The position numbers and the translations under genes are program-made. A DNA stretch of 64,000 nucleotides from Ignavibacteriota bacterium (lineage in GTDB: Bacteria; Bacteroidota; Ignavibacteria; UBA10030), in the NCBI GenBank assembly GCA_963727825.1, contig CAVSHO010000011.1, positions 32,001-96,000 on the forward strand, written 5' to 3'. Below the pieces are notes generated by a model, which was given only the letters and a program-made list of their open reading frames with translations, was not told the DNA's origin and did no database searches. The number at the start of each line of letters is the position of its first letter. Positions within the stretch are counted from its first letter, which is position 1. Shown here piece by piece: positions 1 to 64,000 of the stretch.

Positions 1-1686
1 CACGCCGCCTGCGAGCTGGCCGATGGCATCCATCTTCTGCGCCTGAAACAATTGATCCTGCAGACTTCGTCGTTCTGTCTGATCGTTGAAGACGAGCACA
101 ACACCGGTTGTTTCCCCTTTGGAGTTTCGTATCGGTGCACCGCTGTCTGCTATAGGGCGCCGTGTACCATCCCGTGCAACTAACACTGTATGGTTTGCCA
201 GTCCTACAATAATTCCTTTTTTCAGCACAGAGGCGACTGGGTTCACCGCCGGTAAATTTGTCTGTTCATTAAAGATCTTAAATATTTCATCGATATTTTT
301 TCCATTTGCTTCTGTTTCATTCCAGCCGGTCAATATCTCAGCGATATAATTCATTTGCTGAATATTACCATTGGTATCAGTTGTAATAACACCATCACCG
401 ATACTATAAAGAGTAGTCCGGAACCGTTCTTCGCTTTCCCGCAACGCCTCCTCGTTCAGCTTGCGCTCAGTGATATCGCGTGCGACACCTACCATCGCGA
501 TGACCTTACCATTATCGTCTTTCACGGTCGAGGTCCAAAGCTCAATTGGAAACTCAGTGCCGTCTTTCCGACGGTTGAAGAGCTGGCCACTCCACCTTCC
601 CTCAGACGTAGCCGTCTGGATTCGGCTTCCGATTTCCAATGAAGTCTTTTCCGAACGGACGAACGAAATAGGCTGGCCCAACAACTCTTCACGAGTATAT
701 CCGTATGTTTTCTGGAATGCTTCATTCACGAAAATAATCTTATCTTCAAGATCGGTAATCGAAATACATTCATTTGTCGATGCTACTGTTTGTGCAAGCA
801 ATCTAATCTCTTGTTCCGCTTTTCTGTGCACCGTAACATCCCGGAAACTCCAAACTCGGCCGACCGGATTGCCGTCAATTCTTTGCGCTCGCGAATAGCG
901 CTCGAAGATTTTTCCGTCTTTGAATTCAAATACGTCGAAGCTGTTTTCATCCGGATGGGCATAGAGCTCTCTTACTTTCGATATGAAGGTATCAGGATCT
1001 TTCAATTGTTCCAGGATATAGTTCAATACAAGGTCGTCATTTCTGCTTGCAATAATATCGTCTGGTATTTTCCACATCTTTACAAACCGCTTGTTATAGC
1101 TTGCAATCTTTCCTGATATGTCAACGACAAGAATTCCGTCAGCCGTAGATTCCAGCGTTGCCTGCAGAAGCGAGACCGACTCCTTCAACGCCTCTTCAGC
1201 TTGCTTGCGCTCAGTGATATCACGGCTTATGCCTACTAGGCCAATGATCTTCCTTTGTTGATCACGCAATGGCACCTTGGTTGCCAAATGCCAACCCGTT
1301 TTATTCGATGAAAAAACTGTCGGCTCCTCGCGGTTAATCAACGCCTCGCCCGACTTGATCACGCTTTGATCATCAGCCAAATAGCGATTCGCGAACTCCG
1401 GCGGACGAAAATCAAAATCTGTTTTGCCCCTCACCTCTTCCTGCGATTTTGCACCGAGATAACGTATGTGCGCAAAGTTGTTCAGCAGGAATCGGCTTTC
1501 GGTGTCCTTGACATAGATACGATCAGGCAGACTGTTAATCAGCGTTTGCAATAGGTTGTGCTCTACTGCCAGCGCGTCATCCGCTTGTTTTGTCTTGCTT
1601 TCAGCAAGTGGCCCTTTTTTAACTAATCTGCGAAGAGATTTCAATTCACGAATTAAATCTGATTTAGTTCGGTTCTCGTCTTTCAT
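1..1686 (-). CDS. Multi-PAS/PAC sensor histidine kinase, partial (3' part runs off the window start)
   Basis: Not in the ORF track (no stop in window). Manual translation from ATG at 1686: MKDENRTKSDLIREL..., about four PAS/PAC units (RDITERK, RRKDGTEFPIEL, IADSGAPIR), ending QAQKMDAIGQLAGGV at base 1, the run-in to an AHDFNN-type HisKA H-box. Confidence 0.9.
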   Translation of the reverse strand, partial: MKDENRTKSDLIRELKSLRRLVKKGPLAESKTKQADDALAVEHNLLQTLINSLPDRIYVKDTESRFLLNNFAHIRYLGAKSQEEVRGKTDFDFRPPEFANRYLADDQSVIKSGEALINREEPTVFSSNKTGWHLATKVPLRDQQRKIIGLVGISRDITERKQAEEALKESVSLLQATLESTADGILVVDISGKIASYNKRFVKMWKIPDDIIASRNDDLVLNYILEQLKDPDTFISKVRELYAHPDENSFDVFEFKDGKIFERYSRAQRIDGNPVGRVWSFRDVTVHRKAEQEIRLLAQTVASTNECISITDLEDKIIFVNEAFQKTYGYTREELLGQPISFVRSEKTSLEIGSRIQTATSEGRWSGQLFNRRKDGTEFPIELWTSTVKDDNGKVIAMVGVARDITERKLNEEALRESEERFRTTLYSIGDGVITTDTNGNIQQMNYIAEILTGWNETEANGKNIDEIFKIFNEQTNLPAVNPVASVLKKGIIVGLANHTVLVARDGTRRPIADSGAPIRNSKGETTGVVLVFNDQTERRSLQDQLFQAQKMDAIGQLAGGV

Positions 1687-2033
1687 AAAGTTTTTCTTTC
1701 TAACGAACGGATGTCAACTCTTTTCAGAAGCGTATTGAAACGCTTGAAATATAGGACAATCTGGTTAAGTCTAGATTGTGTTATATCTTTTGGATTTCTG
1801 AAGGAGTATTTGTCTCATTTTAATATTTCACTGCCGCTTAAAAGACCACGGCCAAGCTACGGTAACGCGGATAAATGGATCCAATTGAAGAATAAATTTC
1901 TATGAGTTACAGAGATTATATTCGGTGTTTGACCAGCGAATAGAAAAGCCGCTAACCGTAACACCCTCATAAAAATTCCTTTTAAGGACTTGTGTGACTA
2001 TGTAATTTAGGTAACTAAAGTGTTATTCACAAC

Positions 2034-2070
2034 AAAAAACGCCTGACATATTACTAGATGCCAGACGTTT
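2034..2070 (-). terminator. Probable intrinsic terminator between response regulator and kinase
   Basis: Minus strand AAACGTCTGGCAT-loop-ATGTCAGGCGTTT hairpin (with G-U pairs) running into a T tract. Confidence 0.6.
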
Positions 2071-2304
2071 ATGGAAGTTGACTACGCCGGTGGGGAAACG
2101 GCGTTATCAACATACTTATCGCTTATGATTCAGTCGACTTCTCATAAATCACGATGAGATTATCAATCGGTTTTTCTTCAACAATTCCTTTTATGTTCAA
2201 TTTTATGAAATTTCGATTATACATAATTCTGTATCAGAAATCTCATGACTCAAAGGATATCTTAGAATCAGTGAAGAAACTTATATTTCTGCAAATCTGT
2301 ATTT

Positions 2305-2712
2305 TTATAATAATAGTTTACTTGTCTGAAACATTTTAAAAGGGCCATGTCTCACAACACCGAATATATTCTCCAATACGTGTTTCAAGGATGACTTTAT
2401 AAAATATCCATCCGCATTCGCTTCTAATGCCCGAATTCTATACGATGGATTGTCGTATTTTGTTTCGATCATAACTTTAATATCCGGCCAACGCTTCTTG
2501 ATGATACGCGTCGCTTCAATCCCGTTTTTCTTTGGCATCACCACATCCATGAGAATGACATCCGGCGATAACGTTTCAGCCTTTTCTATTGCTTCATTGC
2601 CATCTACTGCCTCGCCTACAATATTAATGTTCGGCAGGCTATTTAAAAAATCGAACACAACACGGCGAAAATCCTGTTGATCATCAACCACAAGCACTTT
2701 AATTTGCTTCAT
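2305..2712 (-). CDS. Single-domain response regulator (NarL-like REC, no DNA-binding domain)
   Basis: VLVVDD, PDVILMD (phospho-Asp), GYFIK motifs; 135 aa. Confidence 0.9.
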   Translation of the reverse strand: MKQIKVLVVDDQQDFRRVVFDFLNSLPNINIVGEAVDGNEAIEKAETLSPDVILMDVVMPKKNGIEATRIIKKRWPDIKVMIETKYDNPSYRIRALEANADGYFIKSSLKHVLENIFGVVRHGPFKMFQTSKLLL

Positions 2713-2771
2713 ACCGCACTTCCAGAATTGGCGAAAATATTCAGTAAAATATGAACTATTATCGAAGAATA

Positions 2772-3072
2772 ATCTGTCGTATTTTCACCAATTGAGTGTC
2801 ACAAAAAAAACCAAAAGTGATATGCAAAAACTAAAATAATGGGCTGTGTTTCAATTTAATGTTACTGGCGAGTGATGTCAGGAGTTTCCTCTTGACATCC
2901 AATAGGATATCTGTCGTATTTTCACCAATTGAATGTCACAAAAACAACCAAAAGTGATATGTAAAGACACAAATAATGGGTTGTGTTTCAATTTAATGTT
3001 ACTGGCGAGTGATGTCAGTCCCGCCCACTTGCTGCAGGCAGGCAAAGCGGGATTCCTGACATCCAACAGGAA
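2772..3072. repeat. Imperfect tandem duplication, ~137 bp unit (2772-2908, 2909-3072)
   Basis: Both copies run ATCTGTCGTATTTTCACCAATTGA...TTTCAATTTAATGTTACTGGCGAGTGATGTCAG...TGACATCCAA; copy 2 has an extra palindromic insert at ~3019-3052. Confidence 0.9.
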
Positions 3073-3275
3073 TTGATTTTCTAGTTTACTAAATAATCCG
3101 TAACATTCTTCTGCAGGCCAAGGAATTGCTGACATAGATGCTAACAGCTCAAGATATCGTTCAAGACATACTTGACATCTCTGCATATTTGGTGTATCAT
3201 TTTACATTAATGCATTTATGAAGAATTCAATGAAACTTTTAATCACTCAGGTTTGAGTTCCCCGCCGCTTGCAAC

Positions 3276-3455
3276 GTCATTCCGGCGTTCCGAAGGAATC
3301 ACATTGTGAAAAGCCGGAATCCATAGAATGGGGGACTGACCAAAAAGAAAGAAAATGTCACCCCGAACTTGTCCCGCTTTACGGGATGCCGTACAGCGGC
3401 ATTTCAGGGTCTAATTTTTTCAAAAAACAGATGCTGAAACGAATTTAGCATGACA
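3276..3455. repeat. REP-like palindromic cluster with nested hairpins
   Basis: GTCATTCCGGC...GCCGGAATCC and GTCACCCCGAACTTG[TCCCGCTTTACGGGAT GCCGTACAGCGGC]ATTTCAGGGTCT...ATGCTGAAACGAATTTAGCATGAC. Confidence 0.65.
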
Positions 3456-3646
3456 ACTCCGGACTTTTTAGACAGCCTCTATGGGGTGGTTAACCTAACT
3501 GGCGCGAAGCACTACGTTGAAAACGGCGTATAATGCGACGGTGCCAAAGGCGCTCACCTCTCCTAAAAGGAAAAGGAATTATTTCGTTGTTTAATCAAAG
3601 ACGCTGAGTTATTACTATTTATTTAAAAAATATTTGAAATGGAATT

Positions 3647-4351
3647 ATGAAACCGACTATATTCAAGAGATATATTCTCATCGTTTGCCTGACCATGTCA
3701 TTTTGGGAAAGCTGCAGCAGTCAAGCATCCACACGTATCCTGTTCATCGGCAACAGTTACACATTCTTCAACGGCGGTCTCGACAAACAATTAAAAGGGC
3801 TGGCTCCTTCTACCGAGACAGTGTGTATTGCTGCAGGTGGATATAATCTTGAAAATCATTGGAATAATGGTGATGCCGTCCGAATAATTCGCGAGGGCAA
3901 ATGGGACTATGTCGTTTTACAAGAACAAAGCCAAATACCGGTCATTAATAAGAAAAAGTTCTATGACTTTGCTCGAAAGTTCGATGAGGAAATCCGAAGT
4001 AGCGGTGCGAAGACCATCCTCCTAATGACGTGGGAACGGCCAGATAGTAGAACGTTTGGAGTCACAACAGACAACTTGGCAAATGCATATACAACTGTTG
4101 GAAATGAATTAGGTGTTAAAGTAGCCCCAGCTGGACTTGCATTCGCACGCTCCATTAGTAATAAGCCAGAACTTATATTGTACAGTCAGGATGGACATCC
4201 GACAGTGGAGGGAACTTACCTGGCAGCGTGTGTGCTCTATCAAACAATATTTGAAAAAAGTCCTGTCGGGAATCCGTATTCGGAGAGTTCTATTCCTGAT
4301 GATATGAGAGCTTATCTACAAGGAATTGCGGCAGAGAATCCTGGATTATGA
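3647..4351 (+). CDS. Secreted SGNH/GDSL-like hydrolase (DUF4886-like)
   Basis: Signal peptide; ILFIGNSYT block I, WDYVVLQEQS, DGHP catalytic motif. Confidence 0.8.
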   Translation: MKPTIFKRYILIVCLTMSFWESCSSQASTRILFIGNSYTFFNGGLDKQLKGLAPSTETVCIAAGGYNLENHWNNGDAVRIIREGKWDYVVLQEQSQIPVINKKKFYDFARKFDEEIRSSGAKTILLMTWERPDSRTFGVTTDNLANAYTTVGNELGVKVAPAGLAFARSISNKPELILYSQDGHPTVEGTYLAACVLYQTIFEKSPVGNPYSESSIPDDMRAYLQGIAAENPGL

Positions 4352-4684
4352 CCGATTTAAATTAGTTCGATAGCTATCCTTATGCTGATAACCTTCAAAA
4401 TATACTAAGCCGTTATACGCCATACACTCTAGCGGTGTCCAAAATTATCAGACATCTTTCTTGGGAACAGGCAGGGAATTCCTGCCCACCTGATTGCACG
4501 TAGTCGGTTGGGGAACCCCCGATATATAGATTTTCAGACCGACCCTGTGTTAAGATTGAAGCTCCTATCTCCTACAATCATATTTTCCCAAAGAATAATA
4601 TGATTCGAAGGTTTCAGATTCAAGTCCGGATTTGATACAAAGTCAGAAGAAGAATCTTAAATATTTGAGTTTTTATTTACAAGT

Positions 4685-5704
4685 TCATCTGTCCAGTGAC
4701 ATCCTCTCCAGCATCATGTACGGATAAACTTTCGGCGGTTTGCTTAATTCATCGAGTCGGGCAACCTCTTCGTTAGTCATCTCCCAATCCACAGTCTTAA
4801 GATTGTCGGTGAGTTGTTCCTTATTTTTCGCACCAATGATTACTGAAGTAACACCGGATTTCCTGAGCAGATAATTCAGCGCTGCCTGCGTAATTGTTGC
4901 GTCATGGCTACGAGCTGTTTTCTCTAACTCATCCACAATGTCGAATCCATGTTCTTCATCGAATTGGAGAAACTGATTAGTCGGATCAGATCTTCTCGCA
5001 CCTTCCGGCCTCGGTTTGCCGCGTCGATACTTTCCAGTTAAAAATCCACCGCCCAGGGGACTCCAGGTTAGAATCCCGAGCTTCTGATCAAGCGAGAGCG
5101 GGATAAGTTCGTTTTCAAGATCGCGGGCGATCAGAGAATACAATGCCTGAAGCGTGACAAATCTCTCAAGGTTTTGTTTTTCTGAGATAGCAAGCGCTTT
5201 CATCAATTGCCATCCCGTAAAATTGGACGCCCCAATGTATCGTACTTTCCCTTCCCTTACCAAATCATCAAGTGTCCTGAGGGTCTCGTCAAGCGGAGTC
5301 CGCGGATCAAAACTGTGAACCTGATACAGGTCTATGTAATCTGTGCCGAGCCTCTTGAGACTTGCGTTGCAAGAATCGATGATATGCTTTCGCGAAAGGC
5401 CGACATCATTAGAACCTGTCCCGGTTCTACCTCTAACTTTCGTTGCAAGAATAATGTCTTTCCGCTTGTTGCCGAGCGCTTTACCAAGAATTTCTTCCGA
5501 CCGTCCTTCAGAATACACGTCCGCGGTGTCAAAAAAGTTTATTCCGCCATCTATTGCTATGGTCACCATTTCGTCGGCTTCTTTCTGTTCTACCTGTCCA
5601 ACATTCTTCCAGAAACCTTTACCGCCGAAAGTCATAGCGCCGAAACAAAGTTCGGAAACTCTGATTCCGGTATTACCAAGAAATCGTGTTTTCATTAATT
5701 CCAT
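4685..5704 (-). CDS. Aldo/keto reductase
   Basis: GINFFDTADVYS, LATK, SLKRLGTDYIDLYQVH, WSPLGGGFL. Confidence 0.95.
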   Translation of the reverse strand: MELMKTRFLGNTGIRVSELCFGAMTFGGKGFWKNVGQVEQKEADEMVTIAIDGGINFFDTADVYSEGRSEEILGKALGNKRKDIILATKVRGRTGTGSNDVGLSRKHIIDSCNASLKRLGTDYIDLYQVHSFDPRTPLDETLRTLDDLVREGKVRYIGASNFTGWQLMKALAISEKQNLERFVTLQALYSLIARDLENELIPLSLDQKLGILTWSPLGGGFLTGKYRRGKPRPEGARRSDPTNQFLQFDEEHGFDIVDELEKTARSHDATITQAALNYLLRKSGVTSVIIGAKNKEQLTDNLKTVDWEMTNEEVARLDELSKPPKVYPYMMLERMSLDR

Positions 5705-5885
5705 CTCCTTTATAATAATGACTCAATTTAGATAACTCTGGGATTATTCACAACCTGTTTGTCTTGAAACAGAAAAATCATCGATGCACTAATAAATGCC
5801 GAGGATTAGGAATAAGCATATTGAAATTATTATCCCGATCCATGATGAATTAAAAGAGGGTAATAATAGATACCCAAAGCACAAT

Positions 5886-8120
5886 CTAAATACCCAATCG
5901 CAATCCAGCATAGACCATCCTGCCGGTCAGCGGTCCCCAGATAAGCGATGCATCAAAGAACGGACCCTGAGGATTTGCACTATCAAGAATAGGATTGGTT
6001 TGACGGAAATTTAAAATATTCTCAAGGCCTAGATACAAATCAATGTTTTTTATAAATGACCGTGTTACCTGAAGATTCATAGTAAGAAAATTTGGTGAAT
6101 AGGCCAGTGCGCGTAAGCTATCCGGATTCAGCAAGGTTTCAGGAATTCGTTTCCTTCCAAACCATTGCATAGTCACATCGAATGATGTTTGCGGATCATC
6201 CGGCTGGCTACGTTCCGTTGCATATGAAATGGTCGCAAGTGCGCGGTTCTGCGCTGTGAGAGGTCGTTCAAGCCATGCGCTATCTAACTTCTGTTTCACA
6301 TCTAAATACCTGTAGGCAATACGTATGTCCAACCTCTCAAGCGGTTGAAAATTCAGCTCTGTCTGAAAACTATTGGAATATGAACCATTGGGCACCGAAT
6401 AAAAAATAACCTGATGAGGATTTGTATCAAAATCTGCAAGTACAACTTGTTCAAATTCCGTTCGATACAAATCGATTATCAGCGATGCTTCACGATAAGC
6501 AAATTGGAAATAATGAGTAAGATTGAAACCATAATTCCACGCTACTTCTTGCTTTAGTCCGTACCCAAATGTTCCGGTTGGAATAATGGAAACCGTCCTA
6601 GAGCTGGCAAACACAGTAGAATTTTCTGCAAAAATATTTGCCGTTCGATAACCTTTCCCTGCAGCTAAACGCAGCACCCAGTCTTCTTGCGGCGTGTAGC
6701 GGATATGCAAGCGTGGTGTTATCATGGTGCCATACGCATTGTGCTCATCGGCACGGATGCCTGCAACAAGCGAAAATTGTTCGCTAGGACTGAACGTATA
6801 TTCAAAGAACACACCAGGCACTCTTTCCACTCGCTGATACTGCATAAGGTCAAATGTTTCATTGAAATCATCGAACAAAAAACTCATTCCGGTTCTGAAT
6901 TTATGCACCGTGCCGGAAAGCGAAGATTGATAGAGAACATTGATATACCCGCTTTGCTCGTCACCGTTATATTCGCGTGAACCAAACTGCGAAGAGTTGC
7001 GGTACCGGCTTAATGACCACTGGATACCAATACTCTGGTCATGATCATCAGAATAAATAAAACCCGTTTTTCCATTCATCCGCAAAAGATCGCTGTTTGT
7101 TTTATATAGATATGAAGTTGGTAATGACTGAATCAGTGTGCCTCCATCCTTCCTATCATTCACATATTGTACAGCAAGTTGTCCGGTGATTCCGTTCAGG
7201 TCATTGAAATTCCAGCGCTGCATTATATTGTAGGTTGTGAATAATGGCGTATCAAGAAAACCATCGCCATTGTCGTCAACAGAATGCTGCTGCGAACTTG
7301 CATGAAACAGCGTCATTGACGAAAGATTATCACTTAATCGTTCCCGCACATTGAAGTTTGCTTCCATTCGCTGGTCCTGATTTCCATAAAGATTTAGAAA
7401 GAATTGCTGCTCATCGTCTTTCTCAGGTTTCCGCAGATCGACATCGATCTGACCAGTGATGGACTCATACCCGTTCGCAACAGAACCAATACCCTTTGAT
7501 ACATTGATTGCTTCTATCCACGTTCCCGGAATAAATGTCAGCCCCACATTGGACGTCAAGCCGCGAATATATGGCATATTTTCTAGGGTGGTTTGCGTGT
7601 AAATTCCTGAAAGTCCAAGCATTTCAATTTGTCTCGTTCCGGTGATTGCGTCAGTGTAAGAAACATCAACGGATGGATTAGTTTGGAAACTTTCGGACAG
7701 ATTACAACATGCCGCTTTGAAGAGTTCTTTCTGAGTCACAACAGTTTTATTCAAAGGATTCGAATACTCAAGATAGGAAGCCTTTCGCTCGCCGACAACG
7801 CTTACTTCGTCAACAGCATGAGCTTCAGGTCTTAGAAATATCCGAATAGAATGTTGAGTTTTTATTGCTATTGTATCCGGATGATATCCAATATAATGGA
7901 CAACGAGCGTTGTAGATTCCTTCACAAACGGAAGCGTGAAGAATCCGATCGAGTCAGTTATCGTGCCGCGTGAAGTACCAAGCCAGTATGCGTTGACACT
8001 AACCAGCGGATGTTCATTTCCCTTTTCATCCTTCTCTCCGACAAAGCCTTTCAGAACATCCTGGGCAAACGCAGAAGACAACAGAAAAACAAGGAAAACA
8101 AAAAACATGAATGCTTTCAT
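5886..8120 (-). CDS. TonB-dependent receptor, Cys-plug (heavy-metal-associated) type
   Basis: Signal peptide, N-terminal carboxypeptidase-like domain, plug with KAACCNLSESF, beta-barrel ending GRMVYAGLRLGI. Confidence 0.9.
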   Translation of the reverse strand: MKAFMFFVFLVFLLSSAFAQDVLKGFVGEKDEKGNEHPLVSVNAYWLGTSRGTITDSIGFFTLPFVKESTTLVVHYIGYHPDTIAIKTQHSIRIFLRPEAHAVDEVSVVGERKASYLEYSNPLNKTVVTQKELFKAACCNLSESFQTNPSVDVSYTDAITGTRQIEMLGLSGIYTQTTLENMPYIRGLTSNVGLTFIPGTWIEAINVSKGIGSVANGYESITGQIDVDLRKPEKDDEQQFFLNLYGNQDQRMEANFNVRERLSDNLSSMTLFHASSQQHSVDDNGDGFLDTPLFTTYNIMQRWNFNDLNGITGQLAVQYVNDRKDGGTLIQSLPTSYLYKTNSDLLRMNGKTGFIYSDDHDQSIGIQWSLSRYRNSSQFGSREYNGDEQSGYINVLYQSSLSGTVHKFRTGMSFLFDDFNETFDLMQYQRVERVPGVFFEYTFSPSEQFSLVAGIRADEHNAYGTMITPRLHIRYTPQEDWVLRLAAGKGYRTANIFAENSTVFASSRTVSIIPTGTFGYGLKQEVAWNYGFNLTHYFQFAYREASLIIDLYRTEFEQVVLADFDTNPHQVIFYSVPNGSYSNSFQTELNFQPLERLDIRIAYRYLDVKQKLDSAWLERPLTAQNRALATISYATERSQPDDPQTSFDVTMQWFGRKRIPETLLNPDSLRALAYSPNFLTMNLQVTRSFIKNIDLYLGLENILNFRQTNPILDSANPQGPFFDASLIWGPLTGRMVYAGLRLGI

Positions 8121-8161
8121 TTCTCGCCTCTTATCAATTCGTATGTATGTTGAATGATGAG

Positions 8162-8521
8162 TTAGCGAGACTTCTGGCTGTCGCGATAAAGGCAGCAGGA
8201 AGGCAATTTGTTGTAAACAGAATCGGCCGCTAAATATTTCTCTGTATCGTGTCCCACTGCAGCGATCCGTTGCTGTAATGAATCAAGTGTGATCGCAGGT
8301 GAAAGATAGGCAACTGAAAGCATTTTGGTCTGTTTGTCCCATTTGGCAGATTTCACTTCTTTGATCTTCAAAGCCTTTTCGATGCGGCTTTTACAAGAAG
8401 AACAATTACCAAAAACTTTAAACTCAGATTCTTTCACAGTGTTTTCCTGTGCACCAAGGAACGATGAAAGAGAAACTATAAGCACGAATAAAACTATAAG
8501 ATATTTCATGGCTTTCCTCAA
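8162..8521 (-). CDS. Periplasmic heavy-metal-associated (HMA/MerP-like) protein
   Basis: Signal peptide, GNCSSCK metal-binding motif, C-terminal LPSCCLY. Confidence 0.85.
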   Translation of the reverse strand: MRKAMKYLIVLFVLIVSLSSFLGAQENTVKESEFKVFGNCSSCKSRIEKALKIKEVKSAKWDKQTKMLSVAYLSPAITLDSLQQRIAAVGHDTEKYLAADSVYNKLPSCCLYRDSQKSR

Positions 8522-8602
8522 TAATTAATATAATGTGTATAGATACGTCGATTTTGCGGATTGAATATAGCTTTTCCGCATCAGAGCATTAGAATACACT
8601 TC

Positions 8603-8986
8603 TTAAATGAGGAGCGAGCAATGAAGAATATATGATGGCGGCGAATCTGGCGGCGAATTTGTCGGAAGAACTATGTGTACTGAAATTGAAGAAAACAATT
8701 CCTCAATTGATTTGTCTGCCCAAAGGTTCACATCTGTTTGTGGAGATGATTGTTGATCTGCATGGACAGCAATTTGTTCATCGTTCAATTGTAATGATTT
8801 TATCTCTGTTTTGCAGCAGCTATTAGAGGTAGTAGCGTCATCACAGCCGCAGGGATTTTCTTTGGGAACAATGGGCAGAACTTGTACGGAAACAATCTTT
8901 CCGCCGCAGAAATGCGTTGCCACAGTCATTCCAACCGTGAGAACAAAATATATAAAGAGAAATAATGTAGTTGTTGTCTTTTTCAC
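8603..8986 (-). CDS. HYC_CC_PP family protein
   Basis: HFCGG, CCK and C-terminal SPP...ILHCSLLI motifs; sits upstream of HMA and TBDR genes. Confidence 0.8.
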   Translation of the reverse strand: MKKTTTTLFLFIYFVLTVGMTVATHFCGGKIVSVQVLPIVPKENPCGCDDATTSNSCCKTEIKSLQLNDEQIAVHADQQSSPQTDVNLWADKSIEELFSSISVHIVLPTNSPPDSPPSYILHCSLLI

Positions 8987-9126
8987 AGTTTAAAATACTA
9001 ATATTTGAACGTAGTACCTAATGAATTCATTTCTAAATCCTGGATCTTCCATGATATTTATCGGAATTCAAACTATTAACTATTTATATATCGATAATTT
9101 CCAGGTCTCTTCTATTTCTTGTATGT

Positions 9127-9816
9127 TTAGTATTCCGTTAAAATACGATTTGCATTTCCGGAATAATTTTCATCATTCGGAGCTGCAATAAGATCAAAAT
9201 TTACGCTAAGCTTTTCGTGCGCATTGATCAGGCCAAAGAAAGCAGATGGCGGAGTAATATTGAAATCAATCATTGAAAGATTTATACTTCCAATAATTTC
9301 AAATTTTCTTTCATGAAGGCTTTTAATGTTGACATCGATCGTATCCTGTCGTGAAACTCCGGCAACCGATAGATTTCCAATGGTGCGTAAACCAAAAAGG
9401 CCGTTGAATCCTGTCGAGTCATACAAAACTATGGTTTTAATTAATTTGTATTGAATGACAGAATCCCTATTTGCTTTTAATGCGGTATACATATCCTCAT
9501 TCATAGCTGGATTCCCGCAGTCGAAAAATTTCACCAGGACATCTATTTGCGCATGTTTATTGGAATTATTGGCTATAGAATTAGAATTATTCTTATCTAA
9601 ATTATTAGTATTGATATCTCCAATTCCATATACAGCAACGGTTCTGCATTCATAAGAACCAATAGTAGCGCTGCCATCTATCCACAAGCGGCTTCCGGTT
9701 TCGAGATGATAGGCTATAGAATTATTATTCCGATCCCATGAAATAGAAGCAAATGAGATCAGAAGCGATAATGCAATAATATTTATTCGTTTTAATTTCA
9801 TATAACTTACCATCAA
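9127..9816 (-). CDS. YceI-like lipid/polyisoprenoid-binding protein
   Basis: SRLWIDGSAT, MNEDMYTALK, GNLSVAGV, MIDFNITPP. Confidence 0.8.
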   Translation of the reverse strand: MMVSYMKLKRINIIALSLLISFASISWDRNNNSIAYHLETGSRLWIDGSATIGSYECRTVAVYGIGDINTNNLDKNNSNSIANNSNKHAQIDVLVKFFDCGNPAMNEDMYTALKANRDSVIQYKLIKTIVLYDSTGFNGLFGLRTIGNLSVAGVSRQDTIDVNIKSLHERKFEIIGSINLSMIDFNITPPSAFFGLINAHEKLSVNFDLIAAPNDENYSGNANRILTEY

Positions 9817-9858
9817 ATTGCTGAAGAATCGATATTACACTGATTTTTAGGTTTCTTT

Positions 9859-11163
9859 TTAATTAAAAGCGTATTGTAATTGCATCCTGCCTTGGACTAT
9901 ATTCTGTCTATTTATTTTTCCACCTGTAGCAATATAAACAACTTGGTCCGGTTGTTGAGTAAGAACGTACGAACCGCTTATCGGATCATTCATAACTGGA
10001 GCTTGAATTAAAATTGGTAAATCTAATGTGAGTTTCAAACGATCATTCTTTAGGAAATAGGTTATTCCAAGTGTAATCTCATGGATAAGATTATCGCCCA
10101 CGAGGCTGTATGATTGTTGATTGCTGCCTATATATGCAAATTTCGAGCTCGGACTGATAAAAGCATATCGTAAGGCAATCTCATATGGCTTCTTATGAAT
10201 TCCGAATTGTATTCTTCCACCTGCTGACGAAATGGAACCGTATTTGTTGTTGTAACCGCCGTAGTTCAATTCCGCCTCTGCAAAACCTAATAGATCTTCA
10301 CTAAGAGTTTTACGAATCGCAGCATCAGCTCCTATCTGCCAGAATTGCCCTAAATCAAGCGGCGAAGCTGCAATGAAGGGATTCCAGTTAGCGTCTAATA
10401 AGAGCGACTTGTCGCTGGATTTTACATTAAGGACTGTCGAATGGCCGATTCTTGAATCAGAAGTATACAAAGCATTAATATAGAATGCAGAACCTGTCGA
10501 TGGATTATAGCTAGTTTGCTTGACTGTAAGAATATCTTCATCATACCCATCATTGATTCCAGCACGCAGAACAAGCATTGGAATCCCAATCTTCTCAGGA
10601 AGATATTTAATCGGGATGTCTCTTCCTCCTCCGGTAAATATACCCAGAGCAGCAGTCAGATCTCCAGAGGTTCCGTATGTAGCAAGCCCAACATCCCTTC
10701 CAATTTCAAAATCATCATATTGAATTGATCGGTCACCAAAAGAAAGGTAACCAGTGTTTGTCATACCTTCGCGACCGTATGGAACTTTAAATTGTCCTGC
10801 TTTAAGCCGGAGAGATTGCGATAGTGGGACATCAATGCTGAAATCCAACATTTGCAGCGAGATACCTGGTGAAGGAGCCACTATAACATCTTCTCCTCCA
10901 AAAGCAAATTGGACATCGAGCTTGGTACCATCGTCATTCCCTTGAAAGCCGAATCTCGCTTCTTTAAGATATAAGTATACCCTTTGGTCTGATTCAACTT
11001 GGTCCGTTAAGGATTGTCCAAATCCTAACAATTGTAATCTCCCGTATGGAGTTATTTCTAGCTTGGCTTCTGACGTCGTGTCATTGTTAGGTTGAGCATT
11101 TGCAGGCAGAGTATATATTCCAATGATAAACAACACAAAAAGCATTTTCTGAAATGTTTTCAT
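9859..11163 (-). CDS. Outer-membrane porin (OprO/OprP-like)
   Basis: Signal peptide, ARFGFQG, LKAGQFKVPYGRE, GRDVG, C-terminal RMQLQYAF beta strand. Confidence 0.7.
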   Translation of the reverse strand: MKTFQKMLFVLFIIGIYTLPANAQPNNDTTSEAKLEITPYGRLQLLGFGQSLTDQVESDQRVYLYLKEARFGFQGNDDGTKLDVQFAFGGEDVIVAPSPGISLQMLDFSIDVPLSQSLRLKAGQFKVPYGREGMTNTGYLSFGDRSIQYDDFEIGRDVGLATYGTSGDLTAALGIFTGGGRDIPIKYLPEKIGIPMLVLRAGINDGYDEDILTVKQTSYNPSTGSAFYINALYTSDSRIGHSTVLNVKSSDKSLLLDANWNPFIAASPLDLGQFWQIGADAAIRKTLSEDLLGFAEAELNYGGYNNKYGSISSAGGRIQFGIHKKPYEIALRYAFISPSSKFAYIGSNQQSYSLVGDNLIHEITLGITYFLKNDRLKLTLDLPILIQAPVMNDPISGSYVLTQQPDQVVYIATGGKINRQNIVQGRMQLQYAFN

Positions 11164-11190
11164 TTGTTCTTCCTCTCAGGTTTTTTGTTT

Positions 11191-11805
11191 TTAGTTCGAT
11201 GGAATAGATGGAACGAGTAATTTGTAATTTTTAAGACCGACTTCGAATTCGACAGACACTTCATTTCCTGTTTTTAACACACCAAGCATAAATGTCGGTG
11301 GTTTAATGCCGTAGTCGGTCATCAACAATGTTTTTTTACCGCGTACGGTGATAATCCCGTTGCTATTTTTAATGACTTTAACTGGCAAATCAATCAATTG
11401 CTCCTTTCCTGCTATCGTCAGTGTTCCGTGTAGTTGTAAAGTAGAGTCCGAATGAATCAAGTTCTTTTCCCCGGGGCTATCGGAATGAAAAAGCGAGAAT
11501 TTTATATCGGTATATTTTTCCGCCTTTAAAGCTTCATACATATTGTCATCCATAGAAGAACTTTCCGAATGAATACTCTTTACCGGGATGATTACTTCGG
11601 CGGATGTGAATGTTCGCATAAGCGTATCCATTTCTATAACTCCATTGAGTACCGTCGATTTGCATTCATAATCGTGTAGCGTTGATGTCCCCTTGAGAAT
11701 AATAGTATTGGAAGGTTGAATGGATAATTGAATATTCGTTCCAGCCCCTATCCAGACCGATAAGCTCAATATTATTAATGGTGCGATGCTTTTAAATTTC
11801 AACAT
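11191..11805 (-). CDS. YceI-like lipid/polyisoprenoid-binding protein
   Basis: KGTSTLHD, MDDNMYEALK, GTLTIAG, MTDYGIKPP. Confidence 0.85.
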   Translation of the reverse strand: MLKFKSIAPLIILSLSVWIGAGTNIQLSIQPSNTIILKGTSTLHDYECKSTVLNGVIEMDTLMRTFTSAEVIIPVKSIHSESSSMDDNMYEALKAEKYTDIKFSLFHSDSPGEKNLIHSDSTLQLHGTLTIAGKEQLIDLPVKVIKNSNGIITVRGKKTLLMTDYGIKPPTFMLGVLKTGNEVSVEFEVGLKNYKLLVPSIPSN

Positions 11806-12370
11806 AATGACAGCCTCTTTTCTTCGTTGATATACTTTTAACTGGAATCATATTCCTTAAATGCTAACAGTAAAACGGCAACAAAAGTTTCACAAACCAT
11901 ATTTATTTTTATAATCTTGAGATAGAGCACTAGTTTCACTTTACAAGATTGTAATTGGAGAGCAATGTATTTTGTAAAAATATAATTCGATGGATGTATT
12001 CGAATATGGAACGAAATTCTTTTCAATTTGTTATAATAGGAAAGGTCTATTGTCATAACAAATTTATCGGGTGTCTGCAAAGACGAATATCATTATGAGG
12101 ATCATCGGATCGCTTGATCATTCGTTGAAATTTGATATAAGTTATCGGTTTGTAGAGGATTCATATGCAATCTTTCTAGCACATAGACAATGTCTATTTA
12201 TAATTTAAACGATTTGCAGTTTCTGCAGTCAAAAAGATAGGCACGTTTAAGGATGCTATTTATTAAAACAATTAGAATTGAAAATGTTTTTAATGAATTT
12301 GTAATAATTGTAATCTCGATAATTAAGATGTGTGATTATATTTATAAGTACATCATCCATGGAGGCATAA

Positions 12371-15242
12371 ATGAAAACATCTATTACCGTTTCTTTACTA
12401 CTCCTTCTTTTAGCAGCTAACGAAGTAATCTTAGCTCAAACTTTTGATCATATCTCGCCAAAGGATAATTCGATACTTGTTTCGTTAAGTACGAATATTA
12501 TTCTTAAATCACATGACTCTATTGACCCATCAAGCCTTTCGCCAAACGAATTTTCTGTCACTGGCTCGATGAGCGGCATACACCAGGGAACTGTACGATT
12601 ATCCGATGACAACAAAACAATTCTGTTTCTTCCATCAACGCCTTTTTTACCAAGTGAAGATGTACGTGTTCAGGTCGCTCAGGATATAACGACAACAGAT
12701 GGAGTGGCTCTTCCTGTGGTCATAATACATTTCAAAACAACTCCGCTTTCGCAGCCGCTCATTAATATCTCGCAGTCATACGACGGGACAAATGTAACCG
12801 CCGGGAATACCACAGCAGCACCGCGCTCTCTTCGCAAGACTTCGGGAGTTGATACCGTGCCATCCAATTTTCCACAAATAACGATTGGAACATCCAACAA
12901 TCCGGCGCCAGGGAGCATCTTCATAACCAACTTGACAACAACCGCTAATGCGTCTATAGGAAGCTATTTGATGATAGCCAACAACGATGGAAGTGTTGCC
13001 AAATACAAAGCACTTCCGGCAGTTGCGACCCTGTTTAAAATGGAATCCAACGGTGAGCTCTCGTTCGACTTCAGTGCAAATAGTGAGCGCTATATCATGG
13101 ATACTTCCCTAACAACGATCGATTCACTCCAATGTGGCAACGGCTATAGCGCGGATCAACATGACGGCATCCTGTTGCCGAACGGTCATGCGATATTATT
13201 TGCCTACGATCCGGAGCCAGTCGATATGAGCCAGATCGTGCCAGGAGGCAGCCCGGATGCAGTAGTCACCGGATTAGTGGTGCAGGAATTAGATGCCTCG
13301 AAAAATGTGATCTTTCAATGGAGAACCTGGGATTACCTTCCAATAACAGACTCGTATATTGATCTTACGACTCAAACTGTTGATTTAATCCATGGAAATG
13401 CATTAGCCGTTGATTTGGATGGAAATATACTTGTCTCCATGCGGCATCTTTCAAGTATTGTAAAAATAAACCGTCAAACCGGGGATGTGATGTGGATTTT
13501 AGGTGGAAAACAAAATCAATTCACGTTCATTAATGAACATGCAGCCAACGCTCCAACCTATTTTTCGTATCAGCATAATATCAACGCACTTCCAAACGGG
13601 AATTATACTTTGTTCGATAACGGTAATCAGCATGCACCTAATTATTCCCGCGGTGTGGAATATAAATTGGATGTGCCGAACAAAACGGCAACCCTGGTCT
13701 GGGAGTACCGGCACACACCAGATATCTATAGTTTCGCTACAGGCTCCGTTCAACGGCTACAAAACGGAAATACCTTGATAGACTGGGGTATCGCTCCCAG
13801 CACAAGCACTGTACCAATATTCACGGAAGTTCATCCGGACAACTCAACGGCACTCGAATTGTCTCTTCCTGCAGGACAATTTGCGTATCGCACATACAAG
13901 TACCCATGGGTAAGCCAGAAACCAAATGCAGCCGTTTCGGTTGAAATTTTGCCGGGGAATACCTATTCCTTCAACAATGCTGGGGATACGACAGGAATTA
14001 AAATAACATATAATTCTCTGACGCTGGCATTCTATGCAGGTATGACTGATGACGAGTTATCCTTATGCCCCGGTGAATCCCACGTTTAGCACCCAGGCTC
14101 CCCTTATATATTCAAATTACTTCAACATCGCAGGTTCTGGTTTCGGCACCTATACCGGCGTTGTTCAGGTCAGTCTTGCAAATTATCCTGCGGTCACCAA
14201 TCCCCGGCAGACCATCGTCTATGCAAGAACAGGTATCGGTAATATTTTTACTTCTCAGCCGACAAGCTATGACTCAACCAAGAATATTTTAACATTTACC
14301 ACCTCGACACTTGGTGATTTCGCTTTCGGAATACCGCAAATTATTGATTCTGCTTACGCGCCAGTTCCAATATCTCCAACGGACAGTGAGATTGTAAATG
14401 AACAGGCCCCGGTAAAATTTGTTTGGGGAACACGTGGCATTGTTCAAACGTATCATCTTCAAATTTCCATGAATGCCTCATTCAGCAATTTGGTAGCTGA
14501 TCAATCAAGCTTAAGCTCAACTAATTTTACACTGAGCTCAGTGAACAATAATGCGACATATTATTGGCGGATAAACAATACAAATACTTCTGGAATAAGC
14601 AACTGGTCAAAGGTAGCGAGCTTTACTACTGCTGCTCCATTTATAAAATTATTGTCTCCAAACGGCGGCGAGAAAATCTATCTTGATTCTATTAGTATTA
14701 TCCGCTGGGAATCAAATGCGAGCGATACAGTATCGATAGATCTCCTCAACGGCAATACGGTCAGTTCGGCCATTAATGACAGCGTGGTATCCGGAACGTA
14801 CGCATTCGGATGGCAGGTTGCTGCAACCTTGCTGGCAGGATCAAACTACAAGATCAGAGTAGTCAGCAGAACTAATTCCAGCTTATTCGGTGTAAGCAGT
14901 TCTGCCTTTACAATTTTATCAAGTACCACCGGAGTGAGCTCCTCCAACAATGACATCGTCAAAAGCTATGAACTGTACCAAAATTATCCCAATCCGTTCA
15001 ATCCCTCAACGGCCATTCGATTCAGCGTTCCGCAACGAAGCACAGTACATTTGACTATTTATAATATTCTTGGCCAGGTGGTGGCAGAACTGTTCAGTGG
15101 AACAGTTGATGCCGGATATTTCGAAAAGGAATGGTACGCTAACGTTGCTTCCGGTATTTATTTTTATCGTCTTGATGCCGTTGCGGTAGACAATCCCGCT
15201 ATGAGATTCACGTATGTAAAGAAGATGGCACTGTTAAAATAA
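12371..15242 (+). pseudogene. Secreted arylsulfotransferase-like protein 1 (Ig-like + ASST + FN3/Ig + T9SS-type tail), split by a frameshift near 14045
   Basis: ORF 12371..14089 has DQHD, IHGNA, SMRH, YQHN motifs; overlapping ORF 14049..15242 continues with YYWRI FN3 and YQNYPNPFNP tail. Frameshift may be real or an assembly error. Confidence 0.8.
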
Positions 15243-15301
15243 AATATTGTTCCACATATGATAGACTGTAGTTCATCCATATAGTGTAGTAAAGGGTACC
15301 G

Positions 15302-17260
15302 ATGAAAACTAGATCTTGGCGATCACAATCAATTGTAAATAATCCTATTTCTGTTTATTTATTTCGTTCCTTCAGATTATTGATTCCGCTTTATGCACTG
15401 TTTTTCTTTACAGGTGCCTCTAAAATAACGACGGTACAATATATCTCGCCTGTACCCAATTCAAAAATAGTAAAGGCGCAGACAAATATCATTATGAAGG
15501 TCATTGGGTCGCTCGATAACACGTTGAAAAAAGATTCGTCACTCTTTCTTGTGAACGGCTCTCTTAGTGGTAAGCATCTTGGGCTTGTATCAATTTCTGA
15601 TGATAACGAAACAATCGTGTTTCTTCCGGATGTCCCGTTTACTCCTGGTGAGAAGGTTTCAGTACTTTTACGTAGTGGGGTTCGAACTCGCGAAGGTTAC
15701 GCTGTACAACCAGTTGCCTTTTCTTTTACGATATCTTCGACGATAGGCGAGAGTCAAACACACAAGACTCAAACAGAACTGGCCAGAATAAGTCTTGCAG
15801 AAAACTCCATTACCAATCCGGCACATGTTCAATCACCGTCGAATAGAATAGGCAAGGTTCAAGATCCCCTTCCTTCCGGATTTCCATTAATGAGACTCAC
15901 TGCATCCAACAATCCGTCGCCGGGATATATTTTCCTTTCGTCCTATAAAACAGACAATCCAGGCAATCACATGCAATATGCGCCTTTTGTCTACTCCGAC
16001 GAGCAATATAGCATAATCCTTGATAATAGTGCCAATCCGATCTATTATAAAAAAATGCCTGGATTTAATACTGATTTTAAAGTTCAGCCAAATGGACACC
16101 TCACGTACTACGATGATTCATGTCCTGCCTTCTATGAAATGGATACCACTTACACAATCACCAATACGTACACCGCTGAAAATGGATACACGATAGATTC
16201 CCATGAGTTTAGAATATTGCCGAACGGTCATGTTATTTTTTTATGCCAGGATCGAGAACCAGTGGACATGAGCAAGATTGTCAGTGGTGGTGATTCAAAC
16301 GCACTCGTCATCGGGATAGTGATACAGGAGCTCGACAAGAATAAAAACGTTGTATTCCAGTGGAGAAGTTTTGATCACTTCCAAATCACTGATGCGACAC
16401 AGGAGGATCTGACTGAAAGTCTCATTGACTATGTCCATTCAAATGCAATCGAATTTGATACGGACGGAAATATTCTTCTTTCGTCACGCCATTTGGATGA
16501 GATCACCAAGATCGATCATACGACAGGAAATATTATCTGGCGTTGGGGAGGGAAAAACAACCAATTCACATTCATCAACGATACAATTCATTTCTCTCAT
16601 CAACATTCAATACGTAAAACGCCTACTGGAACATATATCTTATTTGATAACGGCAATTTCCGGACTCCAGCATTTTCAAGGGCATTAGAGTATGCTCTCG
16701 ATGAAAAAGCTAAGACTGCTACTCTCATATGGCAATATAGACATACGCCGGATGTAGTTTCTATTGCCATGGGTTCTGTACAAAGACTGTCGAACGGAAA
16801 TACGCTAATAGGATGGGGCACTGGAACGCCAGCTTTAACGGAAGTGCGTCCGGATGGTACAACTGCTCTCGAGCTACAATTTCCGGACAGTGTTGTAAGT
16901 TATCGCGCGTTCCGCTCTGTGTGGCCGCTTCCGACTGCAACAAATGTTTTGCAGCCGGGCAGTAAACCCGTAACATCTTTTTTGCTTCTCCAGAATTATC
17001 CAAACCCGTTTAATCCCACAACGACCATTCAATTTAATTTGGAGAATCAATGCTTTGTGAATCTCAAAGTGTACGATATGCTTGGGCGTACGATTGCAAC
17101 TCTTGTCGAAAAAGAAATGTCTTCCGGAAATTACTCAGTTCCTTTCGATGCAAGCAGATACTCATCAGGCACATATCTCGCAGTGCTGAAGGTCACTGTT
17201 GAAGGTCAAAACGGACATAGCGTGTACACCTATACACGAAAAATGACATTAAATAAATGA
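15302..17260 (+). CDS. Secreted arylsulfotransferase-like protein 2 with T9SS-type tail
   Basis: DSHEF, VHSNA, SSRH, HQHS motifs; QNYPNPFNP tail. Confidence 0.85.
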   Translation: MKTRSWRSQSIVNNPISVYLFRSFRLLIPLYALFFFTGASKITTVQYISPVPNSKIVKAQTNIIMKVIGSLDNTLKKDSSLFLVNGSLSGKHLGLVSISDDNETIVFLPDVPFTPGEKVSVLLRSGVRTREGYAVQPVAFSFTISSTIGESQTHKTQTELARISLAENSITNPAHVQSPSNRIGKVQDPLPSGFPLMRLTASNNPSPGYIFLSSYKTDNPGNHMQYAPFVYSDEQYSIILDNSANPIYYKKMPGFNTDFKVQPNGHLTYYDDSCPAFYEMDTTYTITNTYTAENGYTIDSHEFRILPNGHVIFLCQDREPVDMSKIVSGGDSNALVIGIVIQELDKNKNVVFQWRSFDHFQITDATQEDLTESLIDYVHSNAIEFDTDGNILLSSRHLDEITKIDHTTGNIIWRWGGKNNQFTFINDTIHFSHQHSIRKTPTGTYILFDNGNFRTPAFSRALEYALDEKAKTATLIWQYRHTPDVVSIAMGSVQRLSNGNTLIGWGTGTPALTEVRPDGTTALELQFPDSVVSYRAFRSVWPLPTATNVLQPGSKPVTSFLLLQNYPNPFNPTTTIQFNLENQCFVNLKVYDMLGRTIATLVEKEMSSGNYSVPFDASRYSSGTYLAVLKVTVEGQNGHSVYTYTRKMTLNK

Positions 17261-17377
17261 TTCGTTATGGAAATCGGTCCCTTGAGCGGAGAACACTCCG
17301 AAGAATCGTAGGAATTTCATAAAGAAAGAATTATCTGTCATGATATTTCGATTTTTTCAACTTGGGGAGAACTATTT

Positions 17378-19273
17378 ATGACACGGATCTTGCTTCAATC
17401 TATGAAACAGAGTTCACCATTAAGCAACCATCTGATGATCACCATCGGTGTCCTTTTTCTTTTATACATCAAGGTGAATGCGATGCCCGGCGTACAATAT
17501 GTATCTCCGTCTCCCGGGTTAACATGTGTCTCCCAGCAGTCGAATATCATTATCCGCTGGGGATGTACATTGGACCGATCACTCGAATTGGATTCTTCTG
17601 TGTTTTCAGTGCGAGGCTCCAAGAGCGGTTCCATTGGCGGCAGAATAGTGTTGTCTGACGACGCAAAGACACTCCTTTTTTTTCCTGAAAAGAATTTTCT
17701 GCCTAGCGAGATAATCTCCGTCTCAGTGAAGAACGGCCTCCACGCAACCTCTGGTGCAGAGCTGGATTCAGTTCACATAAACTTTACCGTGAGTCCCCTT
17801 TCGACGCCTGAAAAGAAAGCACTCGATCAGAAGGCGATTGCATTATACAACCCATCAAGTCAACTTTCAGGGATGAAGAAAGCGTCGGCCGGCGGTAAAG
17901 CTTCAGGGAATATTGGAGCATCTTCAGCTTTAACATTGCCACTTCCGGTGATCAACATATCTACTCAACCTTCACCTGGCGTGATTCTCCTTAGTCCTTG
18001 GTATGGCACTCTTACAGCAACAGGGACAATTGCTGTTTTTTCAGATAATCAGTTTATTCTAGTTATCGATAATACTTGTCAACCAATATTTGACGCCTCA
18101 ACTATATACAGGGCATTTGATTTTAAATTGCAGCCAAATGGAACCTTGTCGTACTTCGACGAATATTTATCTTCGAACATCGTAATGAATCTTAATTTTC
18201 AAATGGTTGATACTTACACATGCGGTAATGGTTACCAAACAGATCCACATGATTTCCTTCTCTTCCCCAACGGCCACGCACTTATTTTGGGCCTCGATCC
18301 TGAACTGATGGATATGAGCTCCATCGTAACGGGCGGTGATTCTAACGCAACTGTGATTGGCTTCGTCATTCAAGAACTCGACCGATTAAAAAACGTGATC
18401 TTCCAATGGAGGAGCATTGATCATTTCAAAGTCACCGACGCTACACACGAGGATCTGACCGCCGTCACAATTGATTATGCACATGCAAATGCACTTACCC
18501 TCGATGCCGATTCAAACATTATAGTATCGACCAGACATATGGATGAAATCACAAAGATCGATCGCATAACGGGGAATATTATCTGGAGATGGGGAGGGAA
18601 AAACAATCAATTTACATTCACAAACGATACAATAGGATTTTCTCATCAACATTGCATTAATTACATCGACAATGGCAATTTTACTCTCTTCGACAACGGC
18701 AATTTCCATACACCCCAATTTTCACGTGCGCTTGAATACAGGCTTGACGAACAGGCAAAAACTGCGGCACTGGTTTGGCAATTCAGACATACTCCGGATG
18801 TCTATGCTAATTCCATGGGTTCCGTTGAACGATTATCGAATGGGAATACATTTATCGGATGGGGAGCAAGTGACTTGGCGGCGACAGAAGTAAGCCCCGA
18901 CGGAAGTACAGTATATGAAATACAATTCCCTGACAATTTCTTCAGCTATCGAGCAATGAAAATTCCCTGGGGCACTGGCACATCGACACCCGTGACGTTG
19001 GAAGTTCCCGCTGCATTTTCACTGGCTCAAAATTATCCAAACCCGTTTAATCCATCCACGAATATTGAGTTCTCGCTTCCGGAAGTCCATTTCGTCACTT
19101 TAAAAATCTACGATATGCTCGGAAAAGAAATCGCTTCACTCATTAACAAGACCATGAATGCCGGAACCTACACTGTACAATGGAATGCCGCTAACGCTAC
19201 TAGCGGTGTCTATTTCTATCGACTCACTGCAGGCACTTATTCGATAACTAGAAAACTTATGTTGCTACGATAG
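17378..19273 (+). CDS. Secreted arylsulfotransferase-like protein 3 with T9SS-type tail
   Basis: DPHDF, AHANA, STRH, HQHC motifs; QNYPNPFNP tail. Confidence 0.85.
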   Translation: MTRILLQSMKQSSPLSNHLMITIGVLFLLYIKVNAMPGVQYVSPSPGLTCVSQQSNIIIRWGCTLDRSLELDSSVFSVRGSKSGSIGGRIVLSDDAKTLLFFPEKNFLPSEIISVSVKNGLHATSGAELDSVHINFTVSPLSTPEKKALDQKAIALYNPSSQLSGMKKASAGGKASGNIGASSALTLPLPVINISTQPSPGVILLSPWYGTLTATGTIAVFSDNQFILVIDNTCQPIFDASTIYRAFDFKLQPNGTLSYFDEYLSSNIVMNLNFQMVDTYTCGNGYQTDPHDFLLFPNGHALILGLDPELMDMSSIVTGGDSNATVIGFVIQELDRLKNVIFQWRSIDHFKVTDATHEDLTAVTIDYAHANALTLDADSNIIVSTRHMDEITKIDRITGNIIWRWGGKNNQFTFTNDTIGFSHQHCINYIDNGNFTLFDNGNFHTPQFSRALEYRLDEQAKTAALVWQFRHTPDVYANSMGSVERLSNGNTFIGWGASDLAATEVSPDGSTVYEIQFPDNFFSYRAMKIPWGTGTSTPVTLEVPAAFSLAQNYPNPFNPSTNIEFSLPEVHFVTLKIYDMLGKEIASLINKTMNAGTYTVQWNAANATSGVYFYRLTAGTYSITRKLMLLR

Positions 19274-19299
19274 TTCCTTACAATTAGATTATTAAATCT

Positions 19300-19326
19300 A
19301 GCTCCGGCTAATCGCTGGGGCTTTTT
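19300..19326 (+). terminator. Intrinsic terminator after the ASST cluster
   Basis: AGCTCCGGC-TAATC-GCTGGGGCT followed by TTTT. Confidence 0.65.
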
Positions 19327-19401
19327 AAAAGTCATTTACGCTTTAAATGCGGATTCTATGACTAATTACTTAACTTCTCCAATGAAAAAAATATTTGATA
19401 T

Positions 19402-19947
19402 TCATTTTGCAATACCAATAACCCCATACCCAATTCTCGCTCCAGCATTTCCAGTTGGTTGTGTTTTGAAGTCGTCCTCTTTTGCATGAATAATAACAGC
19501 ATGGCCGATAATCGAATATTTGCCATTCAGTTTCATTGCAGAATCGATGTAATCGAGATGCGCAATACCATTTTCATCTGCTTCAAGGTTTCCCATATCG
19601 CCTGCATGACGTTTCTCACTCATCGGACTGCTATGAGGCATTTGCATAGGATTGAAGTGTCCGCCCGCTGAACTGCCGTCTTCAGAACTGATATCGCCAA
19701 ATTCGTGAATGTGAAATCCATGTTTACCTTGTGTTAGTCCCGTAAGATTCGCAATAACATGTATCCCTTTATCGACTTCTTCAAACGTCACCAAGCCGTG
19801 TATAGAATTCCCTTTTGTAGGTGTGATCACAGCAATTGCCCTCTTGACAGTAAACTTCTGATGCACCATACTTTCCATTTGAGCAAACAGAAAATGCGTG
19901 CTTATAAGGAATAATGCCAGGGCAAAAAGAATAATTCTTTTTTTCAT
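19402..19947 (-). CDS. sodC: Periplasmic Cu/Zn superoxide dismutase
   Basis: HGFHIHE, GGHFNP, RHAGDMGN, IIHAKEDD, GNAGAR; signal peptide. Confidence 0.93.
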   Translation of the reverse strand: MKKRIILFALALFLISTHFLFAQMESMVHQKFTVKRAIAVITPTKGNSIHGLVTFEEVDKGIHVIANLTGLTQGKHGFHIHEFGDISSEDGSSAGGHFNPMQMPHSSPMSEKRHAGDMGNLEADENGIAHLDYIDSAMKLNGKYSIIGHAVIIHAKEDDFKTQPTGNAGARIGYGVIGIAK

Positions 19948-20081
19948 ATCTCCTCCTTTTATATAAAAACGAACAACTTACTGTATTTAAACTTAGAACT
20001 TTATTTTCATTTATAACCACTGTTTTGTTAGGAAAGTTTCATCGAGGAACGTTTTGGTTGCAATTGTTTGTTAAAAAGTAA

Positions 20082-20838
20082 ATGAAAAATATGTCTCTCA
20101 GATGCTGTAACTATATCATTCTTCAAATCGGCGCCCTTTTGGGGGTAATATCTATTCCTGCGTTAGCAGGTCCTCCTTTTAGGACTGATGACCCTCAGCC
20201 CGTCGACTATCAGCATTGGGAGTTCTATGTCGCATCAATGCAGCAAATAGATAACGATCAAACTAGCGCCACGCTTCCTCACTTTGAGATCAATTACGGT
20301 GTAGTACCCGATGTTCAGCTTCATCTTGTCGCCCCATTGGGCTATGTGCATGATGCCGACGCCACACATTATGGATATTCCGATACGGAGTTTGGCATTA
20401 AATACAGGTTTGTAGAAGAAACGGAAACTGCCCCTCAAATTGGAATTTTCCCTCTTGTTGAACTTCCAACGGGCGATGAGAATAAACAATTAGGCACGGG
20501 AAAAGTCCAGGCTTATATTCCCATTTGGATTCAAAAGAGCTGGGGAAACTGGACGACGTACGGCGGAGGAGGGTTTTGGTATAATCCCGTACCCGATCAA
20601 AAGAACTGGATTTTTACGGGATGGGAACTGCAGTACCGATTTTTCTAAGCTCGTCACGCTAGGTGGAGAATTGTGCTATCAGACCGCTAATACGCCGAAT
20701 TCTGAATCAAGCAGATCGTTTAATCTCGGTGGATTTATAAATTTCGATGAAGCAAACCATCTCTTATTTTCACTCGGCCATAGTTTATCAGGCAATGCAA
20801 CGATAACGGGTTATTTCGGTTATCAACTCACCATTTAA
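20082..20838 (+). pseudogene. Outer-membrane beta-barrel/transporter (MetA-pathway-like), frameshifted near 20637
   Basis: GPPFRTDDP N-terminus; removing one base at CAGTACCGAT restores QYDFSKLVTLGGE...GYFGYQLTI* ending at 20838. Confidence 0.7.
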
Positions 20839-20981
20839 TGACAGTGATTAATAAATAGTGACAACTTATAACAAAAACAAATTACGATCATATTGAATTC
20901 AATTGAGGGATATGAAATTATGCCTACATTATTGTAAGATCGTTTATTTTAGGGTGTGCAGAGAAACCCGACAAGGTTCAA

Positions 20982-21185
20982 AATATTATTATACTCAATC
21001 GTTTTATGGCAAGCATTGCATTCATTTCTGAAGGGTTTCAAAAATTCTTATTTTCTGAATCACTTGGTGTGAGACAAATCATTAAGATAGGAATTTCCGC
21101 TCCTGAACTGATGACTCCCTTTGTTCGTATCGTTGAAGTAGCATGTGGCACAATGATATTTTTTTTATTACTTCACTATCTTTAA
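20982..21185 (+). pseudogene. DoxX-family remnant
   Basis: Reads ILNRFMASIAFISEGFQKFLFSESLGV...KIGISAPELMTPFVRIVEVACG then stops early; resembles the DoxX N-terminal half. Confidence 0.55.
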
Positions 21186-21398
21186 GAATACTTGCCCAAA
21201 GTTATCCTTTCTAAAACCAAAGTAAATTATAAAAATTGATCTGTTCATGAAATGAAAAATGAATTTATAGTAATTCCGGATACCACTTTATTTATTTGAA
21301 TCGATATTTCGTCTCGCCCTTATTCCTAAGCAGAAGTTACTCGATGGATCCCCTGTAAAGCTTAAAAGCAGAATACAATATCCGTAATGGAAAACCTG

Positions 21399-22244
21399 TT
21401 ACGGTATAACAATTCGTTTTGAGTCGACCGTATAAGCTGCAAAATATCCTAGTGCATCACCGCTAATATTCGTAGAGGGATTTGCCGGTGCGAGCGAAGT
21501 TGGGCTTTGGTCAGATGAAAGAATATTCGAAAGCGTATGGAAGTAGTCATAGGTCGCTTTATCGATAGACAATAAATCTATCGTAATCGTGTCGCCTTTA
21601 TTTACTTTGTCTCCCCCGCGTATCCTCACAGTCATTTCTTGGCCTTTCGTTAATTCATCGGTGAAGAGTCGATACCTGAGCCCGTCAATCGAATCTGCAG
21701 GAATCAGAGCACTGGATTGAGCGTTAACACGGTAATAATTATAATTGTTCGTCTGCGGAGGATCTTTAAATACTATATAAATATCATACCCAGTGCTGCC
21801 GCCAAAGCCAGTCCTTAGTTTGGTATACAAAGAATCGATAAATACTTTCGTCGGCATAGAAGAAGCTGCATCATATTCTTTGCCTTCTGCCAATACTTTC
21901 ATTTGATAACTCGTGCCGGGAACACCTCGTATCGTGGAAGTAAGGTATGTTCCACTCACCGTCTCCTTCAATGTATCCAGTTGATTCAAATTATCTGCCA
22001 TAACAACAAGCGCGCCGGAAACCGGAGGAAAATATGACGATGATGCAAAATAGTTTCCACTCATGCTGAGAACAACGGAATAGGGCCCGGGACTGTCCTT
22101 CACAACACCCTCGATGACGATATGCGGCGAAGCTTCATTTAAATCAACAGAAATAATCTGCTGACAAGAGAGAAGGCAGCATGCCATTGCTGCAAGAATA
22201 ATGAAAAGTGTTATGCGGTTTATGAACATTGAATGTGTTTTCAT
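21399..22244 (-). CDS. DUF4249-like lipoprotein, TBDR partner
   Basis: Lipobox LLSC, IVIEG, C-terminal NISGDALGYF; directly downstream of a TBDR. Confidence 0.8.
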   Translation of the reverse strand: MKTHSMFINRITLFIILAAMACCLLSCQQIISVDLNEASPHIVIEGVVKDSPGPYSVVLSMSGNYFASSSYFPPVSGALVVMADNLNQLDTLKETVSGTYLTSTIRGVPGTSYQMKVLAEGKEYDAASSMPTKVFIDSLYTKLRTGFGGSTGYDIYIVFKDPPQTNNYNYYRVNAQSSALIPADSIDGLRYRLFTDELTKGQEMTVRIRGGDKVNKGDTITIDLLSIDKATYDYFHTLSNILSSDQSPTSLAPANPSTNISGDALGYFAAYTVDSKRIVIP

Positions 22245-22256
22245 TGGACATCAAAA

Positions 22257-24578
22257 TTAGAAAGTAAAATTATATGTGACGGACGGAATGATCGGAAAAA
22301 TTGTTGTCTGCACGGCTTGATTTTGACCGGGATTATTTGAATCCTGCCTGAAAGTTATGGAATAGGCATTCATCCGATCATAAACGTTATAGATAGAAAA
22401 ATTCAAATTGGAATGCAGTCCCAAAATCCATGTAGCTGACAAGTCCAAGCGATGGTATGGGGGCATGCGATAGCCGTTTCTATTTGTATAATATGGAACC
22501 ACTCGTCCATCGACATAGTAGTCTCCATTTGGAAATGTCACTGCATTCCCTGTATTGTACACCCAGGTTGCCGAGAATGTCCACGTGCTGTTATAGTCGT
22601 AAATAAGCACGACAGAAGCATCATGCGTCCTATCCTGCGTTGCCGGGAAAGGCTGCCCGTCATTGATCTGCGCGAAATGTTCCTCCGTCTTGGATAGCGT
22701 GTATCCTATCCACCCGCTGATTGTACCGAACCGCTTCCTCACAAGAAGTTCCGCCCCGTAGCTCCATCCTCTGCCGTAAAGAAGAAGAGATTCAATATTT
22801 GGATTGCGCTGCAAATCCGCGCCATTTTGATAATCAATAACATTCTGCATGTTCTTGTAATAGATTTGGAGTGAAGTTTCAAAAGCGTTGTCGCTAAAAT
22901 TTCTGAAATAGCCAAGTTCTACTTGATCGGCATATTGCGGCGGCACGTTATTGCTGCTGGGGATCCATAGGTCGCTTGGATTCGTCTCTGTTGAATTAGA
23001 AAGGAGATGAAGATATTGCGTTGTCCTCGTATATGATGTTTTGATCGAGCTTGTTTCATCAAGTACGTAGGTCATGGAGAGGCGCGGCTCTAAACTCGTA
23101 TAAGTCTTAACAACTTCGCCAGAGGAATAATCAGCGGTATCGATAGGATTGCCATTACTATCGTATGTATAAATATGTCCGGGGCCCAGTAGGCTGAATG
23201 TAGAAAATCTCAGGCCGTAATTCACCTTGAGATCGGAAAATACATTGAGTTCATGTGAAAAATAGATTCCGTTTTCAAGGGCATATCGATGCTCAAGATC
23301 GATATCAATTAAACCGCTCGGTGTTCCGCCCGTAATTGTACCCGGCACAAATGTGTGGTAAATGGAGTTGATACCGAATTTCAGTGTACTTTGAGAATTC
23401 GTGAAATACTGAAAATCTTCTTTAAAGTTCAGATCTTTTATACCGGAAGTTATTTCAAATTGACTCGTACCGGATGAGATGGAGTTGGTATACTCATAGT
23501 CGCTTACGATAAATGATGTATTTGAGAAAAGGTGATCTCCAAAAATATGATTCCAGCGAAGAGTTCCTGTGGTGTTGCCCCAATTGAACCCGAAAATATT
23601 GGGATAAGCAAAATTATCCCTTCCGAAATAACCGGAAAGAAAAATACGATCTTTGTCCCCAAGTGTATAGTTCGCTTTCACATTAATATCGTAGAAATAC
23701 AGACTCGCCTGATTGATGGTCGTGTCGCGCGATAAATGGAGAAAAAGATCTGCGTATGACCGCCTTGCGGTAATGATAAACGATCCTTGATCCACAACAA
23801 TAGGTCCATCCAGCATAAGTCTGGAATCGAGCAAGCCGATTCCCGCAGATCCTCCGAATTCTTTCTCGTTTCCATCATTGGTCCGGATATCGACAACCGA
23901 CGAAAGTCGCCCTCCGTATTCGGAGGGAATACCGCCCGTTATAACTGATACATTCTTGATGGCATCGGCATTGAATACAGACAGGTATCCCAGAAGGTGG
24001 GAAGGATTGTAAACTGGTGCTTCATCGAGGATGATCAGATTCTGATCAATACCGCCTCCTCGCGCATAAAATCCAGTGCTTCCTTCTCCTGCCGATTTCA
24101 CGCCCGGGAGTAGTTGAATCGTTTTAAGAATATCCTTTTCCCCTAATAACACGGGAATGGATTCTATTTCATCTATTTCAAGTTTTTTAACACTCGTCCC
24201 CGTGGAGGTAACGTTTGCATTAGTTCTCTCACCCGACACGACGACTTCGCCAACTTTGATTGGCTGAGGAAAAAGATTAAAATTTACTATCCGATCACGA
24301 TCGAGCATAATAGTATCGGTTGCGGTTTTGAATCCGAGATACTGAGTCAGCACTGTGTATTTTCCCCTCGGAAGCGTTAGCGAATAAAAACCGTACGCAT
24401 TAGAAGCAACCCCCACACCGGGCAGCTCCTTTACGACAATTGTCGCGCCTATAAGAGCCTCGCCGGTTTCACTGTTCTTGATTGTCCCGCTCATTGTTTG
24501 TTTCGTCTGTGTGAATGCGATATTGCTGAAGAGCTGGAGGAAAAAAAAGATCGAAGTGAGTACAACAGGGGTCTTCAT
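22257..24578 (-). CDS. TonB-dependent receptor
   Basis: TGEALIGATI, GEKDILKTIQLLPGV, YGGRLSSV, YHRLDLS, terminal YNFTF. Confidence 0.92.
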   Translation of the reverse strand: MKTPVVLTSIFFFLQLFSNIAFTQTKQTMSGTIKNSETGEALIGATIVVKELPGVGVASNAYGFYSLTLPRGKYTVLTQYLGFKTATDTIMLDRDRIVNFNLFPQPIKVGEVVVSGERTNANVTSTGTSVKKLEIDEIESIPVLLGEKDILKTIQLLPGVKSAGEGSTGFYARGGGIDQNLIILDEAPVYNPSHLLGYLSVFNADAIKNVSVITGGIPSEYGGRLSSVVDIRTNDGNEKEFGGSAGIGLLDSRLMLDGPIVVDQGSFIITARRSYADLFLHLSRDTTINQASLYFYDINVKANYTLGDKDRIFLSGYFGRDNFAYPNIFGFNWGNTTGTLRWNHIFGDHLFSNTSFIVSDYEYTNSISSGTSQFEITSGIKDLNFKEDFQYFTNSQSTLKFGINSIYHTFVPGTITGGTPSGLIDIDLEHRYALENGIYFSHELNVFSDLKVNYGLRFSTFSLLGPGHIYTYDSNGNPIDTADYSSGEVVKTYTSLEPRLSMTYVLDETSSIKTSYTRTTQYLHLLSNSTETNPSDLWIPSSNNVPPQYADQVELGYFRNFSDNAFETSLQIYYKNMQNVIDYQNGADLQRNPNIESLLLYGRGWSYGAELLVRKRFGTISGWIGYTLSKTEEHFAQINDGQPFPATQDRTHDASVVLIYDYNSTWTFSATWVYNTGNAVTFPNGDYYVDGRVVPYYTNRNGYRMPPYHRLDLSATWILGLHSNLNFSIYNVYDRMNAYSITFRQDSNNPGQNQAVQTTIFPIIPSVTYNFTF

Positions 24579-24733
24579 ATATTAATCAACGTTTATGGAG
24601 ATATTTAGTTCCCATTGGTAGGAAGACTATTTAATAAAAAGGAATAGAAATAGTTTCTGTTTCAAAACTGTCAATAGATATTCACTCTCAGTTTGTTGCA
24701 GAATAGCACTGTGATCACTATATTAATTTTGTT

Positions 24734-25672
24734 ATGGTACGCTATCTACTCAAGCATATTTGTGGATCATTTCTTTTAGCTTTCATTTCATTTTCTGGCA
24801 CTATTGATTTGTGTCTTTCCCAAAACAATACCATGCCAGCTTCTCTGCAGCAGAATTTTTTTGGGCAGCGTCAAAAACTCCTTCGGGGGCGTCTGCGGAA
24901 TGACATAACTTTGAAAACCGATATCAGTTACACTGACGTTCCGGATCGGTTGCAAACACTCGACATTTATTATCCTGCACCGCATGAGAATCTTGAACCG
25001 ATTCTTATGCATATTCATGGCGGTGGATGGAGTACCGGCGATAAGAGATTGATGAGAAAACATGGGGTATTCTACGCTGGGCAGGGAATCATTTTCATCG
25101 CGATCAATTATCGTTTATCTCCGAAAGTGCAACACCCTGCACACATCCAGGATTGTGCTGCAGCATTTGCATGGGTCTATGCACATGCGGAAGAGATGGG
25201 TGGTGATAGGAATCGCATTTTTGTTTCTGGCCACTCTGCGGGGGCACATTTGGCTGCTTTGTTAGGAACGAATTCAACCTATTTGCAGCAATACAACATT
25301 TCGCCATCAACTATTGCTGGTGTCATCGGTGTGGATGCAGCAAGTTATGATGTACTTGCACCGACAAGTGAAAAACTGAATAAGCGCTTTATTGTTCAGG
25401 CATTTGGTACAGACCATAGAATTCTTAAATCTGCTTCGCCATATTATAATGTGGTCGATCATCAGTCCTATCCGCAATTTCTCCTTCTGAATACCAGCAA
25501 ACGAATGGAAGCGGCGGTTGCTGCCAAGCGATTTGTAGACAAACTGCACAGCGTGCACTGCGCTGCGCAGATAATTGTTGTCGGCGGCCATACCCACGAA
25601 GAAATGAATAGTGCGATGTATGATGAATCAGATAGTGTGAGCCACGAGATACTCAAGTTTATCCTTAAATGA
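24734..25672 (+). CDS. Alpha/beta hydrolase (HSL-like esterase)
   Basis: HGGGW oxyanion motif, INYRL, GHSAG nucleophile elbow. Confidence 0.9.
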   Translation: MVRYLLKHICGSFLLAFISFSGTIDLCLSQNNTMPASLQQNFFGQRQKLLRGRLRNDITLKTDISYTDVPDRLQTLDIYYPAPHENLEPILMHIHGGGWSTGDKRLMRKHGVFYAGQGIIFIAINYRLSPKVQHPAHIQDCAAAFAWVYAHAEEMGGDRNRIFVSGHSAGAHLAALLGTNSTYLQQYNISPSTIAGVIGVDAASYDVLAPTSEKLNKRFIVQAFGTDHRILKSASPYYNVVDHQSYPQFLLLNTSKRMEAAVAAKRFVDKLHSVHCAAQIIVVGGHTHEEMNSAMYDESDSVSHEILKFILK

Positions 25673-25819
25673 AAATGAGTTAGTGGAAAAAAAGACCCTT
25701 GAGTACATGCAAGACCAAAAGCGGCGATGGTAGCCACTTTTATTTACTTGAGACTCGAAGAAATAAAATGTAGTATTCTGGTGGTTAAAGCCGAAGAGTC
25801 AATTGCAGGAGAGAATAAA

Positions 25820-26248
25820 ATGAAAACATCCATCAAAATACTACAATGGCTTCCACGAGTTATCTGCACCCTGGCTATTCTTTTCGTCAGTTTATTTGCA
25901 CTCGATGCATTTACACCCGGACATACTATCTGGCAACAACTTGGAGATTTCTTTATCCATCTCATCCCATCATTTATTTTAATTGCATCTCTCATCATTG
26001 CTTGGAAATGGGAATTCGCTGGTGGTATCATCTTTTTGATAATAGGTATTGGGCTGAGCCCGTTTGTCTTTATGATGAATTATCACAGAACTCATTCCAT
26101 TGGAATTAGCCTTGTCATCATTCTTATGATTACAATTCCATTTGTTGTTGTTGGTATTCTTTTTCTGATAAGTCATTCCTGGAGGAAAAAAGAATCTTCT
26201 AAAATCTCTCAACAAATGTTGGAAAACCAAACTACCATTAAGCAATGA
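25820..26248 (+). CDS. Small four-helix membrane protein
   Basis: ATG at 25820 after AGGAG; hydrophobic segments (FVSLFALDAF, IHLIP, AWKWE). Confidence 0.75.
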   Translation: MKTSIKILQWLPRVICTLAILFVSLFALDAFTPGHTIWQQLGDFFIHLIPSFILIASLIIAWKWEFAGGIIFLIIGIGLSPFVFMMNYHRTHSIGISLVIILMITIPFVVVGILFLISHSWRKKESSKISQQMLENQTTIKQ

Positions 26249-26956
26249 GTTCGTTCTTTATTGGATGAGAAAATAGCCTCGGCCAAGCGCTGACTATTGC
26301 CTGAGATCTACTTTCCAAACTTTATTGTGAAATTGGATAGTAATGGACACTTTGTACTGTAATTCATACACCTAATCATTACACATAGAGTGTATGGATT
26401 TTGTGTTATTGGATAGAAAAAGTAGCACATTTATTTCTAAGGATTCTCTTACAGAAACTTTTATGTGGTATTACATTCTAATCAATAGCTAACTAAAACT
26501 GTTGACAAAATTGCGTAAAAAAAGGAAGAATCGGAGTGCTGGTGACTGGCGATGATGCCAGATTATCCCAAATTATACATTAGCTTGTAGAGTCCCCGCC
26601 TGCGTCGGGCAGGCGATCACCAGATCGGACAATGATGTTAACATTGTTTCATCCAGTCGGTGACTGGATTCTACACCAATTCGGTTATCGTTCACCTTTC
26701 CCATATTCTATCATTTCAATAACATATGCCCCTCTTTTATTTCTAATGAATGGTTTGGGATTATCAACATTCTTGTTGAGGGACTCATTACATAACGCAC
26801 TTGAAATCCACTCCCCTTGATCAGTATCATAATCTTTGAATAGTTTGGGATATATTAGAATAACTGATTTTTTACCATAGTAATTCTGCAAATACAATTG
26901 ATATTTGTAAGAGAATCAGGATGGTAATAAAACATGCAGATTGAAGGTAGTTTTTG

Positions 26957-29900
26957 CTATTTAAAATTGAATTTGTTGCAGAAATCCATGGCTTCTTCTC
27001 TTGTCTTGAAAACACCAACAAAAACACGATATCGTAAGCCCATCGAAGGAATACGTGCAGTCATCACGTACGCTTGTAGTCTGTGAAATTTCTCAACTTT
27101 TTTCGCCACTCGCCCCACTTTTGATTTCGTAACCCATGGAGAGATTTGAAGAATATAACCTGTCTTCTCTGCATTAGAAATCACAATACACGGCTTTTCA
27201 GTTTTAATTCTTGGCGATGGTTGTTCGACTTTCTCTACAGCTGCTTGCGGTGTAGGTACGACCTTCTCTTTAACTTCTTGTGGCGGAGGTACGACTTTTT
27301 CTACAGCTACTTGCGGTGAAGGTACGACTTTCTCTACAGCTACTTGTGGTGGAGGTATGACTTTCTCTTCAGCTGCTTGCGGTGTAGGTACGATCTTCTC
27401 TTTAGCGACTTGTGGCGGAGGTACGACTTTTTCTACAGCTACTTGTGGTGTAGGTACGACCTTCTCTTCAGCTGCTTGCGGTGTAGGTACGACTTTCTCT
27501 TCAAGTATCTGAGGCTTTTCGGTGGCAATAGTTCTTTGTTCACCTATCTTTCCGAGTATAGCCGTAGTGTCTCTCTGGAAGGATTCGAGCACGAATTCGA
27601 GCCCTTCCACTACAAAGCCATCCTTATTTTGTAAAATATTAACTGGCAATGTTATCGGTGAAGAAGTCATGTATAATCTCCGTAATTGGGCGGTATCAAT
27701 TCGGGCAAAATATGAACCAGGTGCCAAACCGAGAAAACTAAAAAAGCCATCGGCCTCAGAAAGAGTGCTCGCAACAAGACTAGAGTCATCACTACGATAA
27801 AAACATACTATAATACGTCCCTGTCCTTTCTTTTTATTGTTTTCACTAAGATAAACTGTTCCTGAAACTTCACCTACTACAGCGATAGGAATCTCTATCA
27901 ATTTGAATTGGTTAGGATCGATAAAAACGCTTATGGTTGGCTTTTTTATTTGCCAACTAATATTGTCAAAACTGTTGCGGTCGAGTTCAATCGTATAAGT
28001 CGTATAGGGTTCTAGATCGAATACGCGTATGGTTGTATCCCGATCGTCACGTTCTATGCGACCACTATTGATACTAAAATTAAGTCCAAAAGCTTTTGGT
28101 TCACCTTTATCATGCCGACCATTGCAATTAAGATCAAGGAAAGGAACGATGACGATTCCTCCTCTGCCAACACTTGGCCGATTATCTGTACCAATGTAAT
28201 TTGTTTTGCCATCGAACAATAAACTTCCACTGGCTGACTGAATAAAGGTGTTTGTATTGTTATCGCGCCTGGCTGATGCACTGGCCTGTGCATAGGGAAA
28301 TTCATACCGTAACACAATCTGATAACTATTGATTTTGTTGATGAAATCTTTTTCATAAATCATATCTAGATAACTATGACCAAACATTTGTTTCTCAAAT
28401 TCACATTTCGCAAAGGTCATCTTTTTTTGATTGTAATCATATTGCGTCTGAGGCGTCATAATGAATCCGTTCGGAAGCCTAAAAGACAGAGAAAGGTTGC
28501 CATAAATGTATGGAGGGAATGGATCCGTATACGACGCATAGGTACTGGAGTTGACACTTACACCGAGAATTGAACCAGACAATAACAAATCAGACATAAT
28601 GTATTTCATCGTAGGCAAAACAATTTGATTAATAGTAAACCGAGAATATATTGTGGAATTCCCGAAACTAAAAGGCATAGATATCACAGCTTTACGATCT
28701 TCAAGAAAATTGGTATTGATTGCTTCTTGGTCTTTATCGTACTTGGTATAATCAATTTCAAACTGCAGGTTCGAAGGCAAGCGGTAATTAAGTATGCCTT
28801 TCGACCTTACGCCGTTTACATATTCGCCGGAGAAAAGAAGGCTGGAAGTAAGACTGAGCGAAGTATTTAAAAAAGGCATGCTTTTCCCGGAAGCGACTGA
28901 TGAAAAGTATTCTATTCCACTGCCAACCGTAATATGTCGATCCACACCATAATTGAAATTGATGCGTGAAAACAGATTATCACTTCCATCTTCCACCGTA
29001 CCGGTGCTCACGGTATATTCAAATTCCTTTTGTGGAAGAAAATTAAAAGGTATTGTTATATTTTGTAGTGTGGTACGCTCTTCGCCATCAGGTCCATAAA
29101 AACGAAGTTTAATATCTGAATTTCCATACACAAGCGGGACTTCAAAAAGATAAAAGCCGGAAGCGTCGGACTTTACATAATCCACTAATACATTATTCAC
29201 ATAGAGTTCCACTATCCAATTGGGCTCAGTGTAGTCACTCAATGTATAGGAACCGAACGATCGTCTGTAAGTCGTTGGCGTATTAGTTAATTGCGCTCCC
29301 ACGATAGGCGCATAAATGGATGAGATAGATTGTGTAGAGATTGTGCCTGCCATTATTTGCCGAAAGGCTTGATTATCGTTGTTGACAAAATGCCAGAGGT
29401 AATATTGCTGCCTCATGGTAAAAGGCTCGTTGTTGTCATAATTGATCAGAACTTTCGTTTCTCCTCCCCCCAGAGTAGCTCCGAGCCCTAAGTTAAGTCT
29501 CACATCATTCCAACCTTGATATTGTTCTGTATTGATCGACCAATCTGCCATCCCAAAACGGAAAAATGGATAATCCCTTCCAATGATGGTATCGGCTTTA
29601 ATTTCTCCTTTGAGACGGCTGATGTTTTTACGCATCTGTTCTTGCCGCATTTCGCGAATTGCAGGCAATTCAAATTTTGTATTCAGTATGACCGAAAGAC
29701 TACGGAAATTAAACGTACAATATAATCCGAACACTTCGCCAAAATAATTCGATTTCAAATAGAGATTAGTTTCTGTCCGGATCAGATCATTCGGCTTTAG
29801 AGTAAAAACTTTATTTTGATATAGAATGCGCCGGTTCACCCTATCAACGAGATAAGTTGCTTGTCGGTCGATAAAAAAGCCAGACACCGATTCAAATCCT

Positions 29901-30241
29901 GGAGAAGGATTGTTCTTGATCTTTAAAAAATCGAAAACATTTGTAATAGGTAGATACACTACTTCGTTGCGGATAACGGCCGGCATCTCTGTTAATCCAA
30001 TGCCTTGCACCTCGAAGGAAACTGATGTTTCATCGTATTCAGGTTCTTTCTGAGCGTAGCTAAGTATAGGCGAGAGTAGAGTTAGAAGCAAAAAACTGGA
30101 CGCAATCCGGCAAACGGCAACTTTTTGTCTTTGAAGATTCAATTTCAAAGACAAGCAGACTTCCACTTTTTTATTCTTCACGAAGTGTTGCATTTCATTG
30201 CTAAACTCAAAAATTTTTATTCCTAGCTTATTGTTGAACAA
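26957..30241 (-). CDS. Usher-like outer-membrane protein with Pro-rich linker and C-terminal SPOR domain
   Basis: VELYVNNVLVDY...GFYLFEVPLVYG..FYGPDGE plug-like segment, long amphipathic beta region, FLDLNCNG and GEVSGTV Ig-like domains, terminal GYILQI...RYRVFVGVFKTREEA; true start may be downstream of 30241. Confidence 0.7.
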   Translation of the reverse strand: MFNNKLGIKIFEFSNEMQHFVKNKKVEVCLSLKLNLQRQKVAVCRIASSFLLLTLLSPILSYAQKEPEYDETSVSFEVQGIGLTEMPAVIRNEVVYLPITNVFDFLKIKNNPSPGFESVSGFFIDRQATYLVDRVNRRILYQNKVFTLKPNDLIRTETNLYLKSNYFGEVFGLYCTFNFRSLSVILNTKFELPAIREMRQEQMRKNISRLKGEIKADTIIGRDYPFFRFGMADWSINTEQYQGWNDVRLNLGLGATLGGGETKVLINYDNNEPFTMRQQYYLWHFVNNDNQAFRQIMAGTISTQSISSIYAPIVGAQLTNTPTTYRRSFGSYTLSDYTEPNWIVELYVNNVLVDYVKSDASGFYLFEVPLVYGNSDIKLRFYGPDGEERTTLQNITIPFNFLPQKEFEYTVSTGTVEDGSDNLFSRINFNYGVDRHITVGSGIEYFSSVASGKSMPFLNTSLSLTSSLLFSGEYVNGVRSKGILNYRLPSNLQFEIDYTKYDKDQEAINTNFLEDRKAVISMPFSFGNSTIYSRFTINQIVLPTMKYIMSDLLLSGSILGVSVNSSTYASYTDPFPPYIYGNLSLSFRLPNGFIMTPQTQYDYNQKKMTFAKCEFEKQMFGHSYLDMIYEKDFINKINSYQIVLRYEFPYAQASASARRDNNTNTFIQSASGSLLFDGKTNYIGTDNRPSVGRGGIVIVPFLDLNCNGRHDKGEPKAFGLNFSINSGRIERDDRDTTIRVFDLEPYTTYTIELDRNSFDNISWQIKKPTISVFIDPNQFKLIEIPIAVVGEVSGTVYLSENNKKKGQGRIIVCFYRSDDSSLVASTLSEADGFFSFLGLAPGSYFARIDTAQLRRLYMTSSPITLPVNILQNKDGFVVEGLEFVLESFQRDTTAILGKIGEQRTIATEKPQILEEKVVPTPQAAEEKVVPTPQVAVEKVVPPPQVAKEKIVPTPQAAEEKVIPPPQVAVEKVVPSPQVAVEKVVPPPQEVKEKVVPTPQAAVEKVEQPSPRIKTEKPCIVISNAEKTGYILQISPWVTKSKVGRVAKKVEKFHRLQAYVMTARIPSMGLRYRVFVGVFKTREEAMDFCNKFNFK
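27230..27501 (-). repeat. 33-bp coding tandem repeat (EKVVP[TPS]PQ[AV]A[EV]), about 8 copies
   Basis: Visible in both DNA and protein of the usher-like ORF. Confidence 0.9.
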
Positions 30242-30758
30242 AAGTTACCTGAAATATACCGCTATAATCCCCGGGTGGATTAGCTCCAGGATTGCCTACT
30301 GTAAGCGTTCCGCCAATATGCACATGCGTAGGCGATGGACGCATTGCTGCTGTAATAAATGGGGAACCGGTACTGGAAGTGCCAATGTGAAGCATCAGAG
30401 TACCTCCATTGCTACCGTTTAATGAGACATCAGAACCGTTTACTATGGTAATCAGGGTACCGGGGTTAGCAACCACATCAAAAAGAGCTGCAGAAACTGA
30501 ACCCCCATTGAGAAGTACGATGTTGCCCGACCAGGAGCGCATTCCACTGGACGAAACGCTAACAGTTCCACCCAAAGCGCCCTGAGCAAAATTACCAAAA
30601 CTCAGGTTTTGAGAGGTAATCGCCGTAACGGTTATTGGTCGAGGAGGCATTTCCTGAGCACTGACCGACACATAAATCATCAAAAGCAAGAATATACTTC
30701 TTTGAGAAAGTCGAATAAACCGACTGAAGAGTGAATATATTGTTCGGGTCTTTATCAT
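30228..30758 (-). CDS. DUF4402 pilin-like protein (minor subunit candidate)
   Basis: Signal peptide, QNLSFGNF, HIGGTLTV, GDYSGIFQVTF. Confidence 0.75.
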   Translation of the reverse strand: MIKTRTIYSLFSRFIRLSQRSIFLLLMIYVSVSAQEMPPRPITVTAITSQNLSFGNFAQGALGGTVSVSSSGMRSWSGNIVLLNGGSVSAALFDVVANPGTLITIVNGSDVSLNGSNGGTLMLHIGTSSTGSPFITAAMRPSPTHVHIGGTLTVGNPGANPPGDYSGIFQVTFVQQ

Positions 30759-30792
30759 TAATTTCGTATAAATATTTTTTGTTTAATAAAAA

Positions 30793-33700
30793 CTATTTAA
30801 GTAGCACTGATTTTTTTGTTTTAAAATAATTACCAGCATGGATTCTATAAAAATAGACACCGCTGGAAAGTCCACTACCATCAAATTGCACTTCATAAGT
30901 ACCTGGTAGTTTTTGTTCGTTCACAAGTTTTGATACTTCTTTTCCAAGAATATCGTAAACAGTGATGCTTACAAAACTTGTATGCGGAATTAAATATCTT
31001 ATTGTGGTCCGCGGATTAAATGGATTAGGAAAATTCTGTAACAACGAGAATTCTGTCGGAATGTTATTTAATACATTTAAAGAGAAAACCAAAGAAAACC
31101 GGTTTTTATACTCACCTGCTTTTAATAAGAAACTGTACTGCGGATTAAGTCTTAAATCCTGACTGATCCCTGCTACGGTATCTACTAGATAAATATACCT
31201 TTTGGCGGGTATTTGTACAATGTTATTAGCTTTGAAAGTGATCCATCCATCTTTTGCTGTTTTGATGCCAAGCGGAATCCTCTTAATACTATCAACCGGA
31301 AAGGGTATCGCGATTATCGAAAGGCGACTGGAATCTGCTATCATTGTATATAAATTAGGAACAAGTACATTGGTATTCATCAGCTTCAATGCATCAAGAT
31401 TCTTATCGAATGACTGCGTAGCCGAACTGTCAAAATAGATTACGGCAGGGTCGGGTGTTGCTCCGTTGTCCGTAAAACCTGCAGTAATTCTTAGTAAAGG
31501 CAGAGTGTCCGTTTTCACCGATTTTAAAAGCGCGTGTGTAAGATCGTTTATTCTTACACTATCTGTGATTCCAAGAGTTCCGGTAACTGGATAAGAGCCA
31601 TTGGAAACATGAACAAAAAATCCTTGCATTGAAGGAATAATATTAGTGGCCATCCCATCGCTCGAAATCCCATTGATATAAGTGCTATATGTGCCGGTAT
31701 ATTGATCACTTGCCTGGAAGTAATATAATGCATTATCGATATTCGTCTTTGTCCAGCCACTTGTGTCATCCCAATTGATAGGTGAAGGATATGGATTGCC
31801 CACCAAATTAAAACCCGATGTGTATGGCTGATTATGATTATACAAAGTGGTAGACAAGCTACCATTGTTCACCACACCAGCAACAGCCACAGTTTCAACA
31901 ATTGCTGAAGGACCAAAGTTCGCGGCATATCCCTGCATGGGATTTAACAAATTTGTTGCTGTGGTATAATTTACCCATCCTGAGGAAGTCATATTCTCGT
32001 TGTATTGATAGAATGTCGGGAAGGAAGCTCCTAAATTTAAGTAACTGGAAAATTCACCGACTGTAGCCCCCTGAAAAGGAGAGCTGATATATTTGTAGCC
32101 AAACACAGAGGGAAGATATCGTTGCATAGTAACATTTCCGGATACCTGCCCGCTGCCGCTGCCATCAATCAAGGCTGTTTGTGTAGACGTGGAAAGAAGC
32201 GTCAGATTTCCATTGGTATTAAGCGGTCCATTGCAAAGCAGGATTCCACTTAATGACATCATCTGATTATTCAATGTGAGGCTGTTCGTTCTGTTAATTG
32301 TAAAGTTATTAATAAACGGTGGAATAGTAAAAGTACCTACAGGTATCGTAAAGGCGGCGCCTCCAGTATTTCCTGAAGTGCCGAAAACAAGATTCGAACT
32401 TGTAGTAGTTGTTATTGTTCCTGATGTTCTGGCAATCGGATTATCCGAAGTTTGGAATGTAAGTGTATTTGCACCGACAGAAAGGGCTCCATTTGTCAAA
32501 GTAAGAGTACAAGTAACAGTAATAGGATTTGAGATCGAAAGTCCTGCGCTGTTATTTAGCGCTAAATAGTTAAAAATAATTGGACTGATTGAGGTGATAT
32601 TCTGCGGTGTTGTTCCACTAAAGCTTACCGTATCATTAAGCGCCGTTTGCAATGCACCGCTCGTGACAGTCATATTATTCAGAATTGTTTCGTTTCCGAC
32701 TAATATCGCGGTGGCGTTAGTATTGTTCACAAGAATATTATAAATATATGGAAAACTATTGATATTCATAGTTTGAGCAACTGGAGTAGAAGGACCGCCG
32801 ATTTGCAGTGTTCCACCGGTAACCGTAAAGTTGGTCAATGTATTTAAATAACCCAAATCAGAGGCTCCACTGCCTCCTTCTTGCTGCACAATAATGCTAC
32901 CGTTGGACCATGTAAACGTTGATCCAGCGACCGTCAATTCGATTGGCGAAACAGTGGTTGATGTTGAGCCATATGTAGGCACGGTAAGAACTCCACCGGA
33001 CATGTTGAAGTTAACAACTGTTGTTAAATTGGCACGTTCAATTCTTCCGGCAACATTTACAGCGCCTCCTTCAATGGTGATTGTCCCGCCACTATAGACG
33101 AGTCGATTATCAGGAGCATTGCCGATATTTAACGTTCCCGTGGTTATGTGCAATATACCTGCAACAGATAGATCGCCTCCGATGGTACTCACCACTGCTG
33201 ATAAATTATTAATCCACATTCCAGCCAAAGATGGAATTGTTGGCGATCCCGAGAATGGTATAATATTCGCACTCGTTGACAACTTGAAAGTTCCAGTGAT
33301 TAAAGTAAGAAAACCTGCTGATAACGATGAGAAATGGCTCGAAGTAACTTCCAGTATATCGCTCGATGTTGACCCCACATTCACATTCATAGTATAAAAA
33401 TTAGTTGTAGTTCCGTTTCCTGAAATTGTTTGTGTTCCATAAGGTTTGTTCAATGTAATACCGGCAGCGTTCGACGTACTAAGTCCCAGATTCAATATGC
33501 CGTTATTTATAAGATTGCCGCTGAGGGTAACCGCATGACCTGTTTGTGGTAAAGTTGTATTGATATCAAGCGTAGCATTATTATTAATAGTAATATTACC
33601 GGTAACGGTTAGCGTACGTGCCGCACCGTCGTCCCCTCCGATATGCAATGTACCGCTTGAGCCTTGTCCAACTGTGAGTGAATTGAGTGATGCATTCACA

Positions 33701-36700
33701 TCCATTTTTACAATAGTCCCATCGGCAATTGTTACATCTGAATTGGTTGTCGGAACTGAATTTTGCACCCACGTCGACGGTGTATTCCAATTCGTTGATG
33801 CCTTAGATGTGAATGATGCTGCAGGAAGTGTCGCTTTATTGCCAGATAATGCGGAACTCAATCCGCCTTCTGTGAATGCATAAACCTTCCAATAATATGT
33901 AGTATTCGCAACCAGCCCAGACTCATTTGAAGATGTGCTTCCCGCTACGAGTTGCCGGATAAAGGAATATGTAACACCACCATCGTCAGAACGATAAATT
34001 GCATAACCAAGTTCGTTATCCGCAACATCATTCCATGTGAGCGTCATAGAATTAGAAGCCACAATTGGGAAATTCAACGATGTCGGAGTTGCCGGTATAT
34101 TCGGTGTAAACGTGTATTTCGTGATGGACTGCGGCATTGTCAAGAGTTGGTACTGCTGGGTATTTGAGAACGAATTTGTTTTTGCCGTCTGCAAGCAAAG
34201 AAGTTGCGCTGCCGTTGGAGGATTGGGTGAAATAGAAGGCCCATTGATTCCCGTAACATATCCAAAATTAGCTTCTAACGCGATCGTGCCAGACATATTT
34301 CCATAGCAAAACTCAATTACTCCAGTGCTTTCGTGTAGTTTTACCTGGAAGTTCAGTATATCTGTAGTTTCCACCCAACACGACATATTGATCCATTCGA
34401 CAGTGAGTATGCGATTTGGTGCGGTACTATCAACCTGATATTTTACGCTATTACCGAGTGGTACAGTTGTTTGCCATGTTGTTAAATCAAAATAGAACGG
34501 TGCAAGAGCCGTTACTGTCCCAACGCCACCTGAAGAAGCGGAACGCGTCGGATCAACAAAGTCTGTGCTATAAGGCCCATAGGGATTATATTGCTGCAAA
34601 GCGCCTGAACCGCCGTTCCAGCTTGACGTATCAAAATCCATAAAGCCGTTCGTGGAAGCACTAAATTGAGTGTATCGTTTGCCATCATACCAAAAATCGA
34701 AACCAATCGGCACGGGATAACTACGATTGTCATCGTAATAACTGTTGTCACTGATATTGGTAGTCCGCCACGACTCGACTGCAATGCCTGTTGTTGCTAT
34801 GGAATTATATTGTACTCCCGTTGTTATGTACTGGACTGCGTAGTTCGCTACTCCTGAGACTTGAATATTGCCAAGTTGGAAATCGCCAAACCCAGCTATT
34901 CCTGTTGCTTGAGTCGTCGTGGAAGTTCGAGTACCAATTGTCGGAGTGCTCCATGTCCCGCTATTGTATCTTGCAACACTAAAGGAAGCAGGAACCGCAC
35001 TTGGATCAAGGTCGGCAGAAACAAAAGTAAACACCACATTGTATGTTGTAAACACAATACCGCTGTTTGTAAGTGTCCAGTAACGATTAGCCGTCTTCGA
35101 ACTATTCAATCCTGAAGTGAGAATCTGTGGATGATCACCGGTTGTGGTCGATGCCGTAAGAGATCCCGCTGTTGTGACATTAGCGAATGAAACTGTAACC
35201 GGCGTATATGCAGAAGCATCGCCAATATCAAATGTGTTGCTTGTTACGCCGGTTGCAAAATACCGATTGAGATTTCCGATAACATAACCGCTTGTTCGGC
35301 TGACTGTTCCAGTGGAACTGACAGCAAGAGAATACGCATTTGTTGTTATTGTACCGCTTGTGAAAGTCAGAGTGCCTGCCACAGTAGTATTTACGCCGAG
35401 AACAATGCCAGTCGAATTATTGATCGTTAACTTGTTAAAGGACGTTGCTGTCGACCCACCAATTGTCTGCGTTGCCGCACCGTTGAGATTAACCGTTCCA
35501 CCATTTGCTGTAAACGTTCCGCTGTTACTAAAATTGCCCGCCAAGCTCATTGTGCTCGAAGTCGATACCAGAGTACCCGAACTGATTGTGAGTCCATTCA
35601 AAGTAACAGCATTGGCACCAAAACCTAGTACACCGGCGCCTGCTATTGTTAAGTTATAACTTCCGGCTGAGAGTGTACCACCTATCGTGAGTGTATTTCC
35701 ACTGATAGTGATCTGGTGACTGGCATTCATAGTAACAGTGCCACTACCCAGATTAAGGTTATTGGAACCAATAAAAGAAAAATCACTACTCAAAGTAAGT
35801 GGATAGTTGACAGTGGTTATTGCTCCTCCGTTGCTATTATCGATCGTTCCACCAGCAATGACAAAAGTTCCTGCAACAGTGCCAAGAGCAGAAGCATTAT
35901 TAATTCTTAGAGTACCAGAGTTAAGCGTTGTACCTCCGGTAAAAGTGTTTGCCTGATTCAGAGTTAATGTACCCGTGCCACTATATGTGATACCGCCGGA
36001 ACCGTTTCCAAATACACCAGTTTGAATTACATTTCCACTTCCGTTAAACGTCGTCAAGTATGTCGAGTTAGTTACTGCACCTAAACTTAACTGCGTGACA
36101 CCTCCGACTGCTGGATTGTTTACTGTGTATTTCGGTGCTGCTGTATGCGTTATCGCTCCAAAGGTAACCCCCGCTGTTCCACTCGTCACATTACTGCCAC
36201 CGGCTATAGTTAACGTATAAGCACCAATGCTTAATGTGCCAAGTGTATGAATAATTCCTGCACTTGCTGCAGTTGCCTTGTCAGAAGCAATTGTGGCAGA
36301 TCCACCCATTGTTATATTGTATGCGTTTACACTTGCATTAATAGCTAAATCAAGCGTACCTCCACTAAGTGTTAATGCAGTACCTGCTGCACCGAGCGCC
36401 GCCGTGTTTGCTAATACTAAAGTACCTGTAGTGAGTGTTCGTGTACCACTGAAGGTATTAGACCCTGAAAGTACTAATGTACCTCCTCCACTAACTGTTA
36501 GGTTAACAGCAGAAACGGCACCTGATATTGTCGCAGTACCGCTGGTCTTTGTGCAACTCACACTACCCGTTGTCGTGAATCCGGCGATACTCTGCGTTGC
36601 TGTAGTTCCATCAATTGTAACTCCGCCTGTGCCACTTGTTAATGTGCCAGCATTTATAAAATCTCCATCAAAAGTTAAAAGATAAGTTCCAGGAGTTAAT

Positions 36701-39579
36701 GTTGCGCTGGAAACAATTTTTAATGGAACACTTGTGTTATTGCCAATCACTTTGGCAACTCCAAGTGTTACTGTTCCACTATTAATTATTACTCCACCTG
36801 TTGCTACAAATGGTGTAATCCATTCTAGGCCGGCAGTTACTGTTTGGTCATATTGCAATGTCGCCGCTGATCCGTACGTTGGAGCTACTGTTGCTGTCGA
36901 AGTTCCCGCCATATCAAGAATATTGGTGACAGTGACACCTGTCATTGTCTTGGCACCACTTCCAGATAGTCCTAAGTTATAAAAGGTTATACCAGTTGCC
37001 ACGGTTTGGGCACCGGCTCCTGTGTAATTAACCGTGTTCCCAACTGCGGCAACATTAAGCGTTGTAATTGTTGCTACGGCTGGTGTGGAGGTGATATTAA
37101 GTACACCTGTTGCTGCGTTGGTAAATGCAGTAACTGTTCCTGTGCTACCCATATTAAACGTGAGATTATTCGTAACTGTGCCAGAGGTCGTTGTTCCCGC
37201 ACCTGAGCTCGTAACAATTCCATTGTTGGTAAGAGTGGCAATTGAGCATGTTCCGCCAAGGGTAAGTGTTCCTGTCGCACCATTTAATAATGTGCCTGTT
37301 CCTGCTAAAGCTGTTGTAGCATTTATTGTTCCATTATTCGTTAAAGTTACTCCTGTTACTGTAAGGAGTGTTGCACACGTCAAGGTTCCACTATTGGTAT
37401 AAGTTCCTGTAAAGGTTGCTGTTGGAATAGAAGTAGTAGTTGCTCCACTTAATATGTTTGCGGCACCGATAAATGTATGTGTTCCGGTGTTTGCAGTAAA
37501 TGTTGTTGCATTGTTCGTAAAGCTACCTCCAATAGAATATGTTGCAACACCTGTCTCACTCCAAACTGCACCAGAATTTAGAGTTACATCTCCAGTGAAT
37601 GTCTTAGCGCCTGTGCCTGCAAGAGTAAATGTTCCTGTAACTGAAGTAGTACTTGTTACTCCAAGCGTAAAGGTAGCTCCGGTTGTTAAACCACTACCAC
37701 TGCCGATAGTAAGAGTACCAGTAATAGCTAAATTGGACCCTGTAGTCATAACTGCTGTACCAGAAATATTAACATTTCCGCCAACGGTAGTGATCACTGT
37801 TGTCGCAGTTGCTGAACCACTCATGCTAAAATTATTTGTAATTGTAGTGACACCCGTCATTGTTTTGGCACCACTTCCAGATAGTCCTAAGTTATAAAAG
37901 GTTATACCAGTTGCCACGGTTTGGGCACCGGCTCCTGTGTAATTAACCGTGTTCCCAACTGCGGCAACATTAAGCGTTGTAATTGTTGCTACGGCTGGTG
38001 TGGAGGTGATATTAAGTACACCTGTTGCTGCGTTGGTAAATGCAGTAACTGTTCCTGTGCTACCCATATTAAATGTGAGATTATTCGTAACTGTGCCAGA
38101 GGTCGTTGTTCCCGCACCTGAGCTCGTAACAATTCCATTGTTGGTAAGAGTGGCAATTGAGCATGTTCCGCCAAGGGTAAGTGTTCCTGTCGCACCATTT
38201 AATAATGTGCCTGTTCCTCCTGCTAAAGCTGTTGTAGCATTTATTGTTCCATTATTCGTTAAAGTTACTCCTGTTACTGTAAGGAGTGTTGCACACGTCA
38301 AGGTTCCACTATTGGTATAGGTTCCTGTAAAGGTTGCTGTTGGAATAGAAGTAGTAGTTGCTCCACTTAATATGTTTGCGGCACCGATAAATGTATGTGT
38401 TCCGGTGTTTGCAGTAAAAGTTGTTGCATTGTTCGTAAAGCTACCTCCAATAGAATATGCTGCAATACCTGTTTCACTCCAAACTGCACCGGCATTGAGT
38501 GTGACATCACCCGTGAAGGTTTTTCCAGATGTACCACCAAGAGTTAGTGTGCCTGTAACGTTTGTAGCTCCTGTAACTCCAAGTGTTTGGTTCCCAGCTG
38601 TAGTAAGATTAGTGCCACTGCCTACCGTAAGAATTCCTCCAACTACTCTGCCAGCAGCAAGAGTCCATGTTTTTGTTCCCGATCCTGAGGTTGACAAATT
38701 ATAATAAGCAACATCGATTACGATCTGTGCACCGGCACCGCTGTAATTCACCGTGTTTCCAACAGCGACAACATTAAGCGTTGTAATTGTAGGTACGGTT
38801 GCTGCGCTGATATTAAGTACTCCTGTCGCTGTGTTGGTAAAGGCAGTAACTGTTCCTGTGCTACCCATATTAAATGTGAGATTATTCGTAACAGTGGTAG
38901 AGGTCGTTGTTCCCGTACCTGAGCTCGTAACAATTCCATTATTTGTAAGAGTGGCAACAGAGCAAGTTCCACCAAGGGCAAGCGTTCCTGTCGCACTATT
39001 TAATAATATACCTGTGCCGGCTAATGCTGTTCCAATTGTCAATGAATTATTATTAGTAAGTGTTATTGCGGCTCCCGTAACTGTAACACTTGAAATAGTA
39101 AAAGTTCCGGTAAGCGCCTGGCTGTTGGTGTTGAATGTGTGGACGCCCGTACTTGCCGTAAAAGTCCCACTGTTTGTAATACCACCTTGGAAAGTAGGAG
39201 TTGCCGCAGCTGTTTCAGTCCAAGTAGAACCTGCATTAATTGTTACAGCGCCTGTAACAGTAAACGATATCGCAGCTGAAATGGTTAATGTTGCATTTGT
39301 AGCAGTGCCAAGCGTTATAGATGCCAATGCATTTGCAGGCGCAACGCTAAGAGTTGGTTGAGAACCTGTAAATGAAACCACGCCTATTTGAACAATATCA
39401 CCTACTGCTGAACCTGGAATTCCAACAGGGTTCCAGTTGGTGTTAGTCGCCCAAGCAGCACTTGTAGTGCCAGTCCAATTATAAGTCGCTGCTGTTGCAG
39501 TCGCTCCAAGCGCAACAATAAGTGCAAACGTCATCAGCAGAACGATCAATGTACGCGATATATGAGATTTCTGTTTCAA
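30793..39579 (-). CDS. Giant Thr/Gly-rich beta-helical adhesin-like protein with FN3 domain and T9SS-type C-terminal tail
   Basis: 2928 aa; signal peptide; autotransporter-like beta-strand repeats (GTGTLTLNQANTFTGGTTLNSGTL); TYYWKVYA FN3; NLVGNPYPSPINW; QNFPNPFNP...KKSVLLK tail. Confidence 0.85.
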   Translation of the reverse strand: MKQKSHISRTLIVLLMTFALIVALGATATAATYNWTGTTSAAWATNTNWNPVGIPGSAVGDIVQIGVVSFTGSQPTLSVAPANALASITLGTATNATLTISAAISFTVTGAVTINAGSTWTETAAATPTFQGGITNSGTFTASTGVHTFNTNSQALTGTFTISSVTVTGAAITLTNNNSLTIGTALAGTGILLNSATGTLALGGTCSVATLTNNGIVTSSGTGTTTSTTVTNNLTFNMGSTGTVTAFTNTATGVLNISAATVPTITTLNVVAVGNTVNYSGAGAQIVIDVAYYNLSTSGSGTKTWTLAAGRVVGGILTVGSGTNLTTAGNQTLGVTGATNVTGTLTLGGTSGKTFTGDVTLNAGAVWSETGIAAYSIGGSFTNNATTFTANTGTHTFIGAANILSGATTTSIPTATFTGTYTNSGTLTCATLLTVTGVTLTNNGTINATTALAGGTGTLLNGATGTLTLGGTCSIATLTNNGIVTSSGAGTTTSGTVTNNLTFNMGSTGTVTAFTNAATGVLNITSTPAVATITTLNVAAVGNTVNYTGAGAQTVATGITFYNLGLSGSGAKTMTGVTTITNNFSMSGSATATTVITTVGGNVNISGTAVMTTGSNLAITGTLTIGSGSGLTTGATFTLGVTSTTSVTGTFTLAGTGAKTFTGDVTLNSGAVWSETGVATYSIGGSFTNNATTFTANTGTHTFIGAANILSGATTTSIPTATFTGTYTNSGTLTCATLLTVTGVTLTNNGTINATTALAGTGTLLNGATGTLTLGGTCSIATLTNNGIVTSSGAGTTTSGTVTNNLTFNMGSTGTVTAFTNAATGVLNITSTPAVATITTLNVAAVGNTVNYTGAGAQTVATGITFYNLGLSGSGAKTMTGVTVTNILDMAGTSTATVAPTYGSAATLQYDQTVTAGLEWITPFVATGGVIINSGTVTLGVAKVIGNNTSVPLKIVSSATLTPGTYLLTFDGDFINAGTLTSGTGGVTIDGTTATQSIAGFTTTGSVSCTKTSGTATISGAVSAVNLTVSGGGTLVLSGSNTFSGTRTLTTGTLVLANTAALGAAGTALTLSGGTLDLAINASVNAYNITMGGSATIASDKATAASAGIIHTLGTLSIGAYTLTIAGGSNVTSGTAGVTFGAITHTAAPKYTVNNPAVGGVTQLSLGAVTNSTYLTTFNGSGNVIQTGVFGNGSGGITYSGTGTLTLNQANTFTGGTTLNSGTLRINNASALGTVAGTFVIAGGTIDNSNGGAITTVNYPLTLSSDFSFIGSNNLNLGSGTVTMNASHQITISGNTLTIGGTLSAGSYNLTIAGAGVLGFGANAVTLNGLTISSGTLVSTSSTMSLAGNFSNSGTFTANGGTVNLNGAATQTIGGSTATSFNKLTINNSTGIVLGVNTTVAGTLTFTSGTITTNAYSLAVSSTGTVSRTSGYVIGNLNRYFATGVTSNTFDIGDASAYTPVTVSFANVTTAGSLTASTTTGDHPQILTSGLNSSKTANRYWTLTNSGIVFTTYNVVFTFVSADLDPSAVPASFSVARYNSGTWSTPTIGTRTSTTTQATGIAGFGDFQLGNIQVSGVANYAVQYITTGVQYNSIATTGIAVESWRTTNISDNSYYDDNRSYPVPIGFDFWYDGKRYTQFSASTNGFMDFDTSSWNGGSGALQQYNPYGPYSTDFVDPTRSASSGGVGTVTALAPFYFDLTTWQTTVPLGNSVKYQVDSTAPNRILTVEWINMSCWVETTDILNFQVKLHESTGVIEFCYGNMSGTIALEANFGYVTGINGPSISPNPPTAAQLLCLQTAKTNSFSNTQQYQLLTMPQSITKYTFTPNIPATPTSLNFPIVASNSMTLTWNDVADNELGYAIYRSDDGGVTYSFIRQLVAGSTSSNESGLVANTTYYWKVYAFTEGGLSSALSGNKATLPAASFTSKASTNWNTPSTWVQNSVPTTNSDVTIADGTIVKMDVNASLNSLTVGQGSSGTLHIGGDDGAARTLTVTGNITINNNATLDINTTLPQTGHAVTLSGNLINNGILNLGLSTSNAAGITLNKPYGTQTISGNGTTTNFYTMNVNVGSTSSDILEVTSSHFSSLSAGFLTLITGTFKLSTSANIIPFSGSPTIPSLAGMWINNLSAVVSTIGGDLSVAGILHITTGTLNIGNAPDNRLVYSGGTITIEGGAVNVAGRIERANLTTVVNFNMSGGVLTVPTYGSTSTTVSPIELTVAGSTFTWSNGSIIVQQEGGSGASDLGYLNTLTNFTVTGGTLQIGGPSTPVAQTMNINSFPYIYNILVNNTNATAILVGNETILNNMTVTSGALQTALNDTVSFSGTTPQNITSISPIIFNYLALNNSAGLSISNPITVTCTLTLTNGALSVGANTLTFQTSDNPIARTSGTITTTTSSNLVFGTSGNTGGAAFTIPVGTFTIPPFINNFTINRTNSLTLNNQMMSLSGILLCNGPLNTNGNLTLLSTSTQTALIDGSGSGQVSGNVTMQRYLPSVFGYKYISSPFQGATVGEFSSYLNLGASFPTFYQYNENMTSSGWVNYTTATNLLNPMQGYAANFGPSAIVETVAVAGVVNNGSLSTTLYNHNQPYTSGFNLVGNPYPSPINWDDTSGWTKTNIDNALYYFQASDQYTGTYSTYINGISSDGMATNIIPSMQGFFVHVSNGSYPVTGTLGITDSVRINDLTHALLKSVKTDTLPLLRITAGFTDNGATPDPAVIYFDSSATQSFDKNLDALKLMNTNVLVPNLYTMIADSSRLSIIAIPFPVDSIKRIPLGIKTAKDGWITFKANNIVQIPAKRYIYLVDTVAGISQDLRLNPQYSFLLKAGEYKNRFSLVFSLNVLNNIPTEFSLLQNFPNPFNPRTTIRYLIPHTSFVSITVYDILGKEVSKLVNEQKLPGTYEVQFDGSGLSSGVYFYRIHAGNYFKTKKSVLLK
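36932..38492 (-). repeat. Near-identical ~640 bp internal duplication in the adhesin (about 36932-37575 and 37847-38492), plus a diverged third copy near 38740-39000
   Basis: Long identical DNA runs offset by ~915 bp; antisense ORFs 37034..37402 and 37949..38320 are almost identical. Confidence 0.9.
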
Positions 39580-39670
39580 GCGAAAAATCTAATAGGTGTT
39601 TCTCAATAATGAATTATATTTCATTGCTTTTTTCATTGTTTTATTTTTACGTTGCTATCGCATTTGATTA

Positions 39671-40552
39671 TCAATGCAGGAGCAATTCCGTTTCCGCAAG
39701 TTTTTCAGATTTTGTGTCCGATTGCGCAGTATAGACTATATGCAATTTTCCTTTTCTGTAATCAATTCCCAAAGTTTTGTCAACATCAACCTTTAATCGG
39801 CGAACCGGATTCGGAGTGTAAACGGCCATCCCCTGAATAAAGCTCACCCGCATTACTTCGCCCTGTGGTGAAATATAATCAATTGCAATATCACCATAGA
39901 CCGACATATTGCCCGTACGGTTAAATGCCATTTTAATAATGGGCATCGTGTCGTTTACCATTTCAAATGATACATCCGATATACTTACCTTGGTTGTAGA
40001 TTCACCGATCCGGATGATGACAGGTACTGTAATACCAAAAACTGGAACTAATTTTATAGAAATAGATGTAGTATCTTTGAGAACTTCTTTTTCGCCGAGT
40101 GGCTTTTCAGCCGGTATCGCTCTGAAATATAGATGCGAGCGATATTCACCGGGTGACATCTGATCAGCTTTGAAAAGTTGTATTTTTACTGCTTGTGCAT
40201 CGTTTGGGGCAAGGATAACACTACGTGGGAAAAAACGAATGTATTTGTCGGCAAAATTCTCCCCGGAATCAGGTTGAGCGATTTCTTCAAATGAACCATC
40301 TTCCTTCATCCTATATTGTACAAAAGAAATATTATACCTGGCTGTATCCATCCCGGTATTGGCAAGATTAAGAGTCTGAGATCTTTTTGATCCTTCAAAA
40401 ACCACTCTTCTTGGAAATACCATTAGGTTGCCTTGCGCCATCAGGTTTGTGGAAGAAAATAGCGCTAATAATATCAATCCTGAAAGGAGAATGATAAAAT
40501 ACTTGTCTTGCACAAATGCAAGTTGGTTTTTTAAGAATTTGAGTGTGTGCAT
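39671..40552 (-). CDS. PapD-like periplasmic chaperone
   Basis: LMVFPRRVVF, LNLANTG, IRFFPRSVILAP, GEYRSHLYF, ITVPVIIR, RTGNMSVYG. Confidence 0.8.
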   Translation of the reverse strand: MHTLKFLKNQLAFVQDKYFIILLSGLILLALFSSTNLMAQGNLMVFPRRVVFEGSKRSQTLNLANTGMDTARYNISFVQYRMKEDGSFEEIAQPDSGENFADKYIRFFPRSVILAPNDAQAVKIQLFKADQMSPGEYRSHLYFRAIPAEKPLGEKEVLKDTTSISIKLVPVFGITVPVIIRIGESTTKVSISDVSFEMVNDTMPIIKMAFNRTGNMSVYGDIAIDYISPQGEVMRVSFIQGMAVYTPNPVRRLKVDVDKTLGIDYRKGKLHIVYTAQSDTKSEKLAETELLLH

Positions 40553-40718
40553 GTCTTTTTATTTTAATAAAATGAGTGATAAATACTTTTGATTAAGAGC
40601 AATGCTACATAGTAGCAAACGTTTTCTAAATGCTCATCATATAGTATTATCCTAATATACAAAAACTACGTACATCATACACCGCCTCATTTTATTTTTC
40701 TTTCAATAAATGCATGTC

Positions 40719-41222
40719 CTAATTATAATTGACCGTTACACATAAACCAGAAGTATTTTTGTAAGTGTCGGCTGCTGTAGATGCAGGTATATTCAATGTA
40801 GCGCCAACATTCACTGTCTGAGTGCCTGCACTCAACTTACCTGTCGAAGCAGGATTACTAACAAATGCACCTATTGTCACACCATCAGTAGTACCATTAA
40901 GTACTATAGGTGAACTTGGCAATGATATAGTATACGTATAACTTCCTGAGCCAGTAACAGCAAAAGAAGCGGCTGTAACCGTTCCTGCGGAAGCAGGAAG
41001 TGTTACACCACCATTTGGTGTGCGTGTACCATCAGGACCCAGGATAACTGTGCCTGATGCTGTGGTTGTAGCTATATTACCGAAAACCATATCAACTGCC
41101 TTAGTTATGCCGATCGGTGTTACAATAGTAACCGCTATGCTGGCCGTCGCAATTGCTTGAGCAAGCGTATTTGTCGAGAATCCGATCAGAAAGAGTGCAA
41201 AATATTTAATTATGTTTTTCAT
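40719..41222 (-). CDS. DUF4402 pilin-like protein
   Basis: Signal peptide, IVTPIGITK..DMVFG, AASFAVTG, VGATL, terminal VTVNYN. Confidence 0.85.
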   Translation of the reverse strand: MKNIIKYFALFLIGFSTNTLAQAIATASIAVTIVTPIGITKAVDMVFGNIATTTASGTVILGPDGTRTPNGGVTLPASAGTVTAASFAVTGSGSYTYTISLPSSPIVLNGTTDGVTIGAFVSNPASTGKLSAGTQTVNVGATLNIPASTAADTYKNTSGLCVTVNYN

Positions 41223-41260
41223 TTCACGAACCCCTATAGTTTACGTTATATTTTGAAAAA

Positions 41261-41276
41261 TTCAACTAACGTGCCA
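41261..41276 (-). promoter_or_regulatory. Sigma54-like -24/-12 motif upstream of the second DUF4402 gene
   Basis: Minus strand TGGCACGTTAGTTGAA versus consensus TGGCACNNNNNTTGCW. Confidence 0.5.
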
Positions 41277-41410
41277 GTTAATAGTGCTCTGGTTTCTGTG
41301 AATTTGTTCTATATAGGGTTTGGAAATGAGTGTAATTTCGACAAAACGATCTAATTAACTAAGCGTTTTGTCATTTTTTCATATTATTAATCCCTTCATC
41401 CAAAACTTGT

Positions 41411-41442
41411 AAAAAAAACGCTGCCCATTATAGGCAGCGTTT
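41411..41442 (-). terminator. Intrinsic terminator after the first DUF4402 gene
   Basis: Minus strand AAACGCTGCC-TATAATG-GGCAGCGTTTTTTTT. Confidence 0.8.
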
Positions 41443-41474
41443 CTCTTTATTGATTATTTTAATGAAAGTATATT

Positions 41475-41978
41475 CTAGTTATAGTTGACCGTTACGGTAA
41501 AGGCTGCACTAACATAAGATCCGGCTGCTGTAGATACAGGTAAATTCAGTGTAGCGCCAACAGTTACTGTCTGGGCACCTGCACTTAACGTACCTGTTGC
41601 AGAAGGAGTACTAGTAAATGTACCAGCCGTTACACCTGCAGTAGTGCCAGTAAGCGTAATAGGTGAACCTGGTAAAGTTATAGCATACGTATAGGCTCCT
41701 TAACCTGTAACATTAAAAGAAGCGGCTGTGACCGTTCCTGCAGTAGCAGGAAGTGTTACACCACCGGTTGATGTGCGTGAACTGGCAGGAGTCAGTACAA
41801 CTGTGCCTACTGTGCCGTTTGTGGCTACATTGCCAAAATTCATATCAACTGTTTTACTGATGCCTATTGGTGTTACAATAGTAGCAGTTGCGGTGGCAGT
41901 TGCACTTGCTTGAGCAAACGCATTTGTCGATAATCCGACTACCATCAAGAGGGCGATGAGAAGAATTAATTTTTTCAT
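41475..41978 (-). pseudogene. DUF4402 pilin-like gene (major subunit candidate) with one in-frame TAA at 41700-41702
   Basis: Frame continues after the TAA (GAYTYAITLPGSP...VTVNYN*); same 504-bp length as paralog 40719..41222, which has TCA (Ser) at this codon. Confidence 0.85.
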
Positions 41979-42064
41979 TGTAGTATCCTTTGTATTAAAT
42001 GATTTGTTATTGTTTATTTGTTATTATTTTCATTTATCATCAATTTTATCTTCTGCTACCTACT

Positions 42065-42080
42065 ATCAATCTCTGTGCCA
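42065..42080 (-). promoter_or_regulatory. Sigma54-like -24/-12 motif upstream of the pilin-like operon
   Basis: Minus strand TGGCACAGAGATTGAT. Confidence 0.5.
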
Positions 42081-42318
42081 ATGCAGATTTCCCTTATTTT
42101 TCGATGATTTTGTGATTTTGTGTTGAAGTGAGCGTATCACTATGATAATTATGGCTCACAATGAGAATTTACTTATTATGCCTCAAAGGAGCAAAATAAA
42201 TAGATAATTGGACTATATATAATTGAATTACGCATCATAATGATACATCGTTGTGTTATCGAGGTTTTAGGATGGCGTTTATTCTATAATTAACGGGATT
42301 CTTAACAAAAAATCACGC

Positions 42319-42334
42319 TGGCATATAGATTGTT
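42319..42334 (+). promoter_or_regulatory. Sigma54-like motif upstream of the histidine kinase
   Basis: TGGCATATAGATTGTT. Confidence 0.35.
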
Positions 42335-42413
42335 TGATATTCATTGTCCTTATTTGATCAATTACAGAAGATTGCCTTTGATTATGAAATCAATGACAGG
42401 GGGTATAAATATT

Positions 42414-43127
42414 ATGTACAGTGAGTCTACTGTTTTTGGAACTCAAAAATTAAAGAGCAAAATTGTCAAGCAGATTTCGCATGAATTTCGTACGCCTCTT
42501 ACTTCCATAATTGGCTTCGCCGAGATGCTCGAGGAAGATATCCAGATTAACGAAAATCAGCGGATAGAATATGCAAGTTATATCCGGAACGAGGGGCTGC
42601 GGCTGACAAAACTTGTTGACGACCTTGTCGGACTTGATTCTCTTGAGCAAGGACAGGTTCACCTTCAATTGGAAGAATCTGAAATTCAGGAAACAGTACG
42701 GTATGCCGCAAAGTTTGTCGTGGAACAAGCACTTAATAAGTGCATCCACCTTTCTATCGAGATGCCAGACGAACCTATCCTTCTAAACATTGACCGTGAA
42801 AGAATCGTTCATGCTTTATATCAGTTACTCCATAATGCCGTTCGATTCACAAAACCTTGTGGCCTTATAAATCTAAAAGTAGAAGCGGCCGACAAGTTTG
42901 CTATAATCTCCATCCATGATGATGGTCCTGGTATTCCGGAAAAAGATATACCATTTCTATTTACAAGATTTGGAAAGCTCTACCGTTCAGGCGAAGAAAC
43001 GCATGGCAGCGGAGTTGGACTCGCAATCGTAAAACATATTATTGATCAGCATAACGGCGATATCGCTGTACAAAGCAAAGTCGGAGAAGGTTCAACCTTC
43101 ACAATACAAATTCCGATTACTTTATGA
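42414..43127 (+). CDS. Cytoplasmic histidine kinase (HisKA + HATPase, no sensor domain)
   Basis: SHEFRTPLTSI H-box, LLHNAVRF, DDGPGI, GSGVGLAIVK; start chosen at MYSES after AGGGGG. Confidence 0.88.
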   Translation: MYSESTVFGTQKLKSKIVKQISHEFRTPLTSIIGFAEMLEEDIQINENQRIEYASYIRNEGLRLTKLVDDLVGLDSLEQGQVHLQLEESEIQETVRYAAKFVVEQALNKCIHLSIEMPDEPILLNIDRERIVHALYQLLHNAVRFTKPCGLINLKVEAADKFAIISIHDDGPGIPEKDIPFLFTRFGKLYRSGEETHGSGVGLAIVKHIIDQHNGDIAVQSKVGEGSTFTIQIPITL

Positions 43128-43277
43128 TGATCTGTAAATAATGACGAAATGCGACCGCTTCATTATCATTAATACTTAATGCAAATGAAATATTGAAGCA
43201 GATTAAAGCTATGATCAATAAAAGAATATTTAGCGTTCCCATCTTTATAATGTCTTCCCTCGATTATTGAATTTACT

Positions 43278-43305
43278 GCCTAACGAATTGTACTAAGCTG
43301 CCACA
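43278..43305 (-). other. Orphan attC right half (L'/R')
   Basis: GCCTAACGAATTGTACTAAGCTGCC matches the array's attC ends, e.g. GCCTAACGAATGGCAACTAAGCTGCC at 49537. Confidence 0.55.
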
Positions 43306-43593
43306 GTACAAATTTTCGACATGCAATATCCGAAACAAACTCATCTGCGAAGATGCCGTTTATTATTTTCTTCTCTTTGAGGACTCTATTTGCTCAGCTA
43401 CTATTAAAATAGGAACTTACAGAGTGACTATTTTGTCATAACATTGATAGAAGTATTTATTGCTAACAGATATAAGAAGATTCAATGACTACCAAATCAC
43501 ATTCCTCCACTTGAATTTAGAGTTTGAAACAGGTAAAATGCTTTAACAAAAAAACTTTCTATTGAAATCAAACTCTGATTTAAGGGATTCCTG

Positions 43594-46224
43594 ATGAACA
43601 TTTCTCCATCTAATATTCTTCCAAAACTCTTTCCGACTGTATTGAAACAACAGACAGTAAAGATTCAAGTTTCTCCACTTCTCATAGAATCTTCAGCAAG
43701 TAGTGTAGAACCTCTCCTCGCTCGTTTTAGTACTTCACTTTCAGGTATTTCTAGTGAACGAGCTGCACAACTGCTTGAACAGCATGGGCCAAATGTTATT
43801 GCCGGTGAACAATCGCATAGCTGGCTGAGACTTTTGAGAAATGCGGTCCTGAACCCGCTTGTGATTCTTCTTGCAGTCATTGGAGTTGTAGCATTTCTGA
43901 CCCAGGATTACGATACAGCGGTGATAATTTCACTGATGGTTGTGTTAGGGCTGGTCCTGCGGTTCGTTCAGGAATATCGAGCAGATATCGCTGCCGCCAA
44001 ACTTAGGGCGATGATACATGTAACAACAACATTAGTACGCGATGGTGTTGAACAAGAAGTTCCCATCTCACGCGTCGTACCAGGCGATATCGTCAAACTT
44101 GCGGCAGGAGACATTATCCCTGCCGATATTCGCCTTCTGTCGTGCAAGGATCTTTTTATTATGCAGAGCAGTTTGACGGGCGAATCGCTGCCAGTCGAAA
44201 AGTTTGATGCTCCAGTAAATGGCGCCGATCACTCGCCGTTGGAACTTCACAATCTCTGTTTCCTTGGCACGAGTGTTGAGAGCGGCTCTGCAACTGCTGT
44301 CGTAATAACGACAGGGTTCAACACCTATCTCGGCAGCATGGCCAAATCAATTACTGAACAGCAACCGCCAACTAGTTTCGATAAAGGCATCCAGAGCTTT
44401 ACGTGGCTTATGATCCGCTTCATGTTCGTGATGGTACCTCTTGTATTTCTGATCAACGGACTCACGAAAGGGAACTGGCACGAAGCTTTCTTCTTTGCCC
44501 TCGCTGTTGCGGTCGGACTCACACCAGAGATGCTTCCGATGATTGTCACAGTCTGTCTTTCCAAAGGCGCAATTGCAATGTCGAAGAAGAAGGTGATCAT
44601 CAAAAGATTGCACTCCATCCAAAACTTAGGCGCTATGGACATTCTATGTACGGACAAGACCGGAACATTGACTATCGATCATGTGCTTCTTGAGCAGTAT
44701 TGTGATGTGGTTCGCAAGAAAGATGAAGAAATTCTAATGATGGCATATCTCAACAGTCACTTTCAGACCGGACTACGCAATGTATTGGATCGAGCTATCC
44801 TTCAGCATAATGAAATAGTTGAGCGAGTGCATATTCAAGAATATCGGAAAATAGATGAAATTCCTTTCGACTTCTCGCGAAAAGTTATGTCGGTTGTTGT
44901 GGAAATGCCTGATGGTGTGTATCGTATGATCACCAAAGGTGCTCCTGAAGAAATTTTCAAACGCTGCACACATTTTGAGCTTGACGGCGACGTTGATCCG
45001 ATCGAGCCAATTCTAATTCAGGATTTGAAAGAAGAATACGAGCGCTTAAGCGCAGATGGATTTCGGGTGTTAGCCCTTGCGTACAAAGATCTTGATAAGA
45101 AATCAGCTTATGCGAAAGATGATGAGAGCAATATGATTCTCCATGGCTATCTCGCTTTCCTTGATCCGCCAAAAGAAACTGCCGCACCAGCCATTAAAGC
45201 ATTGCAGGCACATGGTGTTACGGTTAAAGTTCTGACTGGAGATAACGAACTCGTCACGCATAAAATATGCCAGGTCGTTGGACTGAATGCCGAACATATG
45301 ATGCTCGGAAGCGAAGTGGAACATCTGAGCGATGATGAACTGGCTATCAAGGCGGAACAAACGACGATCTTCGCTCGGCTATCTCCTGCACACAAACAGC
45401 GCGTTGTGCGAGCACTTCGGAACAATGGCCATACCGTCGGATATATGGGAGACGGCATCAACGATGCACCGGCGCTTCGCGCTGCGGATATCGGCATCTC
45501 GGTAGATTCGGCGGTCGATATTGCAAAAGAGTCAGCCGATGCGATCCTCCTTGAAAAAAGCTTGATGGTTTTAGAAGAAGGCGTGCTGGAAGGACGTAAG
45601 GTCTTTGCAAACATTCTTAAGTATATTCGAATGGGAGCAAGCTCAAATTTTGGAAATATGTTCAGCGTCCTAGGCGCAAGCATTTTTCTTCCGTATTTGC
45701 CTATGTTACCGGTTCAGATCCTTACCAACAATTTGCTTTATGATTTCTCGCAGACACCGATTCCGACTGACGAGGTCGACGCCGATCAGGTCGCAAAGCC
45801 TCGTCCGTGGGCAATCGGCAACCTTACCAGATTTATTCTCTTTGTCGGGCCTATCAGTTCGATCTTCGATTATACGACGTTTTTCATCATGCTTTATGTA
45901 TTCAATTGTTGGAACCCCGCACATGCATCATTGTTTCAAACTGGTTGGTTTGTCGAGTCGCTCCTTACACAGACGCTCATTATTCATATCATCCGAACCA
46001 ATAAAATTCCGTTTTTACAAAGTCGTGCAAGCTGGCCGTTATTGGCAATGACAGCTGTTGTGATGATGATCGGAATGTGGCTTCCATTCGCACCATTTGC
46101 AGGCGCACTAAACCTTACGCCCCTGCCTCCGCTATATTGGCCGTTAATCGCTCTTACATTGGTCAGCTACATTTTCCTAACACAATTCGTCAAGCAATGG
46201 CTTTTAAAGATGACCTGGATATGA
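43594..46224 (+). CDS. mgtA: Magnesium-translocating P-type ATPase
   Basis: LTGESLPVEK, AVGLTPEMLPMIV, DKTGTLT, DEIPFDF, GDGINDAPAL, ASSNFGNMFS, FQTGWFVES. Confidence 0.93.
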   Translation: MNISPSNILPKLFPTVLKQQTVKIQVSPLLIESSASSVEPLLARFSTSLSGISSERAAQLLEQHGPNVIAGEQSHSWLRLLRNAVLNPLVILLAVIGVVAFLTQDYDTAVIISLMVVLGLVLRFVQEYRADIAAAKLRAMIHVTTTLVRDGVEQEVPISRVVPGDIVKLAAGDIIPADIRLLSCKDLFIMQSSLTGESLPVEKFDAPVNGADHSPLELHNLCFLGTSVESGSATAVVITTGFNTYLGSMAKSITEQQPPTSFDKGIQSFTWLMIRFMFVMVPLVFLINGLTKGNWHEAFFFALAVAVGLTPEMLPMIVTVCLSKGAIAMSKKKVIIKRLHSIQNLGAMDILCTDKTGTLTIDHVLLEQYCDVVRKKDEEILMMAYLNSHFQTGLRNVLDRAILQHNEIVERVHIQEYRKIDEIPFDFSRKVMSVVVEMPDGVYRMITKGAPEEIFKRCTHFELDGDVDPIEPILIQDLKEEYERLSADGFRVLALAYKDLDKKSAYAKDDESNMILHGYLAFLDPPKETAAPAIKALQAHGVTVKVLTGDNELVTHKICQVVGLNAEHMMLGSEVEHLSDDELAIKAEQTTIFARLSPAHKQRVVRALRNNGHTVGYMGDGINDAPALRAADIGISVDSAVDIAKESADAILLEKSLMVLEEGVLEGRKVFANILKYIRMGASSNFGNMFSVLGASIFLPYLPMLPVQILTNNLLYDFSQTPIPTDEVDADQVAKPRPWAIGNLTRFILFVGPISSIFDYTTFFIMLYVFNCWNPAHASLFQTGWFVESLLTQTLIIHIIRTNKIPFLQSRASWPLLAMTAVVMMIGMWLPFAPFAGALNLTPLPPLYWPLIALTLVSYIFLTQFVKQWLLKMTWI

Positions 46225-46514
46225 AATAGGTTTGCAACATCAATACATATTTCATTATTATTCAATAGGAAGGAAATGAAGAGGCGTTTTTAGCGGGCTA
46301 CATATAACAAAAAGATGGACTACACTCCATCATTGGCAAATGATAGAAATGTTAATACCTTTCTCGCAAATAGGGAAGGAATTTAACTCCTGGCAAATGA
46401 ACATAGGATCCACTCCCCTGCTCACAAATCCCAGCGAGCATAGCGGTAAAAAAAGGCTTAAGAATATTTGTAGATAGGATTGCATACAATAGAGGGGCAA
46501 CAAAAAAGGCATCT

Positions 46515-46536
46515 GGTTCAAGTCCCGCCCCCGCTA
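46515..46536 (+). other. 3' fragment of a tRNA (initiator Met-like); possible att-site scar
   Basis: GGTTCAAGTCCCGCCCCCGCTA matches T-loop plus 3' acceptor strand; no 5' half of a tRNA upstream. Confidence 0.55.
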
Positions 46537-46551
46537 ATTAGTCCCAAGAAG

Positions 46552-46586
46552 AATCCTCATTAAATTAATTTGGTGAGGATTTTTTT
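46552..46586 (+). terminator. Intrinsic terminator (possibly bidirectional)
   Basis: AATCCTCA...TGAGGATT followed by a T tract. Confidence 0.6.
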
Positions 46587-46733
46587 GTCTATGGGCAAAA
46601 CTTTGATGTGTTTTTATTGTTTTTGATACCGGTGCTCATCCGGTAATCTTGCCTACCTGCCGTCTTTTGGACGGGAGCGCCTCAGTTAAGTGTTTTTGGT
46701 AATAATCTTTTGCAAGTATCGTTGTCTTGTATT

Positions 46734-47579
46734 TTATCGGGTGTTATGTTCTTTGTTCCAGTCATTTAGAACCTTAATCATATGAGGAAGCAATTCTATT
46801 CCTCCTTCTTTACCGTGACCAGGAATTACAATGCGACAATCTTGAAATCTATTCATTACTTTTTCAACAGAAACTGGCCATTCAGCCATATTCGCATATC
46901 CGATAAAACCGGGGTTATTATGCTCCAACCCTTTTATCATACAGCCTCCAAACAGAATCTTTCGCTTATGAAAATAAACAACCGTGTTATCTATTGTGTG
47001 AGATTCTCCCGGAAAGTATACTTCAAAAACCTCGTCTCCAAATTTCAATTCTAAGCCTTCTTTGATAGGAAAAGTTTTATTTGGCGGCATCAAATTTAGC
47101 TCCTTGTAAGAATTGAAGTAACGCTTATTCTCACTAGAAGAAACTGAATTCAAAATGACCTTTTTTAATTCTACACCCTTTTCTTTTATAAGTTTCACTG
47201 TTAAATCAGGACCATATACCGGGATGTTCTTGGAAAACAAAACTTCATCGCCTCCAAGGTTATCCTGATGAAAACCAGTAACAATTGCCATTAATTTAAG
47301 CGACCCAAAACTCTTTTCAATCCAGTGCAGTAACGAGTCAGTACCGGTTCTTTCGCAAGGTGTGTTAATAAGTAATCCTTGCGAGTCAGGCAAAAGAATA
47401 AACATTCCATTAGAACCCCAGGGAAAATAATGAGTAAATATATAGACACTATCTTGAATTTTAGTATAATACAAATCCTCACTTATCTTGATTTGATTCT
47501 TTTTGGGGTCAGATTGGCAATAACTATTTACTCCATACAGCAATACGATAAGGAGAATAAGAATTTTATTCTTTCGCAA
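46734..47579 (-). CDS. Subclass B1-like metallo-beta-lactamase with Gly at the His116 position (cassette)
   Basis: Signal peptide; SNG..LLINTP; TGFHQDNLGG (G-x-H-x-D); FPGESHTIDN; LFGGCMIK; VIPGHG. Confidence 0.85.
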   Translation of the reverse strand: MRKNKILILLIVLLYGVNSYCQSDPKKNQIKISEDLYYTKIQDSVYIFTHYFPWGSNGMFILLPDSQGLLINTPCERTGTDSLLHWIEKSFGSLKLMAIVTGFHQDNLGGDEVLFSKNIPVYGPDLTVKLIKEKGVELKKVILNSVSSSENKRYFNSYKELNLMPPNKTFPIKEGLELKFGDEVFEVYFPGESHTIDNTVVYFHKRKILFGGCMIKGLEHNNPGFIGYANMAEWPVSVEKVMNRFQDCRIVIPGHGKEGGIELLPHMIKVLNDWNKEHNTR

Positions 47580-47645
47580 GTTGAGTCCTTTTATAATTTA
47601 TACCTGTTTGTCATATTTATAATAATTGCTAACCCTAGTAAAAAC

Positions 47646-47879
47646 GCCTAACGAATCGGCGCTAAGTCCCGATTCGACAGATTTGATGTTTTCTAATCAA
47701 ATCGTGGTCGAATCGCGGATCCCGCTTTGCGGGATCTAAAATTTTTACCACGTTGAAAACTTTCAAATTATTGAAAACGAAATAAGTTCCACGTAGAAAG
47801 TTTTATTATTTGTACCAGACCTTTACTCGCAATGAATTTTGCGCTAAGCTATTGTGTCAGATAGAGCGACTAGTTAGGT
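47646..47879 (-). other. attC site (~234 bp) with nested hairpins
   Basis: Minus strand ACCTAAC-TAGTCGCTCTATCTGAC ... CTTAGCGCCGATTC-GTTAGGC. Confidence 0.75.
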
Positions 47880-47897
47880 TACGGGGTGATATCTGTT

Positions 47898-48473
47898 TTA
47901 AAAAATAAACGGTATTAATGCCGAAACACGCCGTGAATATGTTGCATACGTTTCCCCGAATTGTGCTCGCATCAATTTTTCCTCAAGCCTCAATTTGTAG
48001 AATAGCACAGCGAATACTAATACGACAGCAACTAATCCACGCCACTTACCGATTGCGACTGCTGTACCAAATAATGCAAATAAAAGTCCTGTATAAATCG
48101 GATGACGTACAAAAGCATACGGTCCACTTGTCACCAACTGATGATCTTGCTTAATTGTAACAGCCTGGCTCCAATTAGTTCCTAAATGATTTCGTGCCCA
48201 GATAGAAAATAATAGACCGTTCGCTGTAAAAATCACACCAATCCAAAAGCTAGTAAAACCCGAAGGGACAAAGCGCTCATCAAGAATATCAAATGGAATA
48301 TTTTGTAAGACGAGCAATACTATTGCAGAAATCATCGCAATGAGCCGTACGATACGTGATTGCGCAGATTCGCGTACCTGTTCCGTTTGCTTGACATTAT
48401 TTGCCTTTATCCACCAATAGATTTGATAAGCTAACCAGAGTATTACAATTAGAGAATAGTAAATTATCTTCAT
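47898..48473 (-). CDS. Isoprenylcysteine carboxyl methyltransferase (ICMT/Ste14-like) membrane protein (cassette)
   Basis: LGTNWS, HQLVTSGPYAFVRHPIYTG, EEKLM..FGETY; start reset to MKII because the longer ORF begins inside the attC. Confidence 0.88.
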   Translation of the reverse strand: MKIIYYSLIVILWLAYQIYWWIKANNVKQTEQVRESAQSRIVRLIAMISAIVLLVLQNIPFDILDERFVPSGFTSFWIGVIFTANGLLFSIWARNHLGTNWSQAVTIKQDHQLVTSGPYAFVRHPIYTGLLFALFGTAVAIGKWRGLVAVVLVFAVLFYKLRLEEKLMRAQFGETYATYSRRVSALIPFIF

Positions 48474-48487
48474 TGCTTTTTCCCGAG

Positions 48488-48650
48488 CCCTAACGGTTGG
48501 CAACTAAGCTGCCGCGTTGATAACTTTCAAATTGTATTAAACGAACCAAGTTCATTCACTTCACTAAACCTTTGAATGTAATGCAAAATGCACCCACGCC
48601 TGCCTGCCGGCAGGCAGGCTCGTTTGGTCAGGTTGAGCCGATGGTTAGGC
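48488..48650 (-). other. attC site (163 bp)
   Basis: Minus strand GCCTAAC-CATCGG-CTCAACCTGAC ... GCAGCTTAG-TTGCCAACC-GTTAGGG; contains the palindrome GCCTGCCTGCCGGCAGGCAGGC (48598-48619). Confidence 0.85.
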
Positions 48651-48660
48651 AATATTAATT

Positions 48661-49506
48661 TTACAATAATACTCCAAACCCGACGGAAAGCGTTGTGTAC
48701 GTGACATTAATATTGATGTTATTGCCGCTAGCTGAACCGCCAAATGACTTATATAACCACTCAATGAATATTTTATTGATTTCTAATCTTAGACCACCGG
48801 CGATATATAAACCACCGCTCAAATTGTATGGACCGCTATAAAATGAATCTCCATTGAATATTACATCATAACCAACATTTGCGATAATAATCGGGATGAC
48901 TTTTTCTTCTTGACTTGTTAGTTTAATTTTTACGACCTCATAAAGAGGAACATAATTGAATTTACCGCCTCCTCTTACATCTAGTCCTCGAGGATTGAGA
49001 TACATAATACCAAAAGCATAATTAAACACATTATCATTTATTTCCCCATACTCAAGCGCGAAAGATATTCCAGTCATTACATCTATAGAGCCGGATTGGC
49101 CCATAGCACTCGCTTTGTTACTTCCCGCTAAGTCAGCGCATACCTTTAGGGATACTCTTGCTGCAGATGTTTCCTTGGTTTTTGATGGAGATATATTATT
49201 AATCGGTTGAACAGAATAAATCATTGATTTATTTATTGTTATAAATCCAAGATTAGATTGATATGTCGCAGTAGAATCATTTGCTGAAATAAATTCTCCT
49301 TCAAAAGAATTTCCATTTAAAAGCTTAACTAGAATCATTTGCTTTGCTTGAAGAGAATCCTTTTTTTGTATAGATATAGTTTCTGAAGAATCTTTCTTTG
49401 ACATATCACTATAGTGTAAATAGTTATTAGCGGTATCAATTTGAGCAGAAGTTAATTGACAAACCATCAATAACAATCCTACAAACAACGTAATTCCTTT
49501 CATCAT
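48661..49506 (-). CDS. Secreted/outer-membrane beta-barrel hypothetical protein (cassette)
   Basis: Signal peptide, small VKLLNGNSFEG domain, amphipathic C-terminal strands; GGAGGAG RBS. Confidence 0.7.
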   Translation of the reverse strand: MMKGITLFVGLLLMVCQLTSAQIDTANNYLHYSDMSKKDSSETISIQKKDSLQAKQMILVKLLNGNSFEGEFISANDSTATYQSNLGFITINKSMIYSVQPINNISPSKTKETSAARVSLKVCADLAGSNKASAMGQSGSIDVMTGISFALEYGEINDNVFNYAFGIMYLNPRGLDVRGGGKFNYVPLYEVVKIKLTSQEEKVIPIIIANVGYDVIFNGDSFYSGPYNLSGGLYIAGGLRLEINKIFIEWLYKSFGGSASGNNININVTYTTLSVGFGVLL

Positions 49507-49536
49507 CTCCTCCAATGAATTGATTTAATTAATGTT

Positions 49537-49734
49537 GCCTAACGAATGGCAACTAAGCTGCCGCGTTGAATAGTTTCGTGATGCACCCAAGGAAACAAGT
49601 TCACGCTACCGATAGAATTATTAAACATCAAACCTCTAAACGCAATGTTGATTGCTCCCACGCCTGCCTGCCGGCAGGCAGGCTCATTCGGTCAGCTTGT
49701 CCGAGGGACTCCTTCTGAGAGCCGCAGGTTAGAA
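49537..49734 (-). other. attC site (198 bp) with an insertion in the L'' box
   Basis: Plus strand GCCTAAC...CTAAGCTGCCGCGTTGA ... GTCAGCTTG[TCCGAGGGACTCCTTCTGA]GAGCCGCAG-GTTAGAA; palindrome at 49662-49683. Confidence 0.8.
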
Positions 49735-49759
49735 CACACGCTGTAGGTCTATTATTATT

Positions 49760-50596
49760 TTAATCAATGCTATAATCTCCAGGTTGAGGCAATTTATTAC
49801 GTAGCTTCCAGAATATAACCGCAATTACTATTGAGAAAACACATAATCCAAGACCCATTTCCGTGAGGAAATAACTTTTGCCTCCTTTTTCGATTAGGAA
49901 TTGATCAAATACATTTTGAATAAAGAAATTATGACTCGCATGATAAAATAATCCTACCCACAAACTTCCTGATTTTATCCTCAACCAAGTCAACATAAAG
50001 CTAATTGAAACCAATGATATTGTACTAATTACTATTTTAAAAATAGAAAAACCACCTCCATAATTGGTCATTATCATTAAGGGAATATGCCATATTATCC
50101 AAATAGCACCAATTACAAATGATGTTGTTGTCATATTGGTTAGTTTATATAATCTTGGGGTAAGGAAACCTCGCCATCCAACTTCTTCTCCAAAAGAACC
50201 AATAGCTCTTAATAAAAGTCCAATAATGCAGAAAAGAAGAAAATCCACGCTTATAGGTAAGTTAGAACCTAATCCAATTTTGAAATGCTCTTTGACACTC
50301 CCGATTTTGGTTATCCATGCAAAACCATATATAACAATACCATAAATAATTGGTATTAAAAGAGAAAGAAACAAATACTTACCTTTTCCCAATTTCCATC
50401 CTAACTTGTTTATTTTCCGATCAGATATTAGCCTTGTGATTAAAGCGGCTAAGAAAGGGCTATAAACCAGGAGCAATGTAACTGCACTGTCTTCAACGTT
50501 TGGTCCAGTACTTTGAGAAATTAGGATATAACTTAATCCACTAAAGATTATTAATAAAGTTAAAAAAATAAATATTTCCTTTTTCGTTTTTTCCAT
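49760..50596 (-). CDS. CPBP (CAAX/Abi) family intramembrane metalloprotease (cassette)
   Basis: GEEVGWRGFL, WIIWHIP, YHASHN. Confidence 0.9.
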   Translation of the reverse strand: MEKTKKEIFIFLTLLIIFSGLSYILISQSTGPNVEDSAVTLLLVYSPFLAALITRLISDRKINKLGWKLGKGKYLFLSLLIPIIYGIVIYGFAWITKIGSVKEHFKIGLGSNLPISVDFLLFCIIGLLLRAIGSFGEEVGWRGFLTPRLYKLTNMTTTSFVIGAIWIIWHIPLMIMTNYGGGFSIFKIVISTISLVSISFMLTWLRIKSGSLWVGLFYHASHNFFIQNVFDQFLIEKGGKSYFLTEMGLGLCVFSIVIAVIFWKLRNKLPQPGDYSID

Positions 50597-50688
50597 TATT
50601 TCTCCATAAGACGATTTGGATGTCCTAAGTACAAGATACTTTTCATCTTACAAATAACTTTGTAATGGCACCAAAATTTATTCGTCTG

Positions 50689-50864
50689 TTCTAACGAACG
50701 GGCACTAAGCTGACGCATTGATAACTTTCAAATTATACTAAACGAAACAAGATCATTGAACATTGAACACTCGCACCCCGATAAATCGGGGCGCTTCGGG
50801 AAAGTATTATTTACTTGTCCGAAGGACCCCTACGGGGACTCTTTCCTTTTTAAAATGGTTAGCT
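50689..50864 (-). other. attC site (176 bp), left arm degenerate
   Basis: Plus strand TTCTAACGAACGGGCACTAAGCTG ... AAATG-GTTAGCT; two internal micro-hairpins. Confidence 0.7.
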
Positions 50865-50923
50865 TGCAAACAGATGACGTATTTTGTGATTTAATTATTA
50901 ACTTATCTTTGTAAAGCTAGTGT

Positions 50924-51521
50924 TTATGAAACCTTTTGTGTTAAAAAGAACCTGAAAAAGCCACCATACCATTGTCTTCTCGCCAGTATTTTAAGTCCAG
51001 CTTGTTGAATTCCCATCTCGAACTCTGCCCACTCAAACATTTTGTGCGGCTCTTCTATGAGCATGACTCCATCAGAAACAAGTACCTGGTACAGCCTCTT
51101 CCAAAGTCTTTCGCCAAAGAGGAATATGATGTAGAACACCGAAATCAAAAACTGCATTGCAACTAGAATCTGGTGCATTCATAGCGTTTGCATCACCTAC
51201 CATAAAATCAACATTAAGTCCACATCTTTTTGCAAGTTCAATTTGTTCTGGCATAATATCAAATGCAATGACTTGCGATGGTTTCAATTCCTTAATAATT
51301 AACTCAGTGCCAAATCCAGAGCCGCAGCCCATGTCCATTATAACTTTTCCGGACAAATTAATTTTATGCATTTGAAGCATTTTAAAAAATAACGGAAATT
51401 CCTGATGTTTCCATCGCCATCGTCTAAGAGGGTTATTCATTGCTAAGAATTCAAATCTACCTAAACGAATACTTTCTTTTGAATCTTCCATACCATATTT
51501 CCACTTTATATTGTTTTTCAT
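50924..51521 (-). pseudogene. Class I SAM-dependent methyltransferase with a frameshift near 51095 (cassette)
   Basis: MDMGCGSGFG, FDFGVLHHIP in ORF 51072..51521; continuation LYQVLVSDGVMLIEE in ORF 50924..51178. Confidence 0.8.
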
Positions 51522-51672
51522 TAAAATGGTTCGCTAAAAATTAATGAAGAACAATATAATCGCCCATTATTTATCGGCAAAGCTCGAGATATTGTCGGTA
51601 AATATCGAATTATTTGCAGATTCTTTAAATGGCCACTTTCAAAAATTAAAAGAACAATGGTTTTTACTGTGC

Positions 51673-51853
51673 ACCTAACGGACAGGCGCTCCGCCCAAAA
51701 GATGGCGGACAAGTAAGCTGCTGCGTTGAATAATTTTCAAGTTACACTCAACAAACTGAGTTCATTGAACACTCGCATCTGAAAAACTATATTTACTTGT
51801 TGAGCTTGCGAAATCCCGCTTGCGGGGACTTTTTCCTTTTTAAATGGTTAGGT
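51673..51853 (-). other. attC site (181 bp) with inserted hairpins
   Basis: Plus strand ACCTAACGGACAGGCGCT[CCGCCCAAAAGATGGCGG]...TAAGCTGCTGCGTTGA ... AAATG-GTTAGGT; backbone similar to 50689-50864. Confidence 0.7.
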
Positions 51854-51883
51854 AGCACAAATAATTATTCATTTATGTCCGGG

Positions 51884-52681
51884 CTATTTGTATCCATAAA
51901 TCTGAGCTTGCCTTGGAAACGTATAATTCGTGGCGCGCCTGAATTTTGAGTTCTGCAAATTAGTTAACATTCGTTTTGCATCCTGTTTGCTCACTATGCC
52001 AGACTTCATTACAGCAGGTGCAATTTCTGATGCACTCATCATAACGAAGTCTATCGCCTCAGCCATTGAAATGACTGGCTGAACAAAGCAAGCATGAATA
52101 TTGGAATACCCTGCCGATATCAATGTCGAATATAATTTGTCACCAATATTGAAATCGAGACCCTGAAGTTTTCCAAGTTTAACAAATAACTCATTCATCC
52201 TTTCGATGGATTCATTACGAGGTGTCGTCATCAAGGAACTTGCATGAGGTTCTTCGCAAGCAATGACACCACCAGCTCGCAAATATCTTTTTAGGCTGAT
52301 TAGCACTTGCTTCGGATCCTTCAAGTGCATTAATAATAATCTGGAATAGATTAGATTAATAGAATTGTCTGGCAAATCTAACGCCTCTACCGTTGAGAAA
52401 ATGAATTCAATATTTGCAGCCCCCGATTCTTCTGCGGCTTTTCTGGCTAATTCAAGTTGCTTTTCACTGGCGTCGACTGCCATAATGTGACCTTTTATGC
52501 CAACTTGTTTCGAAAGCCACGTTGTCATCGATCCTATGCCACATCCAACCTCCAGAATTTTAATACCCTCTCTTAACCCGGCTCGGATGAGAAAATTTCT
52601 ACTGTGCTCACCAAATACTTCATTTATAAATTTGAGTCGGTTAAATCCTTTTTTCCCGACCTCCAAGATATATTCACCCAT
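51884..52681 (-). CDS. Class I SAM-dependent methyltransferase (cassette)
   Basis: ILEVGCGIG, AVDAS, SRLLLMHL, LRAGGVIACEE. Confidence 0.9.
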   Translation of the reverse strand: MGEYILEVGKKGFNRLKFINEVFGEHSRNFLIRAGLREGIKILEVGCGIGSMTTWLSKQVGIKGHIMAVDASEKQLELARKAAEESGAANIEFIFSTVEALDLPDNSINLIYSRLLLMHLKDPKQVLISLKRYLRAGGVIACEEPHASSLMTTPRNESIERMNELFVKLGKLQGLDFNIGDKLYSTLISAGYSNIHACFVQPVISMAEAIDFVMMSASEIAPAVMKSGIVSKQDAKRMLTNLQNSKFRRATNYTFPRQAQIYGYK

Positions 52682-52692
52682 TATGTTCTCTT

Positions 52693-53226
52693 TTATTTTG
52701 TGCTACCTAACGATTGGCGGCTAAGCTGCTGCATGGCAATAGCTTTAACACGATCGCAATTTCGTCGAACGAACCAATCAGCAAGTAATGGACGGTATTC
52801 ATGTTGCAAATCTTCGGGCAGAAGAAAGAAGTCGCCAGAAACTTCTTTGCGACACCGTTTTGATCCACAATTACATAGCCAAGATGTACCGCCCGTGATA
52901 TTGATATTGTAATCAATTGTGATCTCTTCTCCCGCAGAGATGGCTCGACGAGCAACAAGATATGATTTTTTTCCTTTGAATAATTGATAGGAGTTCGGAT
53001 CGCAACAGTGGTTGACATGTCGATCTGGGAATCCTAACAGTAACACTTTACCATCGGGATAGTCACAGTGGTCAATTCGCTCGCCAAGCTCCTCTCGAAG
53101 AGGGGAATCAGACGTAATTTCTCGAATAACATTGACACAGCTGATGCGCTCACCGATATAAAACGAACGCACCGCGAATATTCCCAAACCTTCAATTGAA
53201 GAAGTCTTAACTTCAATATTGTTCAT
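52693..53226 (-). CDS. SET domain protein whose C-terminus reads through a half attC
   Basis: GLGIFA, VNHCCDPN, GEEITIDY, post-SET CNCGSKRCR. Confidence 0.88.
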   Translation of the reverse strand: MNNIEVKTSSIEGLGIFAVRSFYIGERISCVNVIREITSDSPLREELGERIDHCDYPDGKVLLLGFPDRHVNHCCDPNSYQLFKGKKSYLVARRAISAGEEITIDYNINITGGTSWLCNCGSKRCRKEVSGDFFLLPEDLQHEYRPLLADWFVRRNCDRVKAIAMQQLSRQSLGSTK

Positions 53227-53261
53227 ACTAAAATGTAATTAGCTAAATGCAATTGGGCACG

Positions 53262-53437
53262 GCCTATCCGATCGGAACTAAGTGAAACATGGCGCTTTGC
53301 GACACTGCGGCGCTGATAATTTTCCAATTTTACAGCTGTCGCGCGTGACATCTAACCTAAATTCATAGGCTAAACTTTCTTTGCACGGTTAATTGCACCC
53401 GCGTTTTTCCCGTTTGCTTGAATACTTCGATATTACC
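53262..53437 (-). other. Degenerate attC-like element
   Basis: GCCTATCCGATCGGAACTAAG (core AAC changed to ATC) plus the shared interior motif GCGCTGATAATTTTCCAATT. Confidence 0.4.
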
Positions 53438-53483
53438 AAAAAGGAACCAATCCATAATTACTTTCCTTAAAGTTTTATCATCT

Positions 53484-56400
53484 TCATTTGTAATCCACCG
53501 CTTTATTTGGATACAAAGGGGGAAGAGGCACTTGAATAGGATGGTCTTTGATTTCTTGACTTAAATAATTTATTGCCGCCTCAAGCTGAGCATCTTGTCC
53601 GTTAAATGTTTGATGGGGAGTGTCATCAACTACGATATCCGGATCAACACCATGGCCTTCTATGAGCCATTTACCTTCTGGACCATAAACTCCATATTCT
53701 GCGGCTGAAGCGATTCCATTGTCTCGCAGCCAATTGTCAAATGACAACCAAATCTCACCGCCCCACGTTCTCATACCAATTACTTTGCCAAGACCGAGGC
53801 GCCTAAAGCCTTCGGTGAATGCCTCTCCATCCGATGCTGTATTCTGATCACATAGTACAACTAGATGACCACAAAAAGCATATTGCATATTCCAAGTAGG
53901 CACACCGGCACGGTCTTGCCAATACATCCAAGCTTTTCGAAGAAGTTTTTCAAGTATCCAACTATCGATGTTGCCGCCGTTATTATGGCGCACATCGATT
54001 ATCAATCCATGACGATTAAAAACAGGATAAAATTCTTTTACCCATTCAGTATAATTTCCACCTCCCATAGCGCGAAGATGAATATATCCAATCTGATTGT
54101 CGCTTTCCTTTTCAACCTTGAGTCTTCTTGTGTATTCCCATTCGCTGTACCGTAGGCTAAATGCGGCTTGCTGTGAAATTGGAATGACTACGGCATCAAA
54201 CTCTTTTCCAATTGAACCGGATTTTAAATGCAAAAGCACTTGCTGACCAACCTGATTCTCAAGGAGGACATTCGGCGAAGCGACTGAATCAGTTGAAACT
54301 CCGTTGATTGAGAGAATGATGTCTCCTTCATTGATATTGGATCCTGCTTTTGCGAGTGGAGAAATGTCTTCGAGATAATCGGGATCAGATTTGTAAATGT
54401 GATTGATTTTATAACCGCCGTTTTTATCATCTTGGATAATTTCTGCACCAAGTGAGCCAACCGATACTTGAGGTTCCGGCCTCCTGACATCGCCACCCAT
54501 GACGAAAATATGCAACGCTGAAAGTTCCCCCACAATTTGACCGATGAGATCATTCAACTCATCTCTATCTCTTACTCTGTTAACTAACGGTAAAAATCTT
54601 TCGAGAGTTTTTTCATAATCAACACCTTGCATTCCTGGGTCGTAGAAATAGTCGCGCTCAAGCCGCCATGCTTCGATAAACATTTGCCGCCATTCTTCAA
54701 GCGGATCAAATGAAAATGTCCATTTGCCCAGATCGACAGCATTTTTCGAGAAGTCAGTTATCGGAGATGAGGATGCATCAACGACGTTAAAACCGTCTCC
54801 CTTCCTCACCATTATCTTCTTCCCATCTGCAGTAAGTTCATAACTTTTGATATCTTCTACGATCGATTTTACAGAGACATCTTTGTTCACAATCTCGATT
54901 GCATCGAGTTTTGTTTTCCGTTCTGCCGCAAGAGGAGTTTCTGAAACGAAAAGCATCTTATCGTTCAAAGCGAGATTTGAATAATTTCCTGCTGCAACTG
55001 GAACCTGGTATATTCTTGTTTGTATTCCATCAAGGTCAATTTTCACTTCCACATTTTTTGATTTGTCCTTTGATTCAGAATCTTTTCCCTTAGCATCTTC
55101 AGATTTTCCCTTTGATTCATCGGAAGTTTTGGATGAGGGATGTAACTCATCGGAAGGGCTAAACGGAAACCTGATATCTTTCAGAAGCGCGATCGCAAAA
55201 ATCTTTGTTGTATTGGAAAAAAAAGGCTCAGGCTCCCGATGTCCCCATGGACTTCCAACTGTAGATTGGAAATTTCTGTCCGATAAGAAATATATCCATT
55301 TCCCATCTGGACTCCATGCGGGGCTGTAACTATCAGTTCGATCGTCGGTCAATGTCGTTATCTTTTTATCGGCGATATTGTAAATAACAATACGGTTATA
55401 TGTGTTGGCGGCTTGCGAAATGTAAGACAGCCACTTACTATCCGGTGACCAGCATAAATTTTCAAAACTAGCATATTGCGAAGTCTCAACAATTTTCGTC
55501 TTCTTTGAGACAGAATCATATAAAAGAAGCCGGTTATCTTTATCAGTGTAAGCAATCATTTTTCCGTCAGGAGAAGGAATCCCGTCCATCCTAAAACCTT
55601 TTCCATCATTTGTAAGCTGCTCACCTTTTCCGATGCCGTTAGCTGGATATTTCCAAAACTCAACTTCACCCGTTTGTTCAGATTGTAATATGATGGATTT
55701 TCCGTCATGAGAAAATTTTGCATTTCGATATCTCACTCCTGATTCCCGTGTCAATTCCACAAACCGGCCATCACTGACTGGTGCAACAAAAACCTGTCCG
55801 CGCGTTGTGAGAACAATTCTATCGCCATCAGGAGAAATATGAGCTGATGTAAGATAGTCCATCGGTTTCTTGACCCATTGTATCCTTGCTTGATCGAAAT
55901 CCGATGAAAGGAAAATCTGAACTATGTTGTCTGAGTTCGATGTAATATCATATAAATAGATATCAGCGCCGCATTGATAGACAACTTTGCCAGCATCGAG
56001 AGATGCCGATGCAGCATCGAATCCCTTATGAAATGTTTCTTGACTTAAATTTTTCCCGTCTTCATTCATCGACCAGATATTCATTGTGCCATCTCGGTCG
56101 CTAAGAAAATAAACCCGTCCGTTCCATAGCATAGGATTCTTACTTGTGCCAGCATAATCACTTGTTAGAGAGACCGCCTCCTGATCTCCTTTGACATACC
56201 GCCAAATATTCTGTGCGGTTCCGCCTTGATATCTCTTCGTGTGACTGCCCTGGAATTGAAGGCGTGTGAAAAAAAGCGTATCTCCACTTGCATCAAATAT
56301 TCCATCGCTCGCTTGGGACAAAGGAACAAAATTCTTCTCTCTGTTTTTTGGGTCAATGATCATCAATTGAACATTCGGCAGGGTAGAATAATTATTTGTG

Positions 56401-56765
56401 GCGTAAATTATTTTTCCATCTGCTGTCCATCCGATCGCTGTTGTATTTTGGCCTTCGTATGTCAATCGCTTGGGAACGCCGCCATCGATTGGCATTGTGT
56501 AAACTTCCGTTGGCCCTTCATATTGCGCTGAGAATGCAATCTGAGATCCATCAGGTGAAATTACTGCATGCGCTTCGGTCCCCTGATTCGTTGTAATTCT
56601 CGCTGCTGTGCCACCATGAGTGCTGACCATCCAAAGATCACCTTCAGCTGTAAAAACTATTTTGTCCCCATGAATGGCTGGATATCTATAGTATCCCTGC
56701 TTCATACTTGCAAACGATAGATGGGAAACAAAGACTAATGAGAAGAAAAAAATTAAGCGATTCAT
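53484..56765 (-). CDS. Tricorn-like S41 protease (beta-propellers, PDZ, S41 domain)
   Basis: IVFTAEGDLW, repeated SPDG/WSPD propeller motifs, GYIHL, DVRHNNGGN, TASDGE, IEGHGVDPDI. Confidence 0.92.
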   Translation of the reverse strand: MNRLIFFFSLVFVSHLSFASMKQGYYRYPAIHGDKIVFTAEGDLWMVSTHGGTAARITTNQGTEAHAVISPDGSQIAFSAQYEGPTEVYTMPIDGGVPKRLTYEGQNTTAIGWTADGKIIYATNNYSTLPNVQLMIIDPKNREKNFVPLSQASDGIFDASGDTLFFTRLQFQGSHTKRYQGGTAQNIWRYVKGDQEAVSLTSDYAGTSKNPMLWNGRVYFLSDRDGTMNIWSMNEDGKNLSQETFHKGFDAASASLDAGKVVYQCGADIYLYDITSNSDNIVQIFLSSDFDQARIQWVKKPMDYLTSAHISPDGDRIVLTTRGQVFVAPVSDGRFVELTRESGVRYRNAKFSHDGKSIILQSEQTGEVEFWKYPANGIGKGEQLTNDGKGFRMDGIPSPDGKMIAYTDKDNRLLLYDSVSKKTKIVETSQYASFENLCWSPDSKWLSYISQAANTYNRIVIYNIADKKITTLTDDRTDSYSPAWSPDGKWIYFLSDRNFQSTVGSPWGHREPEPFFSNTTKIFAIALLKDIRFPFSPSDELHPSSKTSDESKGKSEDAKGKDSESKDKSKNVEVKIDLDGIQTRIYQVPVAAGNYSNLALNDKMLFVSETPLAAERKTKLDAIEIVNKDVSVKSIVEDIKSYELTADGKKIMVRKGDGFNVVDASSSPITDFSKNAVDLGKWTFSFDPLEEWRQMFIEAWRLERDYFYDPGMQGVDYEKTLERFLPLVNRVRDRDELNDLIGQIVGELSALHIFVMGGDVRRPEPQVSVGSLGAEIIQDDKNGGYKINHIYKSDPDYLEDISPLAKAGSNINEGDIILSINGVSTDSVASPNVLLENQVGQQVLLHLKSGSIGKEFDAVVIPISQQAAFSLRYSEWEYTRRLKVEKESDNQIGYIHLRAMGGGNYTEWVKEFYPVFNRHGLIIDVRHNNGGNIDSWILEKLLRKAWMYWQDRAGVPTWNMQYAFCGHLVVLCDQNTASDGEAFTEGFRRLGLGKVIGMRTWGGEIWLSFDNWLRDNGIASAAEYGVYGPEGKWLIEGHGVDPDIVVDDTPHQTFNGQDAQLEAAINYLSQEIKDHPIQVPLPPLYPNKAVDYK

Positions 56766-56857
56766 TTCTACCTCCGTAGGTTAAATAAGAAGATATTGAT
56801 GACTCCAAAGAATGATACTCTAACTGTATATAATAACTTCCATCATAATTGCAAGTG

Positions 56858-57029
56858 CTCTAACAGAATGCGGATAAGCCACAGGTTAGGCATTTCGAAA
56901 AATATATTCTTGTTAGATGTGACTACTGCAATTTTTAATCAATATATCTGCTTTTATAAATATGTCTACCAACGCACTATTTCCGTCAGCTAGCTCGCCA
57001 TCTTATTAGGCAGGAGGGCCTCGTTAGGC
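56858..57029 (-). other. attC site (~172 bp)
   Basis: Plus strand CTCTAACAGAATGCGGATAAGCC ... GTCAGCTAG...GGGCCTC-GTTAGGC. Confidence 0.6.
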
Positions 57030-57034
57030 GCGCT

Positions 57035-57628
57035 TTAATTTAATAGGTAACGTCTAACAACATCTTGAACTATAGACAACCATTGTTGCCGTTGCTCTAT
57101 TGTACTCGTAACTATAACGTTGAACATCTCTCGATGGAATATTCTTACACCACAAAGATCAAAGATACAATTATTCCAGAGAGTTTCTAATGGATCACCA
57201 AAGTTTTTGATTTCACGTTCTGTTGGTGTATTTGATGTATTGAAAATTAGAGCAACCTTTGCTTTCAAAAGACCAATTGGAACTCCTTCGCCATTATCAC
57301 CATCCATAAATTTGTATGCAGTTCCTGGACGAAGTACTCTATCTATCCATCCTTTTAAGATAGCTGGAGGTTGGCCCCACCAATTTGGGTGAATCACAAT
57401 AATGCCATCTGCAGTGGAGATTTCTCTACAATGTAATTCTAGTATCTGTGGAAGAACAGCATCTTTAGATATTTCATCAGTGATGAGAATAGGATCAAAT
57501 CGTTCAGCATATAAATCATGGAATGCCACTTGATGACCATTCTGATGCAGTTCAGCGATAACTGTTTCTGCGATTGCATGGTTGAAGCTTTGTGGATTGG
57601 GATTAGCAAGTATTACAGAAATCTGCAT
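57035..57628 (-). CDS. Flavodoxin-like NAD(P)H dehydrogenase (quinone) (cassette)
   Basis: ANPNPQSFN, HDLYAERFDP, HPNWWGQPPAILKGWIDRV. Confidence 0.9.
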   Translation of the reverse strand: MQISVILANPNPQSFNHAIAETVIAELHQNGHQVAFHDLYAERFDPILITDEISKDAVLPQILELHCREISTADGIIVIHPNWWGQPPAILKGWIDRVLRPGTAYKFMDGDNGEGVPIGLLKAKVALIFNTSNTPTEREIKNFGDPLETLWNNCIFDLCGVRIFHREMFNVIVTSTIEQRQQWLSIVQDVVRRYLLN

Positions 57629-57677
57629 TGTTGAGGAAAGCCTATTTATTAATACATATGCGATTTAAGAAAGCGCG

Positions 57678-57790
57678 CCCTAACGAATCGGCGCTAAGTC
57701 CCGATTCGAAAGATTTGATGTTTTCCAATCAAATCGCGGATCCCGCTTTGCGGGATCTAATATTTTTCGACACTGCAGCCCTGATAAGGT
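57678..57790 (-). other. attC right half, near-copy of 47646-47746
   Basis: CCCTAACGAATCGGCGCTAAGTCCCGATTCGA..GATTTGATGTTTTC.AATCAAATCG..GCGGATCCCGCTTTGCGGGATCTAA shared with 47646. Confidence 0.75.
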
Positions 57791-58287
57791 TCAATCAACA
57801 TAGAAATAACCAATAGCCATACTCTCATATGGATTCCTTTTAAGGACTTGGGGAATGGTTCAATGTATATAAATGTGGTATTATCTACAATAAAAAAGTC
57901 CCTGATACACTACCAAATGCCAAGCGCTTAGGGAGGCTAACTGTGCCCACCGGGAAAGTGAGCACTTGAAACATATAAATCATTTATGATTTAGCCAACT
58001 TGCCGATAGTAACCTTTTTCAAAAACAAAATATAATTTATAGAAATCGATTTACCCTATAGGAACAAAAACATTTTCCAGAAAAAATTCTGGCGGAATCA
58101 CTTTGCCTTTCGGTTTAGATTGATTCCTCTGGTATATCAAAGTGGAAGCAACCATATCGATCCCTCCGGAGTCGCCGGGTTGAGGTTCGTTTGGGTCCCA
58201 TATTTGATATTTCGCCAATGGCAAGATGGCAACATTGATATCGCCATCAATCCTTTAGGTGCTGGCGAAATGGTTAAAACTCCGTCG

Positions 58288-58761
58288 TTACTTGAGTATC
58301 ACCATTTTCCTTAGAAAGATGTGGTGATTGTTTTGATCATCCATGGCAATGAGCCGGTAGATGTACATTCCGCTCGCTAATCGTCCTGCGTTGAGAGTCT
58401 TTTGATAGTAACCGGCAGGCTGAGCTTCATCGGCAAGCGTCATCACTTCACGACCAAGAATATCATAGATCTTCAAACTTACACAGCTATCTTTAGCTAA
58501 CTCGTAACTGATAATGGCAGTGGGATTGAACGGATTAGGATAATTCTGATAGAGTGCATATGCTGTCGGTATCTCTGGATTGGTTGACACCTATGTTACA
58601 TTATTCCATTGAAATTTAAATGCCCTTTAGCTGAAGATGCTGTCCGGGAATTGGATTTTATATACAGTGCTTCCATCTGGCCGGACTTCAATAACTGCCA
58701 ATTCGGCTGCACCTCATCCGATAAATGTGTTTCCATTCGACAATCGTTCAACCGAACCCAT
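58288..58761 (-). pseudogene. Fourth ASST-like paralog, C-terminal remnant with three in-frame stops
   Basis: Reads MGSVERLSNGNTFIG*GAAELAVIEVRPDGSTVYKIQFPDSIFS*RAFKFQWNNVT*VSTNPEIPTAYALYQNYPNPFNP..., collinear with 17378..19273. Confidence 0.85.
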
Positions 58762-59002
58762 CGCTACTATGAAGACGCATTGATACAAATATCACAGAAA
58801 ACGGAACTATATCGATAAACATCTCGTTTGGGCTATGAAAAGGAATAAAAGAAGCCAAATATGTCCTGGATTATTACATGTCTTTATTCGGATTGCAGTA
58901 TTGTAGATAAATAACAATAATCGAAATATCCTTTTTAATGCGATTTAACTTGATAAATCTTGATGTATTTGGTAGAATTCATTAAATCAAAGAGTTTAAT
59001 AA

Positions 59003-59746
59003 ATGTATAGAAATATTATTATACAAAGCACCAATAATGATTTATTTCACAATCTTGCATTTGAAGAATATGCAATGGAAAACCTGGCTGGAGAATATAA
59101 AATTCTTTTTTTATGGCAGTCTGCCGGGTCAATTGTAATTGGAAAGAATCAGAATCCTTTTAAGGAATGCAATGTTGACAATGTGCTGGAACATAAAATG
59201 CAACTTGGAAGGCGGGTTTCGGGAGGAGGAACTGTATATCAAGATCTTGGAAATATGAACTTTTCGTTTATCTCAGGAAAAGAGTTATTCAATACAGATG
59301 AAAATTTTTCCTTAATTATCGGGACTTTGAAGAAATGGAATATAGACCCGTATATTTCTTCTAATAACGATATTATGGTATTTGATAAAAAAATTTCTGG
59401 AAATGCATTCTGTCATAAAAAAAACAGTTCTATGCACCACGGAACTCTTCTTGTTGAATGCGACCTTATCAAGCTCGAGTATTTCTTAAAAAAACCTGAG
59501 TATAATATTATTGGTAATTCGGTATCATCAAAAAGAAGCTGTACTGCAAATATAAAATCCTTCAATAGAAATATAAATATTTATAATATAAAAAAAGAAA
59601 TAATAAAGGAATATGATAATAACTGCAGAGCATTTAATGATTATGATCTAATTGATGAAAATGTTTTTCCAATATATTATAGAAAAATGGAAAGCATCAA
59701 GTGGATATTTGGTTTTACTGAAAATATTGCTGTAATAAAAACCTGA
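59003..59746 (+). CDS. lplA: Lipoate-protein ligase A (catalytic domain only)
   Basis: NLAFEE, IVIGKNQNP, RRVSGGGTVYQDLGN, KISGNA, HHGTLL. Confidence 0.88.
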   Translation: MYRNIIIQSTNNDLFHNLAFEEYAMENLAGEYKILFLWQSAGSIVIGKNQNPFKECNVDNVLEHKMQLGRRVSGGGTVYQDLGNMNFSFISGKELFNTDENFSLIIGTLKKWNIDPYISSNNDIMVFDKKISGNAFCHKKNSSMHHGTLLVECDLIKLEYFLKKPEYNIIGNSVSSKRSCTANIKSFNRNINIYNIKKEIIKEYDNNCRAFNDYDLIDENVFPIYYRKMESIKWIFGFTENIAVIKT

Positions 59747-59905
59747 AAAAAATTCCATATAGGCTCGTTTAAATTAAATGCATAATACAGTGTAAAGTTA
59801 ATAGCGAGAAAACTCACCCTGCCCTTTTATAATAAGGAGTTAAGTGAGGTGAGTATTTTAGAGGAGCTCTTAAAAATTCGAATTATTTTTTATCTGGAGT
59901 AAAAT

Positions 59906-60352
59906 ATGACAAAAGAAAAAATCATGATGAAAATTGATGAATTATTGGATAATTCAAAATGCGCAGTATTGTCAACAGTCTCTTCCGATGGAAAGCCACG
60001 CTTAAGGTGGATGTGTCCCACAATATTTCCCGATATGGGGCAAATGATCTATGCGGTATCTTCCGCCGATTTTCATAAAATCGAGGATTTAAAAATAAAT
60101 CCCTCTGCATCATGGATGTTCCAGACAAAGGAACTTAATGAAATAATAAATGTTTCAGGCAAGATATATATAATAGACAACCCCTCAATGAAATCAATGA
60201 TAATCGAAAAAATTGGAAATAGGCTTCATGCATTCTGGAAATTGAAGAAGGATTCATCCGACTTTATCGCGTTGGAAACAGTCATCGAAGACGCTGTTTA
60301 CTTCAATCCGATGAAGGGGGAAAAAGAGATTATAAAATTTCTTGAAAAATGA
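59906..60352 (+). CDS. Pyridoxamine 5'-phosphate oxidase-like FMN-binding split-barrel protein
   Basis: AVLSTVSSDGKPRLRWM, KIEDLKINP. Confidence 0.75.
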   Translation: MTKEKIMMKIDELLDNSKCAVLSTVSSDGKPRLRWMCPTIFPDMGQMIYAVSSADFHKIEDLKINPSASWMFQTKELNEIINVSGKIYIIDNPSMKSMIIEKIGNRLHAFWKLKKDSSDFIALETVIEDAVYFNPMKGEKEIIKFLEK

Positions 60353-61347
60353 TCATGGAAAATCACATTAAAAAATATGATGTAAAAAAAATTGATAGAA
60401 ATTTTTTAATTGAACTCCTGGAAAAAATGTGCTTGATAAGGAGATTCGAAGAGACATCTGCAAAAATGTACGGTTTAAGAAAGATCGGGGGATTCCTTCA
60501 CTTATATATTGGTCAGGAAGCGGTTGCGGTAGGCGCTGTAAGTGCAATTGATCTAAAAAAAGACGCTGTTTTCACTGCCTACCGCGATCACGGTTATGCC
60601 ATAGCATGCGGTTCAAACATAAATGCCCTGATGGCAGAACTCTTCGGCAAGGCATCAGGAATTTCAAAGGGTAAGGGCGGATCAATGCATTTTTTTGACA
60701 TTAAAAACCATATGTATGGTGGGAACGGCATTGTTGGGGCACATATTCCTTTAGCAGCAGGTTATGCACTTAAAATTTCATATATGAATGAAGACGGAGT
60801 TGTTTTATGCATTTTCGGAGACGGAGCTATTCACCAGGGTACATTCCATGAAACCCTTAATATGGCGCGGCTCTGGGATCTTCCTGTTATTTTCATATGT
60901 GAAAACAATCAGTACGGCATGGGAACATTTTATAAAAGGATCTCAAGCATCGATGATTTCACAATTATGGCAAAATCATATAATATGATAGGATTATCTA
61001 TTGATGGTATGAATGTTCTTACTGTTTATTCTGAATTAATTGATATTATACAAAAAGTGAGAAAAGAAAAAAATCCTGTTTTTCTGGAAATAAAAACATA
61101 TAGATATAAAGGCCATTCCATAAGCGATCCAGGGCAGTACAGAACCAAAAAGGAGCTGGAAGCATATAAGGAGCTTGATCCAATTCTGATCCTTAAAAAT
61201 GATCTTATGAAAAATAATATTATAGACGAAGCTGGATACGAGGAAATTGACAAAAAATGCAGAGAAAGGGTTGATGAATCCGTCAAGTTTGCCGAGAATG
61301 CTGATGAACCAGATCTGGGTGCTATCTATGAAGATATTCTTGCTTAG
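60349..61347 (+). CDS. pdhA: Pyruvate dehydrogenase E1 alpha
   Basis: GGFLHLYIGQEA, YRDHG, GKGGSMH, GDGA..N TPP motif, TYRYKGHS. Confidence 0.93.
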   Translation: MIMENHIKKYDVKKIDRNFLIELLEKMCLIRRFEETSAKMYGLRKIGGFLHLYIGQEAVAVGAVSAIDLKKDAVFTAYRDHGYAIACGSNINALMAELFGKASGISKGKGGSMHFFDIKNHMYGGNGIVGAHIPLAAGYALKISYMNEDGVVLCIFGDGAIHQGTFHETLNMARLWDLPVIFICENNQYGMGTFYKRISSIDDFTIMAKSYNMIGLSIDGMNVLTVYSELIDIIQKVRKEKNPVFLEIKTYRYKGHSISDPGQYRTKKELEAYKELDPILILKNDLMKNNIIDEAGYEEIDKKCRERVDESVKFAENADEPDLGAIYEDILA

Positions 61348-61359
61348 AAGGAGGGCTGA

Positions 61360-62340
61360 GTGGCTATAATAACAATGAGAGAAGCAATAAGGCAGGCAAT
61401 CGATGAAGAAATGGCGTTTGATCAAAATGTGATTTTAATAGGCGAGGAAGTTGCCTTATATCAGGGTGCATATAAGGTTTCAAAAGGGCTTTATGAGAAG
61501 TATGGCGGAAAAAGAGTCATAGACACGCCCATCACTGAAGAAGGATTTGCAGGTATAGGAATCGGAGCTGCAATCGCTGGATTAAGACCAATCGTGGAAT
61601 TCATGACCTTCAATTTTTCTATTCAGGCACTTGATCAGATCATAAACAATGCTTCAAAAATGTTTCATATGTCGGGCGGTCAAATAAATGTTCCGATCGT
61701 GTTCAGAGGACCGAATGGTCCTGCAGAATATCTTGCGAGCCAGCATTCTCAAGCGCTGCAGACGCTCTTTGCTCATATTCCGGGATTAAAAGTAGTAAGC
61801 CCGTCAACTCCATACGACGCAAAGGGACTTTTAAAAAGTTCCATCAGGGACAATAATCCTGTTATTTTTTTGGAAAGCGAGCTCATGTATGCGTGGGAAG
61901 GCGAAGTACCCGGCAACGAATATTTAATTGAAATTGGAAAAGCCGAAATAAAAAAAGAAGGCAAAGATGTATCAATTATAACTTACGGAAGACCAATTAA
62001 GCTGGTGAATCAGGCATCTGAAATATTAACTAAAGAAGGAATTGATGTCGAAATAATCGATGTCCGCACAATAAGGCCTCTTGATGAAAAAAAGATTTAT
62101 AAATCAATTGCAAAAACTAATAGGTGCGTAATAGTCGACGAATCATGGCCTTTCTGCAGTGTGGCTTCATATATCGGATATCTTGTAAGTAGAAATTCAT
62201 TCGATTATCTGGACTGCCCTGTTGAGATTGTCACCTCGGAAGATGTGCCCATGCCTTACAGTCATAAACTTGAACTTGCTGTTCAGCCTTCAGTAGAAAA
62301 AATTGTTTACGCTGTAAAAAATGTTCTCTATAAATCGTAG
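61360..62340 (+). CDS. pdhB: Pyruvate dehydrogenase E1 beta
   Basis: DTPITE, VEFMTFNF, FRGPNG, QHSQ, TIRPLD. Confidence 0.93.
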   Translation: MAIITMREAIRQAIDEEMAFDQNVILIGEEVALYQGAYKVSKGLYEKYGGKRVIDTPITEEGFAGIGIGAAIAGLRPIVEFMTFNFSIQALDQIINNASKMFHMSGGQINVPIVFRGPNGPAEYLASQHSQALQTLFAHIPGLKVVSPSTPYDAKGLLKSSIRDNNPVIFLESELMYAWEGEVPGNEYLIEIGKAEIKKEGKDVSIITYGRPIKLVNQASEILTKEGIDVEIIDVRTIRPLDEKKIYKSIAKTNRCVIVDESWPFCSVASYIGYLVSRNSFDYLDCPVEIVTSEDVPMPYSHKLELAVQPSVEKIVYAVKNVLYKS

Positions 62341-62350
62341 GAGGAATGAA

Positions 62351-63568
62351 GTGGCTGATTTTATAAGAATGATCGCTTTATCCCCGACAATGGAAGAAGG
62401 AACGATAATCAAATGGAATGCCATTGTCGGCGAGAAGATTACGGCCGGCAGAGTAATCTGCGAAGTCGAGACCGATAAAGCTTCTATGGAATACGAAGCT
62501 ACCGATGATGGATTTCTACTTGAGATACTTGTAAAGGAAGGGGAAATTGCAAAAATTGGAGATTCGATTGCAATTATCGGCGAAAAGGATGACGACATAA
62601 CAGAATTCAGGAAAAAAGCTTCGATCAGTTTATCTGAAGAAAAGGAAATCAAGGTTGAAGAGAAGAAAGCTGAAAAGAAGCAAGATGAGAAAGAGCCAGT
62701 TTTAGTAAACAGAATAAAAATATCACCGCTTGCAAAAAGTCTGGCTTCAAAAAACAATATAAACATAAATAGTATTTCAGGTTCTGGAACGGGTGGACGG
62801 ATAATAAAGGAAGATGTTGAAAAATTATTGTCCGGCAAAACGGGAACAATCGCGGCCAAATATGAAAAAGGAATAGTCAGGCCTGAGAATAAAGAAATAG
62901 AAATTACCAATAAGAAAAGAGTGATAGCAGAAAAGCTTTCAAAATCAAAATTCAGTGCACCCCATTTCTATGTAAAAATGAAAGTCATATGTGAAAACTT
63001 GCTAAGGACAAGGGAAAAGCTCAACCTTGAGGAGAAAATAAATAAGCTTTCATTAAACGCATTTCTCATAAAATTAGCAGCGGAATCGATTAAAAAACAT
63101 CCAATTATTAACTCCTCATGGATGGGTGAAAAAATTCTCCAGCACGGTTCGATTGATATAGGCATTGCAGTGGCTCTAGAAGACGGTCTTATTGTTCCAA
63201 TAGTCAAAGACTGCGGAAATAAGGGAATAAGTCAGATCGATTCTGAATTGAAGATATTGGTTGATAAGGCAAGAAATAATACGATAACACTTGATGAAAT
63301 CACAGGTGCAACTTTTACTATCAGCAATCTCGGTTCTTATGATGTTGATGAATTCACGGCGATAATAAATCCGCCGGGTTCTGCAATATTAGCTGTCGGC
63401 AGAGCATCGAGGGAAGTTATTGTAAACGAAAATTCCCAAATGGAAATTAAAAGGGTAATTAATTTTACATTGTCATGTGATCACAGGATAATAGACGGAG
63501 CAAGAGCTGCAATGTTCTTGAAGACATTCAAGGAGAATATAGAATTTCCTATAAATAGTCTTTTATGA
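62351..63568 (+). CDS. pdhC: Pyruvate dehydrogenase E2 dihydrolipoamide acetyltransferase
   Basis: LSPTMEEG, ETDKA lipoyl-Lys, GSGTGGRI, TFTISNLG, DHRIIDG; GTG start after GGAGGA. Confidence 0.92.
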   Translation: MADFIRMIALSPTMEEGTIIKWNAIVGEKITAGRVICEVETDKASMEYEATDDGFLLEILVKEGEIAKIGDSIAIIGEKDDDITEFRKKASISLSEEKEIKVEEKKAEKKQDEKEPVLVNRIKISPLAKSLASKNNININSISGSGTGGRIIKEDVEKLLSGKTGTIAAKYEKGIVRPENKEIEITNKKRVIAEKLSKSKFSAPHFYVKMKVICENLLRTREKLNLEEKINKLSLNAFLIKLAAESIKKHPIINSSWMGEKILQHGSIDIGIAVALEDGLIVPIVKDCGNKGISQIDSELKILVDKARNNTITLDEITGATFTISNLGSYDVDEFTAIINPPGSAILAVGRASREVIVNENSQMEIKRVINFTLSCDHRIIDGARAAMFLKTFKENIEFPINSLL

Positions 63569-63613
63569 ACTATAACCTTTAATGAATATCAAGTGCTTAT
63601 TATAGGAATTCCT

Positions 63614-63991
63614 ATGGTTTATCAATATGATGTAGCGGTAATTGGATCGGGTCCGGGCGGGTATGTCGCTGCTATAAGGGCAGTTGGGGTTAAAAATGAT
63701 AGTGAATGAAAAAGGGGAAGTCGGCGGTGTTTGTTTAAACTGGGGGTGCATTCCGTCCAAAGCAATAATTAATCGGGCAAAAATATTTTCATCGATACCC
63801 GACCTTGAAAATATTGGAATAAAAGTAAACCGGCTACTTTCAATTATGAAGCGGTACATGACAAATCGAGAATTGCTGCAGATCGACTTTCAAAAGGCGT
63901 TTCTTTTTTACTAAAAAAAAATAAAGTCGATCTTGTTTCAGGAAATGCAAAAATAATTGAACATAAGCTAAGAGACAATTTGAGATGTTAA
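63614..63991 (+). pseudogene. lpdA: Dihydrolipoamide dehydrogenase (E3), two frameshifts and apparent truncation
   Basis: YDVAVIGSGPGGYVAAIRA / GGVCLNWGCIPSKA / LSKGVSFLLKKNKV are separated by frameshifts; stop soon after GNAKIIE. Confidence 0.8.
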
Positions 63992-64000
63992 TTGCGAAAA

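Follow-up and report, generated by a model that had tools for sequence, protein, structure and literature searches.

The window, a stretch of 64,000 nucleotides from an Ignavibacteriota genome (C11:32001-96000, where C11 is contig CAVSHO010000011.1), contains nine co-oriented minus-strand ORFs (window ORF list) with related elements in between. A preliminary description made from the letters alone had seen in them an integron-type cassette array with no integrase. What is this array, and does it belong to an integron? We conclude, with a probability of about 0.9, that the minus strand of 43.3-57.8 kb is a CALIN-type satellite cassette array (a CALIN is an attC cluster without a nearby integrase) of a complete sedentary chromosomal integron, because an intact intI, an attI and a main array lie 1.2 kb before the window. 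It comprises about ten gene cassettes and is partly decayed.

A satellite array on the contig of a complete integron

A genome search for IntI, which the preliminary description had suggested, found an intact intI at C11:29893-30834. This open frame, with no stops, scores 447.9 bits against TIGR02249 (cut-off 265) and matches VchIntIA (PDB 2A3V) over residues 6-318 (E 3e-83). Its nearest relatives all come from Ignavibacteriae/Ignavibacteriota MAGs and share 72-83% identity with it, in agreement with the host proposed earlier. An attI, GTTAGGTGCCATTTGC, lies at C11:29613; its sequence complements that flanking the first attC. Using a covariance model, R1, trained on 18 attC sites (none from the window), we found 22 matches on C11:1-27256, which run divergently from intI and form the main array. 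Together, intI, attI and the main array span C11:1-30837. None of the 13 TIGR02249 matches lies in C11:32001-96000; the window is thus indeed free of an integrase, but only as an effect of where its edge falls.

When R1 was run on 42800-59200, it gave nine minus-strand matches with E <0.01 and none on the plus strand; a tenth row, 50189-50311, falls short of significance (E 0.42). Five matches are full-length (26-96 bits), and their lengths of 163, 176, 181, 198 and 234 nt recover independently the 163-234 bp elements described before, between ORFs that are real. The satellite array, ~44 kb from intI on the same contig, has attC sites of the same family as the main array. It extends from ~43278 to at least 57790, which is longer than originally stated, and its features are as follows.

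57678..57790, minus: upstream-most recognisable attC remnant, 5' bound of cassette 1 (regex match 57698-57680); CTTAG-N9-GTTAGGG (L'-spacer-R') after a ~95-nt three-hairpin module; direct repeats D7 and D11 95% identical to 47647-47746; R1 not significant (6.9 bits, E 0.61)
57035..57628, minus: cassette 1, flavodoxin-like NAD(P)H oxidoreductase, 197 aa (Pfam Flavodoxin_2 6.4e-33; NCBIfam NF007280 8.6e-20)
56858..57029, minus: attC after cassette 1, 172 nt, delineated manually (sequence inspection; cognate repeat with 57684); 5' arm recognisable but interrupted, L' shortened in the 3' arm, R' GTTAGAG; R1 finds only a 34-nt R''-stem-R' core (56858-56891, 15.9 bits)
53484..56765, minus: cassette 2, tricorn-like S41 protease, 1093 aa (Pfam Peptidase_S41, PD40, Tricorn_C1, PDZ_Tricorn); unusually large cassette, ~3.6 kb
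53308..53413, minus: degenerate partial attC after cassette 2 (R1 15.2 bits, model positions 23-135); central part only, GGATAGG at the R' position
52693..53226, minus: cassette 3, SET-domain protein, 177-aa ORF (Pfam SET 1.6e-12, residues 13-107) continuing into the next attC remnant
52705..52733, minus: L'-spacer-R' remnant (GCAGCAGCTTAG-N9-GTTAGGT), start of cassette 4 (regex; repeat family D3); no 5' arm detected, no R1 match
51884..52681, minus: cassette 4, class I SAM-dependent methyltransferase, 265 aa (Pfam Methyltransf_31/11/25; 15/15 end repeat)
51673..51853, minus: attC of cassette 4, 181 nt (R1 full-length, 26.4 bits, E 1e-6); hairpin inserted between L' (CTTAC) and R'
50924..51521, minus: cassette 5, methyltransferase in two overlapping ORFs, 51072-51521 and 50924-51178 (Pfam; ORF list); Pfam domain cut at profile position 89/97
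50689..50864, minus: attC of cassette 5, 176 nt (R1 28.2 bits, many non-pairs in the alignment); canonical 3' arm, 5' arm mostly replaced
49760..50596, minus: cassette 6, CPBP/Rce1-like intramembrane protease, 278 aa (Pfam Rce1-like 1.6e-13)
49537..49734, minus: attC of cassette 6, 198 nt, canonical member (R1 96.3 bits, E 2e-27, model positions 1-159); L'' enlarged by an insertion of 20 nt, and a 22-nt palindrome as second insertion
48661..49515, minus: cassette 7, 284-aa protein (weak LA_3334 family match, 3.4e-5; end repeat 16/17); no Pfam family
48488..48650, minus: attC of cassette 7, 163 nt, best-preserved site of the satellite array (R1 93.2 bits, model positions 1-159)
47898..48503, minus: cassette 8, isoprenylcysteine/phospholipid methyltransferase-like, 201 aa (Pfam PEMT 3.2e-16, ICMT 2.3e-15; NCBIfam NF040696 1.4e-27)
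47646..47879, minus: attC of cassette 8, 234 nt (R1 66.8 bits, model positions 1-159, filters off); variant with a three-hairpin module in the 3' arm
46734..47579, minus: cassette 9, subclass B1 metallo-beta-lactamase homologue, SPS-1 type, 281 aa (NCBIfam, PDB)
~46640..46691, minus: truncated attC ending the contiguous array (sequence inspection; alignment with the C9 copy); 5' arm only, R'' mutated to CTTAAC
46515..46683, plus: copy of the last 22 nt of an initiator tRNA-Met, the downstream terminator and a truncated attC arm (85% identical to C9:401775-401944); no RNA gene by ARAGORN or Rfam
43594-46224, plus: P-type ATPase gene between the isolated attC part and the contiguous array
43278..43409, minus: isolated attC 3' part with canonical L'-spacer-R', CAGCTTAG-N8-GTTAGGC (R1 19 bits, E 1.6e-4; regex)

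By eye alone, we noticed what may be another decayed site near 58745-58830. The product of cassette 9 looks like an SPS-1-like B1 metallo-beta-lactamase, judging from its matches to NF033088 (188.5 bits, below the cut-off of 200; E 1.2e-55) and PDB 6CQS (E 8.6e-55).

This kind of element is already known, with publications on CALINs and on integrons of Ignavibacteriae, although its recombination sites somewhat exceed the usual length. As regards the earlier suggestion that standard detectors could miss such sites, complete integrons in Ignavibacteriae were reported with IntegronFinder (PMC9024848), in a survey whose main text, as far as it bears on this group, describes neither satellite arrays nor cassette content, nor an attC family and how long its sites are. 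Like other CALINs, the array has at least two co-oriented attC sites with cassettes and no nearby intI, with IntI encoded elsewhere in the genome. Unlike them, it shares contig and strand with a main array, from which intI separates it, and its distal end abuts the copy of a tRNA-Met 3' end. CALINs have been proposed to be degraded or split-off integron parts (PMC4889954; Neron et al. 2022, PMC9024848). We saw no IS or intI pseudogene beside the satellite array, and there is no IntI-like match in C11:32001-96000.

The attC family and its predicted structure

The family consensus is 159 nt long (range 153-230), with a CTAAC/GTTAG R box. On the top strand, it opens with CCTAAC (R'') and a short unpaired spacer, passes through a 6-bp covarying stem to an unpaired C, and continues with AAGCTG, one unpaired A and CGG; beyond ~105 nt of variable structure come CCG, CAGCTT, AG-NNN-C, a spacer of 5-6 nt and, last, GTTAGG (R'). 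In an RNAalifold consensus, R''/R' form 5 bp and the L region 15 pairs, with compensatory changes at five pairs. Paired cells amount to 98.1% (90.0% in shuffles, 15-48% in slid controls), and the covariation score of 0.218 (vs 0.072) was reached by none of 500 shuffles. The bottom-strand pairing of R''/R' and L''/L' expected from the preliminary description is thus predicted, with covariation, at the level of the consensus, but unconstrained bottom-strand MFE folds close R'/R'' in only two of eight elements, 51663-51863 (extra flank included) and 48488-48650, the latter together with its L region. The unpaired top-strand C, followed past a 6-bp stem by the A, would correspond to a G and a T on the bottom strand. 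This predicted arrangement matches the published geometry of extrahelical bases, in which a 6-bp stem separates the first such base, usually G, from the last, a conserved T (PMC5027507).

The sites had been called unusually long. The canonical 159-nt site does exceed the published 57-141 bp (PMC5371416), but only modestly, and inserted hairpins or modules account for the length of the longest satellite sites, several of which are degenerate. Compared with classical mobile-integron sites such as attCaadA7 (Nivina et al. 2016, PMC5027507), the family shares an R box of the RYYYAAC/GTTRRRY type, a central spacer that stays unpaired and, as modelled, an L box with bottom-strand G and T separated by a 6-bp stem (L' being GCTTAG). 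It differs in its variable terminal structure (~105 nt or more vs 3-100 nt) and in the strong sequence conservation among its predicted sites. Such homogeneity recalls the VCR/VXR sites of Vibrio sedentary integrons, where a large array likewise lies beside intI and a lineage-specific attC is common to the genus; published sites of that type are homogeneous at 120-129 bp (PMC5371416). The present system differs in its Ignavibacteriota host, its longer consensus, the scattering of arrays over several loci, and a cassette-specific complementarity that reaches 6-10 nt outside the R box.

This complementarity begins exactly at the GTTAG core. The five cassette-specific end repeats described before all re-count as claimed: 51847 vs 52711 (15/15), 48644 vs 49543 (16/17), 49728 vs 50695 (12/13), 46685 vs 47652 (11/13) and 57023 vs 57684 (one extra G, otherwise identical). 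The two array zones of C11 hold 31 R' sites, and for each of these we searched 5 kb on either side for the longest exact complement. Its median length is 13 nt downstream, the cognate side, and 6 nt upstream, and complements of at least 12 nt occur at 19/31 sites downstream and 2/31 upstream. Cassette-end repeats therefore exceed chance.

It is extremely unlikely that the elements are REP/MITE-like hairpins, terminators or similar intergenic repeats that have no link to integrons and merely resemble attC. They are GC-rich, hairpin-forming and intergenic, contain hairpin modules and match no Rfam family, as such repeats might; against this, the same family builds the array directly beside attI and intI, its core, spacer, L-box and extrahelical-base geometry fits attC, and the cassette-specific complementarity starts at the core. 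R1 matches, core and L-box geometry and an intI beside the same family thus bear out the reading as an integron-type cassette array. Each unit consists of an ORF and, after it, an attC site of the genus-wide family. By the established integron mechanism, the integrase would excise cassettes as circles and re-insert them at attI, and it may be only in the circle that the cassette-specific sequence just outside the cut re-forms an outer stem of 13-17 bp. Four public runs gave no direct evidence of excision; their contigs are short and of low depth, with joints inside attC repeats and sides of 20-52 nt.

Preservation of the satellite sites

Most satellite sites look degenerate, because R1 scores there are 7-96 bits as against 119-160 bits in seven main-array sites left out of training. 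Only five of about ten intergenic elements are full-length in R1; the rest (43278-43409, about 46640-46691, 52705-52733, 53308-53413, 56858-57029 and 57678-57790) are arms or fragments. Is the array nevertheless fully active, its long, module- and insertion-bearing sites being functional lineage-specific attC variants, essentially as first described? In favour of this, the three-hairpin module variant (47645-47790; its site scores 66.8 bits over its full length) has copies of 81-92% identity at many loci across several genomes of the genus. Insertions also sit at recurrent positions, a 38-nt hairpin in 3/18 main-array sites and the 22-nt palindrome at an identical position in two window sites, and published work describes the variable terminal structure as tolerant of large variation (PMC4889954). 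We nonetheless consider it unlikely. A whole arm is missing at the first three of the fragments listed above, cores are mutated (CTTAAC, GGATAGG, CTTAC), and cognate repeats are shorter, with at least 12 exact nt at 1/9 satellite sites vs 18/22 in the main-array zone. In relative G009, the R'' of the cassette 9 copy is canonical (GCCTAAC) and its cognate repeat is longer (15 nt, one changed base in R', GCTAG), whereas the window copy has two R'' changes. Finally, the split of the cassette 5 gene is probably a frameshift; one Logan contig lacks a base at 51086. Most cassettes of the satellite array are thus probably frozen relics, with the full architecture kept in only two or three sites.

Genomic position and cassettes among relatives

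The distance from intI could in principle be an assembly artefact, with cassettes of the main array or of another strain joined via repeated attC sites. The assembly has 14 contigs and 6.55% estimated contamination, and the assembler broke at attC repeats, since the main array is cut off by the contig start and contigs C12, C6 and C1 end in attC sites. Because repeats of this kind invite misassembly, the 44-kb separation rests on one contig. Among the contig pieces listed from the public runs, none spans the full region compared. We regard this explanation as very improbable, however, since the array joins non-cassette sequence at both ends within one contig and its distal junction, which comprises a tRNA-Met fragment, a terminator and a truncated attC, is a diverged copy (85% identical) of the C9 locus, not an exact repeat. 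In relative G015, moreover, which is assembled as a single contig with its intI at 3.57 Mb, several places far from that gene also have attC matches.

The proposal of a lineage-specific attC family held up among relatives: the family occurs in 15/15 genomes of the genus, 0/3 other genera of the family and 4/12 genomes from other families of the order. Homology blocks shared with relatives correspond to single cassettes (46673-47667, 52747-53282 and 53471-56880). The region of cassette 2 (53471-56880) is 86% identical to G015:C1:2425257-2428666, between two attC matches there. That of cassette 3 (~52740-53282) is 83-85% identical to G015:C1:3149414 and G013:C362, with attC matches on both sides in G015. 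Cassette 9 is 86% identical as a whole (46673-47667) to G009:C5, where it adjoins weaker attC matches. Cassette order, whose comparison among strains had been proposed as a check, is not fixed: neighbours differ between relatives and window, and related species have single cassettes in other surroundings.

The cassette array and the integron of the source genome

Nine co-oriented ORFs occupy the minus strand of the window between 46.7 and 57.7 kb (ORF listing), and a repeat finder showed that the spacers between them are mutually related (repeat families D1-D8 and D11), so both analyses agree with the preliminary description of nine genes parted by related elements. On the coding strand, each spacer opens with a core of the CTAAC type and closes with CTTAG-N8-9-GTTAG (sequence reading and regular expressions). 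There is one attC per cassette 3' end, and the 5' end complements the cassette's own inverse core. The five cassette-specific inverted repeats originally counted in this array were recovered exactly, with 15/15, 16/17, 12/13 and 11/13 matches and one pair with a single extra G.

Cassette products of the array (Pfam/NCBIfam)
Minus strand, flavodoxin-like oxidoreductase
Minus strand, tricorn-like S41 protease, 1093 aa
Minus strand, SET-domain protein
Minus strand, two SAM methyltransferases, one split into two overlapping ORFs
Minus strand, CPBP/Rce1-like protease
Minus strand, protein without assigned function
Minus strand, isoprenylcysteine-methyltransferase-like protein
46734-47579, minus strand, 281-aa protein for which Pfam, oddly, has no family

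When the nine cassette proteins were scanned with PADLOC, the sole matches were those of methyltransferase domains to mad2, and we therefore claim no defence system among them. The split methyltransferase cassette (50924-51521, minus strand) consists of two overlapping ORFs in different frames, and in their overlap, at 51086, one base is absent from a public contig of read run X3. A real frameshift, a difference between strains or an error of assembly may therefore underlie the split.

The absence of an integrase, also reported in the preliminary description, stands for the window itself (C11:32001-96000, C11 being its contig, one of 14 in the genome), where the NCBIfam profile TIGR02249 gave no match even with stops read through, but an intact intI lies just outside, at C11:29893-30834. 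This gene has an open frame and is the only one of 13 TIGR02249 matches in the genome to exceed the cut-off (447.9 bits, cut-off 265), the other 12 being ordinary tyrosine recombinases below it. The 319-aa IntI aligns over residues 6-318 with the Vibrio cholerae VchIntIA structure 2A3V (E 3e-83). Its four closest relatives, with 72-83% identity, all come from Ignavibacteriae/Ignavibacteriota MAGs, in line with the host originally proposed, and the next ones (58% identity or less) come from many phyla.

A dense main array of the same spacer family, found by motif search and then with a covariance model, covers C11:1-27256 on the minus strand, divergent from intI. Upstream of intI we located an attI crossover at C11:29613, where GTTAGGTGCCATTTGC exactly complements the flank of the first attC at C11:27254. 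Since the intact intI, the attI crossover and the main array are all on C11, the genome has a complete sedentary integron. The main array directly adjoins intI (attI at C11:29613, first attC at 27256). The array in the window is a second one, on the same contig and strand and on the far side of intI, and its nearest attC (C11:75278) is ~44 kb, rather than a few kb, from the intI end at C11:30837. With nine clustered attC matches and no TIGR02249 match in C11:32001-96000, the array is genuine and qualifies as a CALIN, a known type of element, here belonging to a sedentary chromosomal integron; it leaves the known integron mechanism unchanged. PMC9024848 and PMC4889954 already report complete integrons in Ignavibacteriae and describe CALINs as integron parts that were degraded or split off. 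All five genus genomes checked have intI above the cut-off, one of them (G010) with two copies, at C2:60156-61097 and C11:24567-25508 of that assembly (453 and 426 bits); since this genome has two, a second integron could also have left satellite arrays behind as its remnants.

The first cassette after attI (C11:27270-29556, minus strand, 2.36 kb) holds four consecutive ORFs of 315, 97, 117 and 228 aa, whose N-termini resemble signal or lipoprotein sequences. Because a 16-nt cognate repeat bounds the four-ORF stretch, this is a multi-gene cassette in the expressed position. Across the genome there are 44 attC matches at E ≤ 0.001, including C11:97182-100365, a short way past the end of the window, C11:150070-151334 and others on C1, C9, C12 and C6. 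Since some are located at contig ends (C12, C6 and C1), the main array probably extends beyond the breaks between contigs. Because estimated contamination is 6.55% and contigs end in attC repeats, the large-scale layout depends on a single contig.

Structure of the attC family and state of the window's sites

The family was aligned from 18 sites, all outside the window (15 from C11:2-27 kb, two from C12 and one from C1), from which we built the covariance model R1. CTAAC and GTTAG are invariant and paired in 18/18 members. In the RNAalifold structure, this pairing is followed by a short asymmetric spacer and then by a 15-pair region, five pairs of which stay paired through changes on both sides. 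Observed pairing covers 98.1% of cells, against 90.0% in shuffles and 15-48% when the partner is slid by 1-3 columns, and the covariation score is 0.218 against 0.072 in shuffles, with 0/500 shuffles reaching the observed value. The bottom-strand pairing expected of attC sites is thus predicted, with invariant outer cores (R''/R') and covarying inner L boxes, but unconstrained bottom-strand MFE folds close R'/R'' in only 2/8 elements; since such folds are a poor test for single-stranded DNA of 160-240 nt, we relied on covariation.

On the top strand, the alignment predicts two unpaired bases, a C and an A, separated by 6 bp (AAGCTG/CAGCTT), and covarying pairs lie to either side. The bottom-strand equivalents, a G and a T flanking the 6-bp stem, are the predicted extrahelical bases. 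According to Nivina et al. (PMC5027507), functional attC sites usually have a G as their first extrahelical base and a conserved T as their last, and they require the 6-bp stem between the two; the predicted family consensus matches this rule exactly.

IntegronFinder by default accepts attC sizes of 40-200 nt. Twenty sites picked by regular expression measure 153-230 nt (median 159), and the full-length sites that R1 finds in the window measure 163-234 nt. The median is only modestly above the 57-141 bp given in PMC5371416, where Vibrio chromosomal sites measure 120-129 bp. The family falls outside this range, which is descriptive and no mechanistic requirement, and the extra length is located in the variable terminal structure. 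Judged by sequence and predicted structure, we regard the sites as attC sites of a newly described family, somewhat long and structurally canonical. A perfect 22-nt palindrome occurs at the same position in two window sites (48598-48619 and 49662-49683), and a 38-nt hairpin takes this position in 3/18 outside sites (C11:10516, 18115 and 22692). Stem extension or small insertions in the variable terminal structure seem to be favoured at this position.

R1 was run with filters off, and the window's sites were absent from its training. Between 42800 and 59200 there were nine matches with E below 0.01, all on the minus strand; a tenth (50189-50311) had E 0.42.

Elements of the array as scored by R1
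49537-49734, minus strand, full-length, 198 nt, 96.3 bits
48488-48650, minus strand, full-length, 163 nt, 93.2 bits
47646-47879, minus strand, full-length, 234 nt, 66.8 bits
50689-50864, minus strand, full-length, 176 nt, 28.2 bits
51673-51853, minus strand, full-length, 181 nt, 26.4 bits
43278-43409, minus strand, weaker/partial, 19 bits
56858-56891, minus strand, weaker/partial, 15.9 bits
53308-53413, minus strand, weaker/partial, 15.2 bits
57678-57790, not significant, 6.9 bits, E 0.61

Seven main-array sites outside the training set scored 118.7-160.2 bits. On reading the sequences, the low scores in the window are explained by hairpins inserted in the L arms, replaced 5' arms at some sites, a three-hairpin module shared by two elements (47646-47879 and 57678-57790), mutated cores (CTTAAC, GGATAGG and CTTAC) and the loss of a whole arm at some sites. 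Both cores are present in five sites of the array, the others having a single or a mutated core, and within the window the predicted extrahelical-base architecture is fully kept only at 48488-48650 and 49537-49734. The elements belong to the attC family, yet are mostly worn. Cassette 48494-49543, between two well-kept sites, could be excisable in trans, and most other satellite-array cassettes are probably fixed. Sites are intact beside intI and decayed in satellite arrays, a visible gradient that bears on the origin of CALINs.

A three-hairpin module of ~95 nt is 95% identical between 47646-47746 and 57678-57767, in the 3' arms of two attC sites, and recurs at many loci of three related genomes (G005, G011 and G013) with 81-92% identity. 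Two readings fit this pattern: a subfamily of attC, or a small element lodging inside attC sites.

R1 detected the family in 15/15 other genus genomes (3 to at least 93 sites each), in 0/3 genomes of other genera of the family and in 4/12 of other families of the order, which bears out the suggestion of a lineage-specific attC family. Our search of the literature on integrons, attC and Ignavibacteria found no description of it; the papers' supplements may list integrons of Ignavibacteriae and attC lengths. In this phylum integrons had been counted only and not described; the present data contribute a genus-wide attC family with clear limits, a covariance model that works, the crossover point at attI, the main array and several satellite arrays. 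For integron specialists, it offers a 159-nt consensus with a variable terminal structure of ~105 nt that keeps the canonical extrahelical-base geometry, as predicted.

Cassette ends and cassette movement

Cognate cassette ends are complementary over a median of 13 nt, compared with 6 nt for the control. Exact cognate repeats of at least 12 nt are found at 18/22 sites in the main-array zone and 1/9 in the window's array; in relatives' loci they occur at 8/19 R' sites against 0/19 in the upstream control, several of these loci being only ~3 kb long and the misses including truncated cases. From the established integron mechanism, IntI would recombine folded bottom strands and cut between G and TT, and because the cut falls there each cassette would open with TTAGG... 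on the 5' side and close with its own inverse core on the 3' side. A feature of interest to specialists is that the cassette-specific complementarity across the cleavage site reaches 13-17 nt, i.e., 6-10 nt beyond the classical 7-bp core, and would thus be complete only in the excised circle.

A functional role for this extension is speculation. In one scheme, which we consider improbable, the recombinogenic hairpin would not stop at the R box but would have a cassette-specific outer stem of 6-10 bp past the cleavage point. This stem would be complete only in the circle, because in the array its outer half belongs to the next cassette, and would separate free from stored cassettes, while arm modules would home to folded attC. 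If so, the integrase or the folding step could favour attI x attC insertion and damp excision from the array, and the recurrent hairpin modules in attC arms would be small elements homing to folded attC DNA.

Cassette order was compared among relatives, as the preliminary description had proposed, using a 20-kb DNA query over the array, which matched in blocks only. The block 46673-47667, with the beta-lactamase-like cassette, is found in five genomes (79-86% identity), the SET cassette block (52747-53282) in two and the tricorn cassette block (53471-56880) in one. In the related genome G015 the blocks are flanked by attC hits, in another (G009) the block adjoins weaker attC matches, and the neighbours are unrelated in both, i.e., the same cassettes occur in different contexts. 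This is cassette-level mosaicism among species, and on such comparative grounds the cassettes evidently move. The G009 copy of the beta-lactamase-like cassette has a canonical R'' (GCCTAAC) and a 15-nt cognate end repeat bar one R' change (GCTAG); in the window, R'' of this cassette carries two changes.

The product of this cassette (46734-47579) matches NCBIfam NF033088 with 188.5 bits (cut-off 200, E 1.2e-55). Among solved structures its best match is SPS-1 (6CQS, E 8.6e-55), with SPM-1 next. As in SPS-1, a Gly replaces the first His of the HXHXD motif (TGFHQD), and the His196, Cys221 and His263 positions are retained in the alignment. It is a predicted subclass B1 metallo-beta-lactamase homologue of the SPS-1 type. 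Several environmental Ignavibacteriota species carry it on an integron cassette, which gives a concrete instance of the pool in the environment thought to be the source of mobile metallo-beta-lactamase cassettes and is relevant to the ecology of antimicrobial resistance.

Public reads from four runs in two studies covered at most 0.25 of sampled words, in short Logan contigs with a depth of ~2-6. Five joints in these contigs have sides of 20-52 nt within attC repeats, and are therefore indistinguishable from family or other-organism cross-matches. Single contigs have loose ends immediately beyond R' cores (48489/48490, 49537 and 51674) and at R'' (50868), as would fit attC sites joined to other cassettes elsewhere. 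No usable excision junction emerged, and we do not count these read data as evidence; bins lacking coverage carry no meaning.

Ends and flanks of the array

The array end at 46515-46683 (plus strand) is an 85%-identity copy of C9:401775-401944, which comprises the last 22 nt of the initiator tRNA-Met, a terminator hairpin and a truncated attC arm. A tRNA or tmRNA gene at 46225-46545 was considered and rejected, ARAGORN and Rfam finding none; the tRNA-like 22 nt match 21/22 positions of the C9 initiator tRNA-Met and are a fragment within a 169-nt diverged copy of its 3' flank. The C9 original shares the tRNA-Met/attC junction and is followed, after ~1.2 kb, by another attC-like site, suggesting that an old array end beside tRNA-Met was duplicated or transferred at a later time.

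A P-type cation ATPase gene (43594-46224, plus strand) lies in opposite orientation between the truncated attC arm (~46640-46691) and the attC 3' part at 43278-43409. That the ATPase segment was inserted into an attC, splitting these two parts, was dropped as unproven, because C9 has the same truncated-attC/terminator junction without the ATPase. The ATPase has a counterpart with 86% identity at G013:C98:20-2841, a locus in which no attC match turned up, and in three of the five genus genomes searched its relatives have only 40-41% identity. A query with the LplA-like flank gene found no match in five genus genomes, and because the flanks are themselves variable no empty-site comparison, with the flank genes adjacent and no array, was obtained in relatives.

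Upstream of the array, a 100-aa ORF (58288-58590, minus strand) encodes little beyond a T9SS C-terminal sorting domain and has copies with 83-89% identity elsewhere in the genome and in relatives. To visual inspection, the sequence just upstream of it (~58745-58830) resembles a decayed attC 3' arm with GTTGAAC at its end; R1 detected no site there. On the other side, beside the isolated attC part, the histidine-kinase gene at 42330-43127 (plus strand) has a 93% copy in the same genome, at C11:196912-197827, and copies with 75-79% identity in relatives.

Follow-up and report, generated by a model that had tools for sequence, protein, structure and literature searches.

A putative SPS-1-like, His116-less subclass B1 metallo-beta-lactamase gene on a partly degraded integron cassette of an Ignavibacteriota bacterium

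The window, i.e., the whole 64,000-nucleotide stretch of Ignavibacteriota DNA analyzed here, contains on its minus strand an open reading frame (46734-47579) that encodes a 281-aa protein and starts with TTG, this start codon being ATG in the two closest loci (L009 and L010). The gene stands at the end of an integrase-less attC cluster. The rest of this cluster (47880..53282, minus strand) comprises cassettes encoding a PEMT/ICMT methyltransferase, an unknown 284-aa protein, a CAAX/Rce1-like protease, two SAM methyltransferases, and a SET-domain protein, with an attC site of 160-200 nt behind each of them, as judged from the repeat families D1-D6, Pfam, and matches to the attC 3' module at 48557, 49607, 50756, 51765, and 52777. 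The attC site of the preceding, PEMT/ICMT-like methyltransferase cassette (47646..47879, minus strand), delimited by repeats, core sites, locus comparison, and folding, ends in the R' core GTTAGGC (47652-47646), which lies 67 nt upstream of the start codon and forms the left boundary of the metallo-beta-lactamase (MBL) cassette. Between this core and the gene lies the 5' untranslated region of the cassette (47580..47645, minus strand), which is conserved with L009 and L010 in blastn and sequence comparisons. On the other side of the gene, an accessory block with a P-type ATPase (MgtA-like) (43439..46260, plus strand; Pfam), whose homology to another copy is limited to these same positions, separates the remnant of the MBL cassette attC from an orphan attC 3' module (43278..43344, minus strand; attC HMM) that ends in GTTAGGC and lacks a 5' half, at the far end of the cluster. 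The ATPase block and a tRNA-Met fragment occupy the stretch after the cassette; scans of the window for tRNA/tmRNA genes and Rfam families returned 0 genes and 0 families.

The 281-aa protein scored 188.5 bits (E 1.2e-55) against the NCBIfam bla_subclass_B1 model, which does not reach the equivalog cut-off of 200 of NF033088, an annotation threshold and no biochemical criterion, and its Pfam Lactamase_B score of 13.2 bits is under the cut-off of 22.7. It matched 56 NCBIfam families, the best 25 of which were all B1 (25/25), and the PDB sequences among the matches listed were B1 enzymes in 60/60 cases with the single protein and the family profile as queries. The best PDB sequence match was SPS-1 (6CQS; E 8.6e-55, 189 bits, 37% identity), followed by SPM-1 (144 bits), and the family profile gave 245 bits for SPS-1 and 187 bits for SPM-1. 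The AlphaFold model (mean pLDDT 94.0) has the alpha-beta/beta-alpha MBL fold, and its top Foldseek match was again 6CQS (target-normalised TM 0.95, rmsd 1.3 A, 37% identity) among at least 500 PDB matches, all those listed at the top being B1 enzymes. Together with the ligand columns and dN/dS values given below, these results identify the gene product as a probable secreted subclass-B1-type metallo-beta-lactamase of the SPS-1-like, His116-less lineage. A preliminary description of this DNA had proposed a B1-like enzyme, and a different kind of MBL-fold hydrolase can be set aside, since the NCBIfam and PDB matches listed were all B1.

The sequence G102-F-H-Q-D106 (47262-47276, minus strand; BBL 116-120) stands in place of H-x-H-x-D, with Gly for the Zn1 ligand His116 and with His118 and Asp120 kept, as seen in the translation, in the DNA, and in the alignment of the top 120 homologues (A1). 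The His116-His118-His196 set is incomplete, having Gly102 at position 116 with His104 (118) and His194 (196) present, whereas the Zn2 set is complete, with Asp106 (120), Cys213 (221), and His255 (263). The His196 equivalent belongs to E-S-H194-T (His codon 46998-47000), the Cys221 equivalent to G-G-C213 (Cys codon 46941-46943), and the His263 equivalent to P-G-H255-G (His codon 46815-46817), so the motif and the three intact ligands of the preliminary description could all be read in both translation and DNA. In alignment A1, Gly116, His118, and Asp120 were each found in 119/119 filled cells, His196 and Cys221 in 120/120, and His263 in 119/120. Since Gly occupies position 116 throughout A1 and also in 78/80 species-genome loci, Gly116 is a trait of the lineage and no lesion. 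The dN/dS values of 0.087, 0.098, and 0.114 against L009, L010, and L013, respectively, show that purifying selection acts on the lineage, these values being a lineage average.

The parallel with SPS-1, given in the preliminary description as an active enzyme with Gly at 116, is borne out by the bioRxiv report on that enzyme (10.1101/336024), where SPS-1 is described as binding about two Zn, hydrolyzing carbapenems, and holding the Zn1 water by means of Thr187 and Asn192, and is kept in the B1 class despite Gly116. The window protein has a second-shell pair matching these two residues, i.e., Ser193 and Asn198, Ser for Thr being conservative; in A1 the residue before His196 is Ser in 109/120 and Thr in 11/120 rows, and the Asn is kept in 119/120. 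The Asn233 equivalent is Phe or Tyr in the family (Phe in the window protein), and the Lys224 equivalent, which is Lys in the window protein, is kept in 51/120 relatives, and because of these two positions substrate binding may differ from that of SPS-1.

Residues 1-21 (47517..47579, minus strand) form a predicted signal peptide, as had been supposed, consisting of the basic n-region MRKNK, a hydrophobic core, and S-Y-C|Q, with predicted signal-peptidase-I cleavage at C21|Q22. Since position 21 is A/S/C/G in A1 and Q22 is kept in 103/120 rows, this sequence points to a signal-peptidase-I site rather than to a lipobox. The long insertion noticed after the Asp120 region was likewise found: the protein covers 239 residues against the 214 positions of the NCBIfam B1 model, and residues 125-159 (47103..47207, minus strand) contain two long model helices (125-145 and 149-159). 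Alignment across this central insertion is colinear with SPS-1 and SPM-1 only, VIM, GIM, and other B1 enzymes matching in two stretches. The comparison with the insertion of SPM-1 is sound, and the SPS-1 report (10.1101/336024) describes extended alpha3/alpha4 helices shared by SPS-1 and SPM-1.

Close relatives (47-100% identity) make up at least 120 clusters in public data, and 247 species-representative genomes contain a relative. With VIM-1, GIM-1, KHM-1, and IMP-1 as the outgroup of a tree, the 79 family rows formed one clade (SH-aLRT 99) in which two His116 rows branch first; the 77 Gly116 rows group together (SH-aLRT 85, in a tree without the SPS-1 sequence), and the window protein falls within a 21-row Bacteroidota/Ignavibacteriota subclade (SH-aLRT 99). 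The lineage extends over 8 labelled phyla, with 14 label changes in the tree versus 42.4 in shuffles, and its hosts are uncultured bacteria of peat, sediment, and anaerobic-digester type. A search of PLSDB (72,556 plasmids) yielded no close relative, as 0/774 matching records reach 60% identity. The His116-less B1 lineage has already been published (Berglund 2017; Cheng 2018; Marathe 2019; a 2026 Commun Biol paper), and thus, of the earlier proposal of a possibly new carbapenemase-family gene, the family assignment stands and the newness has to be toned down, given this literature, the at least 120 clusters, and the 247 genomes; that it is a carbapenemase we infer from the 37% identity to SPS-1, which is the one Gly116 enzyme so far characterised. 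The literature consulted names two to three genes of the lineage, which is in fact much larger and covers a wider range of taxa. Its Gly116 enzymes break the H-x-H-x-D rule used by motif-based screens and, according to the SPS-1 report, fail to bind captopril-type zinc-bridging inhibitors. An SPS-like enzyme on a chromosomal integron was not found in this literature, where a close relative could be catalogued among the genes listed by Berglund 2017 or in figure S2 of Marathe 2019. We regard the gene as genuine and as a mostly foreseeable addition to an enzyme lineage that is already known, its chromosomal-integron context being the modestly new part.

These data also bear on whether the protein is a beta-lactamase in function, or rather a non-antibiotic MBL-fold enzyme acting on another ester or amide substrate in anaerobes, with weak or incidental beta-lactamase activity. 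The scores under the curated B1 and Pfam cut-offs, the varying substrate-contact positions at the Lys224 and Asn233 equivalents, and the mostly phylum-wise distribution over 8 phyla, which resembles that of a long-standing accessory enzyme of housekeeping type more than that of a resistance gene of recent date, agree with such a role, as do the high Km values given for SPS-1 itself in its report. However, every near relative of known function is a beta-lactamase in the NCBIfam, PDB, and family-profile matches, the B1 Zn2 triad including Cys221 is invariant or nearly so, the predicted periplasmic export fits a cell-wall antibiotic target, and for SPS-1, whose site is the same, the report gives turnover rates of about 470-520 per second with imipenem and meropenem, so we consider a non-antibiotic role unlikely.

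Concerning the genetic context, a second core-like heptamer, ACTTAAC (46691-46685, minus strand), lies 42 nt past the stop codon. It agrees with the upstream core, read as its inverse, at 5/7 positions, so the gene does have core sites on both sides, as the preliminary description had it, but these match only approximately. In blastn comparisons, the 8 closest loci showed homology only within 47667..46673. This homology starts at 47653 with L009 and at 47667 with L010, i.e., 1-15 nt from the GTTAGGC core, and with both loci it ends 3-61 nt past the stop codon, the flanks being unshared. Both L009 and L010 have core sites on either side of the gene and a full attC. The R''/L'' stretch of the window aligns with L010 GCCTAAC-CAGGCGCTCC, the R'' sequences ACTTAAC and GCCTAAC differing at 2 positions, and the homology with the intact L010 attC runs to 46673. 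What remains after the gene is the 5' half of its own attC (46625..46691, minus strand), with R'' ACTTAAC, L'' GGCGCTCC (46681-46674), and a hairpin module, the part beyond 46673 being assigned by resemblance only; the 3' half is missing, and an HMM of the attC 3' module found none after the MBL gene as far as 43344. Both the cassette-borne nature of the gene and the truncation of its own attC, as first described, are upheld by these comparisons and by the attC modules around its relatives, and the MBL gene is a partly degraded integron gene cassette.

The attC calls rest on repeats and on the comparison of loci. The 3'-module HMM, built from 19 sites of the window's own contig, which match by construction, gave 45 matches in the genome, 21 of them at C11:1-27173 and 6 in the window's cluster. 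The 21 modules lie beside an integron integrase (TIGR02249, C11:29893-30834; 447.9 bits versus a cut-off of 265), which is about 48 kb from the MBL gene, and the attC sites of the window's cluster are of the same type as those of this array. The same HMM detected 7 sites around L010, one directly upstream of the gene, 1 just after L009, and 3 upstream of L015; the same cassette is thus found in different contexts, since the window, L009, L010, and L015 have attC modules nearby and unshared flanks. The attC type of the window was found in only 3/80 loci in a search for this type. None of the 80 loci has the MgtA-like neighbour of the window, and the window has no neighbour proteins in common with L009 and L010. 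Within the genus, the distribution is patchy, with a close ortholog of the MBL in only 6/16 genomes and of the MgtA-like ATPase in only 2/16. As the neighbouring tricorn-like protease has no close ortholog in 21 genomes (G000 and 20 relatives; best 37%), there is no empty-site comparison. No RNA run is listed as containing this DNA, and four DNA runs from one study gave only short low-depth contigs, none of which covers 46552-46645 or bridges the attC-remnant junction. The upstream core is crossed by a single contig of 151 nt (X4), which extends over 47540-47690.

In minimum-energy DNA structures computed with ViennaRNA, the top strand of the 47646..47879 attC brings its ACCTAAC and GTTAGGC ends together. 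Pairing of the R''/R' ends was seen in 3/5 window attC sites for the top strand and in 2 for the bottom strand, with a third partly paired, and in 0/2 for the attC sites of L009 and L010. Other attC assignments were considered. A split site, made of 46691-46625 and the orphan module 43344-43278 with a 3.3-kb insertion, is unsupported, as nothing in the orphan module (TTAGTACAA) is complementary to L'' GGCGCTCC. A 311-nt candidate closing on GTTAAAT at 46387 has unpaired ends in the fold and no 3' module, and was rejected as a product of chance. Finally, a heuristic combining core sites and an L-box helix gave 4 candidates, all false, and missed the real sites.

No convincing sigma-70-type promoter was found upstream of the gene (7 sites versus 5.2 expected) and, since the integron promoter is also far away, this copy may be poorly expressed. 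The 67-nt leader conserved with L009 and L010 could hold a Bacteroidota-type promoter, outside the reach of the sigma-70 scan. This copy could accordingly be pictured as a silent, promoterless relic, stranded at the end of a decayed array and headed for loss, a view that draws on the TTG start where relatives have ATG, the truncated attC with its R'' changed at 2 positions, the distant integrase and promoter region, the scan result, and the ATPase block and tRNA-Met fragment in place of what followed the cassette. The intact frame with all ligands present, the conserved leader, and the low dN/dS against three orthologs, which as a lineage average does not suggest relaxed constraint, speak against it, and we find it very unlikely. 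That an ordinary chromosomal gene merely lies next to an attC cluster with core-like heptamers arisen by chance is extremely improbable, because, although the downstream heptamer is imperfect, no attC 3' half follows the gene, L011-L014 and L016 show no clear core sites by eye, and the family tree mostly tracks phyla, the homology with L009 and L010 starts and stops at the cassette limits with no shared flanks or neighbour proteins, both copies adjoin attC modules, the R''/L'' stretch aligns with the L010 attC, and the gene is patchy in the genus.

The reading that we prefer, and hold to be highly probable as a whole, is that of a periplasmic, Sec-exported, His116-less B1 lactamase on an integron cassette with a truncated attC. 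By analogy with the SPS-1 crystal structure, the enzyme would bind two zinc ions, one held by Asp120, Cys221, and His263 (Zn2) and the other by His118, His196, and a water filling the Gly116 space (Zn1). The backbone at 117 and the Asn at the fourth position past His196 would hold this water in place, and the residue immediately preceding His196 carries a hydroxyl (Ser in the window protein, Thr in SPS-1). The pair of long helices that covers the active site should limit the substrates, and the expected activity would be on carbapenems and some cephalosporins, rather than on bulky penicillins. The gene is the last cassette of the integrase-less attC cluster, its copy here probably no longer excisable as a unit for want of the 3' half of its recombination site; related genomes keep the same cassette with a complete attC.

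One branch of the lineage is on integron cassettes, and integrons carried IMP and VIM into pathogens; for this reason, a reservoir of a carbapenemase-family gene in chromosomal integrons deserves to be noted in surveillance. The risk at present seems low, since the recombination site is broken and there is no close relative among 72,556 plasmids. A broader proposal, which we put forward tentatively and think somewhat doubtful, is that a His116-less B1 branch circulates as integron cassettes between uncultured Ignavibacteria-like bacteria living in habitats of the freshwater-sediment and soil type. If true, carbapenemase-family cassettes would have a natural reservoir in the sedentary chromosomal integrons of Bacteroidota/Ignavibacteriota, with intact examples in L009 and L010 and a decayed one in the window, and a B1-family cassette would for the first time have been traced to the chromosomal integron of an environmental host.

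Among known systems, SPS-1 from Sediminispirochaeta smaragdinae (PDB 6CQS; group B1-5 of Berglund 2017; Cheng 2018) is the best sequence, profile, and fold match, sharing Gly116 with His118, Asp120, His196, Cys221, and His263, the neighbours of His196 (a hydroxyl residue in front, Asn at the fourth position behind), and the two long helices that cover the active site. It differs in its 37% identity, in having Thr where the window protein has Ser before His196, in having Asn in the 233 region where the window protein has Phe, and in its host, a spirochaete instead of an Ignavibacteria-like bacterium; the integron cassette context of the window gene is not described for SPS-1 in the available part of its report (10.1101/336024). 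SPM-1 from Pseudomonas aeruginosa (PDB 2FHX, 4BP0), the second-best match (144 bits, target-normalised TM 0.93), shares the central helical insertion and a short beta-hairpin loop, but it has the canonical His116 and 32-33% identity. SPM-1 owes its mobility to an ISCR element, not to an integron. The IMP, VIM, and GIM genes, in turn, are B1 genes borne as single-ORF cassettes bounded by core sites in class 1 integrons, VIM-1 and GIM-1 adjoining intI1 in plasmid records. They have the canonical His116, are 30-33% identical to the window protein, form the outgroup in the tree, and reside on conjugative plasmids of pathogens, whereas the window array is chromosomal and integrase-less, with attC sites 160-230 nt long and that of the MBL copy broken. 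In organization, the cluster is like CALIN (attC clusters that lack an integron integrase) and sedentary chromosomal integrons, in the IntegronFinder sense (PMC9024848), with small ORFs on the same strand, each followed by a related attC, and no adjacent intI; according to that paper, a CALIN has about 6 attC sites and Ignavibacteriae possess complete integrons, and the genome studied here likewise contains a complete one, of at least 21 attC modules. The window cluster differs from them in its attC sites, which are longer than the usual range, have nested hairpin modules, and were called here by repeats and HMM, and in its interruption by the opposite-strand ATPase block.

The open reading frame at 46734..47579 on the minus strand encodes a metallo-beta-lactamase (MBL) of 281 aa and starts with TTG, whereas the two closest loci found in other genomes (L009 and L010) have ATG at this position. 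Its translation contains the motifs T-G-F-H-Q-D-N-L-G-G, P-G-E-S-H-T, F-G-G-C-M-I-K, and I-P-G-H-G. The preliminary description had read G-F-H-Q-D in place of H-x-H-x-D, together with ESHT, GGC, and PGHG, and this reading was recovered in the translation and in the minus-strand codons compared with the DNA (Gly102..Asp106, 47262-47276; His194, 46998-47000; Cys213, 46941-46943; His255, 46815-46817). The N-terminus is, as also proposed there, a classical signal peptide, whose cleavage-site columns are conserved: in the best 120 of 465 relatives, position 21 is A, S, C, or G, and 103 have Gln at position 22, which points to a predicted cleavage by signal peptidase I before Gln22 and not to a lipoprotein. 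The Bacteroidota group favours Gln at position +1 of signal-peptidase cleavage.

The Pfam Lactamase_B model barely detected the protein (13.2 bits vs a cut-off of 22.7), and the NCBIfam subclass B1 model scored 188.5 bits (E 1.2e-55), slightly below its cut-off of 200. The suggested comparison with B1 families gave a uniform answer, since all the NCBIfam families among the matches listed (25 of 56) are B1, with SPM as the top named family, and so are 60/60 PDB sequences among the matches listed in a family-profile search, where SPS-1 reached 245 bits and SPM-1 187 bits. With the single protein, the top PDB sequence match was 6cqs_A (E 8.6e-55, 189 bits), which Foldseek identifies as SPS-1 from Sediminispirochaeta smaragdinae, followed by SPM-1 (144 bits); B1 enzymes other than these two align only as two pieces. 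The AlphaFold model (mean pLDDT 94.0, pTM 0.87) superposes on 6cqs with a target-normalised TM of 0.95, an rmsd of 1.3 A, and 37% identity, SPM-1 being second (TM 0.93). The long SPM-1-like insertion noticed after the Asp120 region corresponds in the model to two helices, 125-145 and 149-159, the counterpart of alpha3/alpha4 in SPS-1 and SPM-1 according to bioRxiv 10.1101/336024. The protein is a member of the published non-canonical B1 lineage, 37% identical to SPS-1, and we infer for it a beta-lactamase activity.

A word-index search gave 465 relatives at E<=0.001, of which the 120 listed, 47-100% identical, were aligned. In this alignment of the best 120 of 465, BBL position 116 is Gly in 119/119 filled cells, and the remaining metal-site columns are His118 (119/119), Asp120 (119/119), His196 (120/120), Cys221 (120/120), and His263 (119/120). 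A relative is encoded in 247 species-representative genomes, and in the best 80 loci of such genomes position 116 is Gly in 78 and His in 2; Gly116 is thus a trait of the lineage. The residue preceding His196 is Ser in 109 and Thr in 11 of the 120 relatives, and an Asn lies four residues past His196 in 119; their SPS-1 counterparts are Thr187 and Asn192, the residues that keep the Zn1-coordinating water in place (bioRxiv 10.1101/336024). With a dN/dS of 0.087-0.114 vs three orthologs, the protein is under purifying selection, and its site is of the SPS-1 type.

The proposed phylogeny was built as a quick maximum-likelihood tree, with SH-aLRT as the only support measure, from 83 rows: the MBL of the window, 78 loci, and the plasmid references VIM-1, GIM-1, KHM-1, and IMP-1, on which it was rooted (SPS-1 is absent from it). 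The loci L056 and L086 were left out as too short. The 79/79 family rows formed one clade (support 99) apart from these canonical B1 enzymes. The earliest-branching family rows are two with His116, both on long branches, and the 77 Gly116 rows cluster with a support of 85. The loci L082 and L088 encode distant family members (34-37% identity) with the canonical H-x-H-x-D motif; they split off at the root of the Gly116 clade, both are long branches, and they may mark the His-to-Gly transition. The MBL of the window falls within a 21-row Bacteroidota/Ignavibacteriota subclade (support 99), with L010 and L009 nearest. Phylum labels are clustered on the tree, with 14 changes observed vs 42.4 in shuffles; the lineage is old and mostly confined within phyla. 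In one genome, a second, partial copy (L056, residues 13-133 only, 81% identity) sits elsewhere on the chromosome bearing the full copy L013.

The preliminary description had placed the gene between matching cassette cores, and the comparison with other loci supports a cassette. In blastn against the eight closest loci, the shared DNA is limited to 47667..47498 down to 46673..46746, and homology starts at 47653 for L009 and 47667 for L010, right at the GTTAGGC core at 47652-47646. Both loci have a core upstream of the MBL copy and a full attC downstream (L010, 6889-7039; L009, 6872-7147). An attC 3'-module HMM, made from 19 modules of the source contig (C11), which match by construction, found seven sites near the L010 copy (one lies immediately upstream of it), one right behind the L009 copy, and three upstream of the L015 copy; this attC type, the only one that the HMM covers, occurs at 3/80 loci. 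Of 16 genomes of the genus, six have a close ortholog (at least 76% identity), four only a distant B1-type match, and six no match at E<=1e-20. This distribution and these boundaries are those of a mobile cassette. A tblastn search of 72,556 plasmids gave 774 matching records, none reaching 60% identity, the best being VIM (about 33%) and KHM-1 (37%).

The attC of this copy is indeed truncated, as had been suspected. The stop codon is followed by a 42-nt spacer and then by ACTTAAC-TGA-GGCGCTCC, which aligns with GCCTAAC-CA-GGCGCTCC of L010 and thus carries two substitutions in R''. A hairpin module comes next after this R''/L'' remnant, and the HMM found no conserved 3' module after the gene. 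By established integron mechanics, a cassette with only half an attC site is not excised by itself, and so this copy could not be excised alone. Between the remnant and an ATPase gene lies a 23-nt copy of a tRNA-Met 3' end (46514-46536, plus strand; source C9:401724-401797, 1 mismatch in 22 nt), which resembles what remains of an integrative element's attachment site; a terminator-like hairpin with a T run (46549-46584) follows it. The MgtA-like P-type ATPase block (43439-46260, plus strand, opposite to the MBL) has a G+C of 0.46 vs 0.36-0.40 around it, and a close ortholog of the ATPase is found in 2/16 genomes of the genus. Its DNA is shared with another copy only over 43439-46260 (85.5% identity), stopping at the block's ends, and no such neighbour stands beside the MBL relatives (0/80 loci). 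The block, too, was acquired. Beyond it, an orphan attC 3' module without a 5' half (43278-43344, minus strand, ending in GTTAGGC) and a 41-aa ORF (43117-43242, minus strand) probably represent the cluster's far, decayed end.

Every small minus-strand ORF from 47.6 to 53.3 kb is followed by repeats with the pattern ..GCAGCTTAG..(5-16 nt)..GTTAGGC. The window has six attC 3' modules (HMM; 43344, 48557, 49607, 50756, 51765, and 52777). Inside the window, the cluster is bordered on one side by a gene for a tricorn-like protease and on the other by histidine-kinase and P-type ATPase genes, and no integrase adjoins it; it is therefore an integrase-less attC cluster, and its genome (3.12 Mb, 14 contigs) has a complete integron too. 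The integrase of the latter is encoded at C11:29893-30834 (plus strand; TIGR02249, 447.9 bits vs a cut-off of 265); ~1.2 kb separate it from the left end of the window, which is C11:32001-96000, and ~48 kb from the MBL gene. The main array, 21 of the 45 HMM sites of the genome, occupies C11:1-27173 on the minus strand, divergent from the integrase, so that C11:1-30834 is a complete integron whose attC 3'-module matches reach the first bases of the contig. Since contigs C12 and C6 also have matches at their ends, the array probably extends beyond its assembled part. The remaining sites form smaller clusters, e.g., at C11:97182-100265 and C11:149044-152412, far from the integrase, and scattered on contigs C1 and C9.

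At 163-234 nt, the attCs of the window are long, and they contain nested hairpins. When these are folded as DNA at minimum energy, pairing of the R''/R' ends is seen in 3/5 for the top strand and in 2/5, with one more partly, for the bottom strand. The 22-nt perfect palindrome GCCTGCCTGCCGGCAGGCAGGC occurs at 48598-48619 and 49662-49683, within a 70-nt module common to two adjacent attCs (83% identity), and the module at 47647-47725 reappears (87% identity) in the attC following the MBL copy of L009. The attCs of this genome appear to be assembled from exchangeable hairpin modules. A SET-domain ORF (52693-53226, minus strand) continues through the attC module at 52706-52777; its domain match covers residues 13-107 only, and the ~70 residues at its end probably come from reading through the recombination site.

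The gene had been put forward as a possibly new carbapenemase-family gene. It is a new member, but its enzyme type was already known, because Gly116 enzymes have been published. According to Berglund 2017 (PMC5637372), SPS-1 and G76 are the only two B1 genes with Gly for His116, both grouped with SPM-1 in B1-5, and SPS-1 hydrolyses imipenem. Cheng 2018 (bioRxiv 10.1101/336024) reports that SPS-1 binds about 2 Zn per molecule, with a Zn1 site of two His and a water, has a kcat of about 470-520 per second on carbapenems, is inactive on ampicillin and penicillin G as well as on cefuroxime and cephalexin, and does not bind captopril; the activity of SPS-1 with Gly at 116, mentioned in the preliminary description, is thus documented. 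Marathe 2019 (PMC6598227) adds another Gly116 gene, 1N7, whose closest database relative is a protein of Geosporobacter ferrireducens, the genome of our locus L049. A branch of the SPS-1 lineage on chromosomal-integron cassettes in Ignavibacteria-like bacteria was not found in the literature, supplementary files being outside the search; as far as we found, this cassette context is the unpublished part. The family also differs from SPS-1 in sequence: in the 233 region, Phe or Tyr takes the place of the Asn of SPS-1, and the Lys224 equivalent is variable, being Lys in 51/120 relatives and in the MBL of the window.
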